Virus record (IMG/VR): IMGVR_UViG_3300035208_002255
Coordinates: 64,001 to 128,000 of that record
Source of the DNA: a virus
Lineage: Duplodnaviria > Heunggongvirae > Uroviricota > Caudoviricetes
Direction: 5' to 3' (one strand)
DNA: 64,000 bases
Within the stretch, counting starts at the first letter, position 1, and each line of letters starts with the position of its first letter. The notes under the pieces were generated by a model. That model made no database searches. It saw nothing but the letters and a program-made list of their open reading frames with translations, and had not been told where the DNA came from. Position numbers and translations under genes: made by a program. This document shows, piece by piece, positions 1 through 64,000 of the stretch.

Positions 1-216
1 TTCTTTAGTTTTAGTTAACCATAAATGATCTTCGCAACATTCTGTTGATGATCCATCATTAGTAGTTATCCTAAAAATATCTTTTTTACCCTTTGGATAA
101 ATTCCTAAAACTTTTGTTGGCTTACCATCTCTAGAAATAACATTATCACCAATAGATAAATTACCCATATTAACCCACCCATCTGGAGTTAATATTTTAG
201 AATCTAAAGGTTGTGG
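1..216 (-). mobile_element. Intein N-terminal part in PhoH (Pro-initiated, class 3-like)
   Basis: After GFLPG the frame reads PQPLDSKILTPDGWVNMGNLSIGDNVISRDGKPTKVLGIYPKG...TECCEDHLW, matching HINT blocks A and B. Confidence 0.85.
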
Positions 217-1098
217 TCCTGGTAAAAAACCAATGTCCTTACCCATTGGCATAACAGGACGAGAGATAAGAAGTCTTGAGTAAGTGCCATCAAGAATCTT
301 TGATAGACCAACTGCTGTGGCTAATAATGTTTTTCCAGTTCCTGCAAGGCCAACTAAAGATACAAACTTGACAGAGTCATCCAAAAGAAGATCAAAAGCA
401 AACTGCTGATCTTTGTTTCTGGGCTTAATTCCCATAATCCCTTCTTTTGGTAACTTAAGTGGAGAAATGGAATTTTCCTTTTTCTTGTATCTACCAAGAG
501 CTGTTTTACCATCAGGGTCAACCATCATAACACAAACGTTATCATACACGAACTCTGCATCAGACTCTAATAGATTAATCTTTCCATCTACAAACATTTT
601 ATCAATGTCACCGTATCCAACTTTTAGTTCGGTTTTTCCGGTGATCATCTTGGAAGCATCAACAGACTGAGACTCATAAGATGCTGTTTGGATGTCAATA
701 CTTTCCGCTCTAACACGAAGGTTAACATCCATGGTTACCAAGATGGTTTTGGTATTTGGATTGCGTTCTTTGATCTCAAGGACAGCCTGAAGAATCCCAG
801 AATCCATACTCTTCGGATCTAGAGCAACCTGAAGAACTCTACGCTCTTTTGGAACATAGATAGTAAAGAGACCATCACCTATCTTAACACCTTCAGATAA
901 AGATCCCTGTGATCTGAGATCATCAAGAATACGGCATGCTTCGCGAGAGTTTCTTCCCCGAAGAGATTGTTCACTCTTTAGCTTATCAAGTTCCTCCAAT
1001 ACGTAAACAGGAACAAATAGGTTGTTATCCTGGAATTGAAAAATGGACTTGGGGTCGTGAATTAGAACGTTTGTATCGAGAACGTAATTTTTTCTCAT
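1..1098 (-). CDS. PIN + PhoH-family ATPase interrupted by an intein (runs off left edge)
   Basis: Manual translation from ATG 1098: MRKNYVLDTNVLIHDP...VLEELDKLK (PIN), Walker A GLAGTGKT, SRPVMPMGKDIGFLPG (PhoH motif). Not in the supplied ORF track because it has no stop in the window. Confidence 0.9.
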   Translation of the reverse strand, partial: MRKNYVLDTNVLIHDPKSIFQFQDNNLFVPVYVLEELDKLKSEQSLRGRNSREACRILDDLRSQGSLSEGVKIGDGLFTIYVPKERRVLQVALDPKSMDSGILQAVLEIKERNPNTKTILVTMDVNLRVRAESIDIQTASYESQSVDASKMITGKTELKVGYGDIDKMFVDGKINLLESDAEFVYDNVCVMMVDPDGKTALGRYKKKENSISPLKLPKEGIMGIKPRNKDQQFAFDLLLDDSVKFVSLVGLAGTGKTLLATAVGLSKILDGTYSRLLISRPVMPMGKDIGFLPGPQPLDSKILTPDGWVNMGNLSIGDNVISRDGKPTKVLGIYPKGKKDIFRITTNDGSSTECCEDHLWLTKTKE

Positions 1099-1197
1099 AA
1101 GTCCTTGTTTAGGAAGAGAGATCAGGGATACTCCCCATCGAATTTATACTTCAATATTCACAAGTTCTCGATTCTTTCAATTATCAGGTATTAAAAC

Positions 1198-1878
1198 ATG
1201 AGCATAAAAGTATCAAAAGATCTAATTCATGGAGGTCTTGCTGACAAACAGAAGTCTGGGTTTGATCCAAAACAACTTCGCAAAGGTATCAAAGTTGAGA
1301 TGGAACATACTAAAAATCCTGACTTAGCCAGAGAGATTGCTCAAGACCATTTGTCCGAAGACCCGAAATATTATGACCACTTGGAGAAGATGGAGCAGAA
1401 ATATAGCAAAGCATATGTACTTGCTTCAATATATTTTGAATGTGCAAAGTTTGCTCAAGATCAGACAAACACTCCAAACATTACAATTCAGCCGGGCAGG
1501 CCAGAAGCAAACTGCGCTCTAGATATTCTAAAAAGGTGGAAACCAGGGTACTTTATAGGGGTTCGGAATATCGTTATCGGTCCTTCGCCGAACTATGGAT
1601 ACGTAGAGTCTGGACCTGACAAAGATCCTACAGTAATCTACATTAATGCTGATCGTATTGTGAATGAATCAGGACAACAAAGGGGAAAGGCGGCAGCTAT
1701 TGCTACCGCCCGAGTAATTGCCCATGAGAAAGGTCATGTAGATTCATTTGATGAGGGGCAAGGTTTTGTTGGTGGGGAGACACCAGCACAAGCACAAGAG
1801 ACAGAGTTTGATAACTGGCTAAAATCTGGCGGAATGAAACAAATAGAAAGTTTGCCTAGCTATCAAGCTTTGTCGTGA
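1198..1878 (+). CDS. DUF5661-like N-terminal domain plus HExxH domain protein
   Basis: GIKVEMEHT...AQDHLSEDPKYYDHL resembles DUF5661; AHEKGH zincin-like motif in the C-terminal half. Confidence 0.6.
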   Translation: MSIKVSKDLIHGGLADKQKSGFDPKQLRKGIKVEMEHTKNPDLAREIAQDHLSEDPKYYDHLEKMEQKYSKAYVLASIYFECAKFAQDQTNTPNITIQPGRPEANCALDILKRWKPGYFIGVRNIVIGPSPNYGYVESGPDKDPTVIYINADRIVNESGQQRGKAAAIATARVIAHEKGHVDSFDEGQGFVGGETPAQAQETEFDNWLKSGGMKQIESLPSYQALS

Positions 1879-2075
1879 TTATTTAACGGCATATTCTCAT
1901 TCAACACGACCCTGACACAGTAACCTTTTCTTGGTGGTTCTGTATGTTTTGGGGCACTTGATAAAGAATAGAACCTAACAGCTTTCTTTGGATTTTCAGT
2001 CCATTCACCACACTCAGCGAGATAGAGTGTTGGTTCTCCAATTTTCTCTGCAACAATACAACAAAGAGCAGCCAT
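1863..2075 (-). CDS. hypothetical protein
   Basis: 70-aa ORF abutting the upstream gene in the minus-strand run. Confidence 0.5.
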   Translation of the reverse strand: MAALCCIVAEKIGEPTLYLAECGEWTENPKKAVRFYSLSSAPKHTEPPRKGYCVRVVLNENMPLNNHDKA

Positions 2076-2076
2076 A

Positions 2077-2394
2077 TCATTCCTGGTTCTGAATTAGTAT
2101 TAGTTCATCAATCAAACTTTGAGTACAACTAGGATCAGCTCCATCAAGAGTCATATCAAACACTTCTTTCATAAGAAGTCCGATAACCTTTTTGTTACCC
2201 TTTTTGTACTGCTCAACAACTTTGGGATTTGCATCTAAGACTTTTTGAACTATAGGTTTTAGTTCGTCTAGATCTTTATACACACGAAGACCGAGAACCT
2301 CAACTATCCTTTGGGGTTGCCAAGGTTCTCCAGTTTTCGGGTCAACAGTTCCTCGAAAGTTGTGTTGATTGATGAGTTCTTTAAGCTTGGACAT
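2077..2394 (-). CDS. GatB/YqeY C-terminal domain protein
   Basis: IVQKVLDANPKVVEQYKKGNKKVIGLLMKEV...GADP matches the GatB C-terminal tRNA-binding domain. Confidence 0.8.
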   Translation of the reverse strand: MSKLKELINQHNFRGTVDPKTGEPWQPQRIVEVLGLRVYKDLDELKPIVQKVLDANPKVVEQYKKGNKKVIGLLMKEVFDMTLDGADPSCTQSLIDELILIQNQE

Positions 2395-2405
2395 CAGCTT
2401 TGAAA

Positions 2406-3818
2406 TTATGATACTAACTTTTCTTTATCTTCATCAGACAGTTTATCAAACAAGAATCTCATACCATCTTTTGAGTTTGCCAAATCTCGAACCATCTTCT
2501 CGATGACGATTCTAAACAACTCATCTGATGGCTTTCTAAGAAGTGCTTGAAAAACATCATCAGCTGATAGTGTGCTCTCAAACTTTTTGGTGATGATAAC
2601 CTTTACGGCATTTGATACATCTTCAGATCTCTGAACCTGAAGAAGTTGCTTCTTGGTAAGCCTATCAAGTACTGTGTTAATAACATTGGTTGAAGAATCA
2701 GCCAACAAAGGTTTGAGATCCTCTAAATCTTTCAAGTGGAGGGCTGCAATATTCCTGTACTTATAGTTGGCCGAATCTCTCATCTTAATAAGGAATGCAC
2801 GCGAAAAATACTGTCCAAGATTCGCATATACAGTAATGTTGTTCTCTATTGAGTAAGGACCATCTTTGAAAAGTTTAGCCTTTGGCTTACGTCCTCGGGT
2901 CTTAACTTCCTGAACTCCAAGATTCTCGGAGTTCCATGATTCTATAAACTCGGCAGCCGCTTTCAACTGATCGCTATTAAGCTTAGAAAGCTTTTGAGCA
3001 TTTGTTGAAATAATGAAATCCATCAAAGCTTGTCCATTATTCCCAATCTTAAGAAGCGATATATCTTCAAAGTTTGGAACCTTAGCCACCAAATACTTCA
3101 TCGTAGATTGAAGCTGAGCTGCTAACCACTCGTTCAATCCTTCGACCTTTGAAAGGGAATTCTTGTTCTTTAGAATAACCCTTAACATATTATCTTGAGG
3201 CTTATCAGCCGCAACCGCTGCAACAACATCATGCAAAATCTCGCGCTCATTAGGTTTGAATGAACGCATGTTCGCATCGTTGGCAGCAAAGATTTCAAAC
3301 GACAACAAGTCTTTTCTTACGACACAATACTTATCAGATGTTAAAGGAGACTTGCCTTTGAATACGGTAATGTAAAAATCATTACCATTGATAACATACT
3401 CTTCATAGTGAGTTGAGTCTTTAGATACAGTACACCATCTTGTATTAGCACCGTACAAGATCATTGCTGCTTTTGTATCAACTCGAATTACTTTAAGTAC
3501 ATCATTTTCAAAGATTGATTCAGCGCCATACTCTTTTAGATCTTCGCGAATCTGACGTTTAGATCTCTCTGGCATTGTCTTACAGAGATCTTCAAGAGTC
3601 TTTAAGTCTTCGTACTTATAGATATCTTTCTCTTGAAACTTGGAGTTATACTTGTGAAAGAAATCAATCGTACCTTTAATATCAGGTACTGAATGTCCCT
3701 TTGACAACTGAGCGGCAATCCATAACAAATACTTATGAGTCTTTGTAGGATCTTCAATACCCATAGCAGCATCCGCAAAATTCGGATACTTAGCTTTTAC
3801 TTGTTCAACTCTGTTCAT
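2406..3818 (-). CDS. hypothetical protein (helical C-terminus)
   Basis: 470-aa ORF with YGANTRWCT motif; no function recognised. Confidence 0.75.
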   Translation of the reverse strand: MNRVEQVKAKYPNFADAAMGIEDPTKTHKYLLWIAAQLSKGHSVPDIKGTIDFFHKYNSKFQEKDIYKYEDLKTLEDLCKTMPERSKRQIREDLKEYGAESIFENDVLKVIRVDTKAAMILYGANTRWCTVSKDSTHYEEYVINGNDFYITVFKGKSPLTSDKYCVVRKDLLSFEIFAANDANMRSFKPNEREILHDVVAAVAADKPQDNMLRVILKNKNSLSKVEGLNEWLAAQLQSTMKYLVAKVPNFEDISLLKIGNNGQALMDFIISTNAQKLSKLNSDQLKAAAEFIESWNSENLGVQEVKTRGRKPKAKLFKDGPYSIENNITVYANLGQYFSRAFLIKMRDSANYKYRNIAALHLKDLEDLKPLLADSSTNVINTVLDRLTKKQLLQVQRSEDVSNAVKVIITKKFESTLSADDVFQALLRKPSDELFRIVIEKMVRDLANSKDGMRFLFDKLSDEDKEKLVS

Positions 3819-3829
3819 GACACCCCTAA

Positions 3830-4792
3830 TTACGAATGTAGAAACTGGTGTCCAATATCAGCACCAGGAACATGACTCAGCATTGAGATTATCGTCACAA
3901 AAACGATAATCAGTCCAACGTATAACCCAGTGTACTTGGCCAGCTCGACTGAAGATAAATCCCAATGATGATCACCCATCTTTTGGGTTCCAGCGATGAT
4001 TGGTTTACCTTTCTGATCAATTACCAACATCTCATATAATACTACCCAATAACTGCTAACTGCTCCGACACCCCAAAATACAAACAGGATAGGTGTTAGA
4101 ATAATTCCAACAACAATACCAAATGGCATAAGAACAAGCCATGCTCCAAATGGTCTAATCTCCAACATACCAACAATAGCAACAAACCAAAGAAGACTCA
4201 TTCCTGTTTTGAACGCAAGAGCACCAGCAAGAGCGAAACCCGCTCCCATTACAATAATACCAACATTAGTGCTTAGGGAGAAAGCAATTCCTTTAATGAA
4301 CCTTCCACCATCTAAAGGATTGATTGGAAACAGATTGAACAAATTAACTACACAAAGCCATGAAGCTGCAGCAGCCCACATTGGAGATTTTGTAATCCCA
4401 TATAAAATGAGTGGAGGAATTGCAGTTAAAAGACCAACTACAGGACCCATAAGAGCGATAAAGATTTCGTCCTTACCGCTCTTAAATGCATCATCAGCAA
4501 CAGCTGCACCACCAACAAAGGGAATAAAGTAGAATCCCTTTGTTTGCATTCCACAACGCCGCATTGCCCATACATGTCCCATTTCATGAAGTCCAATCCC
4601 TAGCATAACTAGGAGAGCAAACTTCCAAGTAAACAAAAATGTATATGTTGCTGCAGTACCGGCAGCTAAGATGAATTTCAAACTTTTAGCTACTTTTAGT
4701 ATGCAAGTAAACAACTTGTATCCAATGGCACTAAAACTAATTAGATTATTACTCTTCTTTGGTAAGAATGTTGTGGTGCTAATGGCTGTCAT
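3830..4792 (-). CDS. Site-2 protease (peptidase M50)
   Basis: HEMGH motif, NLFPINPLDGGR motif, multiple TM segments. Confidence 0.9.
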   Translation of the reverse strand: MTAISTTTFLPKKSNNLISFSAIGYKLFTCILKVAKSLKFILAAGTAATYTFLFTWKFALLVMLGIGLHEMGHVWAMRRCGMQTKGFYFIPFVGGAAVADDAFKSGKDEIFIALMGPVVGLLTAIPPLILYGITKSPMWAAAASWLCVVNLFNLFPINPLDGGRFIKGIAFSLSTNVGIIVMGAGFALAGALAFKTGMSLLWFVAIVGMLEIRPFGAWLVLMPFGIVVGIILTPILFVFWGVGAVSSYWVVLYEMLVIDQKGKPIIAGTQKMGDHHWDLSSVELAKYTGLYVGLIIVFVTIISMLSHVPGADIGHQFLHS

Positions 4793-4793
4793 T

Positions 4794-5288
4794 TTATTCT
4801 TCTTTGTTCTCTTTCATCCAAGCTTCAAACTCATCAAAAGACTTGAATCTCTTCTTCATCTCTTTACGAACGTCATCCAATTTGAGTTTGTGCTTGAGCA
4901 AGATGTACCTATAAACAAAGTCATCATTGAACGCTTTAAATGAACAAACAGGACAAAGAGCTGATGGATTATAGACTTCATAGTCTCTACATGCGTCTAC
5001 AAATTTCCAAAAATCTTTGATCTTTAGAATCTCGTCCAACGCTTCATCTTCTGGTCCGCAATCAGGTTCACGAAGCTGCTTTTCAGCATCTTTGCGCCAA
5101 AGGTTTTGAACACTCTTTTTAGAGAGATCAACTTCGGTACAGGAACACGTTGTGTGACCACATGAGAATCTGGTTCTTCCAATATCCTCATCGCTGCAGG
5201 AATCATGATACGAAACAATCTCGCCACAAGCTTCACAAGTGAAACTTGTAGTACTTGAGTTTGATACAAAACCTTTACGGATTTTCAT
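4794..5288 (-). CDS. FVSNSS-tag family protein, Cys-rich (NSSTTSF variant)
   Basis: Likely start ATG 5288: MKIRKGFVSNSSTTSFTCEACG; further CxxC/CxC pairs. Confidence 0.8.
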   Translation of the reverse strand: MKIRKGFVSNSSTTSFTCEACGEIVSYHDSCSDEDIGRTRFSCGHTTCSCTEVDLSKKSVQNLWRKDAEKQLREPDCGPEDEALDEILKIKDFWKFVDACRDYEVYNPSALCPVCSFKAFNDDFVYRYILLKHKLKLDDVRKEMKKRFKSFDEFEAWMKENKEE

Positions 5289-5829
5289 CTTTGTTCTCCT
5301 GAGAATTGATCCACTCTTTGTACTCTGCGAAGTTTTTGAATCTTGACTTGATTTCCTTATGGATCTCACCAAGGTTTAATTGGAACTTAGCAATGATGTA
5401 ATCAAAGACATAATCATTGTTTATTGATTCCAACGAACAGACAGGACATAATGAAGATGGTTTATAACTTGTCCAAGAACCAAAAAGATTAGCTCTGAAT
5501 TCTTTAGGATCTTTAATATCCAGGACTTTTTGAATTTTTAAGATTTCTTTTTGGATATCTTCCGCAGACTGCCATCTATTAGGCTTTCTGCTCTTAAGAT
5601 CTTCCTGTTCTTCTTTTAGAGCTTGCCGTACTCCGTGTTCCCATTTTTTCTGGACATCCTCATCATCCATGTTTGGTTTTTCACAACACACACCATGACC
5701 ACATGAGTATTCAATGATACCCATGTCTTCAAAACCAATAGAGTCAGGGAATGCCTGAACTTCACCACAAGCATCACATATGAAACTCGTAGTGCTTGAG
5801 TTTGATATAAATCCTTCTCTAATTTTCAT
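5275..5829 (-). CDS. FVSNSS-tag family protein, Cys-rich (NSSTTSF variant)
   Basis: MKIREGFISNSSTTSFICDACG; paralogue of the adjacent gene (shared SCGH and PSxLCPVCS). Confidence 0.8.
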   Translation of the reverse strand: MKIREGFISNSSTTSFICDACGEVQAFPDSIGFEDMGIIEYSCGHGVCCEKPNMDDEDVQKKWEHGVRQALKEEQEDLKSRKPNRWQSAEDIQKEILKIQKVLDIKDPKEFRANLFGSWTSYKPSSLCPVCSLESINNDYVFDYIIAKFQLNLGEIHKEIKSRFKNFAEYKEWINSQENKDENP

Positions 5830-5942
5830 GAGAATTTCATTTCTGTTGAGATGGTGATTTCAAACCGAAGGATGCGAATGTGATTCGCAAGTTTATGTTC
5901 AACCGCCTCTTCAGCAGTTAAGAACCAATCGGCATGACCCAT
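5826..5942 (-). pseudogene. ClpP-like protease C-terminal remnant
   Basis: MGHADWFLTAEEAVEHKLANHIRILRFEITISTEMKFS resembles a ClpP C-terminus; no catalytic N-terminal part upstream. Confidence 0.55.
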
Positions 5943-6310
5943 GATAGTACTAAGAGGGGAGACGAATCATGACAGTACTAAGAGGAGAGGTGAACTACTC
6001 CTATCTAAAGAATAGGAGCTTCCTATTGAACTTACGTTCTCAAGGCATTTTAATTCGGTCTGTTCCATACCGAATTTGATTTCTAATTTAGAAAATCTGA
6101 TGATATTACTACTTTGTTTAATCATAATATCATGTTTTAACCTTAGAATTTTATCTCTTGAGGAAATTATTAGGATTATTTCAAGAGAACCCAATATTCA
6201 ATTGTCAAAGATAAGAGATTTTATTCTCTTAAGAAGAATCTATAAGGATAAGGTTTCTCGACATGGAAATAATTATACATATGAATAATGTTCATAGGCC
6301 AATTCATCTC

Positions 6311-6862
6311 CTAACCTTTGGTAAAATCGTGTGTAAGAACTTCTTCACGAAGAGAATCCTGACCTTCCTTAGTCAGAACTTTAGACTCCTGTGTTGAACC
6401 ACTTAAAACACTTAAGACCCTAAGTCTTTGCAAGAACTTAGGTTGAGTACTTTTAAGCATGGGCCACAGTACAATAACTGTGGACGTACCGCTCTCGACC
6501 TCTGTGAGTCCAGCATCTCTTACCAAGAAGACATCAAGTTCCTTCTTGAGTTTTTCGAAGTCCTTAGCTTTTCCTCCAAGGACAACTTTGCGAAAAGATC
6601 CTTCTTTCCATTTCTTGGTAAGCTCTAATTTTGAATTGTACTCAAGATTTGGATTGGTAAGTTGGTTAGCAATGTATTGTGCGAGCCTTTCTATGTATGT
6701 AAATGCAAACATCTGCGCACCATGAGCAATCTGGGCACAGACCTTACCAATACTCATAGGGATATCAGTTCGAACAATATAGTATTGAACGATCGGATCT
6801 TCTTGAGACTCTCGGATTTGGATTAGTTTTTCATCATCAAAAGGATTAGGCTCTACTGGCAT
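6311..6862 (-). CDS. Peptidyl-tRNA hydrolase, Pth2 family
   Basis: IVRTDIPMSIGKVCAQIAHG, RKVVL, VRDAGLTEV...T motifs. Confidence 0.9.
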   Translation of the reverse strand: MPVEPNPFDDEKLIQIRESQEDPIVQYYIVRTDIPMSIGKVCAQIAHGAQMFAFTYIERLAQYIANQLTNPNLEYNSKLELTKKWKEGSFRKVVLGGKAKDFEKLKKELDVFLVRDAGLTEVESGTSTVIVLWPMLKSTQPKFLQRLRVLSVLSGSTQESKVLTKEGQDSLREEVLTHDFTKG

Positions 6863-7068
6863 TATCGTGCTCTTTCAGTACAAATGCATTCACCCTTAAC
6901 AACCATAGGTGTTCCAACATTACACTTTTTATGTGTGCAATCTTCTTCAAATGTACAGGCTTTAAATGCAAATATAATCCCAACAATTAATGCGGGAATT
7001 GCAATTAAAGGATGATCAAATAGAATTGAAACTAGGAATGAATCACCAGCAGCGCTTTCAAAGTCCAT
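6862..7068 (-). CDS. small membrane protein with Cys-rich tail
   Basis: One TM segment then CTHKKC...CIC; stop/start coupled to Pth2. Confidence 0.55.
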   Translation of the reverse strand: MDFESAAGDSFLVSILFDHPLIAIPALIVGIIFAFKACTFEEDCTHKKCNVGTPMVVKGECICTERAR

Positions 7069-7082
7069 AAAACCTCAGTCTT

Positions 7083-7343
7083 CTAGTTTATAGAGTAGTT
7101 TTTCTGTTTAATGAAATTAGACATCTTCATCACTTCAGACCTAATTTTAAAAGGTAGGTCATCGATCTCTTTAAGTGTCATAGGTTTAAGTGACATATCA
7201 TCTTCAAAGATTGATACTACACCACAGTACGCACAAATAGATAAAGATCCAGGCTCTGGGGTGTAGTCAGATCCATCAGCAGTAGATGCTGCATCAAGTT
7301 TAGATCCGCAACCACAACAAACAGACTCTTTTGTTCTAGACAT
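7083..7343 (-). CDS. hypothetical zinc-ribbon protein
   Basis: CCGCG...CAYCG. Confidence 0.65.
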   Translation of the reverse strand: MSRTKESVCCGCGSKLDAASTADGSDYTPEPGSLSICAYCGVVSIFEDDMSLKPMTLKEIDDLPFKIRSEVMKMSNFIKQKNYSIN

Positions 7344-7968
7344 TGTTCACCTTGGTAAAGTGGTTTTTAAGTCTCAGCACTCCAACTTCGGTTTTCATAT
7401 CACCAACACCAAGAGCTTCATCCAGAGGAACTAAAATGCATTCTCCATTCCGCTCTTGGGGTGTTCCATCTTCGGATGGTTTACCAACAGGAATTCCGGT
7501 TACATCTACAGCATAGTAGAACAATCGTTCACCAGCCAAACCAACAGATCCCCAAACAGGCTCACCAAGTTTATAAATACTTGTAATTGGAGCATCAATT
7601 CCGACTTCTTCTTCAAGTTCTCGAATGGATGCATTGACAGGATCTTCATCACCATCAATTAGTCCAGCCGGAAGCTCCCAACCGCAACCAACAGCATTTG
7701 GAAAAGGCTTTCTTGCTGCAACGGCAATTCTTATACAACTACGCAGCCAAATCCTGGGATTGTTTTCCTCTGACAGATCGTAAGCGCAGATAACACACGC
7801 ATCCATACTCTTACGAGTAATGACATCGTGAGTAAATTCTTCAGAGATATCACCGTTTGGATATTCAAGCTTACACCTAAGATGTCTAATTTTTAGGAAA
7901 GGAGGCCCATCAACATCACCGATGTAATGAGTAATAACTTGAGGTGGTTTCTTTAAAATGCTAGACAT
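7336..7968 (-). CDS. Nudix hydrolase (ADP-ribose pyrophosphatase-like)
   Basis: Nudix box WELPAGLIDGDEDPVNASIRELEEEVG; likely start MSSILKK at 7968. Confidence 0.85.
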   Translation of the reverse strand: MSSILKKPPQVITHYIGDVDGPPFLKIRHLRCKLEYPNGDISEEFTHDVITRKSMDACVICAYDLSEENNPRIWLRSCIRIAVAARKPFPNAVGCGWELPAGLIDGDEDPVNASIRELEEEVGIDAPITSIYKLGEPVWGSVGLAGERLFYYAVDVTGIPVGKPSEDGTPQERNGECILVPLDEALGVGDMKTEVGVLRLKNHFTKVNNV

Positions 7969-8288
7969 AAAAATTTCCAGATAAAGAAAATAGCAACAAG
8001 TTGTAGTATCCACTGCAATCGCATTAAGATACCATGCTTCCATAAAACAAGCTGGCCGGACATAGTAAGTATCATAGAAAGCCTGTTAGATGACATTCCA
8101 CAACTCTCTAAGAGTTCTTCACTCTTTTTCATCTCCTCAACAATAAATGTAATTCTTTCAGAATTCATGTATTGAAGAAGACTTACACTTCTTATGAAGA
8201 ACGGAACAGGAATCAATGACTTAGTCAACTGATTTTGAGCCGCTATAACAAACTTAGCCTCTTCATGTGTTAGTTTTATTTGTTCCAA
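7953..8288 (-). CDS. hypothetical protein
   Basis: 111-aa ORF filling the gap between Nudix and ARH genes. Confidence 0.45.
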   Translation of the reverse strand: MEQIKLTHEEAKFVIAAQNQLTKSLIPVPFFIRSVSLLQYMNSERITFIVEEMKKSEELLESCGMSSNRLSMILTMSGQLVLWKHGILMRLQWILQLVAIFFIWKFLCLAF

Positions 8289-9243
8289 TTTTCAATAATC
8301 CCATTGTGTTGTTAATGAGTTTTTGCTTATTGTCGCCCAATGCATCTAACCATCTTGTAGGTATCGATTCGTATCCATGATACGCACCCAATAAAGCTCC
8401 AGCTACAGCCCCAACTGTATCTGCGTCATTTCCTCGATTAACTACTTTGACAAGACCTTCTTCAAAAGAATCATTTTGATACCAAGTAGCAATGGCACAC
8501 TTCAAAGTATCAATAACATAACCATCGTTTTCCCACATCTCCCATTCGTGAGTTGGAGCATCACTTATTGCTTCAATAACCCGAATAGCCCCGGTAACAG
8601 GTCGGACACTATCTCTGCTAAGACTTGATACAAGCTTGATTGTATGTACTAGTGCGTCCATTTTTGAAACACACTCGAATCCAAGCTTCAGGATGTTATT
8701 GACAGCAATACAGGAAAGAATACACTTTGGATCTGGGTGAGTATCTTCTGATAACTTTAAACTATCTATGATAAGTGATGTTTCATCGTTACGATGAACG
8801 ATAGCAGTTGGCATACACCTCATCAAAGATCCATTACCGGATGGATGGTGTCCGTTCGCCGCCCACAGCTGAACCGCTGGGTTGTAATCTTCACGAAGTT
8901 CATCCTTGGAAGAAATCTTTTCCCAAACATTTAGAACCTTATGAGTCCAATTACCAATGTCCTTTGGATTTGTTCGTTTCCACTCCAACCACTTATCAAC
9001 AATAGATGCTTGATTGTATTGACCATTCTCAAAATACATCTCTTGAATACCAATGGACATGATAGTGTCATCGGTAATATCTCCAGGATTCCATTTCAAA
9101 ACACCGCCACCAGTCATTTCCCTGATAAACTTATCAGGTTCCCGAGATGGAAGAAACTCTAATGGAGCACCCAACGCATCTCCCACAGCAGCACCAAGAA
9201 TGATCCCAAGTGCTGTACTTTCAGTTTTTGAATTACTCATCAT
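8263..9243 (-). CDS. ADP-ribosylglycohydrolase (DraG/ARH family)
   Basis: GAAVGDALGAPLEF, TDDT, GNGSLMRC, DADTVGAVAGALLGA. Confidence 0.93.
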   Translation of the reverse strand: MMSNSKTESTALGIILGAAVGDALGAPLEFLPSREPDKFIREMTGGGVLKWNPGDITDDTIMSIGIQEMYFENGQYNQASIVDKWLEWKRTNPKDIGNWTHKVLNVWEKISSKDELREDYNPAVQLWAANGHHPSGNGSLMRCMPTAIVHRNDETSLIIDSLKLSEDTHPDPKCILSCIAVNNILKLGFECVSKMDALVHTIKLVSSLSRDSVRPVTGAIRVIEAISDAPTHEWEMWENDGYVIDTLKCAIATWYQNDSFEEGLVKVVNRGNDADTVGAVAGALLGAYHGYESIPTRWLDALGDNKQKLINNTMGLLKIGTNKTNT

Positions 9244-10903
9244 TGAAATCCTCGAATAAGAAAGCTTTTTCGTAACCTGCTTCTTCCTCTGTAACTTTAC
9301 CAGAGGTAATCATAAGATCTAACATCTTGGCAATTTTACCTTTCATCTGTTCATAGGTACCAGACCGACTTGGAGCGGGTAAGCGTAGAACCAGATAAAG
9401 GGCTTGAGACAACGTAATGTTAGATGGTGGAGTACCAAGAAGTTTGTTAGCCCCAGGTCCAATGCCGTACAAGTCGGGACCAAACTCTACAACATTTAGA
9501 TAAAGCTCAAGAATCTTTTCCTTTGGTAAAGAACTCTCCAAAGCAACTGTTAAGATAGCTTCTTGAATTTTACGACCAAGCGTTCTCTTTCTAGATAGCC
9601 AAAGATTCTTTGCTAGCTGCATCGTGATAGTAGAACCACCACGGAAGAACTTACCAAGTCTCAAGTTATCCCTGATCGAATTCTCAATAGCCTGAGGAAT
9701 GATCCCTCTATGAGAAAAGAATCCGGGGTCTTCAGTTGTTGTAAGCGCCTTAACCATTGTATCAGATACCAATTCAAATGGTACCCATTCTAGAGACCCC
9801 GGTCCCGAGACTCTTTCAAACTTACCACCGGAATTGGGGTGATACGCAGTGTAAGCGAACTTACCACTCAAAGCTTTGATGAAGCTAGGTATAGGGCCAT
9901 CAATTGAACAATTGTTATGAAGCTTGAACTTCACCTGTGGTTGAGTTTCTAGAGAGAAACCTAAAGTACCTTTAAACTTCACTTGATCGATTGGCGGTGT
10001 TTTCAATTCATTAGGTAAAGCACGAAGCCAATCCGCACAATCTGCATCTTCAGCTGTAACGCGCCTCTCTGCAACGTTAAAGCCAATGTATACACCATTG
10101 ATCTTAACTGAATGGTTTGCTGTTTTTACATCTGCTAGAGCAAAAGCATTAACATCAACATTCTGTACAGTTAGCATATTCAAGTACAGCATTGGGTGAG
10201 AACCAAACACTGTATTAGCATCAATCTTAATGATGCCATTTGAAAACTTTACAGAAATACCCGTGCCACCAACTGACAAGTTAGTATCATGTTTAATGAG
10301 AGCATACTTAATAGAGATGTTGATGATATTATCAACAACACATTGCACTCCAGATACTGAGATGTCGCCAATACCATCCTTAGATGTTTTAGCTCTATCA
10401 AATGTGATTGTCTTAGTCTTACGATCCGCTGTAATATTCTCAAACGTTACAGTTCCATATTCAGTTGTTGCAACACCTGTTGGTGCAAACACTTTAAAAC
10501 CGTCAACGCCGGCATTGTTCAGTTGCAATACGGAATCATCTTTCTGTACTTTTAGAGATAGATTCTTAGCTACGATTCTGTACTTATCAACATCAGTACT
10601 AGAACTGTTAGCTTTCGTATCTGATTTTAGAGTTAAAGAAACACTTCCACCATCAGAAACAATTGTCTTTGCATTTCTACAAGCAATAGCTGATGTGATG
10701 TTTCCGTTGATATTACCACGATTGATAGTAATACCTTTTAGGTTGACGCAATCTAAGCTCTTCAAACTTACATAGTCAACGTGGACACCGGGCATCATTC
10801 CATTTACATATCTGACCAATACAGAAGGAAGTATTAGATATCCGATGACACCTAAAACAATAACACAACCCAATAGAATTAGAAGTTTTTTAGACTTACT
10901 CAT
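9233..10903 (-). CDS. Membrane-anchored peptidoglycan transglycosylase (GT51 domain)
   Basis: N-terminal TM; EDPGFFSHRG, GGSTITMQLAKN, RKIQE, ILELYLN motifs; likely start MSKSKK at 10903. Confidence 0.88.
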   Translation of the reverse strand: MSKSKKLLILLGCVIVLGVIGYLILPSVLVRYVNGMMPGVHVDYVSLKSLDCVNLKGITINRGNINGNITSAIACRNAKTIVSDGGSVSLTLKSDTKANSSSTDVDKYRIVAKNLSLKVQKDDSVLQLNNAGVDGFKVFAPTGVATTEYGTVTFENITADRKTKTITFDRAKTSKDGIGDISVSGVQCVVDNIINISIKYALIKHDTNLSVGGTGISVKFSNGIIKIDANTVFGSHPMLYLNMLTVQNVDVNAFALADVKTANHSVKINGVYIGFNVAERRVTAEDADCADWLRALPNELKTPPIDQVKFKGTLGFSLETQPQVKFKLHNNCSIDGPIPSFIKALSGKFAYTAYHPNSGGKFERVSGPGSLEWVPFELVSDTMVKALTTTEDPGFFSHRGIIPQAIENSIRDNLRLGKFFRGGSTITMQLAKNLWLSRKRTLGRKIQEAILTVALESSLPKEKILELYLNVVEFGPDLYGIGPGANKLLGTPPSNITLSQALYLVLRLPAPSRSGTYEQMKGKIAKMLDLMITSGKVTEEEAGYEKAFLFEDFNDE

Positions 10904-10940
10904 GCGGGCACCATGGTACCATAAAGTCGTACAAAAAGCA

Positions 10941-10962
10941 AGAGGAGCCTTTCGGCTCCTCT
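10941..10962 (-). terminator. Rho-independent terminator
   Basis: Minus strand AGAGGAGCC-GAAA-GGCTCCTCT then TGCTTTTT. Lies just downstream of the NAMPT stop. Confidence 0.7.
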
Positions 10963-10983
10963 CATGTTTCTGCGGTTTTTCTT

Positions 10984-13434
10984 TTACTTCAACTGCCAGC
11001 CGGGAGGCAGTGGCTCTTTCGGCCAAGCGTTCTCTCGGACCTCTTCCATCGTCAACATGTTAAAGACATCACCATTGAGAAAAACCTCTTGCATCACAGT
11101 ATCAGGGTGAACATCTTGACCTTTTTCAAGCTTCACCGTTTCATAAACAGCAAAACCAGCATCATTAATCTTACGAATAAGATCAAGACGACCACGCTTC
11201 GAGTTCTTCACCTGATCAGTAGCGGGCTGCTTGAAGACCTCAACCTCTTCGCCATTCACAATAACCCAGCTACACTTCATTGCAAAACGCTGTGTATCAC
11301 GATTATGTTGTTGAAGAAGAGCACCACCCATACCAAAAGTGATATTCTCAGTACTCCATCCAACTTCTTTTAGCGCCTCCAGGATCTCTTCAATACTATC
11401 AAGGTTCACACCATCACCTTGAATGACACGAACATATTTCAGAACCTTAAAACCCTTAGAATTCGTTGTAGTTCCGAATTTGTTACCAAGGATTTCTAGG
11501 ACTTTAAGAACTACTTCCTTTGGATCTCCCGAGTCAGGACGAACAACGAGAGTTGCTCCCGAATCAATCACCTTTTGCTTAAGAGTTCCACCCCAAATGT
11601 TCTCACATGCATTGAAGATGTCGTACGAATCAGAGACGCAAGCTAGGACCTTGCCATTACCACCGTACACCTCAAGCATGTTCTCATAAGCTTTCTCTTC
11701 ATTCTCACGGCCCCACGAAGTAATGGTGCTGTGTTCTGAATTACCACTTATAGCAACGAAATTATTCCTTCTAACAACTACCATTCCTGATGGAACCGTG
11801 ACGCAATATACTATTCCATTATATTCTATTGTACCTTTTTTAATTCCAAGGCCATTTCTTCCAGAAGCAGGACACACCATTACAGTATAAATAGTTTTTC
11901 TATTATCTCTTGGATCTTCATACTCTGATAATACAGATCTATGTCCAGATAAAACACCAACACACTGAACAACCGTTGCTGTGTCGTAATTGGTACTATG
12001 ATATAAAAGTGTATTATTTTTTATCTGTCCATCCCAATTAGTAAGTTCTTCAATTGCCTTTTTAGCCCAAGTGCTTGATATTTGTGTAATATCAATCCAA
12101 CTAAAATCCTTTACCATTAAGACATCATTTGGAACTTTTATCCAAAAATGGATTTTATCATTTGATTTGGATTCAAAATATTCGTAATTCAACTCTTTTA
12201 GAATCACTCTTAATCGTTCACATTTTCTTTTCTTTTTTAAGGAAAATCTAATTGGTTTACATCCGGTTTTTTCTCCAGTATATCTATCTTTTCTAGATAC
12301 GAAACTACCGTCAGCTTGAAAGGCTATACGTAAAGCGTCCAAAGGAGTAAATCTAGTAATTGGACCTACTCCTAATCCAGCTTGTGGAATTTCATTTCTT
12401 TGAGAGAACGAAATATCATTAGCTTGAAAAATTTCAAGCTCGTTAGTTGTAAGACTACGCCTTACCATTCTATGATTTGGAGTTACTACCAAATCAATTT
12501 TAGCTGTTTTTCCTTTAGTGGTAAAAGTAATCAAATTTCCACTATATGGTACATTATAAATGTTTTCAGGATATACAAATTCAATATTTCCCTCTTTTGT
12601 ATACTGAGCAACTTTTGTTTTTTCATCTAGGTCTTTAAATAAAACAAAACCATCTTCTGATAAAATTTCGGTTTCATCATCATAACAAGCGGGAATACTC
12701 CACGCCGACATTGGGCACTTGTACATTTCGTTAGCAAGAGCAACACCAACACCAGTATCCGATCCTCGGAAATTGATTAGGTGAGCACAGCCACCGATAG
12801 TCGCTGCTTCACGACAAGTTGCACCACGACCACCAAAATCATGAAGCTTAAACAGAACCTCTTCGGGTCCGCAATCCGAAGTTTCTGCAAGGTACTGTCC
12901 AATAAGCTTTCGAGCGTGATACGAAATCGTAGCTACATTTGTAGCATACCACATACGAACGAGCTGAGTTTCCAGCCACGAAGCAATCCAGAACAACTCA
13001 GGATCAGTGCTCTCAATACTGACGAGAATGTTGTGAGTAGGAACAACCGAACCTTCAGGGACAGCACGAATGCGTACAGGAAGCCTTCCGCCATAAACGT
13101 TCACAACTTTCATCCAACCATCATAGTTGAATGGCATTCCATGACCTTCCCAGAAAGCCTTAGCCTGCTCAACAATCTCTTTGGTAATGATAGGACCAGT
13201 AAAATACTCCTGGATCATATACATTAAACCAAAAACAACAGTCCTATCGAACTTGCCGCCACGGCTTTCGATGTACGAAAACATCTTGGTTGTACCCTTG
13301 GGATACTGGGGCCAGTGGCTCACTTTGTAGCTGTCTGCATCGACAAGTGGATTCTTCCACAGATTCATAGGAATCCTAATATTGTCAACACGATTACAAT
13401 TCATCTCAAATTCTGTAGTGCATTGATTTTCCAT
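10984..13434 (-). CDS. nadV: Nicotinamide phosphoribosyltransferase (intein-containing)
   Basis: DADSYKVSH, LHDFGGRG, SIPA|intein|SEHST, VVRPDSGDP, IQGDG, FGMGGALLQ; RBS AGGAG upstream of 13434. Confidence 0.93.
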   Translation of the reverse strand: MENQCTTEFEMNCNRVDNIRIPMNLWKNPLVDADSYKVSHWPQYPKGTTKMFSYIESRGGKFDRTVVFGLMYMIQEYFTGPIITKEIVEQAKAFWEGHGMPFNYDGWMKVVNVYGGRLPVRIRAVPEGSVVPTHNILVSIESTDPELFWIASWLETQLVRMWYATNVATISYHARKLIGQYLAETSDCGPEEVLFKLHDFGGRGATCREAATIGGCAHLINFRGSDTGVGVALANEMYKCPMSAWSIPACYDDETEILSEDGFVLFKDLDEKTKVAQYTKEGNIEFVYPENIYNVPYSGNLITFTTKGKTAKIDLVVTPNHRMVRRSLTTNELEIFQANDISFSQRNEIPQAGLGVGPITRFTPLDALRIAFQADGSFVSRKDRYTGEKTGCKPIRFSLKKKRKCERLRVILKELNYEYFESKSNDKIHFWIKVPNDVLMVKDFSWIDITQISSTWAKKAIEELTNWDGQIKNNTLLYHSTNYDTATVVQCVGVLSGHRSVLSEYEDPRDNRKTIYTVMVCPASGRNGLGIKKGTIEYNGIVYCVTVPSGMVVVRRNNFVAISGNSEHSTITSWGRENEEKAYENMLEVYGGNGKVLACVSDSYDIFNACENIWGGTLKQKVIDSGATLVVRPDSGDPKEVVLKVLEILGNKFGTTTNSKGFKVLKYVRVIQGDGVNLDSIEEILEALKEVGWSTENITFGMGGALLQQHNRDTQRFAMKCSWVIVNGEEVEVFKQPATDQVKNSKRGRLDLIRKINDAGFAVYETVKLEKGQDVHPDTVMQEVFLNGDVFNMLTMEEVRENAWPKEPLPPGWQLK
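11740..12687 (-). mobile_element. 316-aa intein with LAGLIDADG-type endonuclease in NAMPT
   Basis: Starts CYDDETEIL, has TPNH (block B), ADG and WDG endonuclease-like motifs, VYCVTVPSG (block F), ends GN before +1 Ser. Confidence 0.9.
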
Positions 13435-13539
13435 AATTCTCCTAATCTTTTATAGACTCTCTCTGAGTCCGCAGATCCATTACCTTTCGGTATGGTGAGT
13501 AATTACACTATCACATGTAACTACTCATTACTCGTCCCA

Positions 13540-13950
13540 TTAACGAGGAGCGGGCTTGGTCTTTGCTTCCAACGCTACTTGTGCTGCCTTCTCTGAAAGA
13601 CCATACACAAGGGTCTTCTGTTTATGAGCCTTGCGAACCCATGATGGCATCTCTACTTTACTCTTGATAGCAAGATCAAGAGCCGCCCTCATGACATCAG
13701 GAATGCTCCCGCGCATGTTGATCTCGATCACACCATCGCCATTCTTGAGACGATCCTCTGCGGTATTACGGCCGAAAGACTTCTTGAAGACTTCGGGTTC
13801 ATCTCCTCGATTCTGGGTGATGAATGCAAAAGATACGCGATGTGTCTGATCTGCATCATCCTTATCGGGACGAGTCATTGCAACAGTTCCAAATCTTGGA
13901 CTGTTTGGGCGATGAGGATTCTTAGAAACGAAATATCCAAACTTAGTCAT
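13540..13950 (-). CDS. hypothetical protein
   Basis: ORF, likely start MTKFG at 13950. Confidence 0.65.
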   Translation of the reverse strand: MTKFGYFVSKNPHRPNSPRFGTVAMTRPDKDDADQTHRVSFAFITQNRGDEPEVFKKSFGRNTAEDRLKNGDGVIEINMRGSIPDVMRAALDLAIKSKVEMPSWVRKAHKQKTLVYGLSEKAAQVALEAKTKPAPR

Positions 13951-14015
13951 TGAAATCTCAACTTTCTTCCCTAGTAGGAGGGTGCATCTTACAACACACC
14001 ATCCCAACTTTCAAC

Positions 14016-14156
14016 TTACTTCTTCTCTTCCGTGATGATACTGAGCTGACCGCAAGCGGCACCAGCATCAATCTCTGCCTGAGTCGCAAATGCAACTGCA
14101 TAATCGAAACCCGCATTTTCCAACTGATCACAAACATTTTTTGTATTGTTTTCCAT
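14016..14156 (-). CDS. 46-aa peptide carrying the RlmN C-terminal AACGQL motif
   Basis: Manual translation MENNTKNVCDQLENAGFDYAVAFATQAEIDAGAACGQLSIITEEKK; own RBS GAGGAG; below the ORF-track cutoff. Confidence 0.85.
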   Translation of the reverse strand: MENNTKNVCDQLENAGFDYAVAFATQAEIDAGAACGQLSIITEEKK

Positions 14157-14167
14157 GATACTTCTCC

Positions 14168-14959
14168 TCACACTAGGTTAACGCCCTCGATAGCACCTGC
14201 ACCGAGATTGTTTTCTTCAGAAACTGCATTGGGGTTAATTGGACTAACTTTGATGAAGAACTTTGAAGGATCGAAATTGGACTTCAACTTCTCAATATCA
14301 AAGTCAGCCATGTCTACCAAAGTCATATTGACAGTGGTCTTAAGATTAGAAGATGTTCGAATCTGACCAAGCTCAGCAATACTCATCTTCTTCTTAATTG
14401 GAATTAGATCGTCTCTGCGATCCTCATCCAATGAGTGCAGTGAAACCTGTAGAGTAATATTGTCCTTAATCCATGAGAAGTCCGAACCCTTCAATCCAAC
14501 AGTTGAGACATAATGATGAGTTCCAGGATAACGTTGCTCGATAAGTTCAATTGCTCGTTTAACCTCTTCAAGATTCAGGAAAGGTTCGCCCATGCGAGTA
14601 TAGTTGATCTTGTATTCTTTTGCATCAGTAAATTTCAGTTCCGGATGCTTAGAGAGAACAAACTCAACCTGTGCAACAATCTCTTCAGCCGTCAGCCTGC
14701 GCCACTTCGGAAGCTTACCAGCCATGCAAAATTTGCATCCGACTGGGCAGCCAGACATTGTAGATACGCCTATGATAAATCTCTCAGTTCTGTCTCCAAG
14801 ATCAGAATTATCAAGTTTGTTTTGCTTCCGACCAATAGCATCTTTGGTGTAGAAAGGCAAGAAGGTATCGGTAACTTCGATGGGAAAATCATCTTCCGTC
14901 TTGAGTGCATACACAACGCCATTGGCGAAACTTCGATTACAAATCTCTTTAAGAATCAT
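14168..14959 (-). CDS. RlmN/Cfr-like radical SAM enzyme, C-terminally truncated
   Basis: VSTMSGCPVGCKFC, RMGEPFLN, VSTVG, LQVSLHS motifs. Confidence 0.85.
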   Translation of the reverse strand: MILKEICNRSFANGVVYALKTEDDFPIEVTDTFLPFYTKDAIGRKQNKLDNSDLGDRTERFIIGVSTMSGCPVGCKFCMAGKLPKWRRLTAEEIVAQVEFVLSKHPELKFTDAKEYKINYTRMGEPFLNLEEVKRAIELIEQRYPGTHHYVSTVGLKGSDFSWIKDNITLQVSLHSLDEDRRDDLIPIKKKMSIAELGQIRTSSNLKTTVNMTLVDMADFDIEKLKSNFDPSKFFIKVSPINPNAVSEENNLGAGAIEGVNLV

Positions 14960-14977
14960 TGTAAAATCCTCCTTTCA

Positions 14978-16051
14978 TCAAAATTTTGAGCAAAAAAATC
15001 TTATGATGTGCCAATGGTCTTCGAAGAATTCATCTTCGTACTTATCCACATCAGAGAGGGGCATCCAACGAGCCTTCTCCATATCATCATCTCCCTTAAT
15101 CTTTGGAAGAGGACCCGAGCCAAGATCGAAACAGAATGCATGAGTGATTGTACGTCCGCGCAAAGAACGATTCGGATCGTCAAAGACATGAACTTCACGA
15201 ATGCGCTTTTTTATTTCGTCCTTCGGAAGACCAAGACGAGTTTCTTCTTTAAGTTCTCGCAAACATCCTGTAAGGATAGACTCATCATCTCGCAAGAATC
15301 CACCAGGAAGAGCTAGAAGACCTTTGCCCAACTCACCACGACGGCGGCCAACCAATACATGACCACTCTTGATGACAACAGCATCAGTAGTGACAAAGAT
15401 AGGTGGATAAGGTGAGTCACTCCATTGATCTTTGTATTCAAGAATATGTCTGAACTCGTTGTAAAGTCTCTGATACTGAGGAGTATTAGTATCAATTTCT
15501 TTTTTAAGAGTACTAAAGACAACTTCAGGAATAATATTCTTTAGAGTTAAGGTGTTCTTTCTAAAGAAATCATCTATAACACCTGTTTCAGTAACATTAA
15601 TCTTAAGTTGATTGATCACATCCACAAAATCCCACTGCGGGAACGTATCCTTATCGGAGCTTCGTCCATACACAGTGACATTATGATCATCCAAGTCAAC
15701 CATCTCATCCTCTCCAGCACTGAATCTCGGATTGGATGTACAGTCCACAGCGTTAAGCGCTGTCTGAACCGTAGCAAGCCACATGGTATTGTTGTAAAGG
15801 TAATCCCTTACTCGAACAAATGAAATGCGCTCAACAGAGCATGCAGGGAGGGACTCAGCTTCAAGACAACTGAGAATCATCTGCTCCCGCTCCTGAGCTG
15901 TCCAAGGATTCTTTGGAGACCTTGCCTGGCAAGCAGAGCCAATGATGATGACCACATGATCATTATTTTCCAACGCCAGCTTGATGGCGGCAAGGTGACC
16001 ATTGTGGATGGGCATGAAACGCCCATTGATTACGCCAATATTCTTTTTCAT
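14978..16051 (-). CDS. nadM: Bifunctional NMN adenylyltransferase / ADP-ribose pyrophosphatase (NadM-Nudix)
   Basis: GRFMPIHNGH, NPWTAQERE, Nudix ALPGGF...RELKEET, RGRTITH. Confidence 0.92.
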   Translation of the reverse strand: MKKNIGVINGRFMPIHNGHLAAIKLALENNDHVVIIIGSACQARSPKNPWTAQEREQMILSCLEAESLPACSVERISFVRVRDYLYNNTMWLATVQTALNAVDCTSNPRFSAGEDEMVDLDDHNVTVYGRSSDKDTFPQWDFVDVINQLKINVTETGVIDDFFRKNTLTLKNIIPEVVFSTLKKEIDTNTPQYQRLYNEFRHILEYKDQWSDSPYPPIFVTTDAVVIKSGHVLVGRRRGELGKGLLALPGGFLRDDESILTGCLRELKEETRLGLPKDEIKKRIREVHVFDDPNRSLRGRTITHAFCFDLGSGPLPKIKGDDDMEKARWMPLSDVDKYEDEFFEDHWHIIRFFCSKF

Positions 16052-16255
16052 AACTACTCTCTGTTGTTATTGTGACGGTCTCTACTGAGACATTGTCACG
16101 AGAAATTACAGGATGATGTTTAGAGTTCTCGACCCAAGAACATCTTCATGTAGTACACTTCTCTGATGAAGTATGCGTACTGTAACCCATATTCTTTCTC
16201 GCGTCAAGAACTTTTTCGAGTCTGTTTTTTTTTTTTTTGCTGCGTTTTCGGATAC

Positions 16256-16498
16256 TTATGCCAGAAGGTTGCACTTCCACTCACGCAAGCATCCGTCCCA
16301 GAACTTTTTGCGAACCAGTTTCTGGATCAGCTCTTTACCAAGAGAATTCTCCAAAGTCAAGAACGCAGATTGAAAGTTTCCGTTTTTATCCCTTGCACCA
16401 GCATGATTCATTGAATCCCAAGCACTTACAATAGCATCAATGAGTTTCTTGTGTCGGCGATAATAACTCTCTTCCTTCTTGGTAAGAGCGTAATCCAT
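16256..16498 (-). CDS. hypothetical protein
   Basis: 80-aa ORF, stop/start coupled with the upstream gene. Confidence 0.55.
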   Translation of the reverse strand: MDYALTKKEESYYRRHKKLIDAIVSAWDSMNHAGARDKNGNFQSAFLTLENSLGKELIQKLVRKKFWDGCLREWKCNLLA

Positions 16499-16821
16499 TA
16501 GAGACCTCTAGCTTCTTTGACGTCTTTAAGAAACGCAGCAACTATCAGATCATTGGAAATATATCTGTACTTACCAAGCTCCTGAACAGTTGTTGTGACA
16601 CCATTCCAATCGCCTTGCTGCTCAACGCGATCTTGGTAGAATTTTTCAAACAACCCAAGTTTACGTTCGTAATAACAACGCAATTCATTTGCTCTTAAAG
16701 TAGCTATTTTATCATTATAGATGTACTCTGTCAGCAGATATCTTGGTTGATGTGAAATATGAACTTCACCGCCAGAAACTGCAGCTTCCTTGTAAAGAGC
16801 TAGAACATGTTCTACTGTCAT
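16498..16821 (-). CDS. hypothetical protein
   Basis: 107-aa ORF, coupled at both ends. Confidence 0.6.
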   Translation of the reverse strand: MTVEHVLALYKEAAVSGGEVHISHQPRYLLTEYIYNDKIATLRANELRCYYERKLGLFEKFYQDRVEQQGDWNGVTTTVQELGKYRYISNDLIVAAFLKDVKEARGL

Positions 16822-17177
16822 TATTCCTCTACAGCCTTTACGTCTTCAGGGTAAACGATTTCAAATAAGTCAATGTTGATTGATCCCATTCTATCAAAAG
16901 TATCAGTATGAAATCGGACAACACAGCAAGGATATGATTCAGGCATTCTACAATCGGGAAGTCTTCGGAACTTTGTTCTATCTACAGGTTGAGATTCATC
17001 AAAATCAGGAGTCTCTTTGAAGTCAACGTCCGAGTGGTACGTTCCATCTTTAAATGGAAACTCAATACCAAGGATTTGTTCTACATGGTTGATATCATCA
17101 TCAGCCCATATATCAAGCATCTCTTGGTCTGATGTTACAAAGATTTTCATAACAAACCTAAAATCATGATTAGTCAT
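16821..17177 (-). CDS. hypothetical protein
   Basis: Likely start MTNHDF at 17177, overlapping the coaD stop. Confidence 0.6.
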   Translation of the reverse strand: MTNHDFRFVMKIFVTSDQEMLDIWADDDINHVEQILGIEFPFKDGTYHSDVDFKETPDFDESQPVDRTKFRRLPDCRMPESYPCCVVRFHTDTFDRMGSINIDLFEIVYPEDVKAVEE

Positions 17178-17649
17178 TTGCAAATACTTCGTGAAGTGCT
17201 TTTTGAATAACTTTAGGAACGTAAGGTGTGTAATCAGCACCAAGTTGTGCTAGTTGACGAACAACAGAAGATGATACGTGAGTTTGAGCACCTTGGGCTG
17301 GGAGAAATATAGTTTCCAAATCACCAAGACCTGAATTTACATGAGCCATACCAAACTCATATTCAAAATCAACACTGTTTCGAAGACCACGCACAACAAC
17401 TTTGATATCATTCTCAGCGCAATACTTAGCAAGTAACCCATTCACTTCCCTAACCTTGACATTCAAGGAAAGATCTTTAAAAGTTTCAATAATTTGAACA
17501 ACCCTTTGAGACTGGTGAAACAAAGGTTTCTTTGATGGATTTGTAGCCACCCCAATTGTTAAGTCGAATAACTTTGATGCACGGACTATAATATCAACAT
17601 GCCCCAATGTAAGAGGATCGAATGAACCAGTGTAAATTCCTTTAATCAT
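17170..17649 (-). CDS. coaD: Phosphopantetheine adenylyltransferase
   Basis: IYTGSFDPLTLGHVDII, NPSKKPLF, VRGLRNSVDFEYE, VSSSVVRQL. Confidence 0.92.
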   Translation of the reverse strand: MIKGIYTGSFDPLTLGHVDIIVRASKLFDLTIGVATNPSKKPLFHQSQRVVQIIETFKDLSLNVKVREVNGLLAKYCAENDIKVVVRGLRNSVDFEYEFGMAHVNSGLGDLETIFLPAQGAQTHVSSSVVRQLAQLGADYTPYVPKVIQKALHEVFAND

Positions 17650-17651
17650 TA

Positions 17652-18059
17652 TTAAACCTCCTCACAATAAGTACCTTTAGAAATGTACAATTTGTCATTG
17701 AACGTAAAATATACTTCAGATTTTACACCAGTACTTAAGAAGGAATTATAGATTGAATTTGCTTCACGTTGAACTTCATCAAAAGAAACACCAAGTTTAA
17801 CCTTAAGCTCAACTTTCGCGCTTGATAAAGGTTGAGGTTTTGAAAGATTTTCTGATATACAAGAACCAAGAACTTCAACTCCAGCAAGAGCACCTTCTTC
17901 AGTGAAGTCTAATAAAATTGTCCCATTAAAAGGAACAATCTTTCCTGGCCTTCGGAATTTAATATCTCCCCTTACCTCTAGGGTTCCAACTCTTTCTTGA
18001 GGATCAGCAAGGTATACATACAAAGCTTTAGCATCTGGATCGTAAGTATGTTTAATCAT
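17652..18059 (-). CDS. DUF2283-like domain protein
   Basis: YDPDAKALYVYL...LLDFTEEGALAGVEVL. Confidence 0.65.
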   Translation of the reverse strand: MIKHTYDPDAKALYVYLADPQERVGTLEVRGDIKFRRPGKIVPFNGTILLDFTEEGALAGVEVLGSCISENLSKPQPLSSAKVELKVKLGVSFDEVQREANSIYNSFLSTGVKSEVYFTFNDKLYISKGTYCEEV

Positions 18060-18378
18060 TGTTAATACCTGTATTGAAACTTGATTTCTTAAAGCTTGAC
18101 TTTTTCAAAGAACGTTTATTACGTTTTCGCTGTAGCATTGGTTGAGACTCTGCACAAACTTCCTCTAATTTAAGTTGTGCAATTTTACGACACGTATAGC
18201 ATCGACATTCTCTGTATTTTACTCCGTGCTTACCATTAAATACGGTATGAACAGACCATAATAAGCTATGTTGACTATGTTCAATCAGCCATTTATCATT
18301 AAGTTTTTCGGGTTCACTGAATTTCTTCACAACAAACTTGGGAACAGGCATTCTAAGATATTCCTTATTTCGAGACAA
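18052..18378 (-). CDS. hypothetical protein
   Basis: 108-aa ORF with CYTC motif, RBS AAGGA. Confidence 0.6.
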   Translation of the reverse strand: MSRNKEYLRMPVPKFVVKKFSEPEKLNDKWLIEHSQHSLLWSVHTVFNGKHGVKYRECRCYTCRKIAQLKLEEVCAESQPMLQRKRNKRSLKKSSFKKSSFNTGINND

Positions 18379-18393
18379 TTCGAATCAAGGAGT

Positions 18394-18422
18394 ATTATTG
18401 CACAACCCGAAAGTTAAGTCAA
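18394..18422 (-). promoter_or_regulatory. sigma70-like promoter
   Basis: TTGACT-17 nt-AATAAT on the minus strand upstream of 18378. Confidence 0.55.
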
Positions 18423-18430
18423 GAACTTTC

Positions 18431-18967
18431 TTATGTACCCAAATCTCTCGAAAAGTATGACCTCGGAACATTGAGAACAAGCCAGACATTATTCTTTGAA
18501 CGGAAGAATTTATGTCCTTCATTATGCATCTCAAGCGCACGAACTTTCAAGATTGCTGGCGTACCATGACGTGAACCAACATTAAGTGCGGTTTCCTTAT
18601 CTGCGCTGAGATGAACGTACAGCCTAGACATTGGGAGTAATCCATCTTTAAAGATGGCTCCCAATGATTTGGTTGCTGTACCATGCCATAAGAACTCTGG
18701 GGGCTCTAACTCTTCAAGTTCAACATCCACTTCAATGGAATGTCCTTGATTGGCTCGAATCTTCTTTCCATCTTCAGAATACGAGTATCGACCCTTGCTG
18801 TCGGTGCGCACAATCTCATTTAGATCATCTTTGGAGATTGGCATCTTCTCACATAGCTCGGCTACATTTGCCCATCCATGTTGATCTAAAACAATCCCAA
18901 TCTTCTTAGGATCATGCCTCAAAACAAGGGATAGGAACTTACTTTTTGTCGTCAGGTTGTTTGACAT
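18431..18967 (-). CDS. kptA: RNA 2'-phosphotransferase (Tpt1/KptA)
   Basis: SKFLSLVLRH, GWA, IRANQGHS, HGT, VHLS. Confidence 0.93.
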   Translation of the reverse strand: MSNNLTTKSKFLSLVLRHDPKKIGIVLDQHGWANVAELCEKMPISKDDLNEIVRTDSKGRYSYSEDGKKIRANQGHSIEVDVELEELEPPEFLWHGTATKSLGAIFKDGLLPMSRLYVHLSADKETALNVGSRHGTPAILKVRALEMHNEGHKFFRSKNNVWLVLNVPRSYFSRDLGT

Positions 18968-19047
18968 CTGTACTCATTTTTGGGAATGTCAACGATTATC
19001 ATTATAACTTTATACATAAACTGCCGACTTTCCACACTTCGAACCTG

Positions 19048-19518
19048 TTAATATTTAGTATTACAACCACTTTCACATGTTTGTAGTGCATTAGAGCATT
19101 CTGACATGCACGCGCCTTGATGATCACCAAACCTGCAAGGCGTCATACAAGAACTACGAAATTGATTACATCTATTAATACATTCTGATCTTTGTAGATT
19201 AAGTCCACTCCCATTAGATGGGCTGTCTGAACCGCTCCAAACTTTATTGCCATTACTATCGATAACATCGGAATGCGGATTCCAATTTTTCGGAGTCTTC
19301 GGAATGCACGTACTAAATGTTGGATCCCAATCTGGATGTGATGGCGTGCATCCTTGGGGATGTGCGTTTTCTTCAGTATTTTTTCGAGAAGAAATCAATG
19401 ATTCTACAAATTCTTTCGCATCTTTATCGACAGTAGAAGACTTCGGTTGATTATCACATGCAGTAATTAGTGTAATACCAAAAGATGTTACAAAAATCAG
19501 ACTTTTATAGTTATTCAT
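19048..19518 (-). CDS. Cys-rich putative lipoprotein
   Basis: Signal peptide ending ITAC; C-terminal Cys-rich domain. Confidence 0.65.
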   Translation of the reverse strand: MNNYKSLIFVTSFGITLITACDNQPKSSTVDKDAKEFVESLISSRKNTEENAHPQGCTPSHPDWDPTFSTCIPKTPKNWNPHSDVIDSNGNKVWSGSDSPSNGSGLNLQRSECINRCNQFRSSCMTPCRFGDHQGACMSECSNALQTCESGCNTKY

Positions 19519-19663
19519 TACTACTACCTTTTACTTCTAACGATGAACGGTCCATCCCCGGACATTGTTCACATGAAACAACTTTGGATGAGGAACTTGA
19601 ACACACTCATACCACATCTTTCCTGGTGGTGTCAACCAAAAACGACCTTCGTTATCTGGCCAA

Positions 19664-20023
19664 TTAGGCATTATTCAAACCAGCATAACGTTCATCAACG
19701 AGTTCAAATGAACTTTCATTCCATTCACTAACAATACATTTGCTAATCATAGTATCAGGGGTATTGGAGTGAGCTGCATTAACATCATTGATTGCAATTA
19801 ATTCATTGTCTTTTACCAAAGAAGATGATTGGATATCAGCACCAAATAATTTAGAAAACTTTAACTTGCTAAAAGTATTTGGGGACACAAAGAAATCTGT
19901 TGTGATATTTCCCCATCTGTCAACTAAGACTTTTGCCTCAATACAGACGACTAGAAAATGGGTTGACTTTGATTTTATTGTTTGGTTTTCTGTAAGATTG
20001 TTAATCAATTCGTAAATGTTCAT
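19664..20023 (-). CDS. hypothetical protein
   Basis: 119-aa ORF in the run. Confidence 0.55.
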   Translation of the reverse strand: MNIYELINNLTENQTIKSKSTHFLVVCIEAKVLVDRWGNITTDFFVSPNTFSKLKFSKLFGADIQSSSLVKDNELIAINDVNAAHSNTPDTMISKCIVSEWNESSFELVDERYAGLNNA

Positions 20024-20352
20024 TGTTTTTCCTTTAACTCTGAATGTTCATGGCAATACCCGGAGCCATCGACAGGAACATGTCTATTTGGCTCGTGAGC
20101 GCATCTTGCATCGTATCCTAAAACACTAAATCTTCCGCACGTCTTGCAATGCGGAATAGATTCATAGGCGGTGAAACCAGGAAAGTCACGAACAGAAATC
20201 TGAGTACTTTCGCGACCAGAATGATCTAGTTTGAAACCACGCGAAGCAAGACGTTGGATTCCTGATTGCTGAATGTATACAATTGGTAGTCTAGTCATCT
20301 TAGAACCTAAGTGTACATCTCTTCCAGATACCACAGCAAACTGTTCCTTCAA
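20020..20352 (-). CDS. hypothetical protein
   Basis: ORF with CxxC and C/H motifs; start uncertain. Confidence 0.5.
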   Translation of the reverse strand: MKEQFAVVSGRDVHLGSKMTRLPIVYIQQSGIQRLASRGFKLDHSGRESTQISVRDFPGFTAYESIPHCKTCGRFSVLGYDARCAHEPNRHVPVDGSGYCHEHSELKEKQ

Positions 20353-20539
20353 CCATCAATCCATTTGGATTTTTAGCACGAAACCCTGTGGCGAAGTTAT
20401 CATCTTCGGAGCAATCGAATGCAGCATATCCAGTGAACTGGATGTCTGTAAATCCTTGAGCAACCAAAGCTTTTCTAGAACTATCTTCATCAGTACAACT
20501 AACAGTGAAGATTGCTATTAACAGCCATAATGCTTTCAT
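20300..20539 (-). CDS. small putative lipoprotein
   Basis: Lipobox VSC; GFTDIQFTGY...GFRAKNPNG...GTVCCG. Confidence 0.7.
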   Translation of the reverse strand: MKALWLLIAIFTVSCTDEDSSRKALVAQGFTDIQFTGYAAFDCSEDDNFATGFRAKNPNGLMVEGTVCCGIWKRCTLRF

Positions 20540-20760
20540 ATTCTACCATGCCTTATCTTTGTTATCTTAAGAAGAGCTGCCGCCTTCTCTTCAAATGACA
20601 ATTGCTAATGTGTACCCATCTTTTTGGACTAGAAAAAGTTCCTCGACCAATTCAGCAATTATAGTGTTAAGATTTTCTGTTGATGTTATTGGTGTTGCTT
20701 CATCTCTAGAAACACTAACCATTTCAATGTTTGGATTGGTACCCAAATCTTTTTTAACAA

Positions 20761-21441
20761 TTACCAAAAAGTTCTTACAAATTTTAGAGTTACAGAAACT
20801 GTAACATTTGCTACACCAGATTTAACAGTTTCTGGAGTATCCAATTCATCTACATTCCACATCGGAGAGAACGTTTCTGCAATTGAAGTTTTTGAAAACT
20901 CTTGATTTTGATTCCCATCACGAATATCCCAAGATTCAAGAGTAAAATTACCATGATCAATGCCGGCCATTTTACATTGACCATCAAAGTTCTTTTTAGC
21001 TAAATTGAACGCAAGTTCCATTGCTTGTGTTTTTAGGTCAGTATCATTTTTGATAGAGAATACGGGAGAATCCATTTGAACATCATTGATTGATGTTAAT
21101 GCATCCATAACCTCGTTAACCTTAGACACATCATTAATCCTAAAGGTACAAGTATGAGTATACCTGTATCCAGTGGATTCATGTTTCCCGGTTTTTGAGT
21201 TGTATTCCTTCTCAGGATCAACTTCACTAGAAGTTTTATGAGACCCAGAGCACACAAATCCGAAAGATTTAACAACACTGTCAATCTCTAGAATCTTGGA
21301 TCTAATAGCTTTTTTACATTCGACCGTTGTAGGTTTTAGTACTGAAGTTTTAAGCCTAAAAGTACAGCGGTCAAAAGCAGCATTAACTTGTCCAACAGCA
21401 GTGATATTAATTGTTGAATGATACGTTGTCATAAAACTCAC
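20761..21441 (-). CDS. SIMPL (DUF541) domain protein
   Basis: INITAVGQVNAAFD, GYRYTH, F..KND..LKTQAMELA, VSVTLKF. Confidence 0.75.
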   Translation of the reverse strand: MSFMTTYHSTINITAVGQVNAAFDRCTFRLKTSVLKPTTVECKKAIRSKILEIDSVVKSFGFVCSGSHKTSSEVDPEKEYNSKTGKHESTGYRYTHTCTFRINDVSKVNEVMDALTSINDVQMDSPVFSIKNDTDLKTQAMELAFNLAKKNFDGQCKMAGIDHGNFTLESWDIRDGNQNQEFSKTSIAETFSPMWNVDELDTPETVKSGVANVTVSVTLKFVRTFW

Positions 21442-22571
21442 TTTGCAAAAGGTCTACATACAAGAGATTTTAATCCATAAAATCTAAGTTTGATTGTTCT
21501 TTTACTCTTAGGGAGATCGCTAAGCTTCCGAATTACTTTTGCATTAGAACACATCATCAACTCACGCTGTTGGCAATTCCACTCATTCAAAGCTTGCTCT
21601 TTAGCCTCGCTTCTGGATTCGGTATAATCGCCAATGCGATCAAAGAGATAATCAAAAATCTTTTCAAACTTGATGAAGTTGCCGATAAAGAAAACAAAAG
21701 AAAAGGCCAATCCAATTACGCACAACACTGGTATAAATACAGCGAAACAAAGCGCTGTCAAAATTGGATTAAAATTGGCAATAAGACCAAATGCAGCTCC
21801 AATTAATGCAAGAGGCACCATTGGTACAAACATAAACCTACCAATGTTTGGTAGCTTTTTTATAGTGAAGTAAGAACCACTGATTTCAGTCACAATATCA
21901 GTTGTGCTGTAATACAAAGGTTTAAAAATAGGAGCCCATCCAATACCCTTACAACCAATGCTCAAACAAGCAAGTGCAGCTATTATTCTGGAGAGAAACA
22001 GTACCAAGAAAAGTATTGGCTGAATTGAGTACGCGAACATTCTTCGTCTGCGGAATTCGCATTGGTCTACAGCTTTATTCCTCCAGAGCCAATTGACCCA
22101 AACCTTTTCAATCTCCAAAGGCTCTTTCGCAAAACAATCCTTTGGAAGATCAATTTGAATGTCATCACATTCAGCACCTCCGCTAAATAGTCTGTAATTC
22201 CAAGTATCAATTTTTTCGGGTTCAGTCCATCGTGTCGGAAAACTAATAACACTACTTACCCATTGACCATTATCCCTACTCATCCAATGAGTAATCCGAT
22301 CGTGATTGGGGGTAATAGTGGCAAAGATGCGATTGATACCTGGGCGAAAGAAAGTAACGTAAGCCATCATTTCTGATAGCTTACAACATCCTCGCCACTC
22401 TGCATTTTCTCCGCCAGGTTGAGGTTGACATGTGGAGAATAATACCCAGTATTGGCTGATATCATGATTATCAAGCCATTCAGGACTCAAACACCACGTT
22501 ACAGGAACAGATCCTCCATCAACATCAATCTCTGTAAGTTTCAGTGTGAAGATTTTGTCTGTATTTTCCAT
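21438..22571 (-). CDS. hypothetical membrane protein
   Basis: 377 aa with several hydrophobic segments. Confidence 0.7.
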   Translation of the reverse strand: MENTDKIFTLKLTEIDVDGGSVPVTWCLSPEWLDNHDISQYWVLFSTCQPQPGGENAEWRGCCKLSEMMAYVTFFRPGINRIFATITPNHDRITHWMSRDNGQWVSSVISFPTRWTEPEKIDTWNYRLFSGGAECDDIQIDLPKDCFAKEPLEIEKVWVNWLWRNKAVDQCEFRRRRMFAYSIQPILFLVLFLSRIIAALACLSIGCKGIGWAPIFKPLYYSTTDIVTEISGSYFTIKKLPNIGRFMFVPMVPLALIGAAFGLIANFNPILTALCFAVFIPVLCVIGLAFSFVFFIGNFIKFEKIFDYLFDRIGDYTESRSEAKEQALNEWNCQQRELMMCSNAKVIRKLSDLPKSKRTIKLRFYGLKSLVCRPFAK

Positions 22572-22645
22572 TTAACTGCACATCTTATAGATGAAGATAC
22601 AAAAAATAACCAAAGACCCAATGGTACAAAAAGATTCTGCCCATG

Positions 22646-23005
22646 TCATCTTGGACTCCAAATAATTTTCAGGTCATCAGTTTCTACAGAAAGGTTCGTT
22701 GAGCAAAGGGTTGAACTTATCCGCGAACCTGCATTATCAGAATGAGATCCGGAATAAATATGAATGTCATCTTTGGTAAGTTGTGATAGAGGTATATCTA
22801 TATCTCTGTACCACCCAACTGAAACAGTCTCGTGCTCTTCTATATTATCCAAGATACCATTATAGAAAGTACCGGGACCGAACTCAAATCCTAGAGCTAC
22901 ATCTCCAAGAGCATTACGAAGTTTTCCCTCTGTTAACTCCCCTTTACATATGATTACAAATGAGGAAGAGCTAGAATTGCTTACAAAACCTGTACGAATT
23001 TTCAT
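22646..23005 (-). CDS. FVSNSS-tag family protein
   Basis: MKIRTGFVSNSSSSSFVIICK. Confidence 0.85.
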   Translation of the reverse strand: MKIRTGFVSNSSSSSFVIICKGELTEGKLRNALGDVALGFEFGPGTFYNGILDNIEEHETVSVGWYRDIDIPLSQLTKDDIHIYSGSHSDNAGSRISSTLCSTNLSVETDDLKIIWSPR

Positions 23006-23007
23006 TG

Positions 23008-23262
23008 CTATTCCTTAATGGTAAAGTGTGGCTGCATCTGAACATCAACAACTTTCATTGTTGTCTGTTCTCCGTATTGAGAGTTTATGAACAACGGAAT
23101 CTGTTCATCCATTAAGGTTTCTTCCAGCCATACACTAATCTGTTTCAAAGCTGTTTCGTTGCTACTTTTACTTCCGTAGTCTTTGAAACGAACTCTAACA
23201 GTAATATTCGCCTGAACTTCAACTTCACCATCAGACACGGAAACCTCCAAAATCGTCAACAA
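23008..23262 (-). CDS. hypothetical protein
   Basis: 84-aa ORF abutting the downstream gene. Confidence 0.5.
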   Translation of the reverse strand: MLTILEVSVSDGEVEVQANITVRVRFKDYGSKSSNETALKQISVWLEETLMDEQIPLFINSQYGEQTTMKVVDVQMQPHFTIKE

Positions 23263-23848
23263 CAGAAATTAGTTCATCAACATTCCCACAATGAAAGATT
23301 CTGCTATCATCAACGGACATCTTTTTCTCTGGGGGTTGCCAAAGAACGGGAACTTTAAGGCCGCTGTCAGACCATCGATCAGCCCACTTAATAACATTAC
23401 CAGGCTTGTCATCAATAAGCATTGTACCTTCTATTGTATGTTTCTTGTACGCTAAGATGATATCTTCTCTTGAGAACCCGGCCTTATCCATGAGCCATCT
23501 GATTCTCTCATCTGCGTAGTACCCAGGAATGGTTTTTTCATCTGGTGTACCAAAATCGGTAGTATTAACAACAATAGAAGTTACACAAATAACCTCTCCG
23601 CGAGCGCGAAGCTTGGTTAGCAACTCATCTGTGTAATCATATTTTTCTAAATTGTATATCAGTCCTGGGTTTCCAAGAATGTATGACCAGATACGATCTT
23701 TGTTCGCAACAATCTCGGGATAATTGAAAATATCCCAGTGTTCACCATCAAAAATAGGAGCTTGGATTCCAAAATGGTCAAAGCATACCTTTGCAAACAT
23801 TTTGGACCACTGAGCCATTACACCATCACAATCAATCAGAAATCGCAT
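23231..23848 (-). CDS. 5'(3')-deoxyribonucleotidase-like HAD hydrolase
   Basis: MRFLIDCDGV (DxD), LIDDKP; likely start 23848. Confidence 0.82.
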   Translation of the reverse strand: MRFLIDCDGVMAQWSKMFAKVCFDHFGIQAPIFDGEHWDIFNYPEIVANKDRIWSYILGNPGLIYNLEKYDYTDELLTKLRARGEVICVTSIVVNTTDFGTPDEKTIPGYYADERIRWLMDKAGFSREDIILAYKKHTIEGTMLIDDKPGNVIKWADRWSDSGLKVPVLWQPPEKKMSVDDSRIFHCGNVDELISVVDDFGGFRV

Positions 23849-24224
23849 AAATTCTCCTGTCTGAATTCGTGGCGCGAATGTCCTCAAGGGACAGGTTTCG
23901 ACGCATGCCTGTGGGAAGAACGTCACATTCGCCGTATCTCAAAAACCAACAAATAGAACCATTAACATAACTCGGAGTTACACTGACATTCACAAACTTT
24001 TTAGAGTTTTGATATTTAATGTCGTATTGGCAAAACCCAAGATTCTCAATCTGCTTTTTCATTAAAGTATATTTGGTTCTGAACAACTCTTTTTTGTATC
24101 CAGGTCCTTCAAAGGAACAGATATACATTTTATCAACTTTACTCCACCGAACAACAGCTTTATGCCAAGGTTTAATGATTAATGGTAATGCTGAAATGTT
24201 TGGGTTTACTTTTCTAACATTCAT
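23832..24224 (-). CDS. hypothetical protein
   Basis: 130-aa ORF. Confidence 0.5.
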   Translation of the reverse strand: MNVRKVNPNISALPLIIKPWHKAVVRWSKVDKMYICSFEGPGYKKELFRTKYTLMKKQIENLGFCQYDIKYQNSKKFVNVSVTPSYVNGSICWFLRYGECDVLPTGMRRNLSLEDIRATNSDRRIYAISD

Positions 24225-24228
24225 CGTT

Positions 24229-24723
24229 TCACCAATACGGATCTTTCTTATCGTTGTGGTATATTGAAGCCCAATCCTTCTCGTCCGGAAAGTAAACCGA
24301 ATTCCATCTCTTCGTTCTTCTATTCGGAGAAGAGTTGCATATTTTCAATCCACCAAATCCAAGTGACTTGGCTTTGTTAATGGCATCTAACTTACTATTG
24401 AACGTTCCAAGAATTTGACGCCAAGTTCTTGGTGTAGGTAAACCCATAGCTAAAATCCAACGTTTGGAACCTTTAATATCTTCGATATACAGAAGAGCAA
24501 AGTACCTTTTCTGAATCAGAACAATAGGTTCGCTAACTGCAATCATAGGATTAGTCTTAATTACATTTCCAAATAGATCAACCATGCTTCCGAACTTTTT
24601 TACGAGACCAAGTCTTGCATCAAAAGTCTTCACACGTATCAACAGTGTCGTCTTTTCTAAGATGACGAAGAGGACGAAGAGGACGAAGAGAAAACCGTGA
24701 AGCCTCTCGATGTCCCGGATCAA
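24229..24723 (-). CDS. hypothetical protein (start uncertain)
   Basis: 164-aa ORF; 5' part contains a 9-bp x3 repeat. Confidence 0.45.
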   Translation of the reverse strand: MIRDIERLHGFLFVLFVLFVILEKTTLLIRVKTFDARLGLVKKFGSMVDLFGNVIKTNPMIAVSEPIVLIQKRYFALLYIEDIKGSKRWILAMGLPTPRTWRQILGTFNSKLDAINKAKSLGFGGLKICNSSPNRRTKRWNSVYFPDEKDWASIYHNDKKDPYW

Positions 24724-24791
24724 CTGGAATAGGATTAAGATTCACTCGTTGAACTATTCGGTATTCAACCACTGGATATTTGATATCCATA

Positions 24792-24956
24792 TCAATCCTT
24801 AATTTGTGATGTAATCCACATAGCAGGTTTAACAACCAGTATTCCAATTAGAACTGATTCAAATATTGTTGGATTACGACCCATAATCAAAAGAATACCT
24901 AGGTTTCCACCTATACACAAAGAAAACAACACAGACCAATAGATAATTGATTTCAT
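24792..24956 (-). CDS. small membrane protein
   Basis: Manual translation MKSIIYWSVLFSLCIGGNLGILLIMG...QIKD (54 aa), RBS AGGAG. Confidence 0.55.
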   Translation of the reverse strand: MKSIIYWSVLFSLCIGGNLGILLIMGRNPTIFESVLIGILVVKPAMWITSQIKD

Positions 24957-24968
24957 TTATCACAACTC

Positions 24969-25136
24969 CTATTTTCCAATTTTGGATACATAAAAAAAAC
25001 CAACAGCACCACTGAGGCCTAATAATATGGAAAAATGTATCTGTCCAAAAAGAACATACAAAAGTGCATGTATTGGTATTGTGATGCTTAAAATTAAGAA
25101 GAAAAGAAGTGTTATCTTTATTACAGATGATTTCAT
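24969..25136 (-). CDS. small membrane protein
   Basis: Manual translation MKSSVIKITLLFFLILSITIPIHALLYVLFG...IGK (55 aa), ATGA overlap with PNKP stop. Confidence 0.55.
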   Translation of the reverse strand: MKSSVIKITLLFFLILSITIPIHALLYVLFGQIHFSILLGLSGAVGFFYVSKIGK

Positions 25137-26080
25137 TTGAAAAACTCCGCAGCATCACAGTACTGAAAACCACAACGCTCAGCAAAAGTTTTGTCGGTTT
25201 TCATATCCCCAACCATAATGCATTCTTTGGGATTGAGCTTATATCTCTCAATGAAATCAATACCCATTCCAGGCATTGGCTTTCTTAACCAAGATGTAAT
25301 TGGAGGAACATTAGAGTCATCATACCGATAGTCTATCGGTACTCCAAGATCGGTACATACGGAATCAAAACATGCAACACAATCTTTATGAGTTAGATCA
25401 CCTTTAGCAATACCACTTTGATTTGATGCGCCAAGCAAATGATAACCTTTAGCTTGCCAAGCTTTCAATACCTCAGCGCGGCCAGGTAGAATCCTTTGCT
25501 CAGAAACCTTTGTTGGATACTTTCCATTTCCTCCAACTGTCTCTCGAAGTGTTCCATCGAAGTCTAGAATAAGAGCCTTGTTCTTGTACTCCGGTCCCCA
25601 AACTCGAACGAAAGGAACCTTTGTAACACTAACAAATCCCTCTTCTTTCTTTGGTAACACAAGCTTGTTTCGCCAAGAGAAAAAGACGGAAGGAGGGAAA
25701 GTGTTAGGGTCGTTCTTGATAATAGGATCGTTGAACTCAGAAGGTTCAAGTACATGACCGTACCTCTGATACATTCTTCGACAAGCATTTACCTGACAAT
25801 CTTCCGAGGAAGTATTCACCCATAGCATTTCTACGGGCACATTGCCAGCGCTTTTTGCTGCATCAACGAAAACTTTGCGGTCCTCCAGAGTACAGAATAG
25901 ATTGTCTGAAATAACACTTTTGCCTTCAGCTAACGCTTCCAGCATCAGTGGAATAAGCTTTGTAATCTTACCACCAATAAGATCACGATTCAGTCGGACA
26001 AAATCTTTGTACTCAGGACTTTGAACATATGAACTCTTTCCGGCACCTGGCAACCCACCAACAAGAACGACCTTTTGCAT
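25133..26080 (-). CDS. Polynucleotide kinase / HAD phosphatase (PNKP-like)
   Basis: P-loop GGLPGAGKS; C-terminal LDFDGTL, SNQSGIA, RKPMPGM, MVGD. Confidence 0.85.
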   Translation of the reverse strand: MQKVVLVGGLPGAGKSSYVQSPEYKDFVRLNRDLIGGKITKLIPLMLEALAEGKSVISDNLFCTLEDRKVFVDAAKSAGNVPVEMLWVNTSSEDCQVNACRRMYQRYGHVLEPSEFNDPIIKNDPNTFPPSVFFSWRNKLVLPKKEEGFVSVTKVPFVRVWGPEYKNKALILDFDGTLRETVGGNGKYPTKVSEQRILPGRAEVLKAWQAKGYHLLGASNQSGIAKGDLTHKDCVACFDSVCTDLGVPIDYRYDDSNVPPITSWLRKPMPGMGIDFIERYKLNPKECIMVGDMKTDKTFAERCGFQYCDAAEFFK

Positions 26081-26457
26081 TAGTATCCACCTTCACATTT
26101 TAACTCAAAGTCATCAGTATTTATACTGATACCATTCATACAAAGGAATGCTTCTACACTATTACTGCTATCATCACCGAAATATCCGGTGTATACATGA
26201 AGACCTTTCTCGATGTTCTTAAGTAATCCTTGGGAATAACTACAACCATCACTGGCTTCTTCTTTTAGCTCTTCAATGTCAGGACTCTCTGCATTACCAA
26301 AAATACATTTACAAATGTTCTTTGACATTTTGTAAAGAGGATGATTCTCTGGAACATTAATAGCTTCCCAAATCATTTCCTCTGTTAGCTCTTTCTTAGA
26401 GATTACGGTGAAAGAACTAGAAGATGAGTTACTAACAAAACCTGTTCGGATTTTCAT
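26080..26457 (-). CDS. FVSNSS-tag family protein
   Basis: MKIRTGFVSNSSSSSFTVISK. Confidence 0.85.
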   Translation of the reverse strand: MKIRTGFVSNSSSSSFTVISKKELTEEMIWEAINVPENHPLYKMSKNICKCIFGNAESPDIEELKEEASDGCSYSQGLLKNIEKGLHVYTGYFGDDSSNSVEAFLCMNGISINTDDFELKCEGGY

Positions 26458-26466
26458 TATTCAACC

Positions 26467-26922
26467 TCATTCGTAGCAGTTGTGAGAGTACTCGCCGCCA
26501 AGGATAATTGGAACAATATCCGTTCCCATTAGACTGATAAACCTATTTTTGACTTCAGAGATTTTATCATAGTCTAATTTTTGGATATCGATCCCTGCAC
26601 AAGAACCAAAACTCGTTCCGCAATGGAATTCCAAACCAAGTGATTCTATCAAGTTTTTAATTGAAACCCATGGCTTGTGACGATCTACCTTGGTAATAAT
26701 TTCAGAACCACACCTAGGACAGAACTTTGGCTCTTCAGAACGTAGAGATGGGGTATATCGGTAATCACACTTAGAACACCCCAAATACTCTGTTTCTTCT
26801 AGATCTGAATCTGCAGTAGCTTGTTGTATGAACTTGTTCTTTAACTCATCCGTAACAATAAACCCAAGGATACAGAATGAAGATGAACTAGAGTTACTAA
26901 CAAAACCTGTTCTGATTTTCAT
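26467..26922 (-). CDS. FVSNSS-tag family protein with zinc ribbon
   Basis: Tag plus CSKC...CPRC. Confidence 0.85.
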   Translation of the reverse strand: MKIRTGFVSNSSSSSFCILGFIVTDELKNKFIQQATADSDLEETEYLGCSKCDYRYTPSLRSEEPKFCPRCGSEIITKVDRHKPWVSIKNLIESLGLEFHCGTSFGSCAGIDIQKLDYDKISEVKNRFISLMGTDIVPIILGGEYSHNCYE

Positions 26923-26928
26923 AATACC

Positions 26929-27369
26929 TCAGCAGGCGTACTCGCCAACCATAACTGAAAAATGTATGTCACCAAAAATGGCAACAAGCTTTTTATGTAA
27001 TTCGATGATGCCTTCTGGGGACAGATCTTTAACCGAACATCCAGCAATTGAGCCGTAATCAGTTTTATCAAAATAATCCATTCCAGGAACTAAACTTTCA
27101 AAAAGTTCCCAATTAGAGATTTCTTTAGGTTTAGAAATCACAGACATTTCTGTCCCACATTTCCCGCAGAATTGGGCCTTTTTCGTGTACATGCTATTAC
27201 TTCTGCCAACAACATAATCACACTTTGTACACCCCCACCAATCCTCAGTTAGGTCGTTAGCATTGGCATGTTTCTTGGCGATTGCTCTGGTTTCATCAGT
27301 AACCTCAAAACCAAGAATTGCAAACGAACTTGAACTTGAATTAGATACGAAACCTGTTCTGATTTTCAT
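26929..27369 (-). CDS. FVSNSS-tag family protein with zinc ribbon
   Basis: Tag plus CTKC...CGKC. Confidence 0.85.
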   Translation of the reverse strand: MKIRTGFVSNSSSSSFAILGFEVTDETRAIAKKHANANDLTEDWWGCTKCDYVVGRSNSMYTKKAQFCGKCGTEMSVISKPKEISNWELFESLVPGMDYFDKTDYGSIAGCSVKDLSPEGIIELHKKLVAIFGDIHFSVMVGEYAC

Positions 27370-27375
27370 AAAACC

Positions 27376-27474
27376 TCAGTGATCATACTCACCAGACATG
27401 AGTATAACTTCAATGTTTTTACCAAAGAGTTTAAAGAGCTTATCTTGCCTTCCGCATGAAAACCGGTAATCTCA
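27376..27474 (-). pseudogene. C-terminal remnant of an FVSNSS-tag paralogue
   Basis: Two frames give DEITGFHAEGK and DKLFKLFGKNIEVILMSGEYDH*, matching paralogue C-termini. Confidence 0.7.
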
Positions 27475-27912
27475 TCATCCATATTCACCAGATAGAATTA
27501 CCGGAGCACAACCGTCACCAAACAGTTCAACGATTTTTGTATGAAGCTGGATAACCTCATTCAAAGTCTTGTGCTCGATGTCCAAACCACAGACCTCATC
27601 ATAGTCGTGGGAGTCATAGAAATCAAGACCAACGGCCGCGTACCTCTCACTATCACTTTCCCACTCATACTCTATAGTACGAGTCTTTGATTCCATGGGT
27701 TGACCACATTCTGAACAGAACTTCGGGAATCCATTATCAGCTTCGTGTTCACACTTTGAACACCCCCAATATTCCTCCGTTTCATCTTCTTCATCAAGTG
27801 TCTCTTTGGCTAGTTTATAGATCTTTTCACGAATCTTTTCAGTGACTACAAAGCCAATGATTGCAAAAGAACTAGAACTTGAGTTGGATACAAAACCTGT
27901 ACGAACTTTCAT
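27475..27912 (-). CDS. FVSNSS-tag family protein with zinc ribbon
   Basis: MKVRTGFVSNSSSSSF from ATG 27912; CSKC...CSEC. Confidence 0.85.
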   Translation of the reverse strand: MKVRTGFVSNSSSSSFAIIGFVVTEKIREKIYKLAKETLDEEDETEEYWGCSKCEHEADNGFPKFCSECGQPMESKTRTIEYEWESDSERYAAVGLDFYDSHDYDEVCGLDIEHKTLNEVIQLHTKIVELFGDGCAPVILSGEYG

Positions 27913-27920
27913 GGTAAACC

Positions 27921-28289
27921 TCAATCTGCGCAATCAATTACTTGGTTTATATGTTTACAATCAGGTCCAAGAATGGACATAACTCTGGTTCTGAACTCAT
28001 CAAAAGTTGATGAACCTTCGACATCTCCATAATCACCACCACAATAGATGGTATTAGATTCACCACCATATCTGATGATTAAGTTATGCTTTTCCCCAAT
28101 CTGGATAAGAAACTTATCCAGTTCCCAATCATTATCCTCGAAATCTTTAATACGATCTTCATATCCTAGGTTCTCAAGAATTAGATTAAAAGCATCAACA
28201 TCTTTAGATTTGTCCAAACGGAAATATCTTCCAAATGCACAAAATGAAGATGAACTTGAGTTAGATACAAAGCCTGTTCTGATTTTCAT
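27921..28289 (-). CDS. FVSNSS-tag family protein
   Basis: MKIRTGFVSNSSSSSFCAFG. Confidence 0.85.
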   Translation of the reverse strand: MKIRTGFVSNSSSSSFCAFGRYFRLDKSKDVDAFNLILENLGYEDRIKDFEDNDWELDKFLIQIGEKHNLIIRYGGESNTIYCGGDYGDVEGSSTFDEFRTRVMSILGPDCKHINQVIDCAD

Positions 28290-28295
28290 AAAACC

Positions 28296-28634
28296 TCAAC
28301 CAGAATAATAGGAACCGCTGAAAATAGAAAATTCTAATTCTGTCCCAAACATTTCTTTGAGTTGTTCCTCTAGTTTTCGAACTTGTGAAAATGTCTTACC
28401 ATCGGCTCTAAAACCAATAATATTTCCATACTTAGAACTATCATCTGAATGGAACTCTAACCCTAATGATTCTGCATTTTCATAAGTCTCAGATTCATAT
28501 TCATCTTTCCACTCATCTCCCAATGATGCTTTGGCAAGCTCAATGAATTTGGGATACACCTTATCTAGCCGAATCCCAATGATACAGAATGATGAAGAGC
28601 TAGAATTGGATACAAAACCTGTACGAACTTTCAT
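28296..28634 (-). CDS. FVSNSS-tag family protein
   Basis: MKVRTGFVSNSSSSSFCIIG. Confidence 0.85.
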   Translation of the reverse strand: MKVRTGFVSNSSSSSFCIIGIRLDKVYPKFIELAKASLGDEWKDEYESETYENAESLGLEFHSDDSSKYGNIIGFRADGKTFSQVRKLEEQLKEMFGTELEFSIFSGSYYSG

Positions 28635-28640
28635 AAAACC

Positions 28641-28949
28641 TCATTGATATTCGCTGCCACCAAAAATGTTAATCGAAGGTTTCCTTTTAAGACCGATAGA
28701 TTTTATAGTCTTAAGTAATTTCTCTTTGATTTTTGCGGCACTTTGAAGTGTTTTTCCTTGAATACTAATGCCTGCAAACTTTCCATCTTCCGTATCCCAA
28801 AACTCCAACCCGGCATCTTCTAAAATTTCATCCACTTCCTTAGGAGCGTGTTCTTTAATCGCTTCTTCAACAGCGTCAGTTACCCTGAAACCAAGAATAC
28901 AGAATGATGAAGAGCTAGAGTTACTAACAAAGCCTGTACGAATTTTCAT
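28641..28949 (-). CDS. FVSNSS-tag family protein
   Basis: MKIRTGFVSNSSSSSFCILG. Confidence 0.85.
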   Translation of the reverse strand: MKIRTGFVSNSSSSSFCILGFRVTDAVEEAIKEHAPKEVDEILEDAGLEFWDTEDGKFAGISIQGKTLQSAAKIKEKLLKTIKSIGLKRKPSINIFGGSEYQ

Positions 28950-29167
28950 AACAAATCCTTTGGAAGATTACCTCTAACAGTTTCAATCCACATCTTAAGA
29001 CCCTTAATGATTACTTCGGCTTGTTCTACACCTTCTGAGTTAGGCGTTAGGTGATATCCACGCCCTCTTCCTAAGATTGTAAGCTGAGCATGATTCTTAT
29101 CATTCACTTCAAGAGTGATGTCCTGCCCATCACAGTTCTCTTCAATTTCAATTAGATCTCTTGACAT
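28946..29167 (-). CDS. hypothetical protein
   Basis: Likely start MSRD; ATGA overlap with the first array gene. Confidence 0.6.
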   Translation of the reverse strand: MSRDLIEIEENCDGQDITLEVNDKNHAQLTILGRGRGYHLTPNSEGVEQAEVIIKGLKMWIETVRGNLPKDLL

Positions 29168-29177
29168 TTTAGTTTCC

Positions 29178-29471
29178 TTAATTCCTGTTGCTACAACCAC
29201 TTTCACAACAATTGAAATTAGCTAGCAACCTTCCACATTGTGGTTTTGCTTCATTTCCAATGAAACATGATTCCCAAGAAATGGTACACAGACACGTTCC
29301 AGGATCGCAGCTAATCATTGGATTCTTCAAACCCAACAACTCAGCATGTTGTTTCGCATTGTCAATACGGTTCTGTGGGTTACAACCGAAACATAGCAAA
29401 GCTAGAATTAGAAATACTCTGTATTCACCTAGTGTTGATTGACATATGTTCCATGTTCTCAAAAAGACCAC
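29178..29471 (-). CDS. Cys-rich putative lipoprotein (start uncertain)
   Basis: LALLCFGC then many Cys. Confidence 0.45.
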   Translation of the reverse strand: MVFLRTWNICQSTLGEYRVFLILALLCFGCNPQNRIDNAKQHAELLGLKNPMISCDPGTCLCTISWESCFIGNEAKPQCGRLLANFNCCESGCSNRN

Positions 29472-29883
29472 TGTGCTCTAGCGCTGAGAAGAAAGATCCA
29501 TCATTATCCGAATACCTAAGGACTCGAATAACCTTTCCATTGTATTTTCTCTTAAAACCCTCAACTCTAGCATCTAAAATCTTCTCAATCTTTTGATCAA
29601 GAAGATCTCTTTGGTCTTTAGTTCTGGTATTGAAATAAGCTTCATGATTCTCAAAAAACACAATATTCTCTAGCAGATTCCGAATCTCTTCATCATCCGG
29701 TTCTTCTGCTTCAGTAATGTCTTTGAAGATTTCTTCAGCGTACTTCTCGTGAGAAAACTCCGTTGACGCATCCGCAAACTCCAACATCGGCATCAATTCT
29801 TCAACACTCTTTGGTAAAGCATCGAAGATTAGAATAAAGGATGATGAACTAGAGTTACTAACGAATCCTGTTCGAACCTTCAT
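29425..29883 (-). CDS. FVSNSS-tag family protein
   Basis: MKVRTGFVSNSSSSSFILIFD; RBS GGAAGGA. Confidence 0.85.
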   Translation of the reverse strand: MKVRTGFVSNSSSSSFILIFDALPKSVEELMPMLEFADASTEFSHEKYAEEIFKDITEAEEPDDEEIRNLLENIVFFENHEAYFNTRTKDQRDLLDQKIEKILDARVEGFKRKYNGKVIRVLRYSDNDGSFFSALEHSGLFENMEHMSINTR

Positions 29884-29900
29884 AACTTATCCTTCCGTAA

Positions 29901-30101
29901 TTAAGAATCTTTCTTAAGAGCCAATTTAGCTAAATTGTGCACTGTCTCTGCTGAAGCCGCTGTAGAATCAACAATGACATTCAAAGTTTTTCTATACATA
30001 TCAACTTCAGCTCTTAACTCTTGAATAATTCTTAGATACTTTTCACGAGCAAGAACATCGGCACGTAATTCTCCTGCTCGCCGAGGTGAAAACCGTTTCA
30101 T
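29901..30101 (-). CDS. hypothetical protein
   Basis: 66-aa ORF directly after the radical SAM stop. Confidence 0.55.
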   Translation of the reverse strand: MKRFSPRRAGELRADVLAREKYLRIIQELRAEVDMYRKTLNVIVDSTAASAETVHNLAKLALKKDS

Positions 30102-31154
30102 TTATACCTCAAACACTGGACAACTAAAGTCTCCAGATGCCCTACGGTCCAACAACCTTTGCCGCCATTTCTTAGTACCCTCTCCCATCCATACATCTCG
30201 AATGAAGTCCTGGTGCTCCAAGACCTTGATCCCGGCACCAAAATCAGAGTCCTCACAGAACGAACAAGAGTAGAACTCACCATCAACATTGATGTAAGAG
30301 CTGAACAACGTACTCTCACATGGCTCGGCAAGCATCTCAAACTTCGCACGCTGAGGATGATCCTCAACTGCCTTCAAGAACTTAGGCGCACTACAAGAAT
30401 CAAACCCGAGCGGTACCCCATTCTCAAGCGAGTACTTCACTAGCTCATTGAACTGAGCTTGACTAACAGGCTTGTGATTCAACCCACGACCCTTCTTCTT
30501 CAAACTAAGAATCACAATTGCATTCAATCCATGCAACCTGTCATCATCCTTGTAATCCTTGATCGTTTCCCAAACTTGCTCAAGAGTTTCCTGGGAAAGC
30601 ATCACATGGATGTTAGTCTGCTTGAATCCACGATCCGTAAGCTTCTTCACGGAATCGTAACACTTATTCTTGTTGGCGTACCTAGAAACCGCCACGGCTC
30701 CACATAGCTCAACAAGAGTGTCTGCTGTTGCATCCGTAATATCTGCAACCGTGATGTTCGGTACAACTCCCTTAGAACGAGCGTACCTCATCATGTCAAA
30801 CAAATCCGGATTGGATGTAGCCCCGGCATCAGCTCCAAAAGCAATCTGTGTCAAGAACGGAGTTCCTTGATACTCCATCTTGTCAAGGATTCCCTTGAAG
30901 GTCTCCAATGACATGTTGCGCCCGTTCTTGGTATTGCCCTTATAGCAGAACGGACAACCATTGTTACAAATGGTTGTTACTTCAATGTCTAGAATCTCCG
31001 GAAATGGAGCCATCGCTGGATCCTCGTGCTTCGTAGCTCCCCACCTGGCAAAGAAACCATTAACCTTGTTGAAGATGTAGTTGTACCCAGGACTCTGGAT
31101 AACCTTGAGATGCTTGCCATCAATTAGGTTCAATTCAGTCATTTTTGTTTCCAA
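30102..31154 (-). CDS. Radical SAM protein with SPASM/twitch-like C-terminus
   Basis: CNNGCPFC; PCESTLFSSYINVDGEFYSCSFC; terminal SCP. Confidence 0.9.
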   Translation of the reverse strand: METKMTELNLIDGKHLKVIQSPGYNYIFNKVNGFFARWGATKHEDPAMAPFPEILDIEVTTICNNGCPFCYKGNTKNGRNMSLETFKGILDKMEYQGTPFLTQIAFGADAGATSNPDLFDMMRYARSKGVVPNITVADITDATADTLVELCGAVAVSRYANKNKCYDSVKKLTDRGFKQTNIHVMLSQETLEQVWETIKDYKDDDRLHGLNAIVILSLKKKGRGLNHKPVSQAQFNELVKYSLENGVPLGFDSCSAPKFLKAVEDHPQRAKFEMLAEPCESTLFSSYINVDGEFYSCSFCEDSDFGAGIKVLEHQDFIRDVWMGEGTKKWRQRLLDRRASGDFSCPVFEV

Positions 31155-31166
31155 TCTTTCAATCTG

Positions 31167-31562
31167 TTATTTATCAAACGAAGAGACTTCTTTATAGCAC
31201 GTACAATCTGTTAGCTTCTCTTTACACCTATGACACCAGCCATGATTTCTAATCACATTTGAATCACAAAAACTTCCATGTCCCTGACCCCACGCCGGAG
31301 GTTCCCATCCCTTAGGACGAACTGTTAGCTGATCCTCTTCAAATCCTTCAGAACCACCAACTCCCCTTTTAGGATTTAAGGATTTCTTAAAAACACATCC
31401 ATCACAATCCGAAACACATTCAAAGTTGTCAACGACAGGTAATGAACACTTTTCATTACTCTGCCGCCTAATCTCTAAAGCTACCGCATTCTGAACCTCT
31501 TCAGAACGTAAACCCTTCAAAGACTCCAAAATAGCGTCTTTTTCTTCTTTTGGTAACTTCAC
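31167..31562 (-). CDS. hypothetical Cys-rich protein
   Basis: 131-aa ORF with CxxC motifs. Confidence 0.6.
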   Translation of the reverse strand: MKLPKEEKDAILESLKGLRSEEVQNAVALEIRRQSNEKCSLPVVDNFECVSDCDGCVFKKSLNPKRGVGGSEGFEEDQLTVRPKGWEPPAWGQGHGSFCDSNVIRNHGWCHRCKEKLTDCTCYKEVSSFDK

Positions 31563-31885
31563 TTGTGAACCAATACTTCATCGTACAAGAATATTGTTAA
31601 CACGCATCTCTCAAGAAATGTCATGTCTTTATACCAATGTACCGATAAAAGTATCTCTTTGGTTGGTTTTATGTAAACGTATTTATCTCCAGTTTCAGTA
31701 TTCAAAACTTGAAAAATTACACACTCTCCTGTTTTTGAATCCGTACACGCCACTTCTAATGAAGACTTTCGAACTTCGTCAACAATATTCTTCTCCGGAA
31801 GTAACAAGTAAGGATAATTTCTCTTAATCCTACCCGGGACTCCAAAAAGTACAGCAATCCAATAACAAAGACGAATAAAAAACAT
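31559..31885 (-). CDS. hypothetical protein
   Basis: 108-aa ORF. Confidence 0.55.
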   Translation of the reverse strand: MFFIRLCYWIAVLFGVPGRIKRNYPYLLLPEKNIVDEVRKSSLEVACTDSKTGECVIFQVLNTETGDKYVYIKPTKEILLSVHWYKDMTFLERCVLTIFLYDEVLVHK

Positions 31886-31943
31886 TAACTAATCCTTTGG
31901 TAAAATCAATACACCAACCCCAAACACTATCTATTAAAACCCT

Positions 31944-32438
31944 TTATTTTTCACAAGATGTAATACGAACTTGGGAAGCAAGTTGAATAGCGTAAACTCC
32001 CACTTTGTATTGAGGATTTAATAGATCAGTTGCCTGAGAAGTTAGTGCTCCAACAATGAAAATGGACCCAACAAAATTCATAGCCAAGTATCCAATTCTC
32101 CAACCAATAACTTCCTCATTAGAAGCTTTGAGGGCCATAACTTTATCATTGTACTTGTAAGCTAACGAATCTAACGAATTCAATTCATCTTCTTTCATCT
32201 TAGCTACTCTTTTAGCAGATCTAAGACCAACAAGAGTGGTAAATTGAGCTGCAATAATAATTACAACCCCAATAAAACCAAATAAAACTATATTTGAAAT
32301 AGCTTCAATCTGAATCTGTCGAATAGCAATCCGCCAAGCTTCAGGAGCAATATTCTGAAGCGCAATTCCAGCTCCTTTCGCTCCTTCGGTTATCGTACTC
32401 ACTAATTCAGCAATCGCATTTTGTAGTTCAGGATTCAT
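31944..32438 (-). CDS. hypothetical membrane protein
   Basis: Likely start MNPELQ; two TM segments. Confidence 0.65.
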   Translation of the reverse strand: MNPELQNAIAELVSTITEGAKGAGIALQNIAPEAWRIAIRQIQIEAISNIVLFGFIGVVIIIAAQFTTLVGLRSAKRVAKMKEDELNSLDSLAYKYNDKVMALKASNEEVIGWRIGYLAMNFVGSIFIVGALTSQATDLLNPQYKVGVYAIQLASQVRITSCEK

Positions 32439-32439
32439 A

Positions 32440-32847
32440 TTACCCCAATTCCTTCTCAAAACTAGCCAATGCATCCTCAGTCTTCAAATCCTCAGACCTA
32501 AGATCCTTCAACTGCTTCTCCATCGCACTTAATTTCTTCTTCTCCTCATCCCACTTAATCATCCGCACTCGGAGCTTGATATCAGCCAATGCATCATCAA
32601 TACCCTTCATTAAATCACCAGCTTGGACTCCTAAGAACGTACAAGCTTGCCCGTACAATCCCTTCTGCCCCAATAGCTCAGATGCCAACGTCACGCAAAC
32701 TTCAATCGTATTCAACGTATGAAGATTACGCCCATTGATAACACAATTGGTTTCCCAAACTCCCTTGGGCTTTGTTCCCAATTGCTCCTTCTTGGTTTCA
32801 ATGGACTGAAGAAGCGCCTTAATCTTTGCATCATTTGAACTTGCCAT
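32440..32847 (-). CDS. hypothetical coiled-coil protein
   Basis: 135 aa, coupled to the upstream gene. Confidence 0.7.
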   Translation of the reverse strand: MASSNDAKIKALLQSIETKKEQLGTKPKGVWETNCVINGRNLHTLNTIEVCVTLASELLGQKGLYGQACTFLGVQAGDLMKGIDDALADIKLRVRMIKWDEEKKKLSAMEKQLKDLRSEDLKTEDALASFEKELG

Positions 32848-33914
32848 TATCGTACCTTTACCTCTGTTCCTCTAGAATTCACTACATATAGACTGTGAAA
32901 GTTAAACTGCATGACCTGCTCCGGAGTCATAACTGGCATCTCAAACTTCGGTGTCCTGAGCTCAATCTTCCCATCCTTTAACTCCGGAACAAATGGATCA
33001 GATTTGGTAACATTATAGTTAGTCCTGTTATACCAATAATTATTCTGATTATGTAAATTGATTGTATAGTACTCATCTCCCTCTTTAATAAGAAAATTGT
33101 AGCTGTATTTTAGAATGCTTGGCGCAGACCCAGGCTTCGTAACCACAGAAACAAACTCACCATTGTACTTTGAACTCATGAACTTATCAAGCTCATCAGG
33201 GTACTGTGGTAAAGCATTAGTTGATACACTCTCAGCTAACTTCGTAAACCCAGAATCCACAATGTATGGTGAACCCCAATTCGGATTTGGATCATCTAGG
33301 TTCAAGAATACATGTTTCTTACCACAGAAATTAAACTCTGAATAAGATCCCTCGTAGTTGTTGTACAGGAACCGGCCCAAGTATAGCACTTGCGTTCCGT
33401 TTTTCAACACATAAGAATACCCAGGCTTCACATCTTTCGCCTGAACCTTCTTATCCAACCGCAAAGTATGCTGAGCACAATTCTTGTACTCTTCACACCC
33501 TACAGGAAGCAATACAAGCTCAGTACCATCCCACGCATACACAAATTCACCCTCCAATCCCTTGCCCTTAATAGACGAAGTCTCTTGAAGAATGAATAAT
33601 AGATTAGCTACAGAAATCTCAAACTCAAAGTCTCGGGGATCCCATACTCGAATGTACTCATTACGAGCATCCCATCCAGATGACCCACGTACCCCTCCTA
33701 CACCCTTGTTCAATACAAACCCAGATGTAGGCTCATTTGTAAACTCCAAGGGATCAATCTTCTTATCCCGCCAACTCTCCCAAGATGTTTCTTTCCTTAG
33801 CTTTCCCTTGTTATCATAATAGATAACATATGCAAGCTTGCCAGTGTACGTGCCGCTTCTTTCCTGATATCCTACCTTGATCTTTGTAGGAATAAACATC
33901 TTGGACTGTGACAT
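32847..33914 (-). CDS. hypothetical phage protein
   Basis: 355 aa; IPTKIKVGYQERSGTYTGKLAYVIY N-terminus. Confidence 0.75.
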   Translation of the reverse strand: MSQSKMFIPTKIKVGYQERSGTYTGKLAYVIYYDNKGKLRKETSWESWRDKKIDPLEFTNEPTSGFVLNKGVGGVRGSSGWDARNEYIRVWDPRDFEFEISVANLLFILQETSSIKGKGLEGEFVYAWDGTELVLLPVGCEEYKNCAQHTLRLDKKVQAKDVKPGYSYVLKNGTQVLYLGRFLYNNYEGSYSEFNFCGKKHVFLNLDDPNPNWGSPYIVDSGFTKLAESVSTNALPQYPDELDKFMSSKYNGEFVSVVTKPGSAPSILKYSYNFLIKEGDEYYTINLHNQNNYWYNRTNYNVTKSDPFVPELKDGKIELRTPKFEMPVMTPEQVMQFNFHSLYVVNSRGTEVKVR

Positions 33915-33936
33915 TTATCTATCTTTCTTTGGTAAC

Positions 33937-34743
33937 TCAGTAGTTCAATACAATACTCTTGACCTTTAAAGTAATTACTTCATCCGCAACTCCCTTGATG
34001 ATCCTAATACCTACAGATTGTACATGAGTAATATCATACCCACCTACAAATGTAGATACTTCACCAGTTGCCTCAATCTCTACTCCCGGAGTTAAAATAA
34101 CATTCGCCCCAGACCCATCTCCTGTACTAGATAGTAATGCTACCTGATACTTTAACTCAGATGCTGTACCCTTAGACGAATTCACCTCAAAAGTAACTAC
34201 AATGGACTTTAATCCAGTACAATCTTCAGTATTATTTCCGTATTTTCCCTCAGCCGCCCCACTCCATGGAGCATAAACATCAAAGTAAACATACGTTGCT
34301 CCAGTTACTTCAGCTAAAGCTTCCTGAACTTGTATTGTCTTTGTACTGAAAGTTCCGTTTGTAGAGAATGTTCCGTACGAAATGTCTAATCCTGCCATCT
34401 GTGTTCCTTTTCCTGCTGTACCATCACTTCCGGCACTTGTACTTCCACCAGCACTTGTACCACCATTAGTAACTGTATAAGTACCACCAGTACCACCAAT
34501 GCTAACACTACTAGTGTCTGTAGGTACTCCCGAATTATTACCATTCACAGTATTTCCACCACTCCCAGCATCCCCAGTATTCCCACCAGCATTTATAATT
34601 CTTACAATACTATAAATACTCGAATTCCCCGCAGCACCACCCTCAGTACCATAATAGTTGTACTCATTTGTAGTACTACCACCACAACCCATTACTCCAA
34701 ATACTCCAAATACAAAAAGTAATAACCCAATTTTATTGAACAT
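33937..34743 (-). CDS. Lipoprotein with Gly/Ser/Thr-rich linker and beta-sandwich-like C-terminal domain
   Basis: Lipobox VMGC, GGAAG/GGTGG/AGGS low-complexity linker. Confidence 0.7.
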   Translation of the reverse strand: MFNKIGLLLFVFGVFGVMGCGGSTTNEYNYYGTEGGAAGNSSIYSIVRIINAGGNTGDAGSGGNTVNGNNSGVPTDTSSVSIGGTGGTYTVTNGGTSAGGSTSAGSDGTAGKGTQMAGLDISYGTFSTNGTFSTKTIQVQEALAEVTGATYVYFDVYAPWSGAAEGKYGNNTEDCTGLKSIVVTFEVNSSKGTASELKYQVALLSSTGDGSGANVILTPGVEIEATGEVSTFVGGYDITHVQSVGIRIIKGVADEVITLKVKSIVLNY

Positions 34744-34746
34744 ATA

Positions 34747-35028
34747 CTATCCCTCAAGTGACTCTTCTATCTGAGTCTGTAGTACTCTCTTCAAAAATGG
34801 TAATATTTTCAATGAAATCTCTTTACTTCCTTGTAACCCAGAAGCCGCTCCAATTATAATATCCCCAAACTTAGAATTACTTATCAACTTCATAGCTACA
34901 GGATCATTTGCGTATAATCCAGCAATCTCCAGAACACTAAACGTGCCCACCATGGTCCCATCAGCGTACAATTCCCAGTACCCATCATCACTTGCCGTCT
35001 TTATGAAATTAACGCTAAAATTAACCAT
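34747..35028 (-). CDS. hypothetical protein
   Basis: 93-aa ORF. Confidence 0.55.
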   Translation of the reverse strand: MVNFSVNFIKTASDDGYWELYADGTMVGTFSVLEIAGLYANDPVAMKLISNSKFGDIIIGAASGLQGSKEISLKILPFLKRVLQTQIEESLEG

Positions 35029-35198
35029 AATACACCTAGTACACCTAGTACACCTATAAAATGGAGATTACATCAAGTACTTGCAATACCTCTATCGCCC
35101 CAGTATCCTCTACCTCTTCATGAACTTCCAATACCTCAACAGGATTCCCAGAGTCCTCAATAATAATTGTTGCTATATTTACTACCGTTCGCTCAATT

Positions 35199-35525
35199 TT
35201 AGCCTTTACCTTCTTCATGACTCTCCTTTATTGACTCAAGAAGCCATTTACTAACTTGCTCACCTTTAAGCTCTGTAGCCGCTCGACGCAATATGTAACC
35301 ACTCATTTCATCCGGATGATGTATCCCTAACTTAATAAGCTCATTACAAAGCTCCCCACCACCCCATAATCCGCACTCATTCCTTATCCATCTGCCATAT
35401 GTATGATGCATTCGTATAGCAAATATCTCAGGATCACTCACCGCAAGCTCATAGACTTCTTTCTCTTTTAGTAAGTCTTCCTTCACCATCCGAATAGCTT
35501 CTTTTACCGTCTTCGGCTTTTTCAT
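35199..35525 (-). CDS. DUF6794-like protein
   Basis: HHTYGRWIRNECGLW...HPDEMSGYIL. Confidence 0.6.
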   Translation of the reverse strand: MKKPKTVKEAIRMVKEDLLKEKEVYELAVSDPEIFAIRMHHTYGRWIRNECGLWGGGELCNELIKLGIHHPDEMSGYILRRAATELKGEQVSKWLLESIKESHEEGKG

Positions 35526-35857
35526 CAGAAATTCACCTTCACTTCACTCCGTACTTTTGCCTTACCTTGCACACCTAAGACTACATAAGGCTCTTTTCCG
35601 GAACTTAGATGATTGGATTTCATTTTTTCCAACTCATCAACAAATGCATTCAATTCATCTAAACTCTCTGTTACCCAATGTTCAAATGAATCGTATACTT
35701 CCGTATGAGCTGGATATCCATGTCCAGGACAATCCCTGGAACGTTGATCCCCTTCAATGTATACAGATGAAGTCCCGTAGATAATTACACAGTAATGAGG
35801 TCCAACTGGTACATCACTTGGCCCTTTTACTCGTTTCATTTGTGTTCTGGTAATCAT
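35525..35857 (-). CDS. hypothetical protein
   Basis: 110 aa; GDQRSRDCPGHGYPAH. Confidence 0.65.
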   Translation of the reverse strand: MITRTQMKRVKGPSDVPVGPHYCVIIYGTSSVYIEGDQRSRDCPGHGYPAHTEVYDSFEHWVTESLDELNAFVDELEKMKSNHLSSGKEPYVVLGVQGKAKVRSEVKVNF

Positions 35858-35942
35858 AAACCCTCAAACGCAGGAATACGCCAACATCCCGAAACATAGC
35901 ACTCCCCAGGATGGACGTCAACCTTTTTCTTGTGGTAACAAC

Positions 35943-36458
35943 TCAACCGAAAAACTCAGCCATCAACTCCTGTACTCGGTATTCAGGAAACTTCTTTCCC
36001 TCAGACATGAACTCTCGTAATGGCCTCTCTACAGGTGCTAAATACGTATCCCTAGAATACCCAAACCCAGCACACCCTAACTCTTCATTCGTTGCCTTCC
36101 TTATACCAAACCCAGGTGATGATGTGAAAAATACCGCCTGAGCCATCTCTCCCTGGATTCCCAATATCACCGCTTGATGCGTTCCCTGACGATCAGAATG
36201 ATGCGCTATATCTCCCAGTGCTATACTGAACACTGGACATTCTAAATTAACCAACATCTCATTAGCTTTTCTCTCCGCTTCTTCTACCATTAACCACTCT
36301 ATACTTTCCTTTACAACCTCTCCTTCTACCTTCTCAGGAAATCGGGTAGGACTCGGATCCGAACAGTCATTCGTTATAAACGGTACTAACGTAAATTTAC
36401 CTTTATTGTTTAACTTCGTCTTGAATACCCCATACCTGCGTAGCTTCTCTGCACTCAC
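35943..36458 (-). CDS. hypothetical protein
   Basis: 171-aa ORF. Confidence 0.6.
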   Translation of the reverse strand: MSAEKLRRYGVFKTKLNNKGKFTLVPFITNDCSDPSPTRFPEKVEGEVVKESIEWLMVEEAERKANEMLVNLECPVFSIALGDIAHHSDRQGTHQAVILGIQGEMAQAVFFTSSPGFGIRKATNEELGCAGFGYSRDTYLAPVERPLREFMSEGKKFPEYRVQELMAEFFG

Positions 36459-36467
36459 GGGTCACCT

Positions 36468-37088
36468 TCATTCTTCTACAACCTTCAACCCTTCAAGATC
36501 TACGGCACTCCCCAATAACTCCACATCCGGCGAAAATCGTATCCGTACCTTTCCATCATTTCCATACATCTTCGAATATCCCGCATATCTATTTTGTACC
36601 TCCCGATACTCTACATCATCAGAATTTCTGAATTTACCATTTACCCACCTACCTACTTCAGTATCTTCCCCATTCGGTACATGTATCTCCATTACCGTAC
36701 TCAATGCAGTTGCTATCAGTGGTACAGAGTTATCATAATGTAACGGAATTTCACCAGGGACTTTATTCATTGGAAACTCTGTCATCAAATATCCTATCTT
36801 CCGAAATACCTCAGACCCCGGAAAGTCTCCCACAGGTATCCCTTCCAATACCTCCTTCTTCATCTCAAAACTCACTACTACCCACACCCCTTCATGCGGA
36901 TTATCATATACTTGAACCTCTACATCCCCAAAATTCTTTCCAAACTTTACAACTTCACGAACTACCGCATTCGCTCTCCCTTCACAACCTACATACATCC
37001 CAGGTCGCTTCCTCACCGCCTCTATCCCCGTCAATACATTGATCGAACATACACCTCCCCAATCACCTTTTATTTCTTCTTCATTCAT
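36468..37088 (-). CDS. Degenerate GyrB/ParE N-terminal (GHKL) fragment
   Basis: INVLTGIEAVRKRPGMYVG signature; downstream ATP motifs eroded. Confidence 0.65.
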   Translation of the reverse strand: MNEEEIKGDWGGVCSINVLTGIEAVRKRPGMYVGCEGRANAVVREVVKFGKNFGDVEVQVYDNPHEGVWVVVSFEMKKEVLEGIPVGDFPGSEVFRKIGYLMTEFPMNKVPGEIPLHYDNSVPLIATALSTVMEIHVPNGEDTEVGRWVNGKFRNSDDVEYREVQNRYAGYSKMYGNDGKVRIRFSPDVELLGSAVDLEGLKVVEE

Positions 37089-37413
37089 CTGAATACATCT
37101 CCTCTCGTATTATCATAGCACTCATTACCCCAACTTCCTGTGCTTTACATCTCACTCTACTACCTTTTATCTTCCCATTCTTGTACCATTCTTCCATTAA
37201 TTCATCATATGTATTCTGTATCCATTCGGCACTCCTACCACCTCGAATTAAACTCTCAAATTCTAACAACCCCAATATCCTCTCCCGTACATGAATAAAG
37301 GGTTTACCGGAAATAGTATTTGGTATTAAATGGTAATCATTCTCTTTTATCTCCCTGTACTTAGCTTTTAAGTATTCTTCTAAAACTTCTTCAGGGACTT
37401 TGTATTCTTTCAT
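37081..37413 (-). CDS. hypothetical protein
   Basis: 110-aa ORF. Confidence 0.5.
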   Translation of the reverse strand: MKEYKVPEEVLEEYLKAKYREIKENDYHLIPNTISGKPFIHVRERILGLLEFESLIRGGRSAEWIQNTYDELMEEWYKNGKIKGSRVRCKAQEVGVMSAMIIREEMYSDE

Positions 37414-37601
37414 TCCAAAACCTCTGACTTACATGTACATTTAGTTGTCATAACACTCCCTACTGTAGTTGTATTATTTACACCCTTTGGTAATAAGCTT
37501 TTATTAGACCAAGTATTAGTTATTAATAATGTAATTAAGATAATAGTTGATATTACCCCAATTAAAATCTTTACCTTCTCAAATATCTCCCAGAACATCA
37601 T
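37410..37601 (-). CDS. small membrane protein
   Basis: Single TM segment. Confidence 0.5.
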   Translation of the reverse strand: MMFWEIFEKVKILIGVISTIILITLLITNTWSNKSLLPKGVNNTTTVGSVMTTKCTCKSEVLE

Positions 37602-37658
37602 ACCTCCAGTTTGTAAACTTGAACTAATATAGATTCAAATACAGTTCTAGTATCCCTC

Positions 37659-38468
37659 TCATGATTTCATTACCAATCCTTCTAACTCCACATATAATGG
37701 ATGATCATGCTTTCCTACTAATTCCAAAAACCACCCCATCCAATACTCCAGAGTCTCCACTTTCTGCTTTTCCCTAAATTCCTCTCCTACATACTCTATC
37801 CGACAATGCCTCATATTATCCAATCTATCACATAACTTGATCCATGGCGCTATCCCATGTCTCTTCAATCCCCTCTGATATTCCTCTGTACTCATCCCCT
37901 TCCTCTTCGTCATCGCTATCACTCCTAATACTACCTCCCTCCCAAACATCATCTCCAATATCTCTGCACTTATATCCTTCGTATCTTCTAATACATCATG
38001 TAATAATGCTATCTGTACTCCCTCAGGACAAAATATCCCATCCATCTCCGGCGTATCCATCAAGATCAATGCCACCCGCCGTACATGCTCAAAATATCTT
38101 ACCTTACGACCATCCTCCCATAGCTCCTTCCTCTCTTGCCACCTGTGCCCGTATTTGGCTAACATGTAAGCCAATTTGGTTTTTAATATTTCACTCGGCG
38201 CAAACCTCCCCTCTAATCTCCTAAAAAATGTCTCCTTATTCTCCTTCACATACCCAGAATCTCCCTCTGTATAAACTTTCCCCAAAAACCCGCTTGGATT
38301 GGAATTGACTCGTTCACGAAGCTCTGGACGATCATCTGCTTCGCGTCTAGCATCCTTCAATCCTTCTTTGAGCCACCCTTTTGATATCAAAACTTCATTC
38401 CCATTATCTACATCATATCCTATTGGTAATATCTGCTGATGTTGATGCTCATCTCTGTTATTTGTCAT
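37659..38468 (-). CDS. HD-domain protein, SpoT/Mesh1 hydrolase-like
   Basis: GHRWQ..R, YFEHVRRVA, ALLHDVLEDT, AMTK, IKLCDRLDNMR. Confidence 0.8.
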   Translation of the reverse strand: MTNNRDEHQHQQILPIGYDVDNGNEVLISKGWLKEGLKDARREADDRPELRERVNSNPSGFLGKVYTEGDSGYVKENKETFFRRLEGRFAPSEILKTKLAYMLAKYGHRWQERKELWEDGRKVRYFEHVRRVALILMDTPEMDGIFCPEGVQIALLHDVLEDTKDISAEILEMMFGREVVLGVIAMTKRKGMSTEEYQRGLKRHGIAPWIKLCDRLDNMRHCRIEYVGEEFREKQKVETLEYWMGWFLELVGKHDHPLYVELEGLVMKS

Positions 38469-39131
38469 ATCCCTATCCTTCCCCCAACCCTACCACATCC
38501 CCTCCTCCCTTTCAACCCAATTCTTCTGGTAACTCAACCAACCAAACACACACCTACCTACACCTTTACTATTTGTTAAACAATAAATAAACCCTAAAAG
38601 TTACCCCAGATCTTATATGATCTAATTAGATCCTTTTACGCGTGCGCACACCCGCGCGTAGCAATCTCTGTGCCATCCTGTACATCGTATTCTCTTATGT
38701 TACATTCCTAACTTATTGTTTTTATTCATATTTTACTCCAATAATACTATTTCCTGAAAATTACTCATAACGTAGTTATAGTTTTAAAATAAGTATTGCT
38801 ATATATGGTACATAATATATTACAATGGATTATTTGTAAAAAAGCATAGAACTTGTACCAATTTGGGAGAATAAGTAATCAAAACTTAGACAATTCGGAA
38901 AAACTCAATGACAAGAACAACTTTCGTCGAAATACAAAAAAAGAACTCTTTGGTAAAAAAAAAAAGAAGAGACCTAGCCTATCATCTTCATCATCTTAAG
39001 AGAGTGCATAGAAAACGTATTCATAAGATAAAAACGTAGTAAGAGAGAAAGAAGAAGAAGTAGTACAGGTAACAACGTAGTAAGAGAAATAGGTATAGAA
39101 CTTACCAAAGAGAGAGATAGTATTGGTCATA

Positions 39132-39252
39132 TAGAAAATCTGCCATGTATAAGAATAGAAATCTTCCATATAGAAAATCTACCATAACTACTACGAATAT
39201 TTGCCAGTATGAATATCTACTACGAATATTTGCCATAATAGAAATCTGCCAT
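39132..39252. repeat. Cluster of short direct repeats (iteron-like)
   Basis: TAGAA(A)ATCT(G/T/A)CCAT at 39132, 39156, 39171, 39239; CTACTACGAATATTTGCCA at 39188 and 39217. Confidence 0.8.
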
Positions 39253-39325
39253 AACCCTACTTTAGGGAGGCCCAGGCCGGCCAGCTGGTCAACTCGCCTA
39301 ATACCCCCGACCGGCCCATCAGACA

Positions 39326-39472
39326 ATGCTTCCGAGGCAGAACAAGGTTTGAGCCAAGCGATTGGGGATTCAACAAAACATGACACAATGTGTTACGATG
39401 TTGAATAAAACAATCCAGATATAAAGCTCCCTCGGAAAAAGGCTCCGGCTTCCCAGCCAATGCTTCCGAGGC
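39326..39472 (+). promoter_or_regulatory. ATGCTTCCGAGGC motif (copies at 39326, 39460; also 41192, 52022)
   Basis: Identical 13-mer four times; three copies lie 14-28 nt upstream of an ATG. Confidence 0.6.
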
Positions 39473-39500
39473 AAAACGGGAAGCGAAAGGTTAGCGAGCC

Positions 39501-40448
39501 ATGATTACTATCACCATCAAGTCTGTTGCCGGCGGATTCGTTGCTTTAGTCAATACCACGAAAGGTACTATCGAAGGCAAAGCTTGTACTTCGCCGAAGT
39601 TCGCTATCAAGTCACTTCGCGCCGTTACCAAGGCAATGGGCCGAGAACTACCGAAGGATGGCCTGAATATCATCGGTCCGGCCATCAAGTCCGAAGGTCC
39701 GGCCATCGAGTTCATCGAGCCTACTACCACTCCGGCCATTGAATCGGAGGAAGAAGCTCCGGACACCGAGCGTGAGCCCGAATTGCATCGAGCACTTCGG
39801 CCAGTCGAAGGCCGAATCAGCCCGGTTGACCAACCCGAACGTTGGGTCGCAATTTACAACGGCGTCAAGGCTCGGTACGGTACGGCGGACGCGGAACTTG
39901 TTCTGACGGCCATGAAGGGAATGAATTGCGCATCCCCCTTCGAGCGTGATTCGGAAGGCCGTCCGTTCCACATGTACGCGGATAACTCACAAGTCCGTGC
40001 TCCTCGGCCGGGTGAAGGTGAACGCCGTCAACTTCGGAACCCTAACGGGTACAATCGGGACTTTCAAGGGCGCACGCCCGTTGAACCTGGCAGTCTGGCC
40101 CGCGAGACAGATCCCTTCCATCCAGCCAACAAGCCGGAGCGTACTCGCCGAATGAGCCGCGCCGACCGCATGGCCCAAGGCAAAGCTGCGAATGCTGAAC
40201 TTCGGGCCAGCGACCCGGCCGGATTCGAAGCCAAGCAACTGGCTAGCCGTCTTGCAAGTCAAGCAAGCAAGGCCCAAGGTGGGGATACGGTTGCCTACAA
40301 GACCGCATTCGTTGCTGTCTGCACCTACCTCGGTGCCGGTCGTCTGGATAAGTGCGCCAAGTTCGCATCGGACCTTGGCCTGAGTGAAGTTCCGGCCGCG
40401 TGGATGGATTGGGCCGCTAAGTCCGTCGCAGCTGCCAAAGCTGCCTAA
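39501..40448 (+). CDS. hypothetical protein (GC-rich, Ala-rich)
   Basis: 315-aa ORF, first gene of the plus arm, followed by a terminator. Confidence 0.75.
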   Translation: MITITIKSVAGGFVALVNTTKGTIEGKACTSPKFAIKSLRAVTKAMGRELPKDGLNIIGPAIKSEGPAIEFIEPTTTPAIESEEEAPDTEREPELHRALRPVEGRISPVDQPERWVAIYNGVKARYGTADAELVLTAMKGMNCASPFERDSEGRPFHMYADNSQVRAPRPGEGERRQLRNPNGYNRDFQGRTPVEPGSLARETDPFHPANKPERTRRMSRADRMAQGKAANAELRASDPAGFEAKQLASRLASQASKAQGGDTVAYKTAFVAVCTYLGAGRLDKCAKFASDLGLSEVPAAWMDWAAKSVAAAKAA

Positions 40449-40470
40449 GTCCGAACGAACATCCGACCTG

Positions 40471-40500
40471 AGCCCGGCACCGAAAGGTGACCGGGCTTTT
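40471..40500 (+). terminator. Rho-independent terminator
   Basis: AGCCCGGCACC-GAAA-GGTGACCGGGCT-TTT. Confidence 0.75.
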
Positions 40501-40608
40501 GGTCGTTGCAAGGTGCATAAGGGGCAAGTCAATCCCTGCACGAGGTGACGAACACCTACAAGTTCGATAGTGGGCCTGGACAATTGCCGTATAAAACTAT
40601 CCACACCT

Positions 40609-40640
40609 AAGCCTGCAACCTACAATGGTTGTGGGCTTTT
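40609..40640 (+). terminator. Rho-independent terminator (near-identical to 43882-43913)
   Basis: AAGCCTGCAACC-TACAAT-GGTTGTGGGCTTTT. Confidence 0.7.
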
Positions 40641-40723
40641 GATGTTTGACTGCAAGAGTAACGGACCTAAGGAGGTTTTATGAGGCCATATAAGTTGGTG
40701 TGGTAGCACTAACTAAGTACGCC

Positions 40724-40807
40724 TACAATTATAATTGTACCTACAAAGGCAACCTACAATACAGTTATTGTAGGTTGAATTGTATGTAACAATTGTTACA
40801 TACAATT
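40724..40807. repeat. Three adjacent palindromes built from TACAAT/ATTGTA
   Basis: 16-bp perfect palindrome 40724-40739; 11-bp inverted repeat 40750-40777; 30-bp perfect palindrome 40778-40807. Confidence 0.9.
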
Positions 40808-40889
40808 GGTAAGAAGATGGGGAAGCGCTGTATAGGTGGGCTGTGGATCCGAAACGAAAGGAAATGTTTCGTTTTTTCGCGTACAGTCC

Positions 40890-41176
40890 CCAGGTACCTG
40901 GCGCGCTGATACCACCCCTAATACCCCCAATCAGGGTCCACCTACATATACCACCATGTAGGCAACCAGCAATTGACTCGAAGCTGTACGTTGATGCGTA
41001 CGGGCGAGGGATTCGTAATCCTGACGAGCCGCCATGGCTTTTCTAACCATGCCCCGATAAAGTCAGGGGGAAATAAAACTGGCTTGGTTATCCCTGTACG
41101 AAAAGACGAGTACCTGTTTTCTCCAAATGAATCCCAGGTACCTGGCTTGCGCACATGGGTCCTAATACCCCCAATC
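40890..41176 (+). repeat. Bipartite motif CCAGGTACCTGG-15 nt-CCTAATACCCCCAATC (x2; variant at 55833)
   Basis: Copies at 40890 and 41134 with identical spacing. Confidence 0.8.
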
Positions 41177-41225
41177 CCGGTCCTCGGGCCGATGCTTCCG
41201 AGGCGAATAAGAAAGCGAACCAACA

Positions 41226-41432
41226 ATGTCAAAGTTCACGTACAATGAAAACCTCAAACTCAAACTCGTGCCTGTGCAGGAGCGCAAGCAATACTGCCGG
41301 CATTGTGGTGAGGAAATTTCGTTGAGCATAGCAAGCATACACTTGCTAGAGTGCCGACCCGAAGTACACGATGCAATTGAACGAGAGTTCGACCGCAAAG
41401 AGGCCAGAGCGCTTGCGATTGCAGCGAACTAA
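41226..41432 (+). CDS. small zinc-finger-like protein
   Basis: CRHC...HLLEC; followed by a terminator. Confidence 0.65.
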   Translation: MSKFTYNENLKLKLVPVQERKQYCRHCGEEISLSIASIHLLECRPEVHDAIEREFDRKEARALAIAAN

Positions 41433-41445
41433 GTCCTAGCCCTTG

Positions 41446-41474
41446 AGCCCGTACCCTTGATTGGGTCGGGCTTT
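41446..41474 (+). terminator. Rho-independent terminator
   Basis: AGCCCGTACCC...GGGTCGGGCTTTT. Confidence 0.65.
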
Positions 41475-41527
41475 TGGCATTTGTAAACCAAAATTCTTTG
41501 GTAATAAGCAAACGAGAGTCCACGACA

Positions 41528-42001
41528 ATGATAAACAACAAAGCGTTCGCCATTTTCACGTTTTTCGCAGGTATTCTATGTTTCGTATTCTGCGTTGCAA
41601 CAGCAAACGGATGGAAGCCATCACTTCCAACGGCACAGGCTGCGGTCGAATCCGTGGCAGTCATTCCACAGGACATGCCGCAAAGCATTGATGTGGACGG
41701 CGAGATTGCTCCTCAGAAGATTATTCTGCCTGAGGTTATAATTGTTGCAACTCGGACGCCGAAAGTCAATCCCGGTACTGCTCGTCGTCGTCAATCTCAG
41801 GTTCAGCCTGAGGAGTCCAAGCCACTGGAATCACCTATGGGATTGGCGTCCGATGCCGCATTGAACTATCAACCCATGGCAGCTGGGTATGCAGGTCACG
41901 GTGTTCGAGGTCCGGCGATGCGTCAACCCGGTGCAGCGTTCTCACAACCCATTCGTTCAATGCACCGAGAACGTGAGACGATGGAGTTCGAGGCCAAGTA
42001 A
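41528..42001 (+). CDS. hypothetical protein with N-terminal TM/signal
   Basis: Likely start MINNKAF. Confidence 0.6.
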   Translation: MINNKAFAIFTFFAGILCFVFCVATANGWKPSLPTAQAAVESVAVIPQDMPQSIDVDGEIAPQKIILPEVIIVATRTPKVNPGTARRRQSQVQPEESKPLESPMGLASDAALNYQPMAAGYAGHGVRGPAMRQPGAAFSQPIRSMHRERETMEFEAK

Positions 42002-42074
42002 CTCGCTCTAACAACTTCGGAGCTTAGTATAATGCTAGGCTCCACCTTCCAACTTCCGAACAGAAAGCACAGCA

Positions 42075-42434
42075 ATGAACTTCAACGAAATTCTCGCTAA
42101 GAAGCAAGCCCGTCTTTCCAAGCACAGTGGTCGCAAACTTCGCCGCAAGATCAAGGCGTACCAGAAAGCGGTTCAGCGTCACGCAGGTGGTGATACGTTG
42201 GCACCTCCCAAGGCAGAGGTCACCAACTCCAAAGGTGAAGTGATTCCAACTTCACAAGGGTTGGGCGAACTGGTGAAGGCCAAGGTTCAAGGCAAGCGAA
42301 ACTGGATCGTCACGGTTCCTGGCAAGTCCACGTTCACGGTTCAATCCACCAACGAGAAGGATGCACGAGCCGAGGCACGCAAGGTGCTGGGTGCGCGTGC
42401 TCTTCCGAATGGTACCACCGTCGAACACTTCTAA
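42075..42434 (+). CDS. hypothetical basic protein
   Basis: 119-aa ORF. Confidence 0.7.
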   Translation: MNFNEILAKKQARLSKHSGRKLRRKIKAYQKAVQRHAGGDTLAPPKAEVTNSKGEVIPTSQGLGELVKAKVQGKRNWIVTVPGKSTFTVQSTNEKDARAEARKVLGARALPNGTTVEHF

Positions 42435-42477
42435 CCACTAACCTACCAACAACCAACTCAAGTTCAGCGAGGTTTAT

Positions 42478-42741
42478 ATGGCACAGTTTCTTGGCGGTCT
42501 GATTATGGCCGCAATCGCATTCGTCTTCGGTCTGTACCAACTTTCGGTATTCAACCACCTAATCTCCTCGGGATGTTTCATCCTAGGGTTGGTGGTATTC
42601 CTGAGTACGGACTCCTTCATGGGTGGTGTGTTTGCAACCATCCTGGGGATTGTCCTTCTGGGAATGGGAATTGTATCGGTCAAGCTCATCGCCATCGTTG
42701 CTGCCGTATGGATTCTTGTCAAGTGGGGATTCGGCAAGTGA
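42478..42741 (+). CDS. membrane protein
   Basis: Highly hydrophobic 87 aa; RBS GAGGT. Confidence 0.7.
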   Translation: MAQFLGGLIMAAIAFVFGLYQLSVFNHLISSGCFILGLVVFLSTDSFMGGVFATILGIVLLGMGIVSVKLIAIVAAVWILVKWGFGK

Positions 42742-43031
42742 CAGAGAAACTCCGACCGATTTCAGCAATTGCAGCAGACATCAAGCGTACTTGGAAGAAG
42801 ATGTACTTCGGTGCAGTTCCGTACGTAGATGCAATGCTGACACTTTCCGTCCGTGGAGACCATTATGGATTGGACTCCTCGGATGACATTCTCCTTCGGT
42901 TCTTCTCGAATGCATCGCAGTTCCGAGGGGATGAAGCGAAGGCACTTAAGTACGAACTCGCACATCACCTTCCAGAGAATTACCACAAAGAATTCTTTGG
43001 TAAATACAAACCAAGTATGTCAAAGTCCTGA
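42738..43031 (+). CDS. hypothetical phage protein
   Basis: GTG start overlapping the previous TGA; RPISAIAADIKRTW...FGAVPYVDAM. Confidence 0.7.
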   Translation: MTEKLRPISAIAADIKRTWKKMYFGAVPYVDAMLTLSVRGDHYGLDSSDDILLRFFSNASQFRGDEAKALKYELAHHLPENYHKEFFGKYKPSMSKS

Positions 43032-43088
43032 ACACTCAACAACCCTAACGTTTCAAACATCAACCCGCAACGTAGAAAGCAAAACAAC

Positions 43089-43538
43089 ATGACTAAGATT
43101 CCCGCTCCTCCTCCCGTCACCACAACTGCAAAGAAGGCCAAGAAGGCTGCTGCAATTCCTCCCTCAGTCGAGAACTCCACGGTGAGTGCTCCCACGGCGG
43201 ATATGGTTACGATGACTCGTGCCGAGTTCGAGGCCAGAATGCAGTTCATTGCCGAAGCTGCCGCGGCAAAGGCTGTTGCCAATGCAGATCCGAAGGCTGT
43301 GAAGGAAGCTAAGAAGGCTCAAGCCAAGTTGGATCGCAAAGCTCAAAACAAGATTCGCAGTGATGAAGCTCTTCAACGGTGCATGGGTGCCGGTGCTGAT
43401 GAAGCAACTGTGAAGGCTGTGTTCCGAGAAGCATACAATGCAGCTCGTGGATTGAGCGGCGAAGAGTTCAAGGCCAAGTACAACGCGGTGTGCATCGCCA
43501 AGCTGGGCGTGCCCCGATACGTTGCTAAGGCTGCTTAG
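43089..43538 (+). CDS. hypothetical Ala/Lys-rich protein
   Basis: 149-aa ORF. Confidence 0.75.
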   Translation: MTKIPAPPPVTTTAKKAKKAAAIPPSVENSTVSAPTADMVTMTRAEFEARMQFIAEAAAAKAVANADPKAVKEAKKAQAKLDRKAQNKIRSDEALQRCMGAGADEATVKAVFREAYNAARGLSGEEFKAKYNAVCIAKLGVPRYVAKAA

Positions 43539-43818
43539 CTCAGCCTCGGCTGCCTAACTGGTTCAACCAATGTGTTCAAGTACTAGGTGAAATTTATATG
43601 CTAGTAATCTAGTACTTGAATACAGGGAAGCGACCTATGCAGAAGTGTAGGTCCAAGGTAACATTGCCCCGATACGTTGCTAAGGCTGCTTAGCTCAGCC
43701 TCGGCTGCCTAACTGGTTCAACCAATGTGTTCAAGTACTAGGTGAAATTTATATGCTAGTAATCTAGTACTTGAATATAGGGAGCGACCTATGCAGAAGT
43801 GTAGGTCCAAGGTAACAT
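43511..43818. repeat. Tandem duplication of about 154 bp
   Basis: 43511-43664 and 43666-43818 differ by one substitution and one 1-nt indel. Confidence 0.95.
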
Positions 43819-43881
43819 CAACCTGATGAAGTATAAACGGCGTGTAGTATATTACATAGCCGTAATCCTGTAAGGGAACCT

Positions 43882-43913
43882 AAGCCTGCAATCCGAAAGG
43901 GTTGTGGGCTTTT
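43882..43913 (+). terminator. Rho-independent terminator
   Basis: AAGCCTGCAATCC-GAAA-GGGTTGTGGGCTTTT. Confidence 0.7.
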
Positions 43914-44286
43914 GGTATTTGTGAGGGCTCTTTGTTATTTATTTGATAGTCCTCTATTTGCCTGGGTAGGCTGGACACTTTGATGGGGAACTATGCGGGA
44001 GTTTTCGTGAGTTTTGAGATCCTCACGCTCCCTATGTTTTGATGCCCCGAGTTTGATGGAGCCAGATACCCAGGATTCTTTTACCAAAAGAACTTGATTG
44101 ATAAATAAAGAAGGCTATGACACGCTTGGGAGGGTGAACGAAAGTTCGGAACTCTCACCATAAGACCTTGTAGACAGGGTTCAAAGGACGGGAATCCTTT
44201 GACGTAAGCCGGTAGCACCACCATGGTCTTCTTTATCTATCAATTACAAAATCCAGGATTCTTTTACCAAAAGAAAGCGAGTAAAA

Positions 44287-44868
44287 ATGAAGGGTCGATG
44301 GCGTGACAATCTCAACAAATTCCGCCGAGACAACAATGTCCATTTACGAGGGATAGGTGGACGATGCACTGACCGTGAGGGAACTGGCTTTGATAGCTTG
44401 AACATTTGTGGTCCAGGTGATAGGAAGTATTGGGGTCGCAACGTTCACAAGGGAGAACGTCGAGCCATCAAGGAAGAACTTCAGAATCCTCAAACTCTTG
44501 CAGATGCGTACTGGGAATTGTATACCCTTGGTTGGGAAGATTCCTGGTTCGAGCCTGAGACTGAAGAGGACTTAGAAAAGCTTGGACTAAACAAGTACAA
44601 TGGAAAGATCAATATTGATCTTGCATTCGAGAACTTCAGCCTGTACGATTTGATGGACTTGAATGGCTCAGGGCCATTCAAGTCTGAAGAAGCTGAGGAT
44701 GACCTTGAGGATCCGTTCGATGACTTGGATCATTTCGATCCGAGGCATGACATTCGTACGGTAGGTTACTATGACTACCTGGATGAGGCAATGGCTCGCA
44801 GAGATGCGGCAGACCTTGCTGAGACGAACTTCCCGAGTTCAGATGTAGCAGATGTCGTCAATCTGTAA
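44287..44868 (+). CDS. hypothetical protein (basic N-terminus, acidic C-terminus)
   Basis: 193-aa ORF. Confidence 0.65.
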   Translation: MKGRWRDNLNKFRRDNNVHLRGIGGRCTDREGTGFDSLNICGPGDRKYWGRNVHKGERRAIKEELQNPQTLADAYWELYTLGWEDSWFEPETEEDLEKLGLNKYNGKINIDLAFENFSLYDLMDLNGSGPFKSEEAEDDLEDPFDDLDHFDPRHDIRTVGYYDYLDEAMARRDAADLAETNFPSSDVADVVNL

Positions 44869-44931
44869 CTTAAAACTCCAAACTAACTTAGCTTACAAAC
44901 CTGTACGAGTTACCAAGGAAAGAGGAATCCA

Positions 44932-45444
44932 ATGAACAAGCGCATCAATACTGTCAACGTTCGCAACAATCTCCCGATGTCCGAGGTGATTCGTCGCAAG
45001 TCCCGGATGATTGGTTCAGATGACTTGAGCACGGCGGCGAACGTGTGCAAGTGGGCAGAGAACGAAGGCATTCGTGGGCCAATGCTTCAGATGGCGGCGG
45101 CATCCCTTGCCAAGGCATTCGAGGATACATTGCTTCTAAGTGCTCAGAGTAAGCATTACGAAGCTGCCAAGAAGGCGAAGTCCACGGAGTACGTTCTGAA
45201 ACACAATTCTCGGCTTGCACGGCTGAGTATTCCTTGCCGAGATGGCAAGCGCCGAACGCTGGACAAGGTGGTTGGGTGGTTTGCAGACCGTCACTTCCGC
45301 ATTGCTCAGGACATTGAGGAAGCCCAGGCGAGTGAAGCCAAGATTGCAGCTCAGGTAGCTGAAATTCAGGCTGTAGCTGATGCGGCGCAAAAGAATGCGG
45401 ACAGGGTTTCGACGAAGCTTCAAGCGGCCAAGAAGGTTGCGTAA
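44932..45444 (+). CDS. hypothetical protein
   Basis: 170 aa; RBS GAGGA. Confidence 0.75.
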   Translation: MNKRINTVNVRNNLPMSEVIRRKSRMIGSDDLSTAANVCKWAENEGIRGPMLQMAAASLAKAFEDTLLLSAQSKHYEAAKKAKSTEYVLKHNSRLARLSIPCRDGKRRTLDKVVGWFADRHFRIAQDIEEAQASEAKIAAQVAEIQAVADAAQKNADRVSTKLQAAKKVA

Positions 45445-45641
45445 TGGAGTCCAGTCGTGGGGAAGCATTGGAGAATGCGTTTGACGCATTCTTCGATGCT
45501 ATGGGGAAAACAAACTACGAGGCAATTCACAATCCTAGAGAGAAGTGCCTTGTAGTTTTTGATGGATCTACCGAGGTTGGACGGGCATACAGTTCTGTCC
45601 AGGCTGGTATACTTCTGGCAAAGATTGTCAAGGGAGAGTAA
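45444..45641 (+). CDS. hypothetical protein
   Basis: 65 aa, stop/start coupled. Confidence 0.6.
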   Translation: MESSRGEALENAFDAFFDAMGKTNYEAIHNPREKCLVVFDGSTEVGRAYSSVQAGILLAKIVKGE

Positions 45642-45966
45642 GTGAAAACTCTTAGAGAGCAAATGATTCAAGAGACGGAAGCGTTTCTTGAGTTAGAACT
45701 CAATCGGGATACTGTACCGGCACCACCACCTGAAGAAGAAGAAGAGGCTTTGTTCTTTTCGTTTGCAGCGATAGAGCAAGCTTCTTAGAAAGTATCACCG
45801 TGCCAGACATTCCGTTTCAACTTCAGTTCTGGATTCTTCTGTTTGCAGTCTGCTTCTTTATTATAGTCAATGTACAATTGACTAAGCGGATTGGAAAGAG
45901 GGATCCTGAATTGAAGATCGGTCGTGTATTTATAAGAATCCGAGCACCGCCCTATTGACAGGGGAG

Positions 45967-46056
45967 AGTGCGGGAGTTCCGTGAGGCTCTTAGCCGAGCC
46001 AAGTGCGGGAGTTCAGGGATGAAAATCCTCCCGCACTCCCTGTTCTGCACTCCCTG
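45967..46056. repeat. REP-like palindromic element AGTGCGGGAG...CTCCCGCACT (also 52221-52261, 55882-55935; degenerate 43993-44033)
   Basis: 10-bp stem conserved in three intergenic copies. Confidence 0.85.
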
Positions 46057-46364
46057 TGCCGAACCCCATCCAAAAGGCCTAACCATTTATAGATGAAACT
46101 GAACATCTAACAATGATAAACATTAGAGCACCCCCTGTTTTGACAAAGGATTGCCTACTCCTTCAAGCTAGGCCTCACTATATTGATGAAACTTAACCTC
46201 TAACAATGAGAATAAAATGATACGCGCCCCGCCCTAGCCTGTAACTCAGGCACTATACAATGGCTCAATGCGTTGAGATGCATGCGAGCACGCTAATAAA
46301 ACTGTAGTACAAGACACTACGGTAATGACAACCTGCTCTACCTTTATTGGTAACAGAAAACGCC

Positions 46365-46397
46365 AAAGGCTGGTATCCCGGAAGGGACCGGCCTTTT
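46365..46397 (+). terminator. Rho-independent terminator
   Basis: AAAGGCTGGTATCCC-GGAA-GGGACCGGCCTTTT. Confidence 0.65.
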
Positions 46398-46417
46398 GGT
46401 GTTTGTAGGGATGAGAA

Positions 46418-46837
46418 ATGTGTATTGAAATAAACCGTACCATTGACGAGAGCACCCGCTTGACTCTAGTCAAGTGGGCGGATGAACATCCTGGCGAATG
46501 GTTAGCAATACATGATGATGACCTAGCTAGTGAGCTAGAGTCAGAAGTCAGAAGTTTGCTATGGACATTTCATCCTAACTTTCTGGCTATGAAAACCGGG
46601 TTACGTTCCTGTGTTTTCGGGCCATCTGATTTTCGTGGTTACATAGAAAACAGAATCGAACGCAACAACAAACGATTCAGGAGAATCATTGCAAAGTTTT
46701 GTCCTGGTGGTGTTGTTGATTTCGTTCGTGCAGCTGTAGCGGCTGAGGGTGCTGGAAAGTTTCTAGCACCGTATGACCACGAAGAATGCAAAGTCAAAGT
46801 CCAGAATACAACCTGGCATTTGTTCAGAACGAACTAA
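46418..46837 (+). CDS. hypothetical phage protein
   Basis: 139 aa; GAGKFLAPYDHEE. Confidence 0.65.
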   Translation: MCIEINRTIDESTRLTLVKWADEHPGEWLAIHDDDLASELESEVRSLLWTFHPNFLAMKTGLRSCVFGPSDFRGYIENRIERNNKRFRRIIAKFCPGGVVDFVRAAVAAEGAGKFLAPYDHEECKVKVQNTTWHLFRTN

Positions 46838-46853
46838 AGAAAGCGAGACAACA

Positions 46854-47924
46854 ATGCAAGCGAGTTACAACTGCAACACGGAAGAGTTCAGCTTTGCCAA
46901 TGACATGGTGAATCGTTTCCTGGTAAATGAATTGCCGGGAGCGGAGTTCAAGAACTCCGAGGATATAGTTGACAGAATCTCCGAGTTGTTCATTGGAACT
47001 CGGCACATTCGATTGGCTGGAGCGCCTTCTCCTGAGAGTCAGGTACTGATTCGCAGCATCATTCGTTCTGCGATTCAGCTTGGGAAGCCTATTCCGGTGT
47101 TGAGTGGTGCAGGGCCAAAGAAGTCAAACTCTGGTGAGATTGACTTGGCAGAGTTCTCGGCGCTACAAAAGCTGGTGTGTTTGCAGGAGCGTGTACGAAA
47201 GTACTACGAACCTGGGATGTCATTCCGGATTCGTCTCGAAGATACAACGGGACTGTTTCTGGAACCAGCCAATGTGTGGAGTCAGATGGAGCGGTACTGT
47301 GCAGATTTCATCAGACTGTGCTTTATTCTTGAATCTCGCATTGGGGGCCAGTTCTTACATCCTTGGCGCGAATCATCCAGAGAAGAATCTGAAAAGATGT
47401 TGAAGCTTTCCCATTCCAATCTCCCGGCTTTCCTGAGAGCCTTTGAGACAGGGGATCAGGAAGGGGTACAAGCTCTTGGGTGGAAGAGTGGGGTAGGGCA
47501 AGAGTGGAAGGATTACCTGAACGATAGGTACACTCGGTTGTTCCCACATTGGACACAAGCTCAGAAGACAGAACTTTCGGCGAAGTACTTAGCCAATACG
47601 TTGGCAAGGTTCCAAGCAGGGATGACTGGTTCGAGTCCTGATTGGGCGGTAGAGGGGAAGCATTTGGAGCTGAGTTTTGCAACACCGGCACCTGGAGCAC
47701 CGAAGGTTTCGAGCCGAGTGTTCTACCGAACGATGTCGGTCAAGCAAACTAAGCGTCATATGCCGTACTGGAGAGCGAAGGGGTTCTTTAGGATGGTAGA
47801 TGGGCAAGTCAAGATGGGGTTGGACACCTGCAATACTTCATCGGTGTTCATTCCTGGATACATAACTCTGAAATCCAGAGATGACGAACTGAATGTTCGT
47901 GCTGATTTTCTGCAACAAGAGTAA
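46854..47924 (+). CDS. Possible DIT1/PvcA isonitrile-synthase-like protein
   Basis: KPIPVLSGAGPKKS, DLAEFSALQKL...VRKYYEPG...IRLED and a C-terminal MPYW loosely echo the family; weak. Confidence 0.4.
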   Translation: MQASYNCNTEEFSFANDMVNRFLVNELPGAEFKNSEDIVDRISELFIGTRHIRLAGAPSPESQVLIRSIIRSAIQLGKPIPVLSGAGPKKSNSGEIDLAEFSALQKLVCLQERVRKYYEPGMSFRIRLEDTTGLFLEPANVWSQMERYCADFIRLCFILESRIGGQFLHPWRESSREESEKMLKLSHSNLPAFLRAFETGDQEGVQALGWKSGVGQEWKDYLNDRYTRLFPHWTQAQKTELSAKYLANTLARFQAGMTGSSPDWAVEGKHLELSFATPAPGAPKVSSRVFYRTMSVKQTKRHMPYWRAKGFFRMVDGQVKMGLDTCNTSSVFIPGYITLKSRDDELNVRADFLQQE

Positions 47925-47955
47925 CACAACCAAGTTGTTACCAAAGAGGTAGGTT

Positions 47956-48192
47956 ATGAAAACTGAAATCAAGCTCATCATTTCCATTTTGAATGACGAC
48001 CACGGGGTATCGCAAGAGACCTGGGACGTGATGATGGATTGGACGATGACATTCTCGCCCGAGTTTTCTTGGCTGGTTTCCAGCCATGTAGAAGCAACGG
48101 ATGGACGATACTACGTCAAGGAGGGAAAGGTTCAAGAACTTCAAGATCAGCTTGAGGATTACGTCCGCAGGGAGTTGGTACAGGTGTTGTAG
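47956..48192 (+). CDS. hypothetical protein
   Basis: 78 aa; RBS GAGGT. Confidence 0.65.
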   Translation: MKTEIKLIISILNDDHGVSQETWDVMMDWTMTFSPEFSWLVSSHVEATDGRYYVKEGKVQELQDQLEDYVRRELVQVL

Positions 48193-48203
48193 AAAGGGAA
48201 AAC

Positions 48204-48524
48204 ATGAAAGAGGCAATTGTAGTTCTATTGGTGAGCATCGCAGTGATTCTTGGAATCACTTGGATTGCACAGGGTGCGGACTTTTTTCTTTACAAGGTGT
48301 TTGCACCGAAGTACGAGGAAGTACGTCGGCAGACATTCGAGGAAACGAAGTCCTACAATGACGGGATGGTACAGGAGCTGCAAAACATGCGGTTCGAGTA
48401 CATCAAAGCAGATGCCGAGCACAAGAAAGCGCTCGCTCCAATCATCAGACACCGGGCGGCAAACTATCCTTGCGATAGGATGCCAGCTGACCTGTGTACG
48501 TTCGTGAACTCCTTGGGTAACTAA
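48204..48524 (+). CDS. membrane-anchored hypothetical protein
   Basis: N-terminal TM; VRRQTFEETKSYNDGMVQEL. Confidence 0.7.
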   Translation: MKEAIVVLLVSIAVILGITWIAQGADFFLYKVFAPKYEEVRRQTFEETKSYNDGMVQELQNMRFEYIKADAEHKKALAPIIRHRAANYPCDRMPADLCTFVNSLGN

Positions 48525-48542
48525 GTTACCAGAAAGTTGCCA

Positions 48543-49112
48543 ATGAAAAGCAAAATCATTCTGTTCATCCTGTTTGTTCTGAGCATCTGCACGGTGTGTG
48601 TTGGGTGTTTGGATTTCAAAGAATCCTCTGATCAGAAGCAGACGAAACAGCAAGAAAGACTCTTGGCTGAGGGGACTGCCCAAGTAGGGTTGCCCAATAT
48701 CAAGAACTTCCGTGAGCGGAAGTTGTTGAAGGACATTCTGGAGATGCGTGATCAAGAGGGGCTATCAACTTGGACGTACTTGTGGAGTGAGGTTCAAGGG
48801 AAGTGGGTATTCTTCTGTCACTCTGTTGGGTATGGGATTCCGTACTCCACGCAGTTCACGAATCCCTTGAAGATTGAATTCACGAACCGCGAAGGTCAAG
48901 CTGGATATTCGTATGATGTACTTCCGCAAGCTGACCCGAACGGATTGTTCTCGCCAAGTTCGGCAGATGGTACTTGGGTTCTTTGCAAGGATCCAAACGG
49001 TGACAAAGTATTGCCGGTACTTGTCGAACCCAGGTGTATCGTATCGCCGTTCGATTTGACGCCGAAAGAAGTTCCGAAGGAACCTAAGGACAAACCGACA
49101 GGGCCGCAGTAA
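48543..49112 (+). CDS. putative lipoprotein
   Basis: Signal peptide ending VGC; YGIPYSTQFTNP, QADPNGLF. Confidence 0.7.
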   Translation: MKSKIILFILFVLSICTVCVGCLDFKESSDQKQTKQQERLLAEGTAQVGLPNIKNFRERKLLKDILEMRDQEGLSTWTYLWSEVQGKWVFFCHSVGYGIPYSTQFTNPLKIEFTNREGQAGYSYDVLPQADPNGLFSPSSADGTWVLCKDPNGDKVLPVLVEPRCIVSPFDLTPKEVPKEPKDKPTGPQ

Positions 49113-49459
49113 TGGCAAACAACTACTCTGGATACTCTTTCGCAATAAAAGTTCCAAACGAAGCAGCCGCTCGGTGGTTGGAGAATCAAGCGGAGGAGAA
49201 TGGGATTGACACTGAGAGATACCAAGAAAGTTTGGTTCTTTCGAGAGAAGATTCCATCGACCTTGTGGTGGTGACTGAGTTTCTTCAGTTGTATCTAAAG
49301 AAGTTTGCACCCAAGGATGTTATTGGATTCTCCTGGGCAGAGTGGTGTGACAAGCCCAGAGTGAATGAGTTTGGTGGGGGCTGTGTTGTTGTCACCTGTG
49401 CTGAGATTGTGATCGAAGATACTTCGGAACGTCTCGAAAAGCTGATACCGAAACCATGA
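49112..49459 (+). CDS. hypothetical phage protein
   Basis: WAEWCDKPRVNEFGGG. Confidence 0.7.
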   Translation: MANNYSGYSFAIKVPNEAAARWLENQAEENGIDTERYQESLVLSREDSIDLVVVTEFLQLYLKKFAPKDVIGFSWAEWCDKPRVNEFGGGCVVVTCAEIVIEDTSERLEKLIPKP

Positions 49460-49674
49460 AAGCTCAAATCATCGGCGAGGTAGAAGTTTACGACTTCATC
49501 GTTAGATTTGACAACTCGGAAGAGGGTAATCGAATTTGGTTACCCGATGAAGAACTTGTAGACCTAACGGAAGAACAAGTTGCTCTCGTGTTACAATACA
49601 GGAAGTTAGCTAGTAAATACTACGAACTTTGCAAGGCGAAGAAAGCCGAGCAAGATGCGAAGGAGTCAGGATAG
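49456..49674 (+). CDS. hypothetical protein
   Basis: 72 aa, ATGA overlap. Confidence 0.6.
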   Translation: MKAQIIGEVEVYDFIVRFDNSEEGNRIWLPDEELVDLTEEQVALVLQYRKLASKYYELCKAKKAEQDAKESG

Positions 49675-49729
49675 CCGAAACCCGCTAAAGCGGGTCGCAT
49701 GGGGATAACCGCCCATGCCTGATGATGGC
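49674..49729 (+). ncRNA. Hammerhead ribozyme candidate (type II topology)
   Basis: GCC-GAAA-CCCGC(UAAA)GCGGG-UC-GCAUGGG(GAUAACCG)CCCAUGC-CUGAUGA-U-GGC; all core motifs present. Confidence 0.72.
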
Positions 49730-49766
49730 AGGTTTTTTAGGATAACTCCAACTTCAGAGGGATGGA

Positions 49767-50006
49767 ATGAGACACAACATGGCAGGAAGAATCCAAACAA
49801 TTCATCTCATCACAAATTGGTATGACATTGTGCATGAGTTTGGATGGAAGACTTACATTGAAGCATGGAAAGTAAGTTTGCGAGGTGGGACTTTTCTGGA
49901 GGCTGTTAGGAAATCAACACCACCACCACTACACCAAGAAATAAGAGGGAATCATGAGTACAATGAGTGCAGAGCAAAAAATCCAAGAGAAAAAAGACCG
50001 TCGTGA
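49767..50006 (+). CDS. hypothetical protein
   Basis: 79-aa ORF. Confidence 0.45.
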   Translation: MRHNMAGRIQTIHLITNWYDIVHEFGWKTYIEAWKVSLRGGTFLEAVRKSTPPPLHQEIRGNHEYNECRAKNPREKRPS

Positions 50007-50136
50007 CACAGCTATTCAAGCATCGCTAGCGGTTGTTGAGAACAATCCGGCGCTTGCAGACGAGTACGCATTCCAGGCGTTTCTGAGTCATAAAGAGATT
50101 TGTGATTTGGAGCGCGAATTTAAGAAAGCATCCTAA
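49954..50136 (+). CDS. hypothetical protein
   Basis: 60 aa; RBS GAGGG. Confidence 0.55.
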   Translation: MSTMSAEQKIQEKKDRRDTAIQASLAVVENNPALADEYAFQAFLSHKEICDLEREFKKAS

Positions 50137-50307
50137 CATGAAGCAAAAGACAAAAGACAATCTAACCACAATAGCATTGTTTGTTGGAGGGGCGGTTGTT
50201 ATCTATCTGTTTACACTCGCGTTCTTTATTGGATGCGAAGCAGTTGTATTGAATGTTGGTCGCCAGATTCTTCGGTAACAAAATGCCTTTCAATGAAGGT
50301 GTTGGTT

Positions 50308-50877
50308 ATGAATAAATTAATCCATGTAGCTATAATTCATGAGGGTACGGTTTATTCATTACCCGAGCCCAATCGTCATCATCATGTAATTCGTCATATT
50401 GTTGAGAAAACTGGTGCACGATATGTGGATGGTGAGCAAGGGTTTCTTGATGAAGATGGGAAATTCCTTGATCGTGTACAGGCAAAGATTCGTGCAAGAG
50501 AAACGGGACAATTACAGATAGATGATCCAATCAGAAAACCATTTGGTGTAGAGTATGAAATCATGAAAACAATAGACCTTAGTCACACAGACCTCATGGA
50601 TTTTTGGAAGAGATATTCCAAACCCACAAGGAAGGACGCAGAGGAGTTAGTACAGGACCGACGTACAGGGTATTTAAGGATTTCAGCGACCCTAGCCAAC
50701 TATGCTTGTAATCTTCACATAGCTTATCAGTGCCAAGTGAATAACCATGATCGTCATGGGGTGAATGTTTATCTTCAATGTGCAGATCTGTGCTGGGAAC
50801 AACTTCCTCATGACGTACAAGATCGGGTAACACCACCTAGTTGGTTAGAAGACCTACGAAATGATAGGGTTTCATGA
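50308..50877 (+). CDS. hypothetical protein (two-module)
   Basis: Likely start MNKLIH; EQGFLDEDGKFLDR module then a second module from MKTIDL. Confidence 0.6.
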   Translation: MNKLIHVAIIHEGTVYSLPEPNRHHHVIRHIVEKTGARYVDGEQGFLDEDGKFLDRVQAKIRARETGQLQIDDPIRKPFGVEYEIMKTIDLSHTDLMDFWKRYSKPTRKDAEELVQDRRTGYLRISATLANYACNLHIAYQCQVNNHDRHGVNVYLQCADLCWEQLPHDVQDRVTPPSWLEDLRNDRVS

Positions 50878-50878
50878 A

Positions 50879-51094
50879 ATGAGGCAAGTTAAGATTGATG
50901 GAGTGCTTCACAACTATGAAGTTCAGGATTGGGCTCAATACGGATGGCCAAAGGATCCTTCAATCTCTTACAGGATCTTTAGTTGTCCAGCGGATCGTAA
51001 ATTCGTTAGGACGGCACAACATGACTTTCCACTTGCCGTAACAAAGCTTGAAGGGAAGTTCCGAACGTCAGGACACGAGTACGAGTTTGTGTGA
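50879..51094 (+). CDS. hypothetical protein
   Basis: Likely start MRQVK. Confidence 0.5.
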   Translation: MRQVKIDGVLHNYEVQDWAQYGWPKDPSISYRIFSCPADRKFVRTAQHDFPLAVTKLEGKFRTSGHEYEFV

Positions 51095-51336
51095 GAAAAG
51101 GAGAGTTAGCAATCATGCTTGATATAACAACATCACGTAAGCATGTGATGTACAATCACATACTTAGTTTCATGGCGCTAGTGGATACGTTACCAAAAGA
51201 AGAAATTCGTGAGGTTATGGATTCACTTTGGAGGACAGCCACAGACCCTGAAGAGGTTGCATTCATCAACGCTGTTGAGCGTTTTGCCATGAGAGAATAC
51301 AAGGAAGAGAAGAATGAAATTTCGCCGACAAGTTGA
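51091..51336 (+). CDS. hypothetical protein
   Basis: 81 aa. Confidence 0.5.
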   Translation: MRKGELAIMLDITTSRKHVMYNHILSFMALVDTLPKEEIREVMDSLWRTATDPEEVAFINAVERFAMREYKEEKNEISPTS

Positions 51337-51498
51337 GAGTGATGGCAAGATGCGACCCATAGGGGATTGTACGATGATGATACGCCGAATGATGTTCGTA
51401 GGTCTAGGCTTCGGCGTTTTCGTCGTACTATGAAGCAGGTTGTTCGTACCCTAATCAAAGCGAGAAGGTGAACGGTTGTTCTTTGCGCAAGAACGAAC

Positions 51499-51780
51499 AT
51501 GAAGAAAGCGGGACAAATGACAACAAGTAAGATTACTTTCGGTAATCCCAACAAGTTTGAAATAGGTGACATTGCCAAGCACACCATGCACGAGTACTAC
51601 ATTTTGGTTACAAACGGTGATCATAAGATAGATTCGGGTGGTTGCTGGAACACTGTGATTGATGGAGTTGTAATTCTTCCATCATGCAATTCTCCAATTG
51701 GAAAACCTATCCTTGGGGAATTTGTTGAAAAGTTCGAGAAGGTTTCCAAAGGAACTTCTGTTACTCTAACACAACAGTGA
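51499..51780 (+). CDS. hypothetical protein
   Basis: 93 aa. Confidence 0.55.
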   Translation: MKKAGQMTTSKITFGNPNKFEIGDIAKHTMHEYYILVTNGDHKIDSGGCWNTVIDGVVILPSCNSPIGKPILGEFVEKFEKVSKGTSVTLTQQ

Positions 51781-52048
51781 AGCTTTACAAATTCAGAGTG
51801 AAAGTTGAGAACTATGAAAACTTCAAAGTCAAAGTCTGTGAAAATTCCACAACCACCGGCAGTCACGGCAGTCAACGCTGAGAAAGAATCAGAGATTCTT
51901 CTCAACCAACTACTTTCGGGGGATCCTAAGCTTGTTGAGAAACTTCAAGCAAGGGTTTGAGATTTGGGAAACAGTCTCTCCCGTTGGTTATATGGCTAGG
52001 TGGTAACCGGCCGCTGGGTCGATGCTTCCGAGGCACACGAAAGACAAC

Positions 52049-52198
52049 ATGAAAAAGTTTCTCGTAAAGATTGTGAAGTTCTTCAGCGAAGGTTTTCAAT
52101 ACGATCAGTGCGGTGCATACACATCACCATGGTTTGAGTATGGGTGTTGGTATGTACCGTATGTACCGTATGTACCTGTTCAACAAGTCAAACGCTAA
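52049..52198 (+). CDS. 49-aa peptide with (YVP)3 repeat
   Basis: Manual translation; preceded by the ATGCTTCCGAGGC motif. Confidence 0.5.
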   Translation: MKKFLVKIVKFFSEGFQYDQCGAYTSPWFEYGCWYVPYVPYVPVQQVKR

Positions 52199-52319
52199 GT
52201 TGTAACACAAATCCTAAGCCAGTGCGGGAGTTCAGGGAGGACTTTCCTCCCGTACTCCCTGTACAATTTACCAAAGAATTGTAGGTTTAGATGTCTGTGT
52301 AACAAAAAGAAAGGTCAAT

Positions 52320-52925
52320 ATGACTGAGCGAGATTTTGGTCAACTGTGTTGGGAGTTGTATAAAAACAAAACCAAACACAGAGGTTATCAGCTTTACAAA
52401 GACAAGGAAGAGCTGAAAAACTGTCAATATATCATACGCGAAGATGGTCTTGAGATTTCGCAGTACTGGGCGAGGCAAACTTTCTTCGGAGTACAGGAAG
52501 CTCGAATTGGTTTAGCAGCCATTTGTGAGCTAGCGAAAGGGTATCTGGTTAGGGTATCCTTTAACGAAACATTCACTTGGAAAAAGTCCCAAATTGAAGG
52601 GAAGCCTAATCGTTGTCGTAATGGATGGCAAATCTTCATTTTACCCGCAAAAGAGCTGTTTGATGGAAATTGTGAGGTCTTGGATGTTTGGTTGCCTCCA
52701 TACGCTGATGATCGTTTCGAGTACACACTAGAACTGAACTTCACTAACTGGTATTACTCACTCAAGTGGGTGGATGGAGTCTACACATTCACTGGACATT
52801 GTTATTGTGAAGAGGGTGTAGAGGCTTTCAAGAACGTTTTCCCAGAGTTTCCTGCTAAGGTACAAGGAAACAAAGACGATGGTTGGGAAATTGTTGTGCA
52901 AATCTACAAGAAAGGTAAGTCCTAA
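52320..52925 (+). CDS. hypothetical protein
   Basis: 201 aa; RBS AAGG. Confidence 0.65.
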   Translation: MTERDFGQLCWELYKNKTKHRGYQLYKDKEELKNCQYIIREDGLEISQYWARQTFFGVQEARIGLAAICELAKGYLVRVSFNETFTWKKSQIEGKPNRCRNGWQIFILPAKELFDGNCEVLDVWLPPYADDRFEYTLELNFTNWYYSLKWVDGVYTFTGHCYCEEGVEAFKNVFPEFPAKVQGNKDDGWEIVVQIYKKGKS

Positions 52926-54235
52926 TGACTGAGAACACTACTGGACATAGCGAATTTGATGCAACCGATGGACTAATCAAGCTAATGGTTGGCATGGCAG
53001 ATGCCGCCGCAACGGCTGAGGCGTCCAAGAGTGTGGTTCCAATGGAACACACTGGAACTGAGACTGAGATTGTTCTGAAGAAAATGCTCACTGAAAATAC
53101 AGGGGCATCAATTCTGGATTCTGGTTTTGACAATGGTCGGCATTGGCAGCAAAACAAGGGGCGGGATTTTGATTCCGAACCCGCTGCAAGTCTCAAGTTC
53201 AGCACATACAGAAATTCTGATGGTGACACGAAAGCAGACATTTCAGTTACTCTGAACGTGTACCACTGGTTGAAAGAGCGTTTGGAATACAGTGCTGAAC
53301 TGGACAACATCTTTCATGGTCGGTTCCTAAAGGAACGAGATGCTGATGATTCTAAGCACTGGTTAGAACTCATGGATGAGTTTCCTGAGTACCTTGCAAC
53401 ACTGAAAGAAGGGGATTGGATTCCTGACACTGGGCTAAACGAAGAACAGCTGGAAAAGCTTAAGAGAAAGTCTGAGCTTGCTGAGATTGATGAACTCTCC
53501 GAAGCTGAGTTGAAAGAACTCGGAGAAATCAATGCCTTCCTGAAAGCAATGCAGCCTAAGGAAGATAATGATGAAGATGAGGAACATGAACTAAGGTTTG
53601 GAGAGTCAAGCGGTATATATGGTGAAGGCAATCCAATTACGGTTAACACTTACAATGGTGAAAACTTAGTTGACCAAGTTCTTCAGTACGTATTGTTCAC
53701 CAACAATTTTGGAGGGTACATTGCTCTTCAGATTCATGGTGGAGCTGATGTCCGTGGTGGTTATACGAAGCCCAGGATTTTCGAGTTCGGACACATGGGT
53801 GAGTATGACATCTTGGATAATGCCAGAGCAAGTATTTATTGCACTGGAAAGGACCGACTTCCCGAAGCTGAGCGATTCTTTGAGAACATGAAAGATGTAT
53901 TGAATCGGAGGATTCTTCCTGGAATGGAAGAGGTATTCAGGAAGGAAACAGAAGAGACAAGAACAATGTTATTGGAGTTGGAAAACTCCAATAAACATCA
54001 TTGGAGTACTGATGATGCTTGTCATTGGTACTTCCAAGGGTCTTGTGGAGCGGGTGCAGAACCCCAGCTTGAAAAGTACGAGGTTGTCAACCTTGATGAT
54101 GAAGATAACGAATTCAACGTTGAAGTTGATGAGGATACGAAGGAACAGACATGGGAGCCTGGTAAGTTGTGCATCAAGGATGGTAATGGTTACTGTCCGT
54201 ATTGTGGTGCTAGATTGGGTGTAAGTTCTTTCTAA
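52925..54235 (+). CDS. hypothetical phage protein
   Basis: 436 aa; LTENTGASILDSG, IHGGADVRGGYT, terminal CPYCG. Confidence 0.75.
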   Translation: MTENTTGHSEFDATDGLIKLMVGMADAAATAEASKSVVPMEHTGTETEIVLKKMLTENTGASILDSGFDNGRHWQQNKGRDFDSEPAASLKFSTYRNSDGDTKADISVTLNVYHWLKERLEYSAELDNIFHGRFLKERDADDSKHWLELMDEFPEYLATLKEGDWIPDTGLNEEQLEKLKRKSELAEIDELSEAELKELGEINAFLKAMQPKEDNDEDEEHELRFGESSGIYGEGNPITVNTYNGENLVDQVLQYVLFTNNFGGYIALQIHGGADVRGGYTKPRIFEFGHMGEYDILDNARASIYCTGKDRLPEAERFFENMKDVLNRRILPGMEEVFRKETEETRTMLLELENSNKHHWSTDDACHWYFQGSCGAGAEPQLEKYEVVNLDDEDNEFNVEVDEDTKEQTWEPGKLCIKDGNGYCPYCGARLGVSSF

Positions 54236-54387
54236 TGGCTTACCACTGAAATAGAGCACTCACTATTGGTGGTGAGTGCTCTGTACTCCCACCGGTCTTT
54301 GCAAGGTAGAGTCCGTTTTGTTTTCGGGTTCTATATAGGTTTCGGAAACTGAACTTTCAAATTGGAATTTGGTTAGGAGAGAGTAAC

Positions 54388-54993
54388 ATGGAACCAGTTC
54401 AAGTCATTGAACACTTGGGGTATACGATTAAGGTCTTTACAGATGAAGACCCCACGAATCCTAGAAAAGATTTCGATCATCTAGGAAAGATTCTGTATGT
54501 ATCTTCACGATACGAATTAGGAGATGAGCAAAAGGATACTGATACAATCCAAGAGATTGCGGAACGCAATGATGTGATTGCTCTCCCGGTGTATGCTTAC
54601 ATTCATTCTGGGGTTGTGCTGGGCACTTCCGAGTTCTCATGTCGGTGGGATTCTGGACAATCTGGAATCATCTACTGTGAGGTTGAAGATGCTAAAAAAG
54701 AGTATCCTAATCTGGAAGATGCAGAGTTTGATAAGGTAGTTCGAGAGAGGCTCAAGGCAGAAGTTGAAGAGTTCTCGAAGTATCTTAGCGGTGAAGTTTA
54801 CGGCTTTGTTATTACGGAGCCTACAGGAATCCAGGAACACTCTTGTTGGGGGTTCTACTCTTTGGATGACTGCATTGCAGATGCAAAAGCATTTGCTGAT
54901 ACAACACCAATTCCTCAATTGTGCATGACGTTCAACGGAACCGAAACAACTTGTACAAATTGTACGAACACGGGAACTCAGAGTTGCCAATGA
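54388..54993 (+). CDS. hypothetical phage protein
   Basis: LPVYAYIHSG, WDSGQSG, SCWGFY. Confidence 0.75.
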   Translation: MEPVQVIEHLGYTIKVFTDEDPTNPRKDFDHLGKILYVSSRYELGDEQKDTDTIQEIAERNDVIALPVYAYIHSGVVLGTSEFSCRWDSGQSGIIYCEVEDAKKEYPNLEDAEFDKVVRERLKAEVEEFSKYLSGEVYGFVITEPTGIQEHSCWGFYSLDDCIADAKAFADTTPIPQLCMTFNGTETTCTNCTNTGTQSCQ

Positions 54994-55049
54994 CAAGGAT
55001 TTCTTTGATTAGCTAGTATTTGGGAAGCAAGGTGGTAAGGAGCAAAAAG

Positions 55050-55535
55050 ATGACTGAAGAAAAACATAATGATTGTGAGATGTGTGTATTAGCTCAGAAG
55101 CTTGGACACTCAAGCTGTACGCAGCTTACCAACGAAATGATCAATGAGTGTCTGGATGTCATCCACAAGAAAGATGATGACTTCTTTGTCTTAGCAAAGT
55201 CTAAGTTTGAGGCTGGTGAGATTTCCAAAGAGGAATTCATAAAGTTGGGAGGTCACTCAAGCCATGCGATGGGTTATGCTGCAGCTACCATAGCTGCAAG
55301 TATGGCTTTCGATGGACCGAAATTACCTCCCGAAGTAATCATCGAAACAGTCTCTAAGAGACTTGGTGAGATCATGTTAAATTTGCTTACATCTAAAAGT
55401 GGTGCAAGTATTCTCGAAACTATTCCTGCTAATATCCTGAAGACTCTGGAAATGCTTGGTATCAAGGTTGATGCCGAAGGAGGTTTGGGATTGGGTTTGC
55501 CCAAGAATAAAGAGATGGACCCGAAACTTAACTAG
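55050..55535 (+). CDS. hypothetical protein
   Basis: Likely start MTEEK; RBS AAGGAG. Confidence 0.65.
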   Translation: MTEEKHNDCEMCVLAQKLGHSSCTQLTNEMINECLDVIHKKDDDFFVLAKSKFEAGEISKEEFIKLGGHSSHAMGYAAATIAASMAFDGPKLPPEVIIETVSKRLGEIMLNLLTSKSGASILETIPANILKTLEMLGIKVDAEGGLGLGLPKNKEMDPKLN

Positions 55536-56113
55536 CAGGAGTATTGTGATTCAAATACCATTGATTGAGAATCATACAGCTAAAGAGTTGTGCAATCTTT
55601 TCCAGGAGTCTGAACTTCTGGATGCAATAGCTTACATAGAATTGGTGTTCAGGCAAGAAGTTATCCCGGGATGTGAATTATTCCGCTTAGGTATTGATTT
55701 GAACTACAGTACACAAGAATTGTGGGCAGTACAGAACCGGTTGGCACTTGCAGTACATCACATGAATACCAGCAACCACCCTGGTTGTATGGCTGCATAA
55801 AAAGAAACAGCTAAGAATTCTTCAAACATTTCCCAGGTACTTTGCTTGGAAATACAAGTTCTTAAAGCCCCAATCAGGGTAAGTGCGGGAGTGTCCGTAA
55901 GGCTTTTAGCCGAGCCAGTCCTCCCGCACTCCTTGTCTGGGAAGGAGCTTCTGTGAAATCTACAAATACTTGTGATAACGAATACAATCTTACTAACATC
56001 ATCGAATTTGCGATTCGCACTCGGTTACCAGCCTTACAACGACAGGTTCAACAAGAACGTCAACACTACAGGGACAAAAAAAGAACTCCAAGTAAGTACT
56101 TCAAGAGGTAACA

Positions 56114-56497
56114 ATGTCTGAAGCAATGGATACAATGGAGAGCACGATTCAACGAGCCAGAATGGCGTTATGTGCAGGGGTTTCTGAGGCGGATGTATTC
56201 GATGCTATCTCCAAGCAGGAAACTCCTGACATTGCTTTCTTTGCAATCCAGGCTGCGAAATGTCTTCTCAAGATTGAGGTGGGAGAAGTGATGCCAAAAA
56301 GAACAAACAAAATCATTTACGAGTACACTACGAAAGAAATCGAGGAGCTTGTTATCAAGTCTCTTGGGTCTGAGGCTGATGGCAAGAAAGTTGATGTGGT
56401 ATTCGACATAGGTGAACGCAACTATGACGGACCCGGTTCAGGAATTCCATTTCTACGAACGATAAAGGTAACAATCCAGGAACAAAAGGAGAGTTGA
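56114..56497 (+). CDS. hypothetical protein
   Basis: 127 aa; RBS GAGGT. Confidence 0.6.
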   Translation: MSEAMDTMESTIQRARMALCAGVSEADVFDAISKQETPDIAFFAIQAAKCLLKIEVGEVMPKRTNKIIYEYTTKEIEELVIKSLGSEADGKKVDVVFDIGERNYDGPGSGIPFLRTIKVTIQEQKES

Positions 56498-56501
56498 TCC
56501 G

Positions 56502-57095
56502 ATGAAAAAGATTTCACTACCTCAAGCGATTACTAGGTTATACACAGGCAAGATAGTTTTTTACCAAGAAGGTAAGATTGTGAGAAAGATGGTTGAGCTT
56601 TCACACCTTGAAATCCTGCGCTCACCGCAAGACCTTGAGGTTCTCAGCCGACGTCTTGCGAAAAGTCAGTTGTCGTTGTTTGATGATAAGTTTGAAAACA
56701 TTGTGTTCTACGAATCAAATGAAACCAATGAAACCAATGAACCTAAACAGGATCGTTCACGGGTGGTTGTTCGTAGGGACATTACGTTTATTGAAGCGAT
56801 GCAACTCAGGCAAGAGAGCATGGGCACCAAGATTTGGTACTTTGATGTTGACACCAGTGATTGGGTTCCATTGGTGGGGAATGTTAATGTAGACAAGTTG
56901 GTAGCGACGAAGTTCAAGGCCGAATTTCACGCCAGATCAATCGTAATTGATATGGTTCCAAGGGTTCCGCCGGCATCCAAGCGCAATGCGTTTGAATTCC
57001 AGAACGAAGAGTTCAACATTTCCATCTATGGGAAGAAGGGAACCATCCCCAATTCTGGGAAGGGAATCCGAGTACAGATTACGGAGATTCTGTAA
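56502..57095 (+). CDS. hypothetical protein
   Basis: 197 aa; RBS AGGAG. Confidence 0.65.
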   Translation: MKKISLPQAITRLYTGKIVFYQEGKIVRKMVELSHLEILRSPQDLEVLSRRLAKSQLSLFDDKFENIVFYESNETNETNEPKQDRSRVVVRRDITFIEAMQLRQESMGTKIWYFDVDTSDWVPLVGNVNVDKLVATKFKAEFHARSIVIDMVPRVPPASKRNAFEFQNEEFNISIYGKKGTIPNSGKGIRVQITEIL

Positions 57096-57097
57096 TT

Positions 57098-57442
57098 ATG
57101 AGCACACGATCTGATGTAGGTATTGCGTGCAAGCCCAAGATTCAGGAACAAATCGACATCCTTTTCCCATGGATAAAGGAGGCTGCCGATGACATGACCT
57201 TCAACGATGAAGGAACACTATATCATATCACTGATATCAAGTGGTATGAAATGGATGGTGGGGATGTTGAGCGCTTCTACAAGTGGTTGAAGACGCAAAA
57301 CCATGATGACTTCATTGTTGTGGAAGCGTGTCACGATTATCCGTCCACAGAATCCAGCAGTGGTGACCTAGGATCCTGGACAGAAAATCCCTGGAACGTT
57401 CGCAAAGCGGTTCATGTATCTATTAAGTTCAACGAGATATGA
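57098..57442 (+). CDS. hypothetical phage protein
   Basis: 114 aa; IKWY motif. Confidence 0.7.
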   Translation: MSTRSDVGIACKPKIQEQIDILFPWIKEAADDMTFNDEGTLYHITDIKWYEMDGGDVERFYKWLKTQNHDDFIVVEACHDYPSTESSSGDLGSWTENPWNVRKAVHVSIKFNEI

Positions 57443-57445
57443 AAG

Positions 57446-57799
57446 ATGAATAACAAGGATTTTACAAAGTTGGTACAACCGCTTTGCCAAGAAACTCCTA
57501 AGGTTCCCAATAGGCGCAGATTGGTTGTGCTCGCATTCAACTGGTCTACCAACCTTGATTACGGGATAGACGCTTTCGTGTTCGACACGGAAGCCAAGTG
57601 TATTACTAAGCTTGTTGAGGTGATGAAGAAATTCAAAGATGACAGGTCTTTGGATACCGCACTACAACATGCTGAACGAAATGAAATCAACGAAGCGTTG
57701 CAAGTACTTGATACATGGTGTGAAGAGTACTCATCAATGTGTGGAGAGTTTACGTATCTAATTAAGGATGGCAATCATGAAGGCATATGCCGTACATGA
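57446..57799 (+). CDS. hypothetical protein
   Basis: 117 aa. Confidence 0.6.
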   Translation: MNNKDFTKLVQPLCQETPKVPNRRRLVVLAFNWSTNLDYGIDAFVFDTEAKCITKLVEVMKKFKDDRSLDTALQHAERNEINEALQVLDTWCEEYSSMCGEFTYLIKDGNHEGICRT

Positions 57800-57980
57800 T
57801 CTGAGTACACTCAAGCGATTCATTCAACAGTTCGATCATTGTGGAACAAACTACAAAACCTTGGATGAGTTCTTCGAGGATAATCCAGATGCTGTTGAGG
57901 TTGTAGCTGATTGGATCGAAGAAAATCTAACGGAACAAGACGACGAAAACGAAAACGAAGAAGAGGCCGACAATGAGTAA
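57768..57980 (+). CDS. small acidic protein
   Basis: 70 aa. Confidence 0.55.
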   Translation: MAIMKAYAVHDLSTLKRFIQQFDHCGTNYKTLDEFFEDNPDAVEVVADWIEENLTEQDDENENEEEADNE

Positions 57981-58209
57981 AGATGACCATTTGGAATTGG
58001 ACGGAGTGATTGAGGACGCGATGGGTGGAGGGCAGTACAAGATCCGCCTGAATGAAAAAACCAAAGACGGACAGACTACATACGTTAGGGCGCAATTGGC
58101 AGGCAAGATGAGGCAGCGCCACATTCGTGTGTTAGCAGGTGACCGTGTTCGGGTGGCTGTGAGTCCATATGATATGACTCATGGGATTCTCACTTGGAGG
58201 TACAAGTGA
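57973..58209 (+). CDS. infA: Translation initiation factor IF-1
   Basis: MSKDDHLELDGVI...GKMRQRHIRVLAGDRVRVAVSPYD..G...RYK. Confidence 0.92.
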   Translation: MSKDDHLELDGVIEDAMGGGQYKIRLNEKTKDGQTTYVRAQLAGKMRQRHIRVLAGDRVRVAVSPYDMTHGILTWRYK

Positions 58210-58409
58210 TTTCGTTTACAACTCTTGCAATCATCTATCTCATCATTGGATTTTTCTACGCCTGTGGTGAGTTGAAGGATCATCCGCCAGCCAGAAGGTC
58301 TAACAACACTCCAGACATTCCTGTTATAATTACAGCTGGCGTGTTGTTTGTGTTTACTTGGATTGGTTTTGTGTTAGTCAAGGCAATTTTTGGAGGTCCA
58401 AAAAAATAA
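58194..58409 (+). CDS. small membrane protein
   Basis: Two TM segments. Confidence 0.5.
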   Translation: MEVQVISFTTLAIIYLIIGFFYACGELKDHPPARRSNNTPDIPVIITAGVLFVFTWIGFVLVKAIFGGPKK

Positions 58410-58537
58410 ATGTCTAACGTTCGCAAACTGCTCCGGGTTATATTACTCGGAGCGGTTGTGTTGTTACCTGGGGGATTCTTAATAGCTGTAGTTATTCTTA
58501 GAAGGTGGTGGGGACAAGTTACAGCCAAGGATATCAA

Positions 58538-59080
58538 ATGAAATACAAAAACAAAAACATCAAGCGGTACTTCAATGTAGTCAAACGGGCATTGTTCCGA
58601 AGTACATCGAAACTTAGTTACCAAAGAACACTACAAGCTATTGAGCGATTGGCTGAGGTTGTTCATAACACGGAAACTGATGAGGACGTATGGTACATGG
58701 GAGAGAGTTCGGAAGCGACGCTTGATGCAGTAATTGTAGGAGCATATTGGTTCCTAGCGGATTACTATGGTGGTCTGGAGTACCGAGTGTATTGCAGACT
58801 TGGCGAGATATTCAAGCCTGGATGTACATCTGGTCCTGAACCTGAGAGTTCTGAGAAAGATGTATATGAAATGCTTGAGCGACTTTACAACGAAGTTCAT
58901 GGGAAATGTTACAAAGTTTGGGTAAATGTTGAGTATTGTAATGATACTCAAGGCGTTTACGAAAATGTATCTACCTTTCCGGTTTGTCTAGGTAAATTTG
59001 ATTCAGCGGAGGAAGCTGATAACTTTATCAAGAACATATCGGGCCAAGATCCTCAAAGTATAGAGAAAACAGATGCCTAG
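58538..59080 (+). CDS. hypothetical protein
   Basis: Likely start MKYKNK; RBS AAGGA. Confidence 0.6.
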   Translation: MKYKNKNIKRYFNVVKRALFRSTSKLSYQRTLQAIERLAEVVHNTETDEDVWYMGESSEATLDAVIVGAYWFLADYYGGLEYRVYCRLGEIFKPGCTSGPEPESSEKDVYEMLERLYNEVHGKCYKVWVNVEYCNDTQGVYENVSTFPVCLGKFDSAEEADNFIKNISGQDPQSIEKTDA

Positions 59081-59264
59081 AGTTAACAAGTACATCTACG
59101 AGACCATCGTCCAGGGATTGTGGTGTGGGCAATGGTCTGATGAATGTGCTGTAGGTTCCTACAGTGAGCGAAAGCAAACATTAAAAGAGTACAAGGAAAA
59201 CTGTCCAGGGACGGCTTTCCGAGTCATTCACCGCAGATCTACAAATCCTGACTACAAATCCTGA
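59073..59264 (+). CDS. hypothetical protein
   Basis: 63 aa. Confidence 0.55.
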   Translation: MPRVNKYIYETIVQGLWCGQWSDECAVGSYSERKQTLKEYKENCPGTAFRVIHRRSTNPDYKS

Positions 59265-59275
59265 AAGGGTTTAAG

Positions 59276-59704
59276 ATGTTAGACAAGCCCAATTGGCGAT
59301 TCATCAAGCGAGATGAGACTAGGTTTTGGTTGCCGAGTTGTAATGCAAGGCGGCTAGGTACTAAACTTGTGGCAACGTATGCTTACAACAAGAACTCATG
59401 TACTCACAATTGTTCTTTAACTCCCGATTACTGGCTATTGTATCTTGGAACGGAAGCTTTTCCGAAAGAAGAGTTAACGGATATCGAACGGGAGTTGATT
59501 GATACAGACATCAGGGAATCCGAAAGTGAAGAGCAAAGCAATTACTTCAGTTGTTCCTATGTGGACAGTATGAAGTCTGAAGCATTGCCGTATGAAATTG
59601 ATATTGACAGAGCGGATTTTGAAGAAGGTGAAGATGGGGACGATCAATACAACAGAGTTGTAGAGGATTGTATTATAGAGCAATATCAAGCTAATCCGTG
59701 TTAA
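59276..59704 (+). CDS. hypothetical protein
   Basis: 142 aa. Confidence 0.65.
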   Translation: MLDKPNWRFIKRDETRFWLPSCNARRLGTKLVATYAYNKNSCTHNCSLTPDYWLLYLGTEAFPKEELTDIERELIDTDIRESESEEQSNYFSCSYVDSMKSEALPYEIDIDRADFEEGEDGDDQYNRVVEDCIIEQYQANPC

Positions 59705-59781
59705 CAAATTAGGATTGGTAATTAAGTAACCAACAATGTTTAACTTTAGATGTGCAACAGTAAGAGAACCAGGAAGGAGAT

Positions 59782-60318
59782 ATGATTAAAAATATTCTAG
59801 TACTGCCAGTACTGCCAGTATTTCTAGCAGTGCTAATGATTCTATTAACGTTTGCGTTAAATTGTTCGGAAACCGATAGTGAAACGATAGTTGTCACCAC
59901 ATTTAAGGAGTACATTCCGCCTATTAAGCCGAATGAATTTCGTATAGAGGGGCTTAATAAAGCCCAAGAGTCCCTAGTTAAGGCTGGTGCTTTAGAATGG
60001 TGCATAGCGTCCGCCGGAGTCTACTGTCCTACTATCGTAGATAGTGGGGCTAGTATCATCCTAGGTGTTGCTCGGTTGTCTTCGGGCAATGGGAGTGGCT
60101 CTGGTAATTGGACTGACCTAGGTGACGGAATTAGTCGTATCGAATTGAATTACTACCAGGATGATGAACACCTATACGTAGGTATCCTACACGAGCTAGC
60201 GCATCATTTTGGATGTACGCATTTCATCGAGGAATCGACAGGACTGCTCCCGCAATGGGTGCGTGACGTCCAAAACATCGGCGTTACGGATGCCGTCGTA
60301 AATTGTCAAAGGTTCTAA
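59782..60318 (+). CDS. Putative lipoprotein with HExxH zincin motif
   Basis: Signal peptide ending ALNC; ILHELAHHFG. Confidence 0.6.
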   Translation: MIKNILVLPVLPVFLAVLMILLTFALNCSETDSETIVVTTFKEYIPPIKPNEFRIEGLNKAQESLVKAGALEWCIASAGVYCPTIVDSGASIILGVARLSSGNGSGSGNWTDLGDGISRIELNYYQDDEHLYVGILHELAHHFGCTHFIEESTGLLPQWVRDVQNIGVTDAVVNCQRF

Positions 60319-60341
60319 ATCATTAAGAGTTCAAGCGAACT

Positions 60342-60617
60342 ATGGAAAAATACGCAAAAATCAAGCGATTCGTAATCGTATACTTCTCAAAGAATTATGA
60401 TGCTTACACACTGTTCCAAACGAACTGGGCAGAGCATCATTACGATACAGCTAAGGAAGCACTCAAGTCCAGGGATTTGTTTGCGGAGTCAGCGAAGGAA
60501 AAGCTTGGGATTGAGGGACTCAAGGTAATTGAGGCAGAGTGTTATCACCATGGGGAGAGTGTGGGTATGGTATTCACTGATGAATACGTTACCGAGCATG
60601 AGGTAAAGTCCCTTTGA
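60342..60617 (+). CDS. hypothetical protein
   Basis: 91 aa. Confidence 0.6.
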   Translation: MEKYAKIKRFVIVYFSKNYDAYTLFQTNWAEHHYDTAKEALKSRDLFAESAKEKLGIEGLKVIEAECYHHGESVGMVFTDEYVTEHEVKSL

Positions 60618-60700
60618 GGCTGCCCGCTGTGAAAGTGCCCGAGCAATCCTTTAGGGTTGCCGGGCCGAGCGGGCAAACCGAAAAAGGGCGAAAGGAAATC

Positions 60701-60988
60701 ATGAAACTAGAGATTGAAAAAGTTCTGGTAGTGTCAACGGTGCACATCACTGAACAAGATAATCATCTTCTACAGATTTCGGCAGATGAAACTATCATAG
60801 TGTATGACTGTGAATACTTCTACCTGATTTATCTTGCGGAAAACATCTTGGAAAGTATTGGTGAGGTGTTCTCGCCTGCTTTTAAAAAGTTGATTGAGTT
60901 TGCAAAGACTCACGAAGAAGGATTCACTCATCTGAAACTTGACCGTGATGGAAACACTCTCGAAGGGTTTGAGGAATTTGATTGGTAG
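60701..60988 (+). CDS. hypothetical phage protein
   Basis: Likely start MKLEIEK; RBS AAAGGA. Confidence 0.65.
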   Translation: MKLEIEKVLVVSTVHITEQDNHLLQISADETIIVYDCEYFYLIYLAENILESIGEVFSPAFKKLIEFAKTHEEGFTHLKLDRDGNTLEGFEEFDW

Positions 60989-60995
60989 GTGAAGT

Positions 60996-61406
60996 ATGAA
61001 AGAACAAGAATGTAAAAGTTCGGGGGCTGTACTAGAGCAGCAAGAGTATAAAAGCGACAAGCTAGAATACGATAATAAGGATCATCTTGATCCTATCTTA
61101 TTATTCACAGCGGTTCAAGGAGTGATTAAAGTAGACCCGAATGTTGAGAAAACAACAACGCAAGAGTACGGAGTTTACTACGTTCCGCAACGTGGAGTGG
61201 GAATGCAAGGATTTGCATTTGATGGTTCCATAGTTTCAATAGCCTTGCGAATCTCTAACATGCAGAGTGTAAGCATTATTCCTGGAGAGATCAGTATACC
61301 GAAAATTGATGTTGATACAATCGTTCAATCCGTGCTCGCCTGGATGAGGTCCTGGATAAAGGGCGAGGAAGATACTGTTAAGAATGAAGATGATGAGGAT
61401 GAATAA
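60996..61406 (+). CDS. hypothetical protein
   Basis: 136 aa. Confidence 0.5.
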   Translation: MKEQECKSSGAVLEQQEYKSDKLEYDNKDHLDPILLFTAVQGVIKVDPNVEKTTTQEYGVYYVPQRGVGMQGFAFDGSIVSIALRISNMQSVSIIPGEISIPKIDVDTIVQSVLAWMRSWIKGEEDTVKNEDDEDE

Positions 61407-61644
61407 CAATACAGCTCAAGGACAGTATAGACACCAAACACACTGTGGTTGGAGTTACTGGAAGGATATAAAAGAGTGTAAAAGCTTTAGACCAGATCAA
61501 GAGTATCAATTTCTTGGAGTGTCTAATATGTCAGCACCTCTTGGACTGGAATATACAGCCGACACAGATTGGAAGCCCTCAGAATTGTGTGAGTTTTCCG
61601 ATGAAAAAACATACAGATTCCGACCACCAGGGTTAAGTGAATAA
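61384..61644 (+). CDS. hypothetical protein
   Basis: 86 aa. Confidence 0.5.
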   Translation: MKMMRMNNNTAQGQYRHQTHCGWSYWKDIKECKSFRPDQEYQFLGVSNMSAPLGLEYTADTDWKPSELCEFSDEKTYRFRPPGLSE

Positions 61645-61664
61645 AATCACATTTTGGTAATTCC

Positions 61665-61961
61665 ATGAGCCAGGTTAAATTCAAAGCGAAGTACAAAGGC
61701 GAAGATGTTGAGGTTGTTACAGGTTGGGATCCTCCGCTTGGGTACTATCACCTAACAATCTTTGACGCTGATAATAAGGCCGTGTTCGATGGGTTTGATA
61801 TTCTCGGGTTCTGTCGAAAATTAAATATGATCAAAGAAGTTATGAATACGTTAGGTATTCAAGTTCCGCCCGAGACATTGGATATTGTTGATCGTCGTGA
61901 AGGAAACGTTGTGTACAACTGGAATGGGGAGCTATCTATATGGACGAAGAAGACCTTGTAG
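61665..61961 (+). CDS. hypothetical phage protein
   Basis: GWDPPLGYYHLTI. Confidence 0.65.
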   Translation: MSQVKFKAKYKGEDVEVVTGWDPPLGYYHLTIFDADNKAVFDGFDILGFCRKLNMIKEVMNTLGIQVPPETLDIVDRREGNVVYNWNGELSIWTKKTL

Positions 61962-62221
61962 ATGATTTCTCGGAAGACTTCCGAGACGATTTCGATGATG
62001 ACGAAGATTTTGACTTGGACTCTGATCCCGATTCTGATTTGATTGATGGTGTAGGATTTGCTAACCCTGGTGGGAATTCAGCACTACGAGCAGCAACTCC
62101 AAACAATCCAAGAAACCAACCTTGTCCTACTTGTGGAGAGCCGAACAGGCTAACCCCAATTGATGTTCAGCTAGGTTATTGTTGTGATGACTGTGCTGAT
62201 GCAGCTGAACGAGGTTGGTAA
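61940..62221 (+). CDS. acidic protein with zinc ribbon
   Basis: CPTCG...CDDCA. Confidence 0.65.
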   Translation: MDEEDLVDDFSEDFRDDFDDDEDFDLDSDPDSDLIDGVGFANPGGNSALRAATPNNPRNQPCPTCGEPNRLTPIDVQLGYCCDDCADAAERGW

Positions 62222-62353
62222 TGGCTTGGTTGTTTTCGTTTTTTAATACAAAGCCGCAAATGACTGGGCGAATACTTAGCTACGATGAGATGATGTCTCT
62301 TATCGAGACTGAGCAATCAAAACGAAAGTTGAGATTTTTATAAAGAAGATACA

Positions 62354-62746
62354 ATGATTGAATACACACATGAATTTTACATTGAGCGAGAAGTAAACGG
62401 TGAAGATGTAGAAACTACTCTTCAAGTTGAGTTGAGTATTGAACCTTTCGTTCGCGGAAAGTACTATGGTCCTCCAGAGAATTGCTTCCCTGATGAGGGT
62501 GGTATAGCAGAAATCAACGGTCCTATCATGGTTCAGAACGAAGATGGTAAGTTTGAACCATGGACTGGAGAATTGACAGACGCTGAGGTTGCCAAGGTAG
62601 AGGAAAATGGGTACGAAGCCTGGGAGCAAAACACAGCTGAAGCTGGTATCGATGAAGAAGATGACTACGATGTTCTCGATTTCGATGATGACTTTCGAGA
62701 TGACCGAGCGATTGCGCTAGCTGGTGGTGGTAAGGTGTTCTACTAA
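62354..62746 (+). CDS. hypothetical acidic protein
   Basis: YGPPENCFPDEG. Confidence 0.65.
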   Translation: MIEYTHEFYIEREVNGEDVETTLQVELSIEPFVRGKYYGPPENCFPDEGGIAEINGPIMVQNEDGKFEPWTGELTDAEVAKVEENGYEAWEQNTAEAGIDEEDDYDVLDFDDDFRDDRAIALAGGGKVFY

Positions 62747-63246
62747 TGGGTTGGACATTCTTGCACGAAGCGAGAGAGAAGCAACAAGTTATCGAGGCAT
62801 GTGTAAAGAGTTCTGCCACACTCAAATGTGTGAAGAAGGCGGTTCACGGAAATCATTTGTGGACCATTTTTGAGAACTCTGTTACCAAGAGTAAGAGCAT
62901 TGTTCTTTTCTTGCTAGCCAAGAGCCAGGGGTGTTGGGGATACAAAGACATGACGGAACACATGGGGCCGCATTATTACGACTGTCCTGTGTCGTTCTTG
63001 GATGAAGTTCCTGAACCTGACAGTCCATACTCAGCAGGTTGGCGAGAGGGTGTGCGAACCTACCATGCTAAGGAGAAAGAGCGTAGGACGCATCTGAAAA
63101 ACCTAGCGGTTGGGAGTATGATCAAACTGATGGACGGGTACAAACCGAACGTTCTTCGAGTTACATCTCTCAATCCTCTCCGGGGTACGTCTAGCGAAGG
63201 TGATTTATACAGGATTCCGAAAACAAGAATTGCGGAGGTGATGTGA
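62746..63246 (+). CDS. DUF6927-like protein
   Basis: WGYKDMTEHMGPHYYDCP...WREGV. Confidence 0.65.
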   Translation: MGWTFLHEAREKQQVIEACVKSSATLKCVKKAVHGNHLWTIFENSVTKSKSIVLFLLAKSQGCWGYKDMTEHMGPHYYDCPVSFLDEVPEPDSPYSAGWREGVRTYHAKEKERRTHLKNLAVGSMIKLMDGYKPNVLRVTSLNPLRGTSSEGDLYRIPKTRIAEVM

Positions 63247-63412
63247 TGTTTCCAAATAACTTCAACGATTTCGATAAGCGTTTCGACCAACACTTCACGC
63301 AGACACAAAAGACTGTAAACACGATATTTCGGTTTGCGATTGTTATTGGTGTTTTGAGTGTAGGCTTTATCGTCGCGGTCATCTACTTCCTTATTAAGTT
63401 GGCAGGTGCACT

Positions 63413-63745
63413 ATGAATCAATGTCCAAAATGTGGAATGTATTGTACTGATGTTGCTACACACTGTGATTGTGGAGAGCCTCTAAAGACAAGCTCATCAG
63501 GTAGTTCCAATCGCATTCGTACCAAAAAGTATTTGACAGCCTATACGGTTGCCAATGTAATCAAATGTATTGGTGTCCTGATTGGTGTGGGTGCGGCGAT
63601 TGTTCTTGTCTATGGATTTCTAAACGACTTTCCATGGATATTCAATCTATCATCTATTGGTGGTATCTGGATTGGTTTGGTAACAATCGCAGGTGCTCAA
63701 GTTATGGAAGCAATTCTTGATATCGGAAACAATACAGCTAGGTAA
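63413..63745 (+). CDS. zinc-ribbon membrane protein
   Basis: CPKC...CDCG plus two TM segments. Confidence 0.65.
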   Translation: MNQCPKCGMYCTDVATHCDCGEPLKTSSSGSSNRIRTKKYLTAYTVANVIKCIGVLIGVGAAIVLVYGFLNDFPWIFNLSSIGGIWIGLVTIAGAQVMEAILDIGNNTAR

Positions 63746-63771
63746 GTAAACCGGGGCGAAGAGTCTAAATC

Positions 63772-64000
63772 ATGATTAAAGAAATTGACAATTATACTAA
63801 ACGAGTTTCTGATTTGTGTGAGTTTGTGAAGGGTAATGAAGAAGCTACGAAGCAAAGTCTTGTTATTCCACTCTTCACGATACTTGGATATGACATGACT
63901 GACCCTCGGCAATGTATTCCGGAATACAAAGCCGACTTTGGAAAAGGCAGATCAACAAAACCTGTTGATTGGGCAATCTTTCATAACGGTGCTCTCGGTA
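63772..64000 (+). CDS. Type I restriction HsdR N-terminal-like domain protein (runs off right edge)
   Basis: NEEATKQSLVIPLFTILGYD...PEYKADFG...VDWAI. Confidence 0.75.
   Translation, partial: MIKEIDNYTKRVSDLCEFVKGNEEATKQSLVIPLFTILGYDMTDPRQCIPEYKADFGKGRSTKPVDWAIFHNGALG

Follow-up and report, generated by a model that had tools for sequence, protein, structure and literature searches.

The locus described here raises the question of whether a phage can make an RlmN-type radical-SAM enzyme in two pieces and, if so, how such an enzyme would complete its reaction when the cysteine that resolves the covalent intermediate is absent. To our knowledge, RlmN and Cfr are the only class-A radical-SAM methylases characterised so far, and their two-cysteine mechanism is considered defining. 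RlmN is a dual-specificity C2-methyltransferase acting on A2503 of 23S rRNA and A37 of tRNA (TIGR00048; PDB 3RFA, 5HR7 and 6FZ6), and Cfr is a C8-methyltransferase of 23S rRNA A2503 (TIGR04432; PDB 9P0P) with the catalytic cysteines C338 and C105. In RlmN, C118 is needed to yield the product, the C118A variant forming no m2A and trapping a cross-link with RNA through Cys355-CH2-adenine (PMC5130265). In Cfr, C105 and the basic or polar tail residues R327-F330 lie near A2503 (PMC12458371).

The window, meaning the whole 64,000-nucleotide stretch of DNA that was analysed, belongs to a 169-kb phage genome and carries a split RlmN-like pair, both genes of which lie on the minus strand, with the following features.

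14168 to 14959, minus strand: radical-SAM core gene (P0001), 263 aa, RlmN/Cfr fold, stop codon TGA included; from the ORF and its translation.
14726 to 14749, minus strand: codons of the [4Fe-4S]/SAM cluster motif, C71-x3-C75-x2-C78 (GCPVGCKFC); from the translation, invariant in the core alignment.
14768 to 14770, minus strand: GGC codon of Gly64, at the position of the RlmN resolving Cys118 and of Cfr C105; from alignment to RlmN structures.
14157 to 14167, minus strand: 11-nt intergenic spacer between the core and peptide genes.
14016 to 14156, minus strand: gene of a 46-aa acidic peptide (P0002), homologue of the RlmN/Cfr C-terminal strand and Cys loop, here detached; stop codon TAA included.
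14052 to 14054, minus strand: codon of Cys35, equivalent of the methyl carrier RlmN C355 / Cfr C338; A33-A34-C35-G36 is invariant in 18/18 aligned peptides.

The core ORF extends from 14959 to 14171, with its TGA stop at 14168-14170. The sequence-only reading of this DNA had proposed a 263-aa RlmN-type enzyme that stops before the C-terminal segment and, 11 nt further on, an out-of-frame 46-aa ORF with its own GAGGAG ribosome-binding site and an AACGQL motif, and the minus-strand ORFs and their translations bear out both. The core matches the Pfam Radical_SAM family (E 4e-10) and the NCBIfam RlmN model TIGR00048 (E 3e-22, 79 bits), the latter only at model positions 102-244 of 355, and stays below the curated family cut-offs, which are 290 bits for TIGR00048 and 468-550 bits for the Cfr models (with which it reaches at most 49 bits). 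Since the RlmN model is matched only over this segment, the N-terminal domain and the tail are both missing from the core, the former as had been supposed; the 57 core residues that precede the match correspond to the β-hairpin before the cluster strand and hold no extra domain. The eleven top Foldseek hits of the AF2 model of the core (pLDDT 82.7) are all RlmN or Cfr (TM 0.55-0.71; in the PDB, RlmN 6fz6, 4pl1, 5hr6 and 3rfa in this order, then Cfr 9p0p), and the sequence matches of the core in the PDB are RlmN and Cfr only. RlmN, its best match in both sequence and structure, shares with it the radical-SAM fold, the GCxxxCxFC context and the MGEP and SLHS motifs, whereas the phage core is about 120 aa shorter, without the N-terminal domain, and carries roughly 25 extra residues ahead of the cluster strand. 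Cfr likewise shares the class-A fold with its CxxxCxxC motif, and differs in the same respects.

The methyl-carrier cysteine is absent from the core polypeptide, which ends before the tail, and is present in trans on the 46-aa product. C71, C75 and C78 are the only invariant cysteines in the core alignment. Seven residues before the first cluster Cys stands Gly64 (IIGVSTMSGC), which falls on position 118 in a HMMER alignment with the E. coli RlmN C118A structure and corresponds to Cfr C105 by its offset to Cfr C112/C116/C119. The resolving cysteine is therefore missing here, as the initial reading had it, and the glycine at this position is found in 150/150 IMG/VR loci as well as in every close split-type representative with a readable cluster motif.

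The peptide ORF runs from an ATG at 14154-14156 to a TAA at 14016-14018, in a frame that differs from that of the core, and is preceded by a Shine-Dalgarno-like GAGGAG (14164-14169) that shares nucleotides with the core's TGA. It contains the sequence EIDAGAACGQL with Cys35; as in RlmN, the A-A-C-G-Q-L Cys loop is carried by the strand that follows the last barrel strand, with the difference that in the phage it belongs to a separate product. Among 18 aligned peptides the sequence is very uniform, with 11 invariant positions, and C35 is the only invariant cysteine, Cys9 not being conserved. The peptide gives a weak match to the last 35 positions of the Cfr models (E 0.07), and neither the peptide alone nor its profile retrieves RlmN among PDB sequences, because the 40-position profile is too short. 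Homology was instead traced through fused relatives, the tails of which align strongly and without gaps to the peptide profile (hhalign 95.9% and 97.9%, E 6e-9 and 3e-13). At the level of sequence, these comparisons establish the peptide as a homologue of the last β-strand and Cys loop of RlmN/Cfr, and codon comparison marks its ORF as a separately translated gene under strong purifying selection (median dN/dS 0.073, all 30 third codon positions being variable). The peptide has no basic residue where the canonical tails have Arg or Lys, but Ala, Thr or Glu; compared with Cfr, C105 and R327-F330 give way to Gly64 and an Ala/Thr/Gln/Glu stretch. Neither the peptide nor the 155-aa ORF downstream (13540-14007) has a named family in Pfam, PHROGs or NCBIfam.

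Modelled as a complex, the peptide is predicted to dock on the core, with an ipSAE of 0.75 versus 0.27 for the best control; the docking mark is one that 51/78 solved complexes and 2/108 mismatched pairs reach, and the pass may reflect likeness to solved RlmN structures, since the two chains correspond to the parts of an RlmN cut in two. At least 65% of contacts are shared between runs, with a partner pLDDT of at least 59. Peptide residues 4-24 and 28 are the only ones confidently placed, and the strand formed by residues 17-23 is predicted to pair with the core's final strand (residues 234-240), which would complete the barrel and tether a flexible Cys35 loop. The model does not place this loop near the cluster with confidence.

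Homologues of the core amount to 2025 database proteins at E<=1e-10, with 247 to 500 relatives in IMG/VR contigs, and conservation was assessed on 150 IMG/VR loci forming 25 lineages. The peptide gene is present in 25/25 lineages, directly adjacent to the core gene in 10 and behind other genes in 15, so that the pair and the Cys-to-Gly change are both kept across the whole set. The split arrangement also occurs in crAss-like, Moorella, Vibrio, Pectobacterium and Yersinia phages. Phages in number make an RlmN-type radical-SAM enzyme in two pieces, and the two-component arrangement supposed from the single locus is real, as shown by the retention of the peptide gene in every lineage and the purifying selection. 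In its sequence, this enzyme departs from RlmN and Cfr, as it has neither the N-terminal domain, nor the Cys tail in cis, nor the resolving Cys; it represents a very widespread natural version of RlmN/Cfr, in which the methyl-carrier Cys resides on a free 40-50-aa peptide and a second Cys is never found. A megablast search of the locus against GenBank phages returned no match, and a literature search (RlmN with phage, crAss or peptide) found no paper describing the system.

We favour, with a probability of roughly 60%, the reading that the pair specifies a single class-A radical-SAM enzyme of two components, in which the Cys-carrier peptide is exchangeable and release does not depend on C118. 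By analogy with RlmN/Cfr chemistry, Cys35 would be S-methylated by one SAM, a second SAM would be cleaved at the cluster, and the resulting 5'-deoxyadenosyl radical would take a hydrogen from the S-methyl group, the peptide-S-CH2 radical then adding to an electron-poor ring carbon of the substrate. The peptide would act as an exchangeable Cys-carrier or co-substrate able to leave the core. With an invariant Gly in place of the resolving Cys, and no other conserved Cys in core or peptide, release of the adduct by the RlmN route would be impossible. The RlmN C118A/S mutants likewise have the methyl-carrier Cys and lack the resolving Cys, but there the whole enzyme is stuck on the RNA, whereas in the phage system only the 46-aa peptide could stay behind, which would in principle leave the core free for turnover.

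A release step independent of C118 would also be needed in the fused relatives that have a CGQ tail and no C118, of which there are 33, with I, V, M, N or T at position -7. This fused clade (GCPVxCLMCDAG, IGSNCGQ) resembles the phage system in lacking the N-terminal domain and the Cys at -7, in being acidic, in its association with isochorismatase and Nudix-type genes, and in having the tail closest to the phage peptide (ungapped, E 3e-13). It differs in that its tail is fused and not separate, in that the residue at -7 varies and is not an invariant Gly, and in that it is cellular. Its CLMCDAG branch is found in small CPR/DPANN genomes, where 21/23 typed loci show a cassette of isochorismatase, TrxR-like flavoprotein and radical-SAM gene, in this order; among five CPR/DPANN genomes carrying the fused clade, canonical RlmN is absent from four and present in one. 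A literature search found no paper describing this cassette. Since this large fused clade also lacks C118, its CLMCDAG branch doing so in a conserved cassette, a way to finish the reaction independently of C118 probably exists. The step from the absence of C118 to a permanent cross-link is weakened by these relatives, and by neighbouring genes and domain fusions that suggest an NAD or nucleotide substrate. As for the partners in the cassette, the isochorismatases are not specifically nicotinamidase (the PncA match reaches only E 1e-5 to 6e-7, the best matches being a generic hydrolase, BiuH and RutB), and the flavoprotein was rejected as the supplier of a resolving thiol; it is more likely an electron donor, because it has no CxxC.

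Unlike that of RlmN, the neighbourhoods of the phage pair hold NAD salvage genes and a second radical-SAM gene. In this phage, the pair sits between the following two genes.

14978 to 16051, minus strand: bifunctional NMN adenylyltransferase-Nudix gene (Pfam CTP_transf_like and NUDIX), immediately upstream of the core and in the same direction.
10984 to 13434, minus strand: nicotinamide phosphoribosyltransferase (NAMPT) gene, 816 aa with an apparent intein (Pfam NAMPT_N 30-122, NAPRTase 566-756), two genes downstream.

NAMPT and NMNAT constitute a phage NAD+ reconstitution pathway, as in vibriophage KVP40, and accessory genes cluster in large phages anyway; no literature linking a radical-SAM enzyme to this pathway was found. 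A gene of the NMNAT-Nudix type adjoins the core in L007, L020, L025, L239, L240 and L241, and NAMPT adjoins it in L007, L014, L020 and L025; these NAD-type neighbours recur with cores 36-76% identical to the present one, in differing gene orders. By lineage, the counts are 4/25 for NAMPT and 3/25 for NMNAT-Nudix, most lineages that bear the pair having neither, so the NAD association is partial; nor are the lineages with NAD neighbours fully independent, because several of them are the nearest relatives of this phage. Fusion proteins join the radical-SAM domain to isochorismatase (three clusters) and to Nudix. A second radical-SAM gene lies between core and peptide gene in 12/25 lineages; its product is nearest to MoaA and viperin, both of which act on nucleotides, and its weak matches include peptide-maturase families. 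No such gene stands beside the pair in this genome, where a homologue is found about 70 kb away. RNA-related genes are also close, with Tpt1 3.5 kb from the pair and a PNK-like gene in the same window, and other copies of the pair occur in RNA-repair contexts. The surroundings of P0187, P0205 and P0223, short or unannotated, were uninformative.

Judged by neighbours and domain fusions (NMNAT-Nudix, NAMPT, isochorismatase, Nudix), the case for a substrate of NAD or nucleotide type is no weaker than that for tRNA or rRNA. The substrate could well be adenine or an NAD-type nucleotide (NAD+, ADP-ribose or a derivative), at somewhat less than even odds; tRNA or rRNA is a clearly less probable candidate, and other substrates share what is left. 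As to the fate of the adduct, it is nearly an even bet that another kind of resolution returns the peptide for reuse; in many phages this step may involve the adjacent second radical-SAM enzyme. It is rather doubtful that a stable peptide-CH2-substrate conjugate is the product, and other fates make up the balance. In its strong form, the conjugate proposal is that of a natural 'peptide-nucleobase ligase', which would normally end its reaction with a stable peptide-S-CH2-adenine (or pyridine) conjugate, formed either on RNA or on a nucleotide of the NAD/ADP-ribose type. We consider it unlikely. If it were true, the phage could mark, trap or disable a host molecule, such as an NAD-derived immune signal or a tRNA, and a trapped laboratory intermediate of RlmN would acquire a biological function.

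Either the covalent intermediate is resolved in a new way or the peptide adduct is the product, and both would be new enzymology. Moreover, the recurrence of NMNAT-Nudix, NAMPT and isochorismatase, together with the CPR/DPANN cassette, suggests that molecules of NAD or nucleotide type undergo a radical modification so far unrecognised, which may bear on the contest of phages with NAD-depleting bacterial immunity. Isolated phages carry the system, their culturable hosts including Bacteroides, Pectobacterium, Yersinia and Vibrio; it is directly testable because core and peptide are small and these host-phage pairs are in culture.

Another explanation is that of an ordinary RlmN-type RNA methyltransferase that has merely been split, the peptide being a permanent subunit and C118 being replaced by another general base or a host thiol; it would catalytically form m2A (or m8A) in the tRNA or rRNA of host or phage, for instance to tune translation or to shield tRNA from anticodon nucleases. 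RlmN/Cfr is indeed the closest characterised family in sequence and fold, the peptide is predicted to dock at the site of the RlmN tail, and, judging by the fused relatives, C118 may be dispensable for release. The Tpt1 and PNK-like genes are also in keeping with an RNA substrate, but no tRNA gene was found in the 64-kb window, and the gene neighbourhood lends no direct support to C2 or C8 methylation of A2503 or A37. The core and peptide of this window are acidic (pI 5.9; net charges -3 and -5), and the argument from charge holds for this window only, because cores are mildly basic family-wide (median pI 8.2), a point in favour of an RNA methyltransferase; fused relatives with the resolving Cys and a longer N-terminus (P0243, P0270 and P0265) have a pI of 9.1-9.8. 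Against it, the N-terminal RNA-binding domain is absent, Ala, Thr or Glu stands where canonical tails are basic, and RlmN makes no m2A once C118 is mutated to Ala (PMC5130265), whereas here the Gly at that position is invariant, which is more than tolerated. Furthermore, this explanation does not account for a separate tail gene in every lineage, nor for its moving and fusing, and we regard it as improbable.

The peptide could also be itself the substrate or product, as in a RiPP-like pathway in which the core, with the second radical-SAM enzyme if present, would act on Cys35 or residues near it and so give the peptide its active form. A small separate gene beside one or two radical-SAM genes would fit such a pathway, as would the position of the second radical-SAM gene in 12/25 lineages and its weak peptide-maturase matches. 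A tandem two-copy peptide in Vibrio phage D479 would fit as well, this being the sole phage with a duplication; a multi-copy peptide occurs in 0/150 IMG/VR loci, and no second peptide gene was found in the 169-kb genome. However, the peptide is clearly a homologue of the enzyme's own catalytic tail, to which it aligns without gaps, it is predicted to complete the sheet of the core as a subunit, and its sequence is very uniform, with its 11 invariant positions. It lacks a leader/core architecture and a cleavage motif, and its neighbours in the window include neither a protease nor an exporter gene. This explanation appears quite unlikely, and the two-component enzyme with a carrier peptide remains our preferred reading.

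Recent decay, an assembly error or programmed recoding of a single rlmN-like gene has a negligible chance of explaining the locus: a stop followed by out-of-frame homology does resemble a frameshift in this window taken alone, but the arrangement is split in all 25 lineages, the homologues are uniformly short (260-298 aa and nearly all 260-265 aa among the 120 matches listed of 2025), the small ORF has a dN/dS of 0.07, and four public runs, which come from three groundwater and landfill studies and may in one or two cases be the source sample, have contigs with the identical junction (0 differences, 0 indels). None of the public runs listed as holding the sequence is an RNA run. Gene decay is refuted in that no close relative with a continuous ORF was found among the split (Gly) type; the close homologues, which the initial reading had considered might prove to be single fused ORFs, are all split. 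Recoding by frameshift or readthrough is rejected because the relative frame (0, +1 or +2), the core stop (TAA, TAG or TGA) and the spacer (8-18 nt) vary among relatives, and other genes often intervene. The order of the two parts varies too: in L028 the peptide gene precedes that of the core, and permuted natural fusions occur as peptide-core (P0126) and as peptide-core-second radical-SAM (P0139, 46 cluster members). The core of P0124 contains an intein.

The split locus is correct in every detail as the sequence-only reading had described it, with both ORFs on the minus strand of the window, and it lies in a virus record of 169 kb that bears inverted terminal repeats.

14959 to 14171, stop TGA 14168-14170, minus strand: the core, a radical-SAM protein of 263 aa
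11 nt, minus strand: spacer between core and peptide genes, its GAGGAG overlapping the core stop
ATG 14154-14156, TAA 14016-14018, minus strand: the peptide, 46 aa, in a frame different from that of the core

The cluster motif of the core is C71-x3-C75-x2-C78, in the context IIGVSTMSGCPVGCKFC, and the C-terminal part of the peptide reads ...ATQAEIDAGAACGQLSIITEEKK. Four runs, which belong to three studies of groundwater and landfill, have contigs with exactly the same junction between the two genes; the source itself may account for one or two of these runs.

In Pfam, the core matches the generic Radical_SAM domain and nothing more specific. RlmN is the top NCBIfam model for the core (E 3e-22), ahead of further RlmN and Cfr models. 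This top match scores 79 bits where the cut-off is 290, and it is limited to positions 102-244 of the 355 in the model; a PDB sequence search with the core returned RlmN and Cfr only. The AlphaFold2 model of the core (pLDDT 82.7, last 20 residues disordered) is structurally closest to RlmN (6fz6, 4pl1, 5hr6/7, 3rfa) and then to Cfr, with TM values of 0.55-0.71. In the PDB sequence alignment Gly64, seven residues before the first cluster Cys (position -7), is aligned with position 118 of the E. coli RlmN C118A structure. The single peptide sequence is too short for database searches, and it matches Cfr models weakly at their extreme C-terminus; a profile of 18 peptide sequences matches the tails of fused relatives with 95.9% and 97.9% probability. 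Judged by these alignments, the peptide is the detached last strand and Cys loop of an RlmN-like enzyme, with Cys35 as the counterpart of RlmN C355 and Cfr C338.

Both the two-gene arrangement and the Cys-to-Gly change are conserved. A collection of 5.8 billion proteins contains 2025 homologues of the core at E<=1e-10, and the 120 matches listed are 260-298 aa long, nearly all 260-265. The peptide gene directly follows the core in 17 of 21 IMG/VR loci and lies 1.1-1.4 kb downstream in the other 4; the adjacent pairs vary in spacer (8-18 nt), core stop codon (TAA, TAG or TGA) and relative frame (0, +1 or +2). In a larger IMG/VR set of 150 loci, forming 25 lineages when grouped at 80% core identity, the peptide gene was found in 25/25 lineages and Gly at -7 in 150/150 loci. 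Among GenBank phages, the split is annotated or readable in crAss-like Kehishuvirus (262 + 43 aa), Moorella phage MTATph1 (274 + 40 aa) and Vibrio phage D479, whose partner ORF of 93 aa holds two tandem peptide copies; in Ounavirinae of Pectobacterium and Yersinia, one other gene separates the peptide gene from the core. Each copy in the D479 partner ORF (L003:2303-2584) ends in AGAACGQM, and all other loci examined have at most one copy. At one locus (L028) the order is reversed, the peptide gene preceding the core, and a homing-endonuclease gene separates the two. Natural fusions also occur, one with the peptide N-terminal to the core (P0126) and one in the order peptide, core, second radical-SAM domain (P0139, 46 cluster members); a metagenomic protein of 601 aa (P0124, 69% identity to the core) carries an intein directly after the CxxxCxxC motif. 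The peptide ORF is under strong purifying selection (median pS 0.79, pN 0.16, dN/dS 0.073; third positions all variable). Gene decay, under which close homologues would be fused ORFs, is ruled out by this selection, the spread of the split over all lineages, its varied spacers, stops and frames, the fusions and the junction shared by four runs; the homologues in GenBank phages and IMG/VR are split.

Modelling of the complex supports docking of the peptide on the core: ipSAE is 0.75 in 3/3 runs, whereas the highest of three controls reaches 0.27, and the runs have contact agreement of at least 65% and partner pLDDT of at least 59; the docking mark is reached by 51/78 solved complexes and 2/108 mismatched pairs. 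In the contacts modelled with confidence, residues 17-23 of the peptide pair with the last strand of the core (residues 234-240), and the N-terminal helix of the peptide packs on the core helix of residues 220-231; the Cys loop is placed without confidence. Since core and peptide are the two halves of an RlmN-like protein, this pass may reflect resemblance to solved RlmN structures.

In RlmN, one SAM methylates C355 and the 5'-deoxyadenosyl radical of a second SAM activates the methyl, which adds to adenine; without C118 the product is not formed, and the C118A mutant, which remains cross-linked to RNA, was used in crystallising the tRNA complex (PMC5130265). The invariant Cys of the phage family are the three cluster Cys of the core and Cys35 of the peptide, with no others, core Cys7 and peptide Cys9 of the window not being conserved; the RlmN-type release route thus appears closed to the phage enzyme. 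That Gly at -7 is invariant and not merely tolerated suggests a steric or conformational requirement there.

Fold, homology, conservation and predicted docking come from tool results; the chemistry is inferred throughout, and we take it to be that of a two-component class-A radical-SAM enzyme made of core and peptide. The peptide would dock via strand addition and present Cys35; after S-methylation, this residue would be converted to a methylene radical that attacks an electron-poor ring carbon, with a release step that proceeds without a second cysteine. As an exchangeable carrier or co-substrate, the peptide would account for a separate, mobile gene that fuses to either radical-SAM partner. 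We put the probability that it is recycled after the reaction at about 45%; that it ends covalently joined to its target seems rather unlikely. Either outcome would be new radical-SAM chemistry, and literature searches turned up no account of an RlmN-like enzyme that is split or comes from a phage.

An exhaustive, profile-free search for core relatives (3280 representatives at E<=1e-3) yielded three kinds of short RlmN-like proteins without the N-terminal domain.

Kind 1: split, Gly at -7; includes the window's system
Kind 2: fused, Cys at -7, tail IGGGCGQLW
Kind 3: fused, a large group, I/V/M/N/T and no Cys at -7, tail IGSNCGQ

The phage peptide aligns best, without gaps, with kind 3 tails (E 3e-13). 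The CLMCDAG type, a fused clade of kind 3 without C118, occurs in binned genomes of Peribacteria, Peregrinibacteria, Gracilibacteria, other Patescibacteria, Micrarchaeota, Woesearchaeota and Iainarchaeum; canonical RlmN is missing in 4/5 genomes with this type, and one has both. The fixation of this clade in genomes of very small size makes it probable that the reaction can be completed without C118. This weakens the step of the sequence-only reading from a missing C118 to a permanent cross-link. The two-component system that it proposed is supported by conservation and predicted docking.

The CLMCDAG radical-SAM gene is the last of a fixed cassette, in the order isochorismatase-family hydrolase, thioredoxin-reductase-like flavoprotein without the CxxC disulfide, radical SAM, in 21/23 loci typed and three further metagenome contigs, the stop codon of one gene often overlapping the start codon of the next. 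No description of this three-gene cassette was found in the literature.

CPR/DPANN cassette loci: L244, L246-L248, L250-L252, L254-L257, L259-L264, L266-L268, L243; L114, L115, L194

Transcription in the window runs from NMNAT-Nudix through core, peptide and a 155-aa ORF to NAMPT with an apparent intein; farther downstream are a transglycosylase and an ADP-ribosylglycohydrolase, and just upstream a CoaD-like cytidylyltransferase and Tpt1. Genes for NAD/ADP-ribose and RNA ends crowd around core and peptide at 7336-18967 (minus strand), a cluster that also holds a DUF2283 protein.

8263-9243, minus strand: ADP-ribosylglycohydrolase
9233-11026, minus strand: 597-aa protein with transglycosylase domain
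10984-13434, minus strand: NAMPT, 816 aa, Pfam NAMPT_N at residues 30-122, NAPRTase only from 566
13540-14007, minus strand: 155-aa ORF (135 aa from ATG), no family match, not conserved beside the system in relatives
17170-17649, minus strand: CoaD-like cytidylyltransferase
18431-18967, minus strand: Tpt1/KptA RNA 2'-phosphotransferase
25133-26080: weak PNK-like ORF

The NAMPT insert of ~300 aa starts with Cys (CYDDETEIL...), ends ...AISGN before a Ser, and resembles an intein whose middle part is homing-endonuclease-like.

Among the loci compared, NAMPT and/or NMNAT-Nudix touch the core in L007, L014, L020-22 and L025, in differing orders, and bifunctional NMNAT-Nudix adjoins far more distant cores (36-45% identity; L239, L240, L241); L240 also has an isochorismatase gene, and Nudix genes occur in L234-236. 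Fusions of the radical-SAM and isochorismatase domains form three protein clusters, and a Nudix domain is joined to one relative of the C118 type. On these neighbours and the fusions of the cellular clade, an adenine or NAD-type nucleotide is the favoured substrate. The evidence is circumstantial, because the pattern is a minority one (NAMPT in 4, NMNAT-Nudix in 3 and ARH in 3 of the 25 IMG/VR lineages), several of the lineages with this pattern are close kin of the window's phage, and the isochorismatase domains show no specific likeness to nicotinamidases. Core and peptide of the window are acidic (pI 5.9, net charges -3 and -5), and fused relatives with the resolving Cys and a longer N-terminus have pI 9.1-9.8; across the family the core pI lies on the mildly basic side, which confines the argument to the window. 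At positions that hold Arg or Lys in canonical tails, the peptide has no basic residue; in Cfr, residues R327-F330 lie near A2503 (PMC12458371). Acidity and missing basic residues lend a nucleotide substrate weak backing.

The commonest companion over the 25 IMG/VR lineages is a second radical-SAM gene, distantly MoaA- or viperin-like, which sits between core and peptide gene in 12; its homologue in the window's phage genome is ~70 kb from the pair. In a large crAss-like lineage (L070:9522-9968 and about 50 similar loci), a 148-aa protein with no Pfam or NCBIfam match lies between second radical-SAM and peptide genes. Four further radical-SAM genes are present in the phage genome (C1, coordinates of the whole record).

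Window 30102-31154, minus strand: phrog_7293 (unknown function)
C1:148434-149156, plus strand: 240 aa, 30% identical to the second radical-SAM protein of crAss-like phages
C1:150780-151673 and C1:158240-159235, plus strand: two larger genes, Cys-rich C-terminal parts

Wherever the second radical-SAM protein is of the 296-332-aa type, it is preceded by a protein of 85-211 aa, absent from the window, with a Gly/Cys-rich C-terminus ending in Cys (e.g. ...DPCGRGG...C).

L112:8775-9086; L047:8820-9272; L130:4023-4658; L028:4666-4923; L018 and L011, downstream of the core: the 85-211-aa protein

The second radical-SAM enzyme may use this protein as another substrate or carrier.

Follow-up and report, generated by a model that had tools for sequence, protein, structure and literature searches.

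Eleven small genes on the minus strand of DNA from an uncultured large phage (the window, 64,000 nucleotides) open with the same 16-residue peptide, MK(I/V)R-x-GF(V/I)SNSS(S/T)(S/T)SF, and continue into bodies of different kinds, which raises the question of what a shared N-terminus does on otherwise different proteins. A sequence-only reading had reported the 11 genes, and all are present, on the minus strand, in the places it gave. A six-frame motif search of the window matched at these places only, each match being the start of an open reading frame (ORF), and the whole 169-kb contig holds 16 copies of the tag; the shared pattern cannot be chance. We suggest that the tag most likely serves the radical SAM enzyme whose gene heads the array as a docking and substrate motif. 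The genes concerned are as follows.

30102–31154, minus: radical SAM enzyme, 350 aa (Pfam PF04055), the proposed tag-binding and tag-modifying enzyme
29901–30101, minus: untagged ORF (ORF list), 66 aa, separating the enzyme from the first tagged gene; no Pfam or NCBIfam match, and absent from the gene families that recur in at least 6 of 81 loci
29425–29883, minus: tagged protein, 152 aa, first tagged gene after the enzyme (ORF list, motif search); best PHROG 7397 match (E 3.6e-12), homologues down to 26% identity; body cluster of 31 members
28946–29206, minus: untagged ORF (ORF list), 86 aa, separating the first tagged gene from the array; no Pfam match
28641–28949, minus: tagged protein, 102 aa, minimal body without zinc ribbon; the copy folded and docked
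28296–28634, minus: tagged protein, 112 aa, body family of 28641–28949, without zinc ribbon
27921–28289, minus: tagged protein, 122 aa, related body, without zinc ribbon
27475–27912, minus: tagged protein, 145 aa, with CxxC...CxxC zinc-ribbon insert; tag begins at the ATG at 27912
26929–27369, minus: tagged protein, 146 aa, with zinc-ribbon insert
26467–26922, minus: tagged protein, 151 aa, with zinc-ribbon insert
26080–26457, minus: tagged protein, 125 aa, of a different body family, in common with 22646–23005; body cluster of 41 members
22646–23005, minus: tagged protein, 119 aa, detached copy of the 26080 body family
5275–5829, minus: tagged variant MKIREGFISNSSTTSF, 184 aa, Cys-rich body directly after the tag; body cluster of 31 members
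4794–5288, minus: tagged variant MKIRKGFVSNSSTTSF, 164 aa, paralogue of 5275–5829, whose end it overlaps by 14 nt; AGGAG upstream

Seven of the tagged genes are consecutive (26080–28949) and four lie beyond this array. Two true starts are the ATGs at 27912 and 5288, where the ORF lister had chosen upstream TTGs. PNK/HAD and NT5C nucleotide-metabolism genes also occur in the window.

Residues M1, K2, R4, G6, F7, S9, N10, S11, S12, S15, and F16 do not vary among the 11 window tags. The codons are mixed, as had been claimed for serine: TCN and AGY are both used at Ser positions 9, 12, 14, and 15, as are CGN and AGA for arginine, and the first 48 nt of the genes share a mean nucleotide identity of 74% (range 56–90%). 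The peptide is therefore what is conserved, and selection on the tag, judged by these codons, acts at the peptide level and not on the DNA. Of the seven array genes, six are preceded by TGAGGT, and where traced (26457, 27912) its TGA is the stop codon of the preceding gene, in agreement with the proposed overlap of stop codon and Shine-Dalgarno sequence. The division into three bodies with the CxxC...CxxC insert and three related bodies that lack it also holds in the sequences.

Across a wider set of tagged ORFs, the start codon stands exactly six residues ahead of F7 in 410 of 419, and database proteins with apparently internal tags are two tagged genes fused. Conservation is about 4 bits in the tag and drops to under 0.6 bits past residue 18; N10-S11-S12 is invariant, while S9 is sometimes Gly or Ala. 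The 397 tagged proteins fall into 119 body clusters at the BLAST level, and none of 94 diverse bodies has a Pfam match. The unannotated PHROG 7397, whose first 18–90 positions are matched by 10 of the 10 window proteins scanned, covers one body family plus the tag; the tag itself is far wider, because only 13 of the 94 bodies match that family.

In an AF2 model of 28641–28949 (overall pLDDT 82.8), residues 1–13 are coil with pLDDT of about 55, whereas the small alpha/beta body reaches about 90 and begins at strand 14–22. Structural matches to the model begin at about residue 14–17, and the body has no clear match to a known fold. Together with the unrelated body clusters, this argues against the tag being no more than strand 1 of a single known fold, the outcome that had been named as counting against a modification tag. 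In the one body modelled, the tag is predicted not to be a fold element, its residues 1–13 lying outside the body; the tail could pack otherwise in other bodies.

The enzyme matches PF04055 at 36.6 bits (cut-off 29.5) and has 2763 relatives. Its cluster motif CxxxCxxC is formed by C63, C67, and C70, and four more cysteines (254, 279, 297, and 345) are invariant. In the AF2 model (pLDDT 90.2) it has a small N-terminal beta domain, and its nearest solved folds, as modelled, belong to two peptide maturases: SuiB with its peptide is the best match (Z 22.6, rmsd 3.6 Å, 307 residues aligned), followed by SkfB (Z 20.7) and by CteB, PqqE, and anSME (about 17.5). The reaction type cannot be transferred from these enzymes, because no solved radical SAM enzyme matches at the sequence level.

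The enzyme and the tag occur together well beyond this phage. Among 80 viral loci found through the enzyme, 64 have one or more tags no farther than 10 kb from it, 252 altogether. The 69 distinct loci contain 228 tags, every one of them on the enzyme strand; 193 lie downstream of the enzyme and 35 upstream, the same length of DNA having been searched on either side. From the other direction, 38 of 58 loci found through the tag have the enzyme within 10 kb. Adjacency is not strict, since the partner is missing within 10 kb in 16 of the 80 enzyme loci and 20 of the 58 tag loci. Of 10 further records, six have the enzyme elsewhere, and the four without it are only 25–79% complete; Klebsiella phage KP15 has the enzyme and two tagged genes about 20 kb off. 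No gene family other than the tagged ones recurs with the enzyme in the 81 loci compared, and the peptide tag recurs in very distant phages.

Prediction of a complex between the enzyme and 28641–28949, made with unpaired alignments, gave a score of 0.73 (three runs: 0.73, 0.70, and 0.80) against 0.02 for the best of three controls. The complex score meets a mark that 58 of the 80 solved complexes in the tool's calibration attained, as did 2 of the 110 mismatched pairs; our run differed from that calibration in using its own alignments and including small molecules, and the tool warns that such a pass may reflect memory of solved radical SAM–peptide complexes (SuiB–SuiA, CteB–CteA, anSME–peptide). 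The three runs have 51–67% of contacts in common. The tagged partner is poorly folded in the complex (pLDDT 39–42) and contributes tag residues 1–11 only. On the enzyme side, the predicted interface comprises N-terminal residues 32–39 and 42–45 and the tips of the barrel strands (54, 103–105, 131–135, 151–155, 179–183, 214–216, 252, and 274–277), many of them invariant. Tag residues 1–6 pair with the invariant N-terminal strand of the enzyme, and from residue 7 on the tag goes into the catalytic barrel, with F7 deep inside.

Covariation falls at the same contact. The enzyme column most informative of the polarity of tag residue 3, among 296 variable columns, is residue 36, which is also the top predicted contact of tag residue 3 (2x2 table 45/4/4/10, Fisher p 5.9e-6, phylogeny not corrected for); tags with Lys-3 pair with Glu-36 enzymes. 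A phylogeny-aware test of low power (six independent pairs) had 4.3 of them going the same way and 0.2 opposite, with a median p of 0.125. A single lineage, L142, has tags with W7 and G9, and its enzyme has only seven unique residues, three of which (M131, V153, and D155) lie within the 33-residue interface (P 0.02).

Our reading rests on computation: tag and enzyme co-occur almost obligately and in operon order, the tail lies outside the fold, docking is predicted with controls, and tag and enzyme covary where they are predicted to touch; catalysis, the modified residue, and the reaction we infer. The modification or processing tag proposed from the sequence gains support from these models and comparisons. 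The enzyme and tagged genes are probably co-transcribed, because they are ordered on the same strand, with stop codons that run into the ribosome-binding site of the following gene. The free tail (residues 1–13) of each tagged protein would bind the enzyme, M1–G6 adding a strand to its invariant N-terminal strand (G33-F35-R37-W38-G39, D45), much as a leader peptide does on the recognition element of a RiPP (ribosomally made, post-translationally modified peptide) system. F7 onward would enter the barrel, adjoining SAM and the iron-sulfur cluster, where the enzyme may abstract a hydrogen atom and modify the tail, assisted by one auxiliary cluster (C254, C279, C297, and C345). The likeliest modification site is N10-S11-S12; as candidate reactions, the enzyme might oxidise Ser to formylglycine, form a crosslink to F7 or F16 through a carbon-carbon or ether bond, epimerise a residue, or cleave the peptide.

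We found no description of a tag and radical SAM enzyme system in the literature searched, in line with the earlier reading, which was aware of no function reported for the tag. The closest likeness is to the RiPP maturases with SPASM/twitch domains, namely SuiB (streptide Lys-Trp crosslink), SkfB, and CteB, which are the best structural matches, N-terminal domain included (SuiB–SuiA 5v1t and SkfB 6efn match over nearly the whole enzyme). As here, they combine a CxxxCxxC cluster with C-terminal auxiliary cysteines, know a ribosomal substrate by a conserved peptide, adjoin the substrate genes, and sometimes have several substrates per enzyme. Unlike theirs, the substrates proposed here are 80–200-aa proteins with predicted folded bodies and not short peptides, and the extreme N-terminal 16 residues seem to be both leader and core. 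In place of a full winged-helix recognition element, the enzyme has an N-terminal domain of about 45 residues made of beta strands; only four auxiliary cysteines are invariant, and neither a protease nor an exporter goes with the enzyme among the loci compared.

The anSME/AtsB enzymes, of related fold (Z about 17.5), modify whole proteins, oxidising Ser or Cys to formylglycine in a short linear motif near the domain N-terminus of sulfatases, and by analogy such chemistry on the serine-rich tag is plausible. However, the tag lacks the (C/S)-x-(P/A)-x-R motif that they target, the tagged proteins are not sulfatases, judged by the lack of any Pfam match among 94 bodies, and anSME carries two auxiliary clusters and serves a single substrate family, in contrast to one enzyme and dozens of unrelated bodies here. 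In the HXS anti-phage system, the radical SAM enzymes HxsB and HxsC mature the protein effector HxsA, which has His-x-Ser repeats, at the short Ser-containing motif SHRSS, coupled to N-terminal processing (PMC13128918). This too is radical SAM maturation of a protein at a Ser motif in phage–host conflict, and it shows that radical SAM enzymes can arm protein effectors. HXS, though, is bacterial, with two radical SAM enzymes plus HxsD and a single internal-repeat effector exported to the periplasm, while the present system is phage-borne, with one enzyme, a single-copy N-terminal motif, and many proposed substrates; all that links the enzyme to the Hxs models is one weak match (E 0.015). Cyclophane-forming enzymes crosslink aromatic-x-Ser triplets, and F7-V8-S9 of the tag is such a triplet, resembling those of the triceptide enzymes and the FxSxx-COOH/FxsB system (three-residue cyclophane, or triceptide, families are reviewed in PMC11851443). 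In the tag, by contrast, the invariant residues are N10-S11-S12, and the motif is N-terminal, neither C-terminal nor repeated; matches to cyclophane maturase models are at noise level only (AmcB E 0.027). An F7–S9 crosslink as the universal product is ruled out, because some genuine tags have Gly or Ala at position 9.

Linkage and predicted binding are not chemistry, and the tagged proteins might bind the enzyme as adaptors, regulatory subunits, or pseudo-substrate inhibitors, steering or gating it toward a nucleic acid, small molecule, or host protein; their varied bodies could serve as specificity modules, and phages of some relatives have nucleotide-metabolism genes nearby, as with PNK/HAD and NT5C here. 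We consider this unlikely, as the modelled tag occupies the barrel where a substrate must sit, N10-S11-S12 is invariant past the docking strand, suggesting a reactive site over a mere anchor, and the closest solved folds modify the same peptide that they bind. It is also quite unlikely that the tag is a sorting signal for capsid packaging, secretion, or degradation, with the enzyme a mere neighbour in a variable region. The strictly N-terminal position would suit such a signal, as would the hypervariable small-gene regions of T4-like phages in which tagged genes lie and the middle promoters annotated around the KP15 enzyme gene, and the capsid targeting sequence of T4 internal proteins is a precedent for a shared N-terminal signal. 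The tag, however, has neither a hydrophobic signal-peptide core nor an acidic residue as at T4 prohead-protease sites, and a sorting signal sits poorly with co-occurrence at the genome level even when 20 kb or more separates the genes, with polar gene order on one strand, and with docking and covariation at a contact with the enzyme.

A partner-free role in folding or oligomerisation, as the first element of one ancient, diverged fold, would fit residues 14–18 (S-S-F plus two hydrophobic residues), which begin body strand 1, and the whole-length homology of several window copies. It appears very unlikely given the low-confidence coil of residues 1–13, the number of body clusters, and a fall in conservation after residue 18 that is the reverse of a fold-core pattern, and it would explain neither the enzyme link nor the covariation. 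Conservation of the nucleic acid, as a 5' coding element that helps to initiate translation, stabilise RNA, or recombine paralogues, could draw on the TGAGGT common to six tightly packed array genes, but it is scarcely credible against the Ser and Arg codon switches, 74% nucleotide identity where 11 of 16 residues are invariant, and the same peptide in very distant phages.

If the tag is indeed a docking and substrate motif, a single enzyme would mature many unrelated small proteins, nine of them nearby here and 16 in the contig. From their size, diversity, and genomic setting, our guess is that the bodies are host-takeover or anti-defence proteins.

Eleven genes with a common 16-residue N-terminus (the tag) and differing remainders (the bodies) had been proposed from the sequence-only reading, and ORF lists together with a six-frame motif search placed all of them where that reading had put them, every one on the minus strand. 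They stand near a gene for a radical SAM protein of 350 residues, hereafter the enzyme, for which we propose a role in binding and modifying the tag.

28949 down to 26080, minus strand: seven tagged genes in a row (the array)
29425-29883, minus strand: single tagged gene
22646-23005, minus strand: single tagged gene
5275-5829 and 4794-5288, minus strand: two variant tagged genes
30102-31154, minus strand: radical SAM enzyme heading the array (PF04055, C63/C67/C70)

The shared N-terminus was likewise borne out, M1, K2, R4, G6, F7, S9, N10, S11, S12, S15 and F16 being invariant in 11/11 copies, as were three finer points of the same reading: serine codons that switch between TCN and AGY, a TGAGGT ahead of most array genes (found before 6 of the 7), and a CxxC...CxxC zinc-ribbon insert present in three bodies and absent from three related ones. 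Arginine codons also switch, between CGN and AGA, and the first 48 nt of the tagged genes have a mean identity of only 74%; selection therefore acts on the peptide. Where traced (26457, 27912), the TGA of TGAGGT is the stop codon of the preceding gene. Two ORFs for which the ORF list gave upstream TTG starts truly begin at the ATGs at 27912 and 5288, where the tag begins, and the latter has a ribosome-binding site (AGGAG) ahead of it. The 11 copies fall into at least four body families, and the six-frame search found no occurrence of the motif in the window outside these genes; the whole 169-kb contig holds 16 copies. A near-identity DNA search with 10 kb of the window gave no match among cultured phages, and a search of sequencing runs found the window's DNA in groundwater and landfill metagenomes, with no RNA run among those listed.

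Beyond this contig the tag is widespread and its anatomy is strict. When 1.84 billion proteins were searched with a profile of the 11 copies, 17,168 cluster representatives (50% identity) matched with an E of at most 0.001, nearly all of the matches beginning at residue 1, and in 410 of 419 distinct tagged ORFs from the fetched loci the start codon lies exactly six residues ahead of F7. Information content is about 4 bits at positions 1-16 and falls below 0.6 bits past position 18. N10-S11-S12 was present in 447 of 449 matches that had been anchored on residues 1-7 only, the other two being chance matches. Other positions are more tolerant: Gly or Ala may replace S9, and Thr, Ala, Cys, Gln or Val may replace S13 and S14, whereas S15 seldom varies, and position 16 is Phe or Tyr. 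Five database hits (P0153, P0155, P0165, P0170 and P0191) carry two tags each, as head-to-tail fusions of two tagged genes with the second Met kept. In those phages the intervening stop codon may have been lost or recoded, or the genes may have been miscalled.

The proteins behind the tag have a median length of 131 residues (5-95%: 80-206) and are diverse, 397 distinct proteins giving 119 BLAST-level clusters, of which 87 are singletons. Pfam gave nothing convincing on 94 body representatives, one weak zinc ribbon apart, and Pfam and NCBIfam gave nothing on the window's tagged proteins except sub-threshold zinc-ribbon matches. The sole match of the 94 representatives in a PHROG scan was PHROG 7397, whose function is unannotated; it matches the protein of 29425-29883 at E 3.6e-12 and the other nine scanned window proteins at E 9e-6 to 4e-3, mostly via positions 1-18 only. 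We folded one member with AF2, the 102-residue protein of 28641-28949 (58-sequence alignment), and obtained a mean pLDDT of 82.8. Its residues 1-13 have no secondary structure (pLDDT about 55), and the body, at a pLDDT of about 90, runs from a strand at 14-22 through two helices, a hairpin and a long helix to a last strand. The best match in a PDB-wide search (VIA), at Z 5.6, was to a generic split beta-alpha-beta arrangement, and the structural matches were weak and started at about residue 14-17; BFVD gave nothing at E 0.001 or better, the AlphaFold DB clusters gave unnamed proteins only, at E 5e-3 or weaker, and the ESM Atlas, queried with two tagged proteins, gave unnamed viral clusters only. 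To judge from this one modelled body, the tag is not an element of the fold, and such an invariant, apparently unstructured N-terminal tail looks like a linear motif read by a partner.

By motif, Pfam and barrel fold the enzyme belongs to the radical SAM superfamily. PF04055 matches it at 36.6 bits (cut-off 29.5), and its CxxxCxxC motif, C63-x3-C67-x2-C70, is invariant in 34/34 sequences of a well-conserved family with 2763 clusters at E 1e-5 or better, many of them about 55% identical. The AF2 model (pLDDT 90.2) places a small four-stranded N-terminal domain ahead of the barrel, and among solved structures it is peptide maturases that come closest: SuiB bound to its peptide leads (Z 22.6, rmsd 3.6 A over 307 aligned residues, model residues 12-349), followed by SkfB (Z 20.7), by CteB, PqqE and anSME (about 17.5) and, further off, by PFL activase (11.6). 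At the level of sequence, the enzyme-family profile found nothing at E 0.01 or better among all PDB sequences. The C-terminal Cys-rich domains of such enzymes (PF13186, TIGR04085) are of two kinds, SPASM with two auxiliary clusters and a seven-Cys motif, and twitch with one cluster. The full SPASM motif is absent from the enzyme, and PF13186, on record for some homologues, does not match it; its C-terminal part superposes on SuiB, SkfB and anSME, and four further invariant cysteines (254, 279, 297 and 345) are enough for one auxiliary cluster. C165 is present in 33/34 family sequences and C300 in only 18/34.

Tag and enzyme are closely linked in viral genomes. The tag lies within 10 kb in 64 of 80 IMG/VR loci seeded on the enzyme, which were found by alignment after a single-protein search had given nothing, and these hold 252 tags in total. 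After duplicates were removed (69 loci), and with equal DNA searched on both sides of the enzyme, 228/228 tags were on the enzyme's strand, 193 downstream and 35 upstream. When loci were seeded on the tag instead, the enzyme lay within 10 kb in 38 of 58, in almost every case upstream of the tags and sharing their strand. Six of ten further records have the enzyme elsewhere in the record, including both that are at least 90% complete, and the four records lacking it are only 25-79% complete. Clustering of all ORFs from 81 loci showed that the tagged-protein families alone recur with the enzyme; no protease, transporter or second enzyme did so. Contigs that had been binned as parts of bacterial and archaeal MAGs also carry the enzyme, with tag arrays there too, and so do 175 cultured phage records, including RB43, KP15, GAP161 and many T4-like phages of Klebsiella, Enterobacter and Cronobacter. 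In KP15 (L161, a comparison locus; GU295964.1 66515-70885) the tagged genes KP15_97 and KP15_102 flank KP15_100, which encodes a 738-aa vWA/MIDAS protein; KP15_135, the gene for the radical SAM enzyme, is some 20 kb away. Literature searches did not find the motif strings in a relevant context, a function for the enzyme family in phages, or a link of RB43, KP15 or Slopekvirus to the enzyme.

When the enzyme was modelled together with SAM, two 4Fe-4S clusters and the tagged protein of 102 aa, the predicted complex scored 0.73 (three runs: 0.73, 0.70 and 0.80) as against 0.02 for the best of three controls; in the calibration of the method, 58 of 80 solved complexes attained this mark, as did 2 of 110 mismatched pairs, our own alignments and added ligands depart from the conditions of that calibration, and part of the score may be memory, since solved radical SAM-peptide complexes exist. 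Contacts common to the three runs amounted to 51-67%, and the pLDDT of the partner was only 39-42. In the model the interface involves tag residues 1-11 only. Residues 1-6 would run along enzyme strand 32-39 and residues 42-45, a stretch that holds the invariant G33, F35, R37, W38, G39 and D45, while F7 and V8 would reach the tips of the barrel strands (103, 131, 133, 151-153 and 179), at a site adjoining the invariant Q103, N133, T135, N181, H183 and D252. The enzyme's modelled N-terminal domain aligns with its counterparts in SuiB and SkfB but has only four strands.

Because the complex prediction used unpaired alignments, any covariation of enzyme and tag counts as evidence separate from it. 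Position 3 of the tag does not vary inside a genome but differs from one genome to another, being mostly Ile or Val and sometimes Thr, Lys, Ser or Gln. Across 63 loci with at least two tags, residue 36, the closest listed model contact of tag residue 3, was the most informative of 296 variable enzyme columns on the polarity of that residue; residue 274, another listed contact, ranked 16th. The pairs were apolar/apolar in 45 loci, polar/polar in 10 and mixed in 4 + 4 (Fisher p 5.9e-6, uncorrected for phylogeny), and Lys-3 tags accompany Glu-36 enzymes. Mapped onto the tree of the enzyme, the state of tag residue 3 shows 12 or more changes, and among independent pairs, an underpowered comparison with 6 well supported, the change in the enzyme agreed with that in the tag in 4.3 and ran counter to it in 0.2 (median p 0.125). 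A second case comes from a single lineage, L142, a contig of the MAG 'Bacilli bacterium' (JAZNJG010000142.1), in which each of the four tags is MKIRNGWVGNSSSSSF, W7 and G9 having changed jointly. Only 7 residues of the enzyme of this lineage are unique among 107 family members, and three of these (M131, V153 and D155), replacing otherwise near-invariant alanines, fall in the 33-residue predicted interface (hypergeometric P 0.02). Tag W7/G9 and enzyme M131/V153/D155 would form a natural compensatory pair. Taken as sequence evidence independent of the docking, the covariation modestly supports direct contact between an extended tag strand and the enzyme.

We suggest that the enzyme is a RiPP-like radical SAM maturase whose leader and core sit on whole proteins, the tail serving as both: residues 1-6 would act as 'leader' through strand pairing, and residue 7 to about 12 would enter the barrel as 'core'. 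Methionine aminopeptidase does not cut before Lys, so with Lys at tag position 2, Met1 should stay in place. The likeliest reaction site is predicted to be the invariant N10-S11-S12, and plausible reactions would be oxidation of Ser to formylglycine (as by anSME), a crosslink to F7 or F16, epimerisation, or cleavage. A cyclophane of F7-x-S9 was ruled out as the universal reaction, S9 being Gly or Ala in some real tags.

By analogy, the system may work in the manner of radical SAM maturases that have a substrate motif of their own (SuiB, SkfB, CteB, the anSME-sulfatase pair or HXS), yet it lacks the defining features of each of these. RiPP systems act on a short precursor peptide, whereas the tagged proteins here have a median of 131 residues, and the one that was folded has a confidently predicted body; and their clusters carry a leader-removing protease and/or an exporter, neither of which recurs here. 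A further feature of RiPP systems, a conserved peptide bound by an N-terminal recognition domain, may have a counterpart in the modelled pairing of tag residues 1-6 with enzyme strand 32-39. The target of anSME/AtsB is a (C/S)-x-(P/A)-x-R motif within a sulfatase domain. That motif is absent from the tag, and no sulfatase domain was found among the 94 bodies searched with Pfam. In the HXS defence system two radical SAM enzymes, HxsB and HxsC, mature a protein effector at a Ser-containing motif, HxsD is also present, and the effector carries His-x-Ser repeats (PMC13128918). The phage system, by contrast, has one such enzyme beside the array with no recurring partner, and its tag contains no His and occurs as a single N-terminal copy; the HxsC4 model matches the enzyme at E 0.015 and 14.5 bits, against a cut-off of 500 bits.

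Two readings outside peptide maturation also differ from what we found. The glycyl-radical loop, R-V-x-G-[FYW], has its Arg three residues before the Gly and belongs to a large barrel enzyme served by a PflA-type activase. The tag resembles it in R4-x-G6-F7, but with Arg two residues before Gly, in an unstructured tail of a small protein, and the fold of the enzyme resembles SuiB (Z 22.6) much more than PFL activase (Z 11.6); on spacing and fold, glycyl-radical activation of G6 was rejected. The capsid targeting sequence of T4 internal proteins is N-terminal and is cleaved off behind an acidic residue by the prohead protease, whereas the invariant positions of the tag include neither Glu nor Asp, a Glu occurring at variable position 5 in one window copy.

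Other genes of the window lie close to the tagged genes and the enzyme or elsewhere on the stretch:

3830-4792, minus strand: membrane M50 (site-2 protease type) peptidase, starting 2 nt past the end of the variants at 4794-5829
6311-6862, minus strand: PTH2 peptidyl-tRNA hydrolase (66.6 bits)
20761-21441: SIMPL/DUF541, after the kinase-phosphatase gene
23231-23926: NT5C nucleotidase, after the kinase-phosphatase gene
25133-26080, minus strand: fused P-loop kinase and HAD phosphatase (polynucleotide kinase-phosphatase type)
31167-31562, minus strand: Cys-rich protein of 131 aa, directly upstream of the radical SAM gene
37659-38468, minus strand: HD_4-type HD-domain protein of the RelA/SpoT hydrolase kind (24.9 bits, just below the Pfam cut-off)

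The M50 peptidase was ruled out as a general leader peptidase, not being among the families that recur near the enzyme elsewhere, and is probably not part of the system; the Cys-rich protein has no family match and is likewise not among the families recurring with the enzyme in other loci. Base 26080 belongs both to the start codon of the kinase-phosphatase gene and to the stop codon that closes the array. The HD_4-type protein and PTH2 are translation or stress-related auxiliary genes of the phage. Near 39 kb the GC skew, strongly negative up to there, turns positive, and the genes change over from minus strand to plus; at 40-42 kb the GC content rises abruptly from about 0.40 to 0.52. Transcription could diverge in this region of about 39000-42000, which might be an origin, or the region could be a mosaic joint.

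What the bodies do is a matter for conjecture; their size, their diversity and their position among small variable genes suggest perhaps host takeover or counter-defence. We give an even chance to the fuller proposal of a general, previously undescribed protein-arming system of large phages, in which one dedicated enzyme would thread the free N-terminal tails of dozens of unrelated small proteins into its active site and make a single change at N10-S11-S12 (such as an aldehyde, a crosslink or a D-residue) that an arsenal for host takeover or anti-defence needs. If the proposal is right, radical SAM maturation would here act on a proteome-wide tag and not on one peptide or one enzyme, and a new radical SAM reaction on proteins could come to light. 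Protein engineering, too, could make use of an N-terminal tag that is short, portable and specific to one enzyme. Because T4-like phages of E. coli, Klebsiella, Enterobacter and Cronobacter that are in culture and easy to handle, RB43, KP15 and GAP161 among them, have the system, the question is directly testable. The tag marks a very large set of unexplained phage proteins, and if one enzyme does modify all of them, a single experiment would account for some of the biology behind thousands of phage genes.

Follow-up and report, generated by a model that had tools for sequence, protein, structure and literature searches.

What is an RNA with the parts of a self-cleaving ribozyme doing in the short gap between two small phage genes, and does it act there as a processing site, as a regulatory switch or not at all? 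The window, by which we mean the whole stretch of 64,000 nucleotides that was analysed, comprises bases 64001-128000 of a 169,027-bp IMG/VR virus record that has inverted terminal repeats and is rated complete, and its source is a large uncultured phage of 169 kb with genes for NAD salvage and for radical-SAM enzymes. Past about 39.5 kb, every credible gene of the window is on the + strand, and the stretch in question forms a gap of 92 nt in this tightly packed row, between an ORF of 72 codons and a small ORF with two candidate start codons, in the same orientation as the row itself (Table 1). Homologues of the 72-codon ORF are 65-83% identical to it, and about 50 residues of the downstream small ORF are conserved (flanking-gene homologues P0002-P0006 and P0008-P0013, of which P0012 is probably the copy on contig L032, described below). 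Neither flanking ORF nor any neighbour matched a Pfam or PHROG family of known function, no close relative of the 72-residue and 79-residue flanking proteins was found among the viral contigs, and a search of a phage GenBank collection yielded neither close nor remote DNA matches nor any protein match.

Elsewhere, the phage encodes a tmRNA (98.5 bits; genome 164620-164981, L030:17020-17381) and about 38 tRNA genes, with tRNA arrays in L025-L027 and L030. The window also contains, on the - strand (10984-13434), a nicotinamide phosphoribosyltransferase (NAMPT) gene of 816 codons, both ends of which match NAMPT families, while residues ~249-589 have unrelated PHROG matches (ribonucleotide reductase, PhoH-like and thymidylate synthase), as expected of an inserted intein. 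A strong repeated palindrome, AGTGCGGGAG...CTCCCGCACT followed by CCCTGT, occupies three intergenic gaps (window 45967-46057, 52221-52262 and 55877-55936). The palindromes at 46002, 52221 and 55882 may be the bounds of a transcription unit, which would put the ribozyme midway through a block of some 6 kb.

The only Rfam match in the window was to the type II hammerhead model (RF02276, Hammerhead_II), over the full model length, at 41.7 bits against a gathering cut-off of 37, with E-values of 4e-5 for the 64-kb window and 2.6e-8 for the genome. It was also the sole ribozyme match in the 169,027-bp genome, and the same search returned zero RF02276 matches in 14 control genomes. The catalytic core is complete, with C3-U4-G5-A6-N7-G8-A9 and G12-A13-A14 all present and with C, not G, at position 17; the A15.1-U16.1 pair that closes stem III by the cleavage site is present, and the G10.1-C11.1 pair (G49727-C49676) can form, with U49726 intervening between A9 and G10.1. 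[quoted passage not shown] The original prediction, read from the letters of this DNA, had named a hammerhead with these stems and this core, cut after C49696 and overlapping the upstream stop codon. Every element listed there was found in its place on checking the sequence, the Rfam score bears out the identity, the Rfam alignment puts the cut at the same base, and the stop codon does share its last base with stem II.

Table 1 Features of the hammerhead locus, in window coordinates.
Feature	Position	Strand	Details	Basis
Upstream ORF	49456-49674	+	72 codons; stop TAG 49672-74 shares G49674 with stem II	
Type II hammerhead ribozyme, whole match	49673-49737	+		RF02276, 41.7 bits
Stem II, 5' strand	49674-49676	+	GCC; partner GGC 49727-29	
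Core G12 A13 A14 and A15.1	49677-49680	+	GAAA	Sequence, Rfam alignment
Stem III hairpin	49680-49695	+	A49680-U49695 and CCCGC 49681-85/GCGGG 49690-94; loop UAAA	-9.6 kcal/mol
GUC triplet	49694-49696	+	GUC	Sequence
Predicted cleavage site	49696-49697	+	C17 = C49696 / G49697	Position from Rfam alignment
Stem I hairpin	49697-49718	+	GCAUGGG 49697-703/CCCAUGC 49712-18; 7 bp, 8-nt loop	-12.0 kcal/mol
Pseudoknot half in loop I	49707-49710	+	AACC; complementary to GGUU 49731-34	
Terminator-like hairpin	49717-49738	+	G.U and CCUG 49718-21/CAGG 49729-32; 7-nt loop, then U6 49733-38	Sequence, folding
Core C3 to A9	49719-49725	+	CUGAUGA	Sequence, Rfam alignment
Extra U between A9 and G10.1	49726	+	U	Sequence
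Stem II, 3' strand	49727-49729	+	GGC; partner GCC 49674-76	
Pseudoknot half in 3' tail	49731-49734	+	GGUU; starts one base past stem II	
Shine-Dalgarno-like motif and downstream small ORF	49757-50006	+	GAGGG 49757-61; ATG 49767 or 49779	

Relatives were collected with a search pattern fixing only stem III and the core, which matched 19 viral-contig loci and 8 loci in metagenome-assembled genomes; after removal of duplicates, 27 sequences, including the window and one orthologue, made up alignment A2. The GAAA core is invariant in A2 but was fixed there by the pattern, and so was the sequence of stem III. All seven pairs of stem I change on both sides among the 27 sequences, with 94% of cells paired; the covariation score was reached by none of 500 shuffles, and slid registers dropped the pairing to 32-48%. 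RNAalifold recovered the same stems from the 27 sequences without prior input. Stem II measures 3-4 bp in every one of the 27, and 12 of them carry an extra base after A9 (a U in 10), so that the 3-bp stem II and bulged U of the window are the family norm. The worry attached to the original prediction, that so short a stem II might fail to form, thereby loses its ground; nearest-neighbour folding in longer contexts does give stem II a low pair probability (0.006-0.32), from a model that is blind to the pseudoknot and to tertiary contacts.

The pseudoknot is the remaining element of the type II fold, and in the window AACC of loop I can pair with GGUU 3' of stem II; it consists of 4 bp only, two of them A-U, with an estimated contribution of about -3.7 kcal/mol. 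At least four Watson-Crick pairs can form at the same place, with differing sequences, in 10 of the 19 sequences of the viral-contig set (window included), as against a mean of 2.1 when the tails were permuted under positional restriction, and none of 2000 permutations reached 10.

Several further features of the relatives were recorded. Hammerheads in L011, L012, L018, L019 and L022 and two in L014 (8763-8818 and 9136-9189) score below the Rfam gathering threshold although their core is canonical, their stems are paired and they share the stop-codon layout discussed below; Rfam seems to under-detect a hammerhead subgroup with a short stem I. Arrays occur in L014, with four hammerheads within 2 kb (7209-9189), and in L017, with two around an 83-codon gene (3564-3964); the window phage has a single copy. 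One family of downstream genes is common to L010, L034, L036, L037, L039 and L040 and encodes small proteins that are 53-64% identical in most pairs, with a HARE-HTH domain in both of the proteins scanned (L010 and L034), and the upstream genes at these six loci mostly differ. A glutamine-amidotransferase-like protein is encoded downstream of the hammerhead at one relative locus.

The orthologue lies on metagenome contig Ga0172381_10238583 (L032), where the 72-residue gene has a counterpart of 69% identity and is followed, about 960 nt on, by a hammerhead scoring 35.6 bits with RF02276, just under the cut-off. Relative to the window, two of its stem I pairs are replaced in a compensatory manner (G-C by A-U and G-C by U-A), its loop III is one base longer, one loop I base is changed and U6 has become UUCUUU; the core and both pseudoknot strands are identical, so that this orthologue offers no covariation evidence for the pseudoknot. 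Window 49672-49824 and L032:1304-1457 are 95.5% identical over 153 nt, and all 7 differences fall inside the ribozyme, in loops, compensated stem positions or the tail. The identity between the two rises from 84% in the upstream gene to 89% in the hammerhead and 100% in the 86 nt downstream, a gradient from which the ribozyme may be read as a mosaic or recombination boundary on both edges. An 8-mer, ATGGCAGG, occurs twice, at 49725-49732, where it comprises A9, the extra U, the stem II strand and the start of the pseudoknot tail, and at 49779-49786, where it comprises the second candidate start codon (M-A-G); the repeat is unchanged in L032 and could be due to chance.

Between the 72-residue gene and the ribozyme, L032 has two additional genes (968 bp; L032:345-1303) that are absent from that place in the window. 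Homology resumes exactly at the TAG, where window 49672 marks the end of the 968-bp indel, and two different upstream genes thus end on the same ribozyme-borne stop codon, while the hammerhead stays joined to the beginning of the downstream gene in both sequences, to the limit of the L032 contig. One of the proteins encoded in the L032 insert, of 237 residues, has a 54%-identical copy elsewhere in the window phage (genome 157275-157916, L030:9675-10316). Three viral contigs share the genes at window 48204-49112 (46-63% identity) and contain a hammerhead neither within 4 kb nor elsewhere in their records; they also lack the genes that flank the ribozyme, so that conservation at the orthologous site is seen in L032 only.

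On this evidence we hold, with a probability of roughly 0.7, that a functional type II hammerhead fills the gap that separates the two small genes in the + strand block, and we infer from its placement that the ribozyme is best read as cleaving a polycistronic phage mRNA constitutively, the natural reading for a hammerhead that is co-oriented with tightly packed + strand genes. The self-cleavage and mRNA processing proposed in the original prediction are retained in this reading, and the switching by alternative folding that went with them is judged unlikely, for reasons set out below. During transcription of the polycistronic RNA, stems III and I would fold first, the 3-bp stem II with its bulged U would then close the junction, and the 4-bp pseudoknot would keep stems I and II side by side, after which the RNA would cut itself after C49696. 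Hammerheads as a family cut after C17 and leave a 2',3'-cyclic phosphate and a 5'-OH. The upstream RNA would accordingly retain the stop codon and 22 nt more, ending in the stem III hairpin with the cyclic phosphate, and the downstream RNA would begin with a 5'-OH that immediately adjoins the stem I hairpin and lies about 60 nt ahead of the ribosome-binding site of the following gene. The two pieces should separate, since a total of 7 bp, in stem II and the pseudoknot, would be all that holds them together.

In bacterial RNA decay, hairpin-capped and 5'-OH ends should slow 3' exonucleases and 5'-end-dependent RNases, so that each half of the operon would have a lifetime of its own and the downstream gene an unvarying leader; the net effect would be to uncouple the fates of the upstream and downstream cistrons, each with its own stability and the latter with a fixed 5' leader. 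Translational unmasking of the downstream gene by cleavage was also considered and dropped, because the predicted accessibility of its ribosome-binding site is unchanged (0.56 unpaired before and 0.57 after cleavage). An ORF at window 25133-26080 (- strand) matches polynucleotide kinase weakly (phrog_505, E = 3.5e-6); that its kinase-like product could act on the 5'-OH and cyclic-phosphate ends from ribozyme cleavage is pure speculation.

Constitutive processing has to be set against a switch, in which the hammerhead would alternate with the CCUG/CAGG-U6 hairpin and the latter would terminate transcription or mask C3-G5, regulating cleavage and read-through. Both the hairpin and U6 are present in the window, as the original prediction had stated, and CAG, the complement of the core CUG, comes after stem II in 18 of the 27 relatives. 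The energetics speak against regulation of this kind, which we rate as unlikely: the hairpin alone amounts to 5 pairs and -4.9 kcal/mol, the full fold containing it reaches -22.3 kcal/mol against -26.4 for the hammerhead, 4.1 worse even before the pseudoknot is counted, and its pair probabilities are at most 0.06 in three contexts. The bases of CAG, moreover, double as the last base of stem II (C), the linker (A) and the first base of the pseudoknot (G), and a fourth pair extending CUG/CAG is found in 9 of the 18 relatives (7 Watson-Crick and 2 G.U) against about 7 expected by chance on a rough estimate. A run of six U after stem II is broken in L032 and occurs in none of the 25 other relatives. 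A terminator scan yielded 26 sites, against 17.9 +/- 4.3 in shuffled sequence, with 49717-49738 among the weakest, while the best + strand candidates of the phage, at 40609-40638 and 43882-43911, have stems of 12-13 bp; these two are near-identical hairpins, AAGCCTGCAA...TTGTGGGCTT followed by TTG. The stable, G+C-rich hairpin with a conserved run of U that characterizes an intrinsic terminator is thus not what is found here, and we judge the terminator-like hairpin to be incidental or at most a minor alternative fold; the letters on which the proposed competition was built stand, and the terminator switching has little support. A motif that is inactive, having decayed or having arisen by chance, could account for a score only 4.7 bits above the cut-off, a folding z-score of -1.5 and a short stem II with a bulged U, and we give it a very slight chance, given the compensatory changes in L032, the fully intact core and the covariation of the family. 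A bulged U and a 3-bp stem II are, besides, normal among the relatives, and the CChMVd hammerhead tolerates or benefits from a U at this place (PMC3705267).

The other alternative concerns translation and starts from the stop codon, whose position recurs in the family. In all 26 testable relatives the stop of an open frame of 54-216 codons lies 3-8 nt before CCGAAAC; the G of UAG makes the outer stem II pair in 13 of the 27 aligned sequences (window included), the stop abuts stem II in 9 and is separated from it by 1-2 nt in 4, and in L034 it lies a few bases further upstream. Start codons with a preceding ribosome-binding site follow 15-43 nt past the core. Among the three further above-cut-off hammerheads that were found without the stem III pattern, the stop adjoins in two, and none adjoins L041, a strong hammerhead (57 bits); a wider sample of 151 genomes of one phylum gave 4 matches, 2 of them above the cut-off and 1 of these new, too few for a family-wide count of stop offsets. 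A stop codon in or abutting stem II is not mentioned in the literature searched, and the words 'stop codon' occur 0 times in PMC3088659. With the stop inside stem II, a terminating ribosome could gate cleavage, since it would cover stem II, GAAA and the 5' half of stem III and so unfold the ribozyme. A ribosome covers roughly 12-15 nt downstream of its A site. Cleavage would then fall as upstream ribosome traffic rises, linking mRNA processing to translation. The layout in the window and its relatives and the additional hammerheads with an adjoining stop agree with such gating, as does L032, where another upstream gene ends on the same TAG; against it, compaction alone predicts this layout, nothing being needed between stop and ribozyme, and L041 does without the stop. 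Because genome compaction would give the same layout, the layout does not in itself establish a function, and we think gating unlikely; it is in any case an addition to hammerhead processing and not exclusive of it. With similarly low expectation, hammerhead, built-in stop and downstream gene might together form a portable module, a natural translation-sensitive ribozyme insulator that would also mark a recombination boundary. Any gene arriving upstream would end on the UAG of the ribozyme, the terminating ribosome would briefly unfold the ribozyme, and cleavage would then give the downstream gene a context-independent, hairpin-capped 5'-OH leader. The exact coincidence of the indel end with the TAG, the regularity of the stop position among the testable relatives and the stepwise identity to L032 are consistent with this proposal.

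Read as a processing hammerhead, the locus adds one well-supported example to the many type II hammerheads known in phages, which will not surprise specialists, and an over-reading as a terminator switch is corrected. What it adds is modest, namely an orthologue pair and a stop-codon layout that ease the design of a functional test. The window offers a two-gene test case for what phage hammerheads do, being solitary, having an orthologue with compensatory changes behind a different upstream gene, and carrying a stop codon in stem II; since the stop is inside that stem, translation gating and insulation could be tested with few mutants. The stop-codon habit, absent from the literature searched, deserves a family-wide count.

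Among engineered systems, RiboJ-type synthetic insulators place a hammerhead ahead of a gene, where it removes the upstream RNA and leaves a constant 5' leader; RiboJ itself was engineered from a satellite-RNA hammerhead. The window resembles such a construct in that its hammerhead, together with the beginning of the next gene, recurs in L032 behind another upstream gene, and by this analogy the natural hammerhead may act as an insulator.

The bulged U has a counterpart in the CChMVd(+) hammerhead, in which an extra U between A9 and G10.1 raises the cleavage rate 3-4 fold (reviewed in PMC3705267). The window ribozyme likewise has one extra nucleotide at this core position, and a U there is compatible with faster cleavage, whereas the CChMVd(+) hammerhead belongs to a viroid, is of type III and acts on rolling-circle replication intermediates and not on mRNA. 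Natural type II hammerheads were defined by Perreault et al. 2011, most of them with a pseudoknot of at least 4 bp from loop I to bases after stem II (PMC3088659). A stem II of no more than 1-2 bp can suffice in this family, since the pseudoknot keeps stems I and II in contact, and cleavage was shown for members with a pseudoknot and a very short stem II (PMC3088659). Cleavage in vivo was detected for three type II hammerheads in Desulfovibrio vulgaris (PMC8782182), and cleavage of polycistronic mRNA was proposed for phage hammerheads (PMC3088659). The window ribozyme differs from the described RF02276 hammerheads in being solitary in its 169-kb genome, not clustered, and in its extra U after A9; it shares with them the topology, the canonical core, a very short stem II, a pseudoknot starting one base past stem II and a location between small phage genes of no constant identity (PMC3088659).
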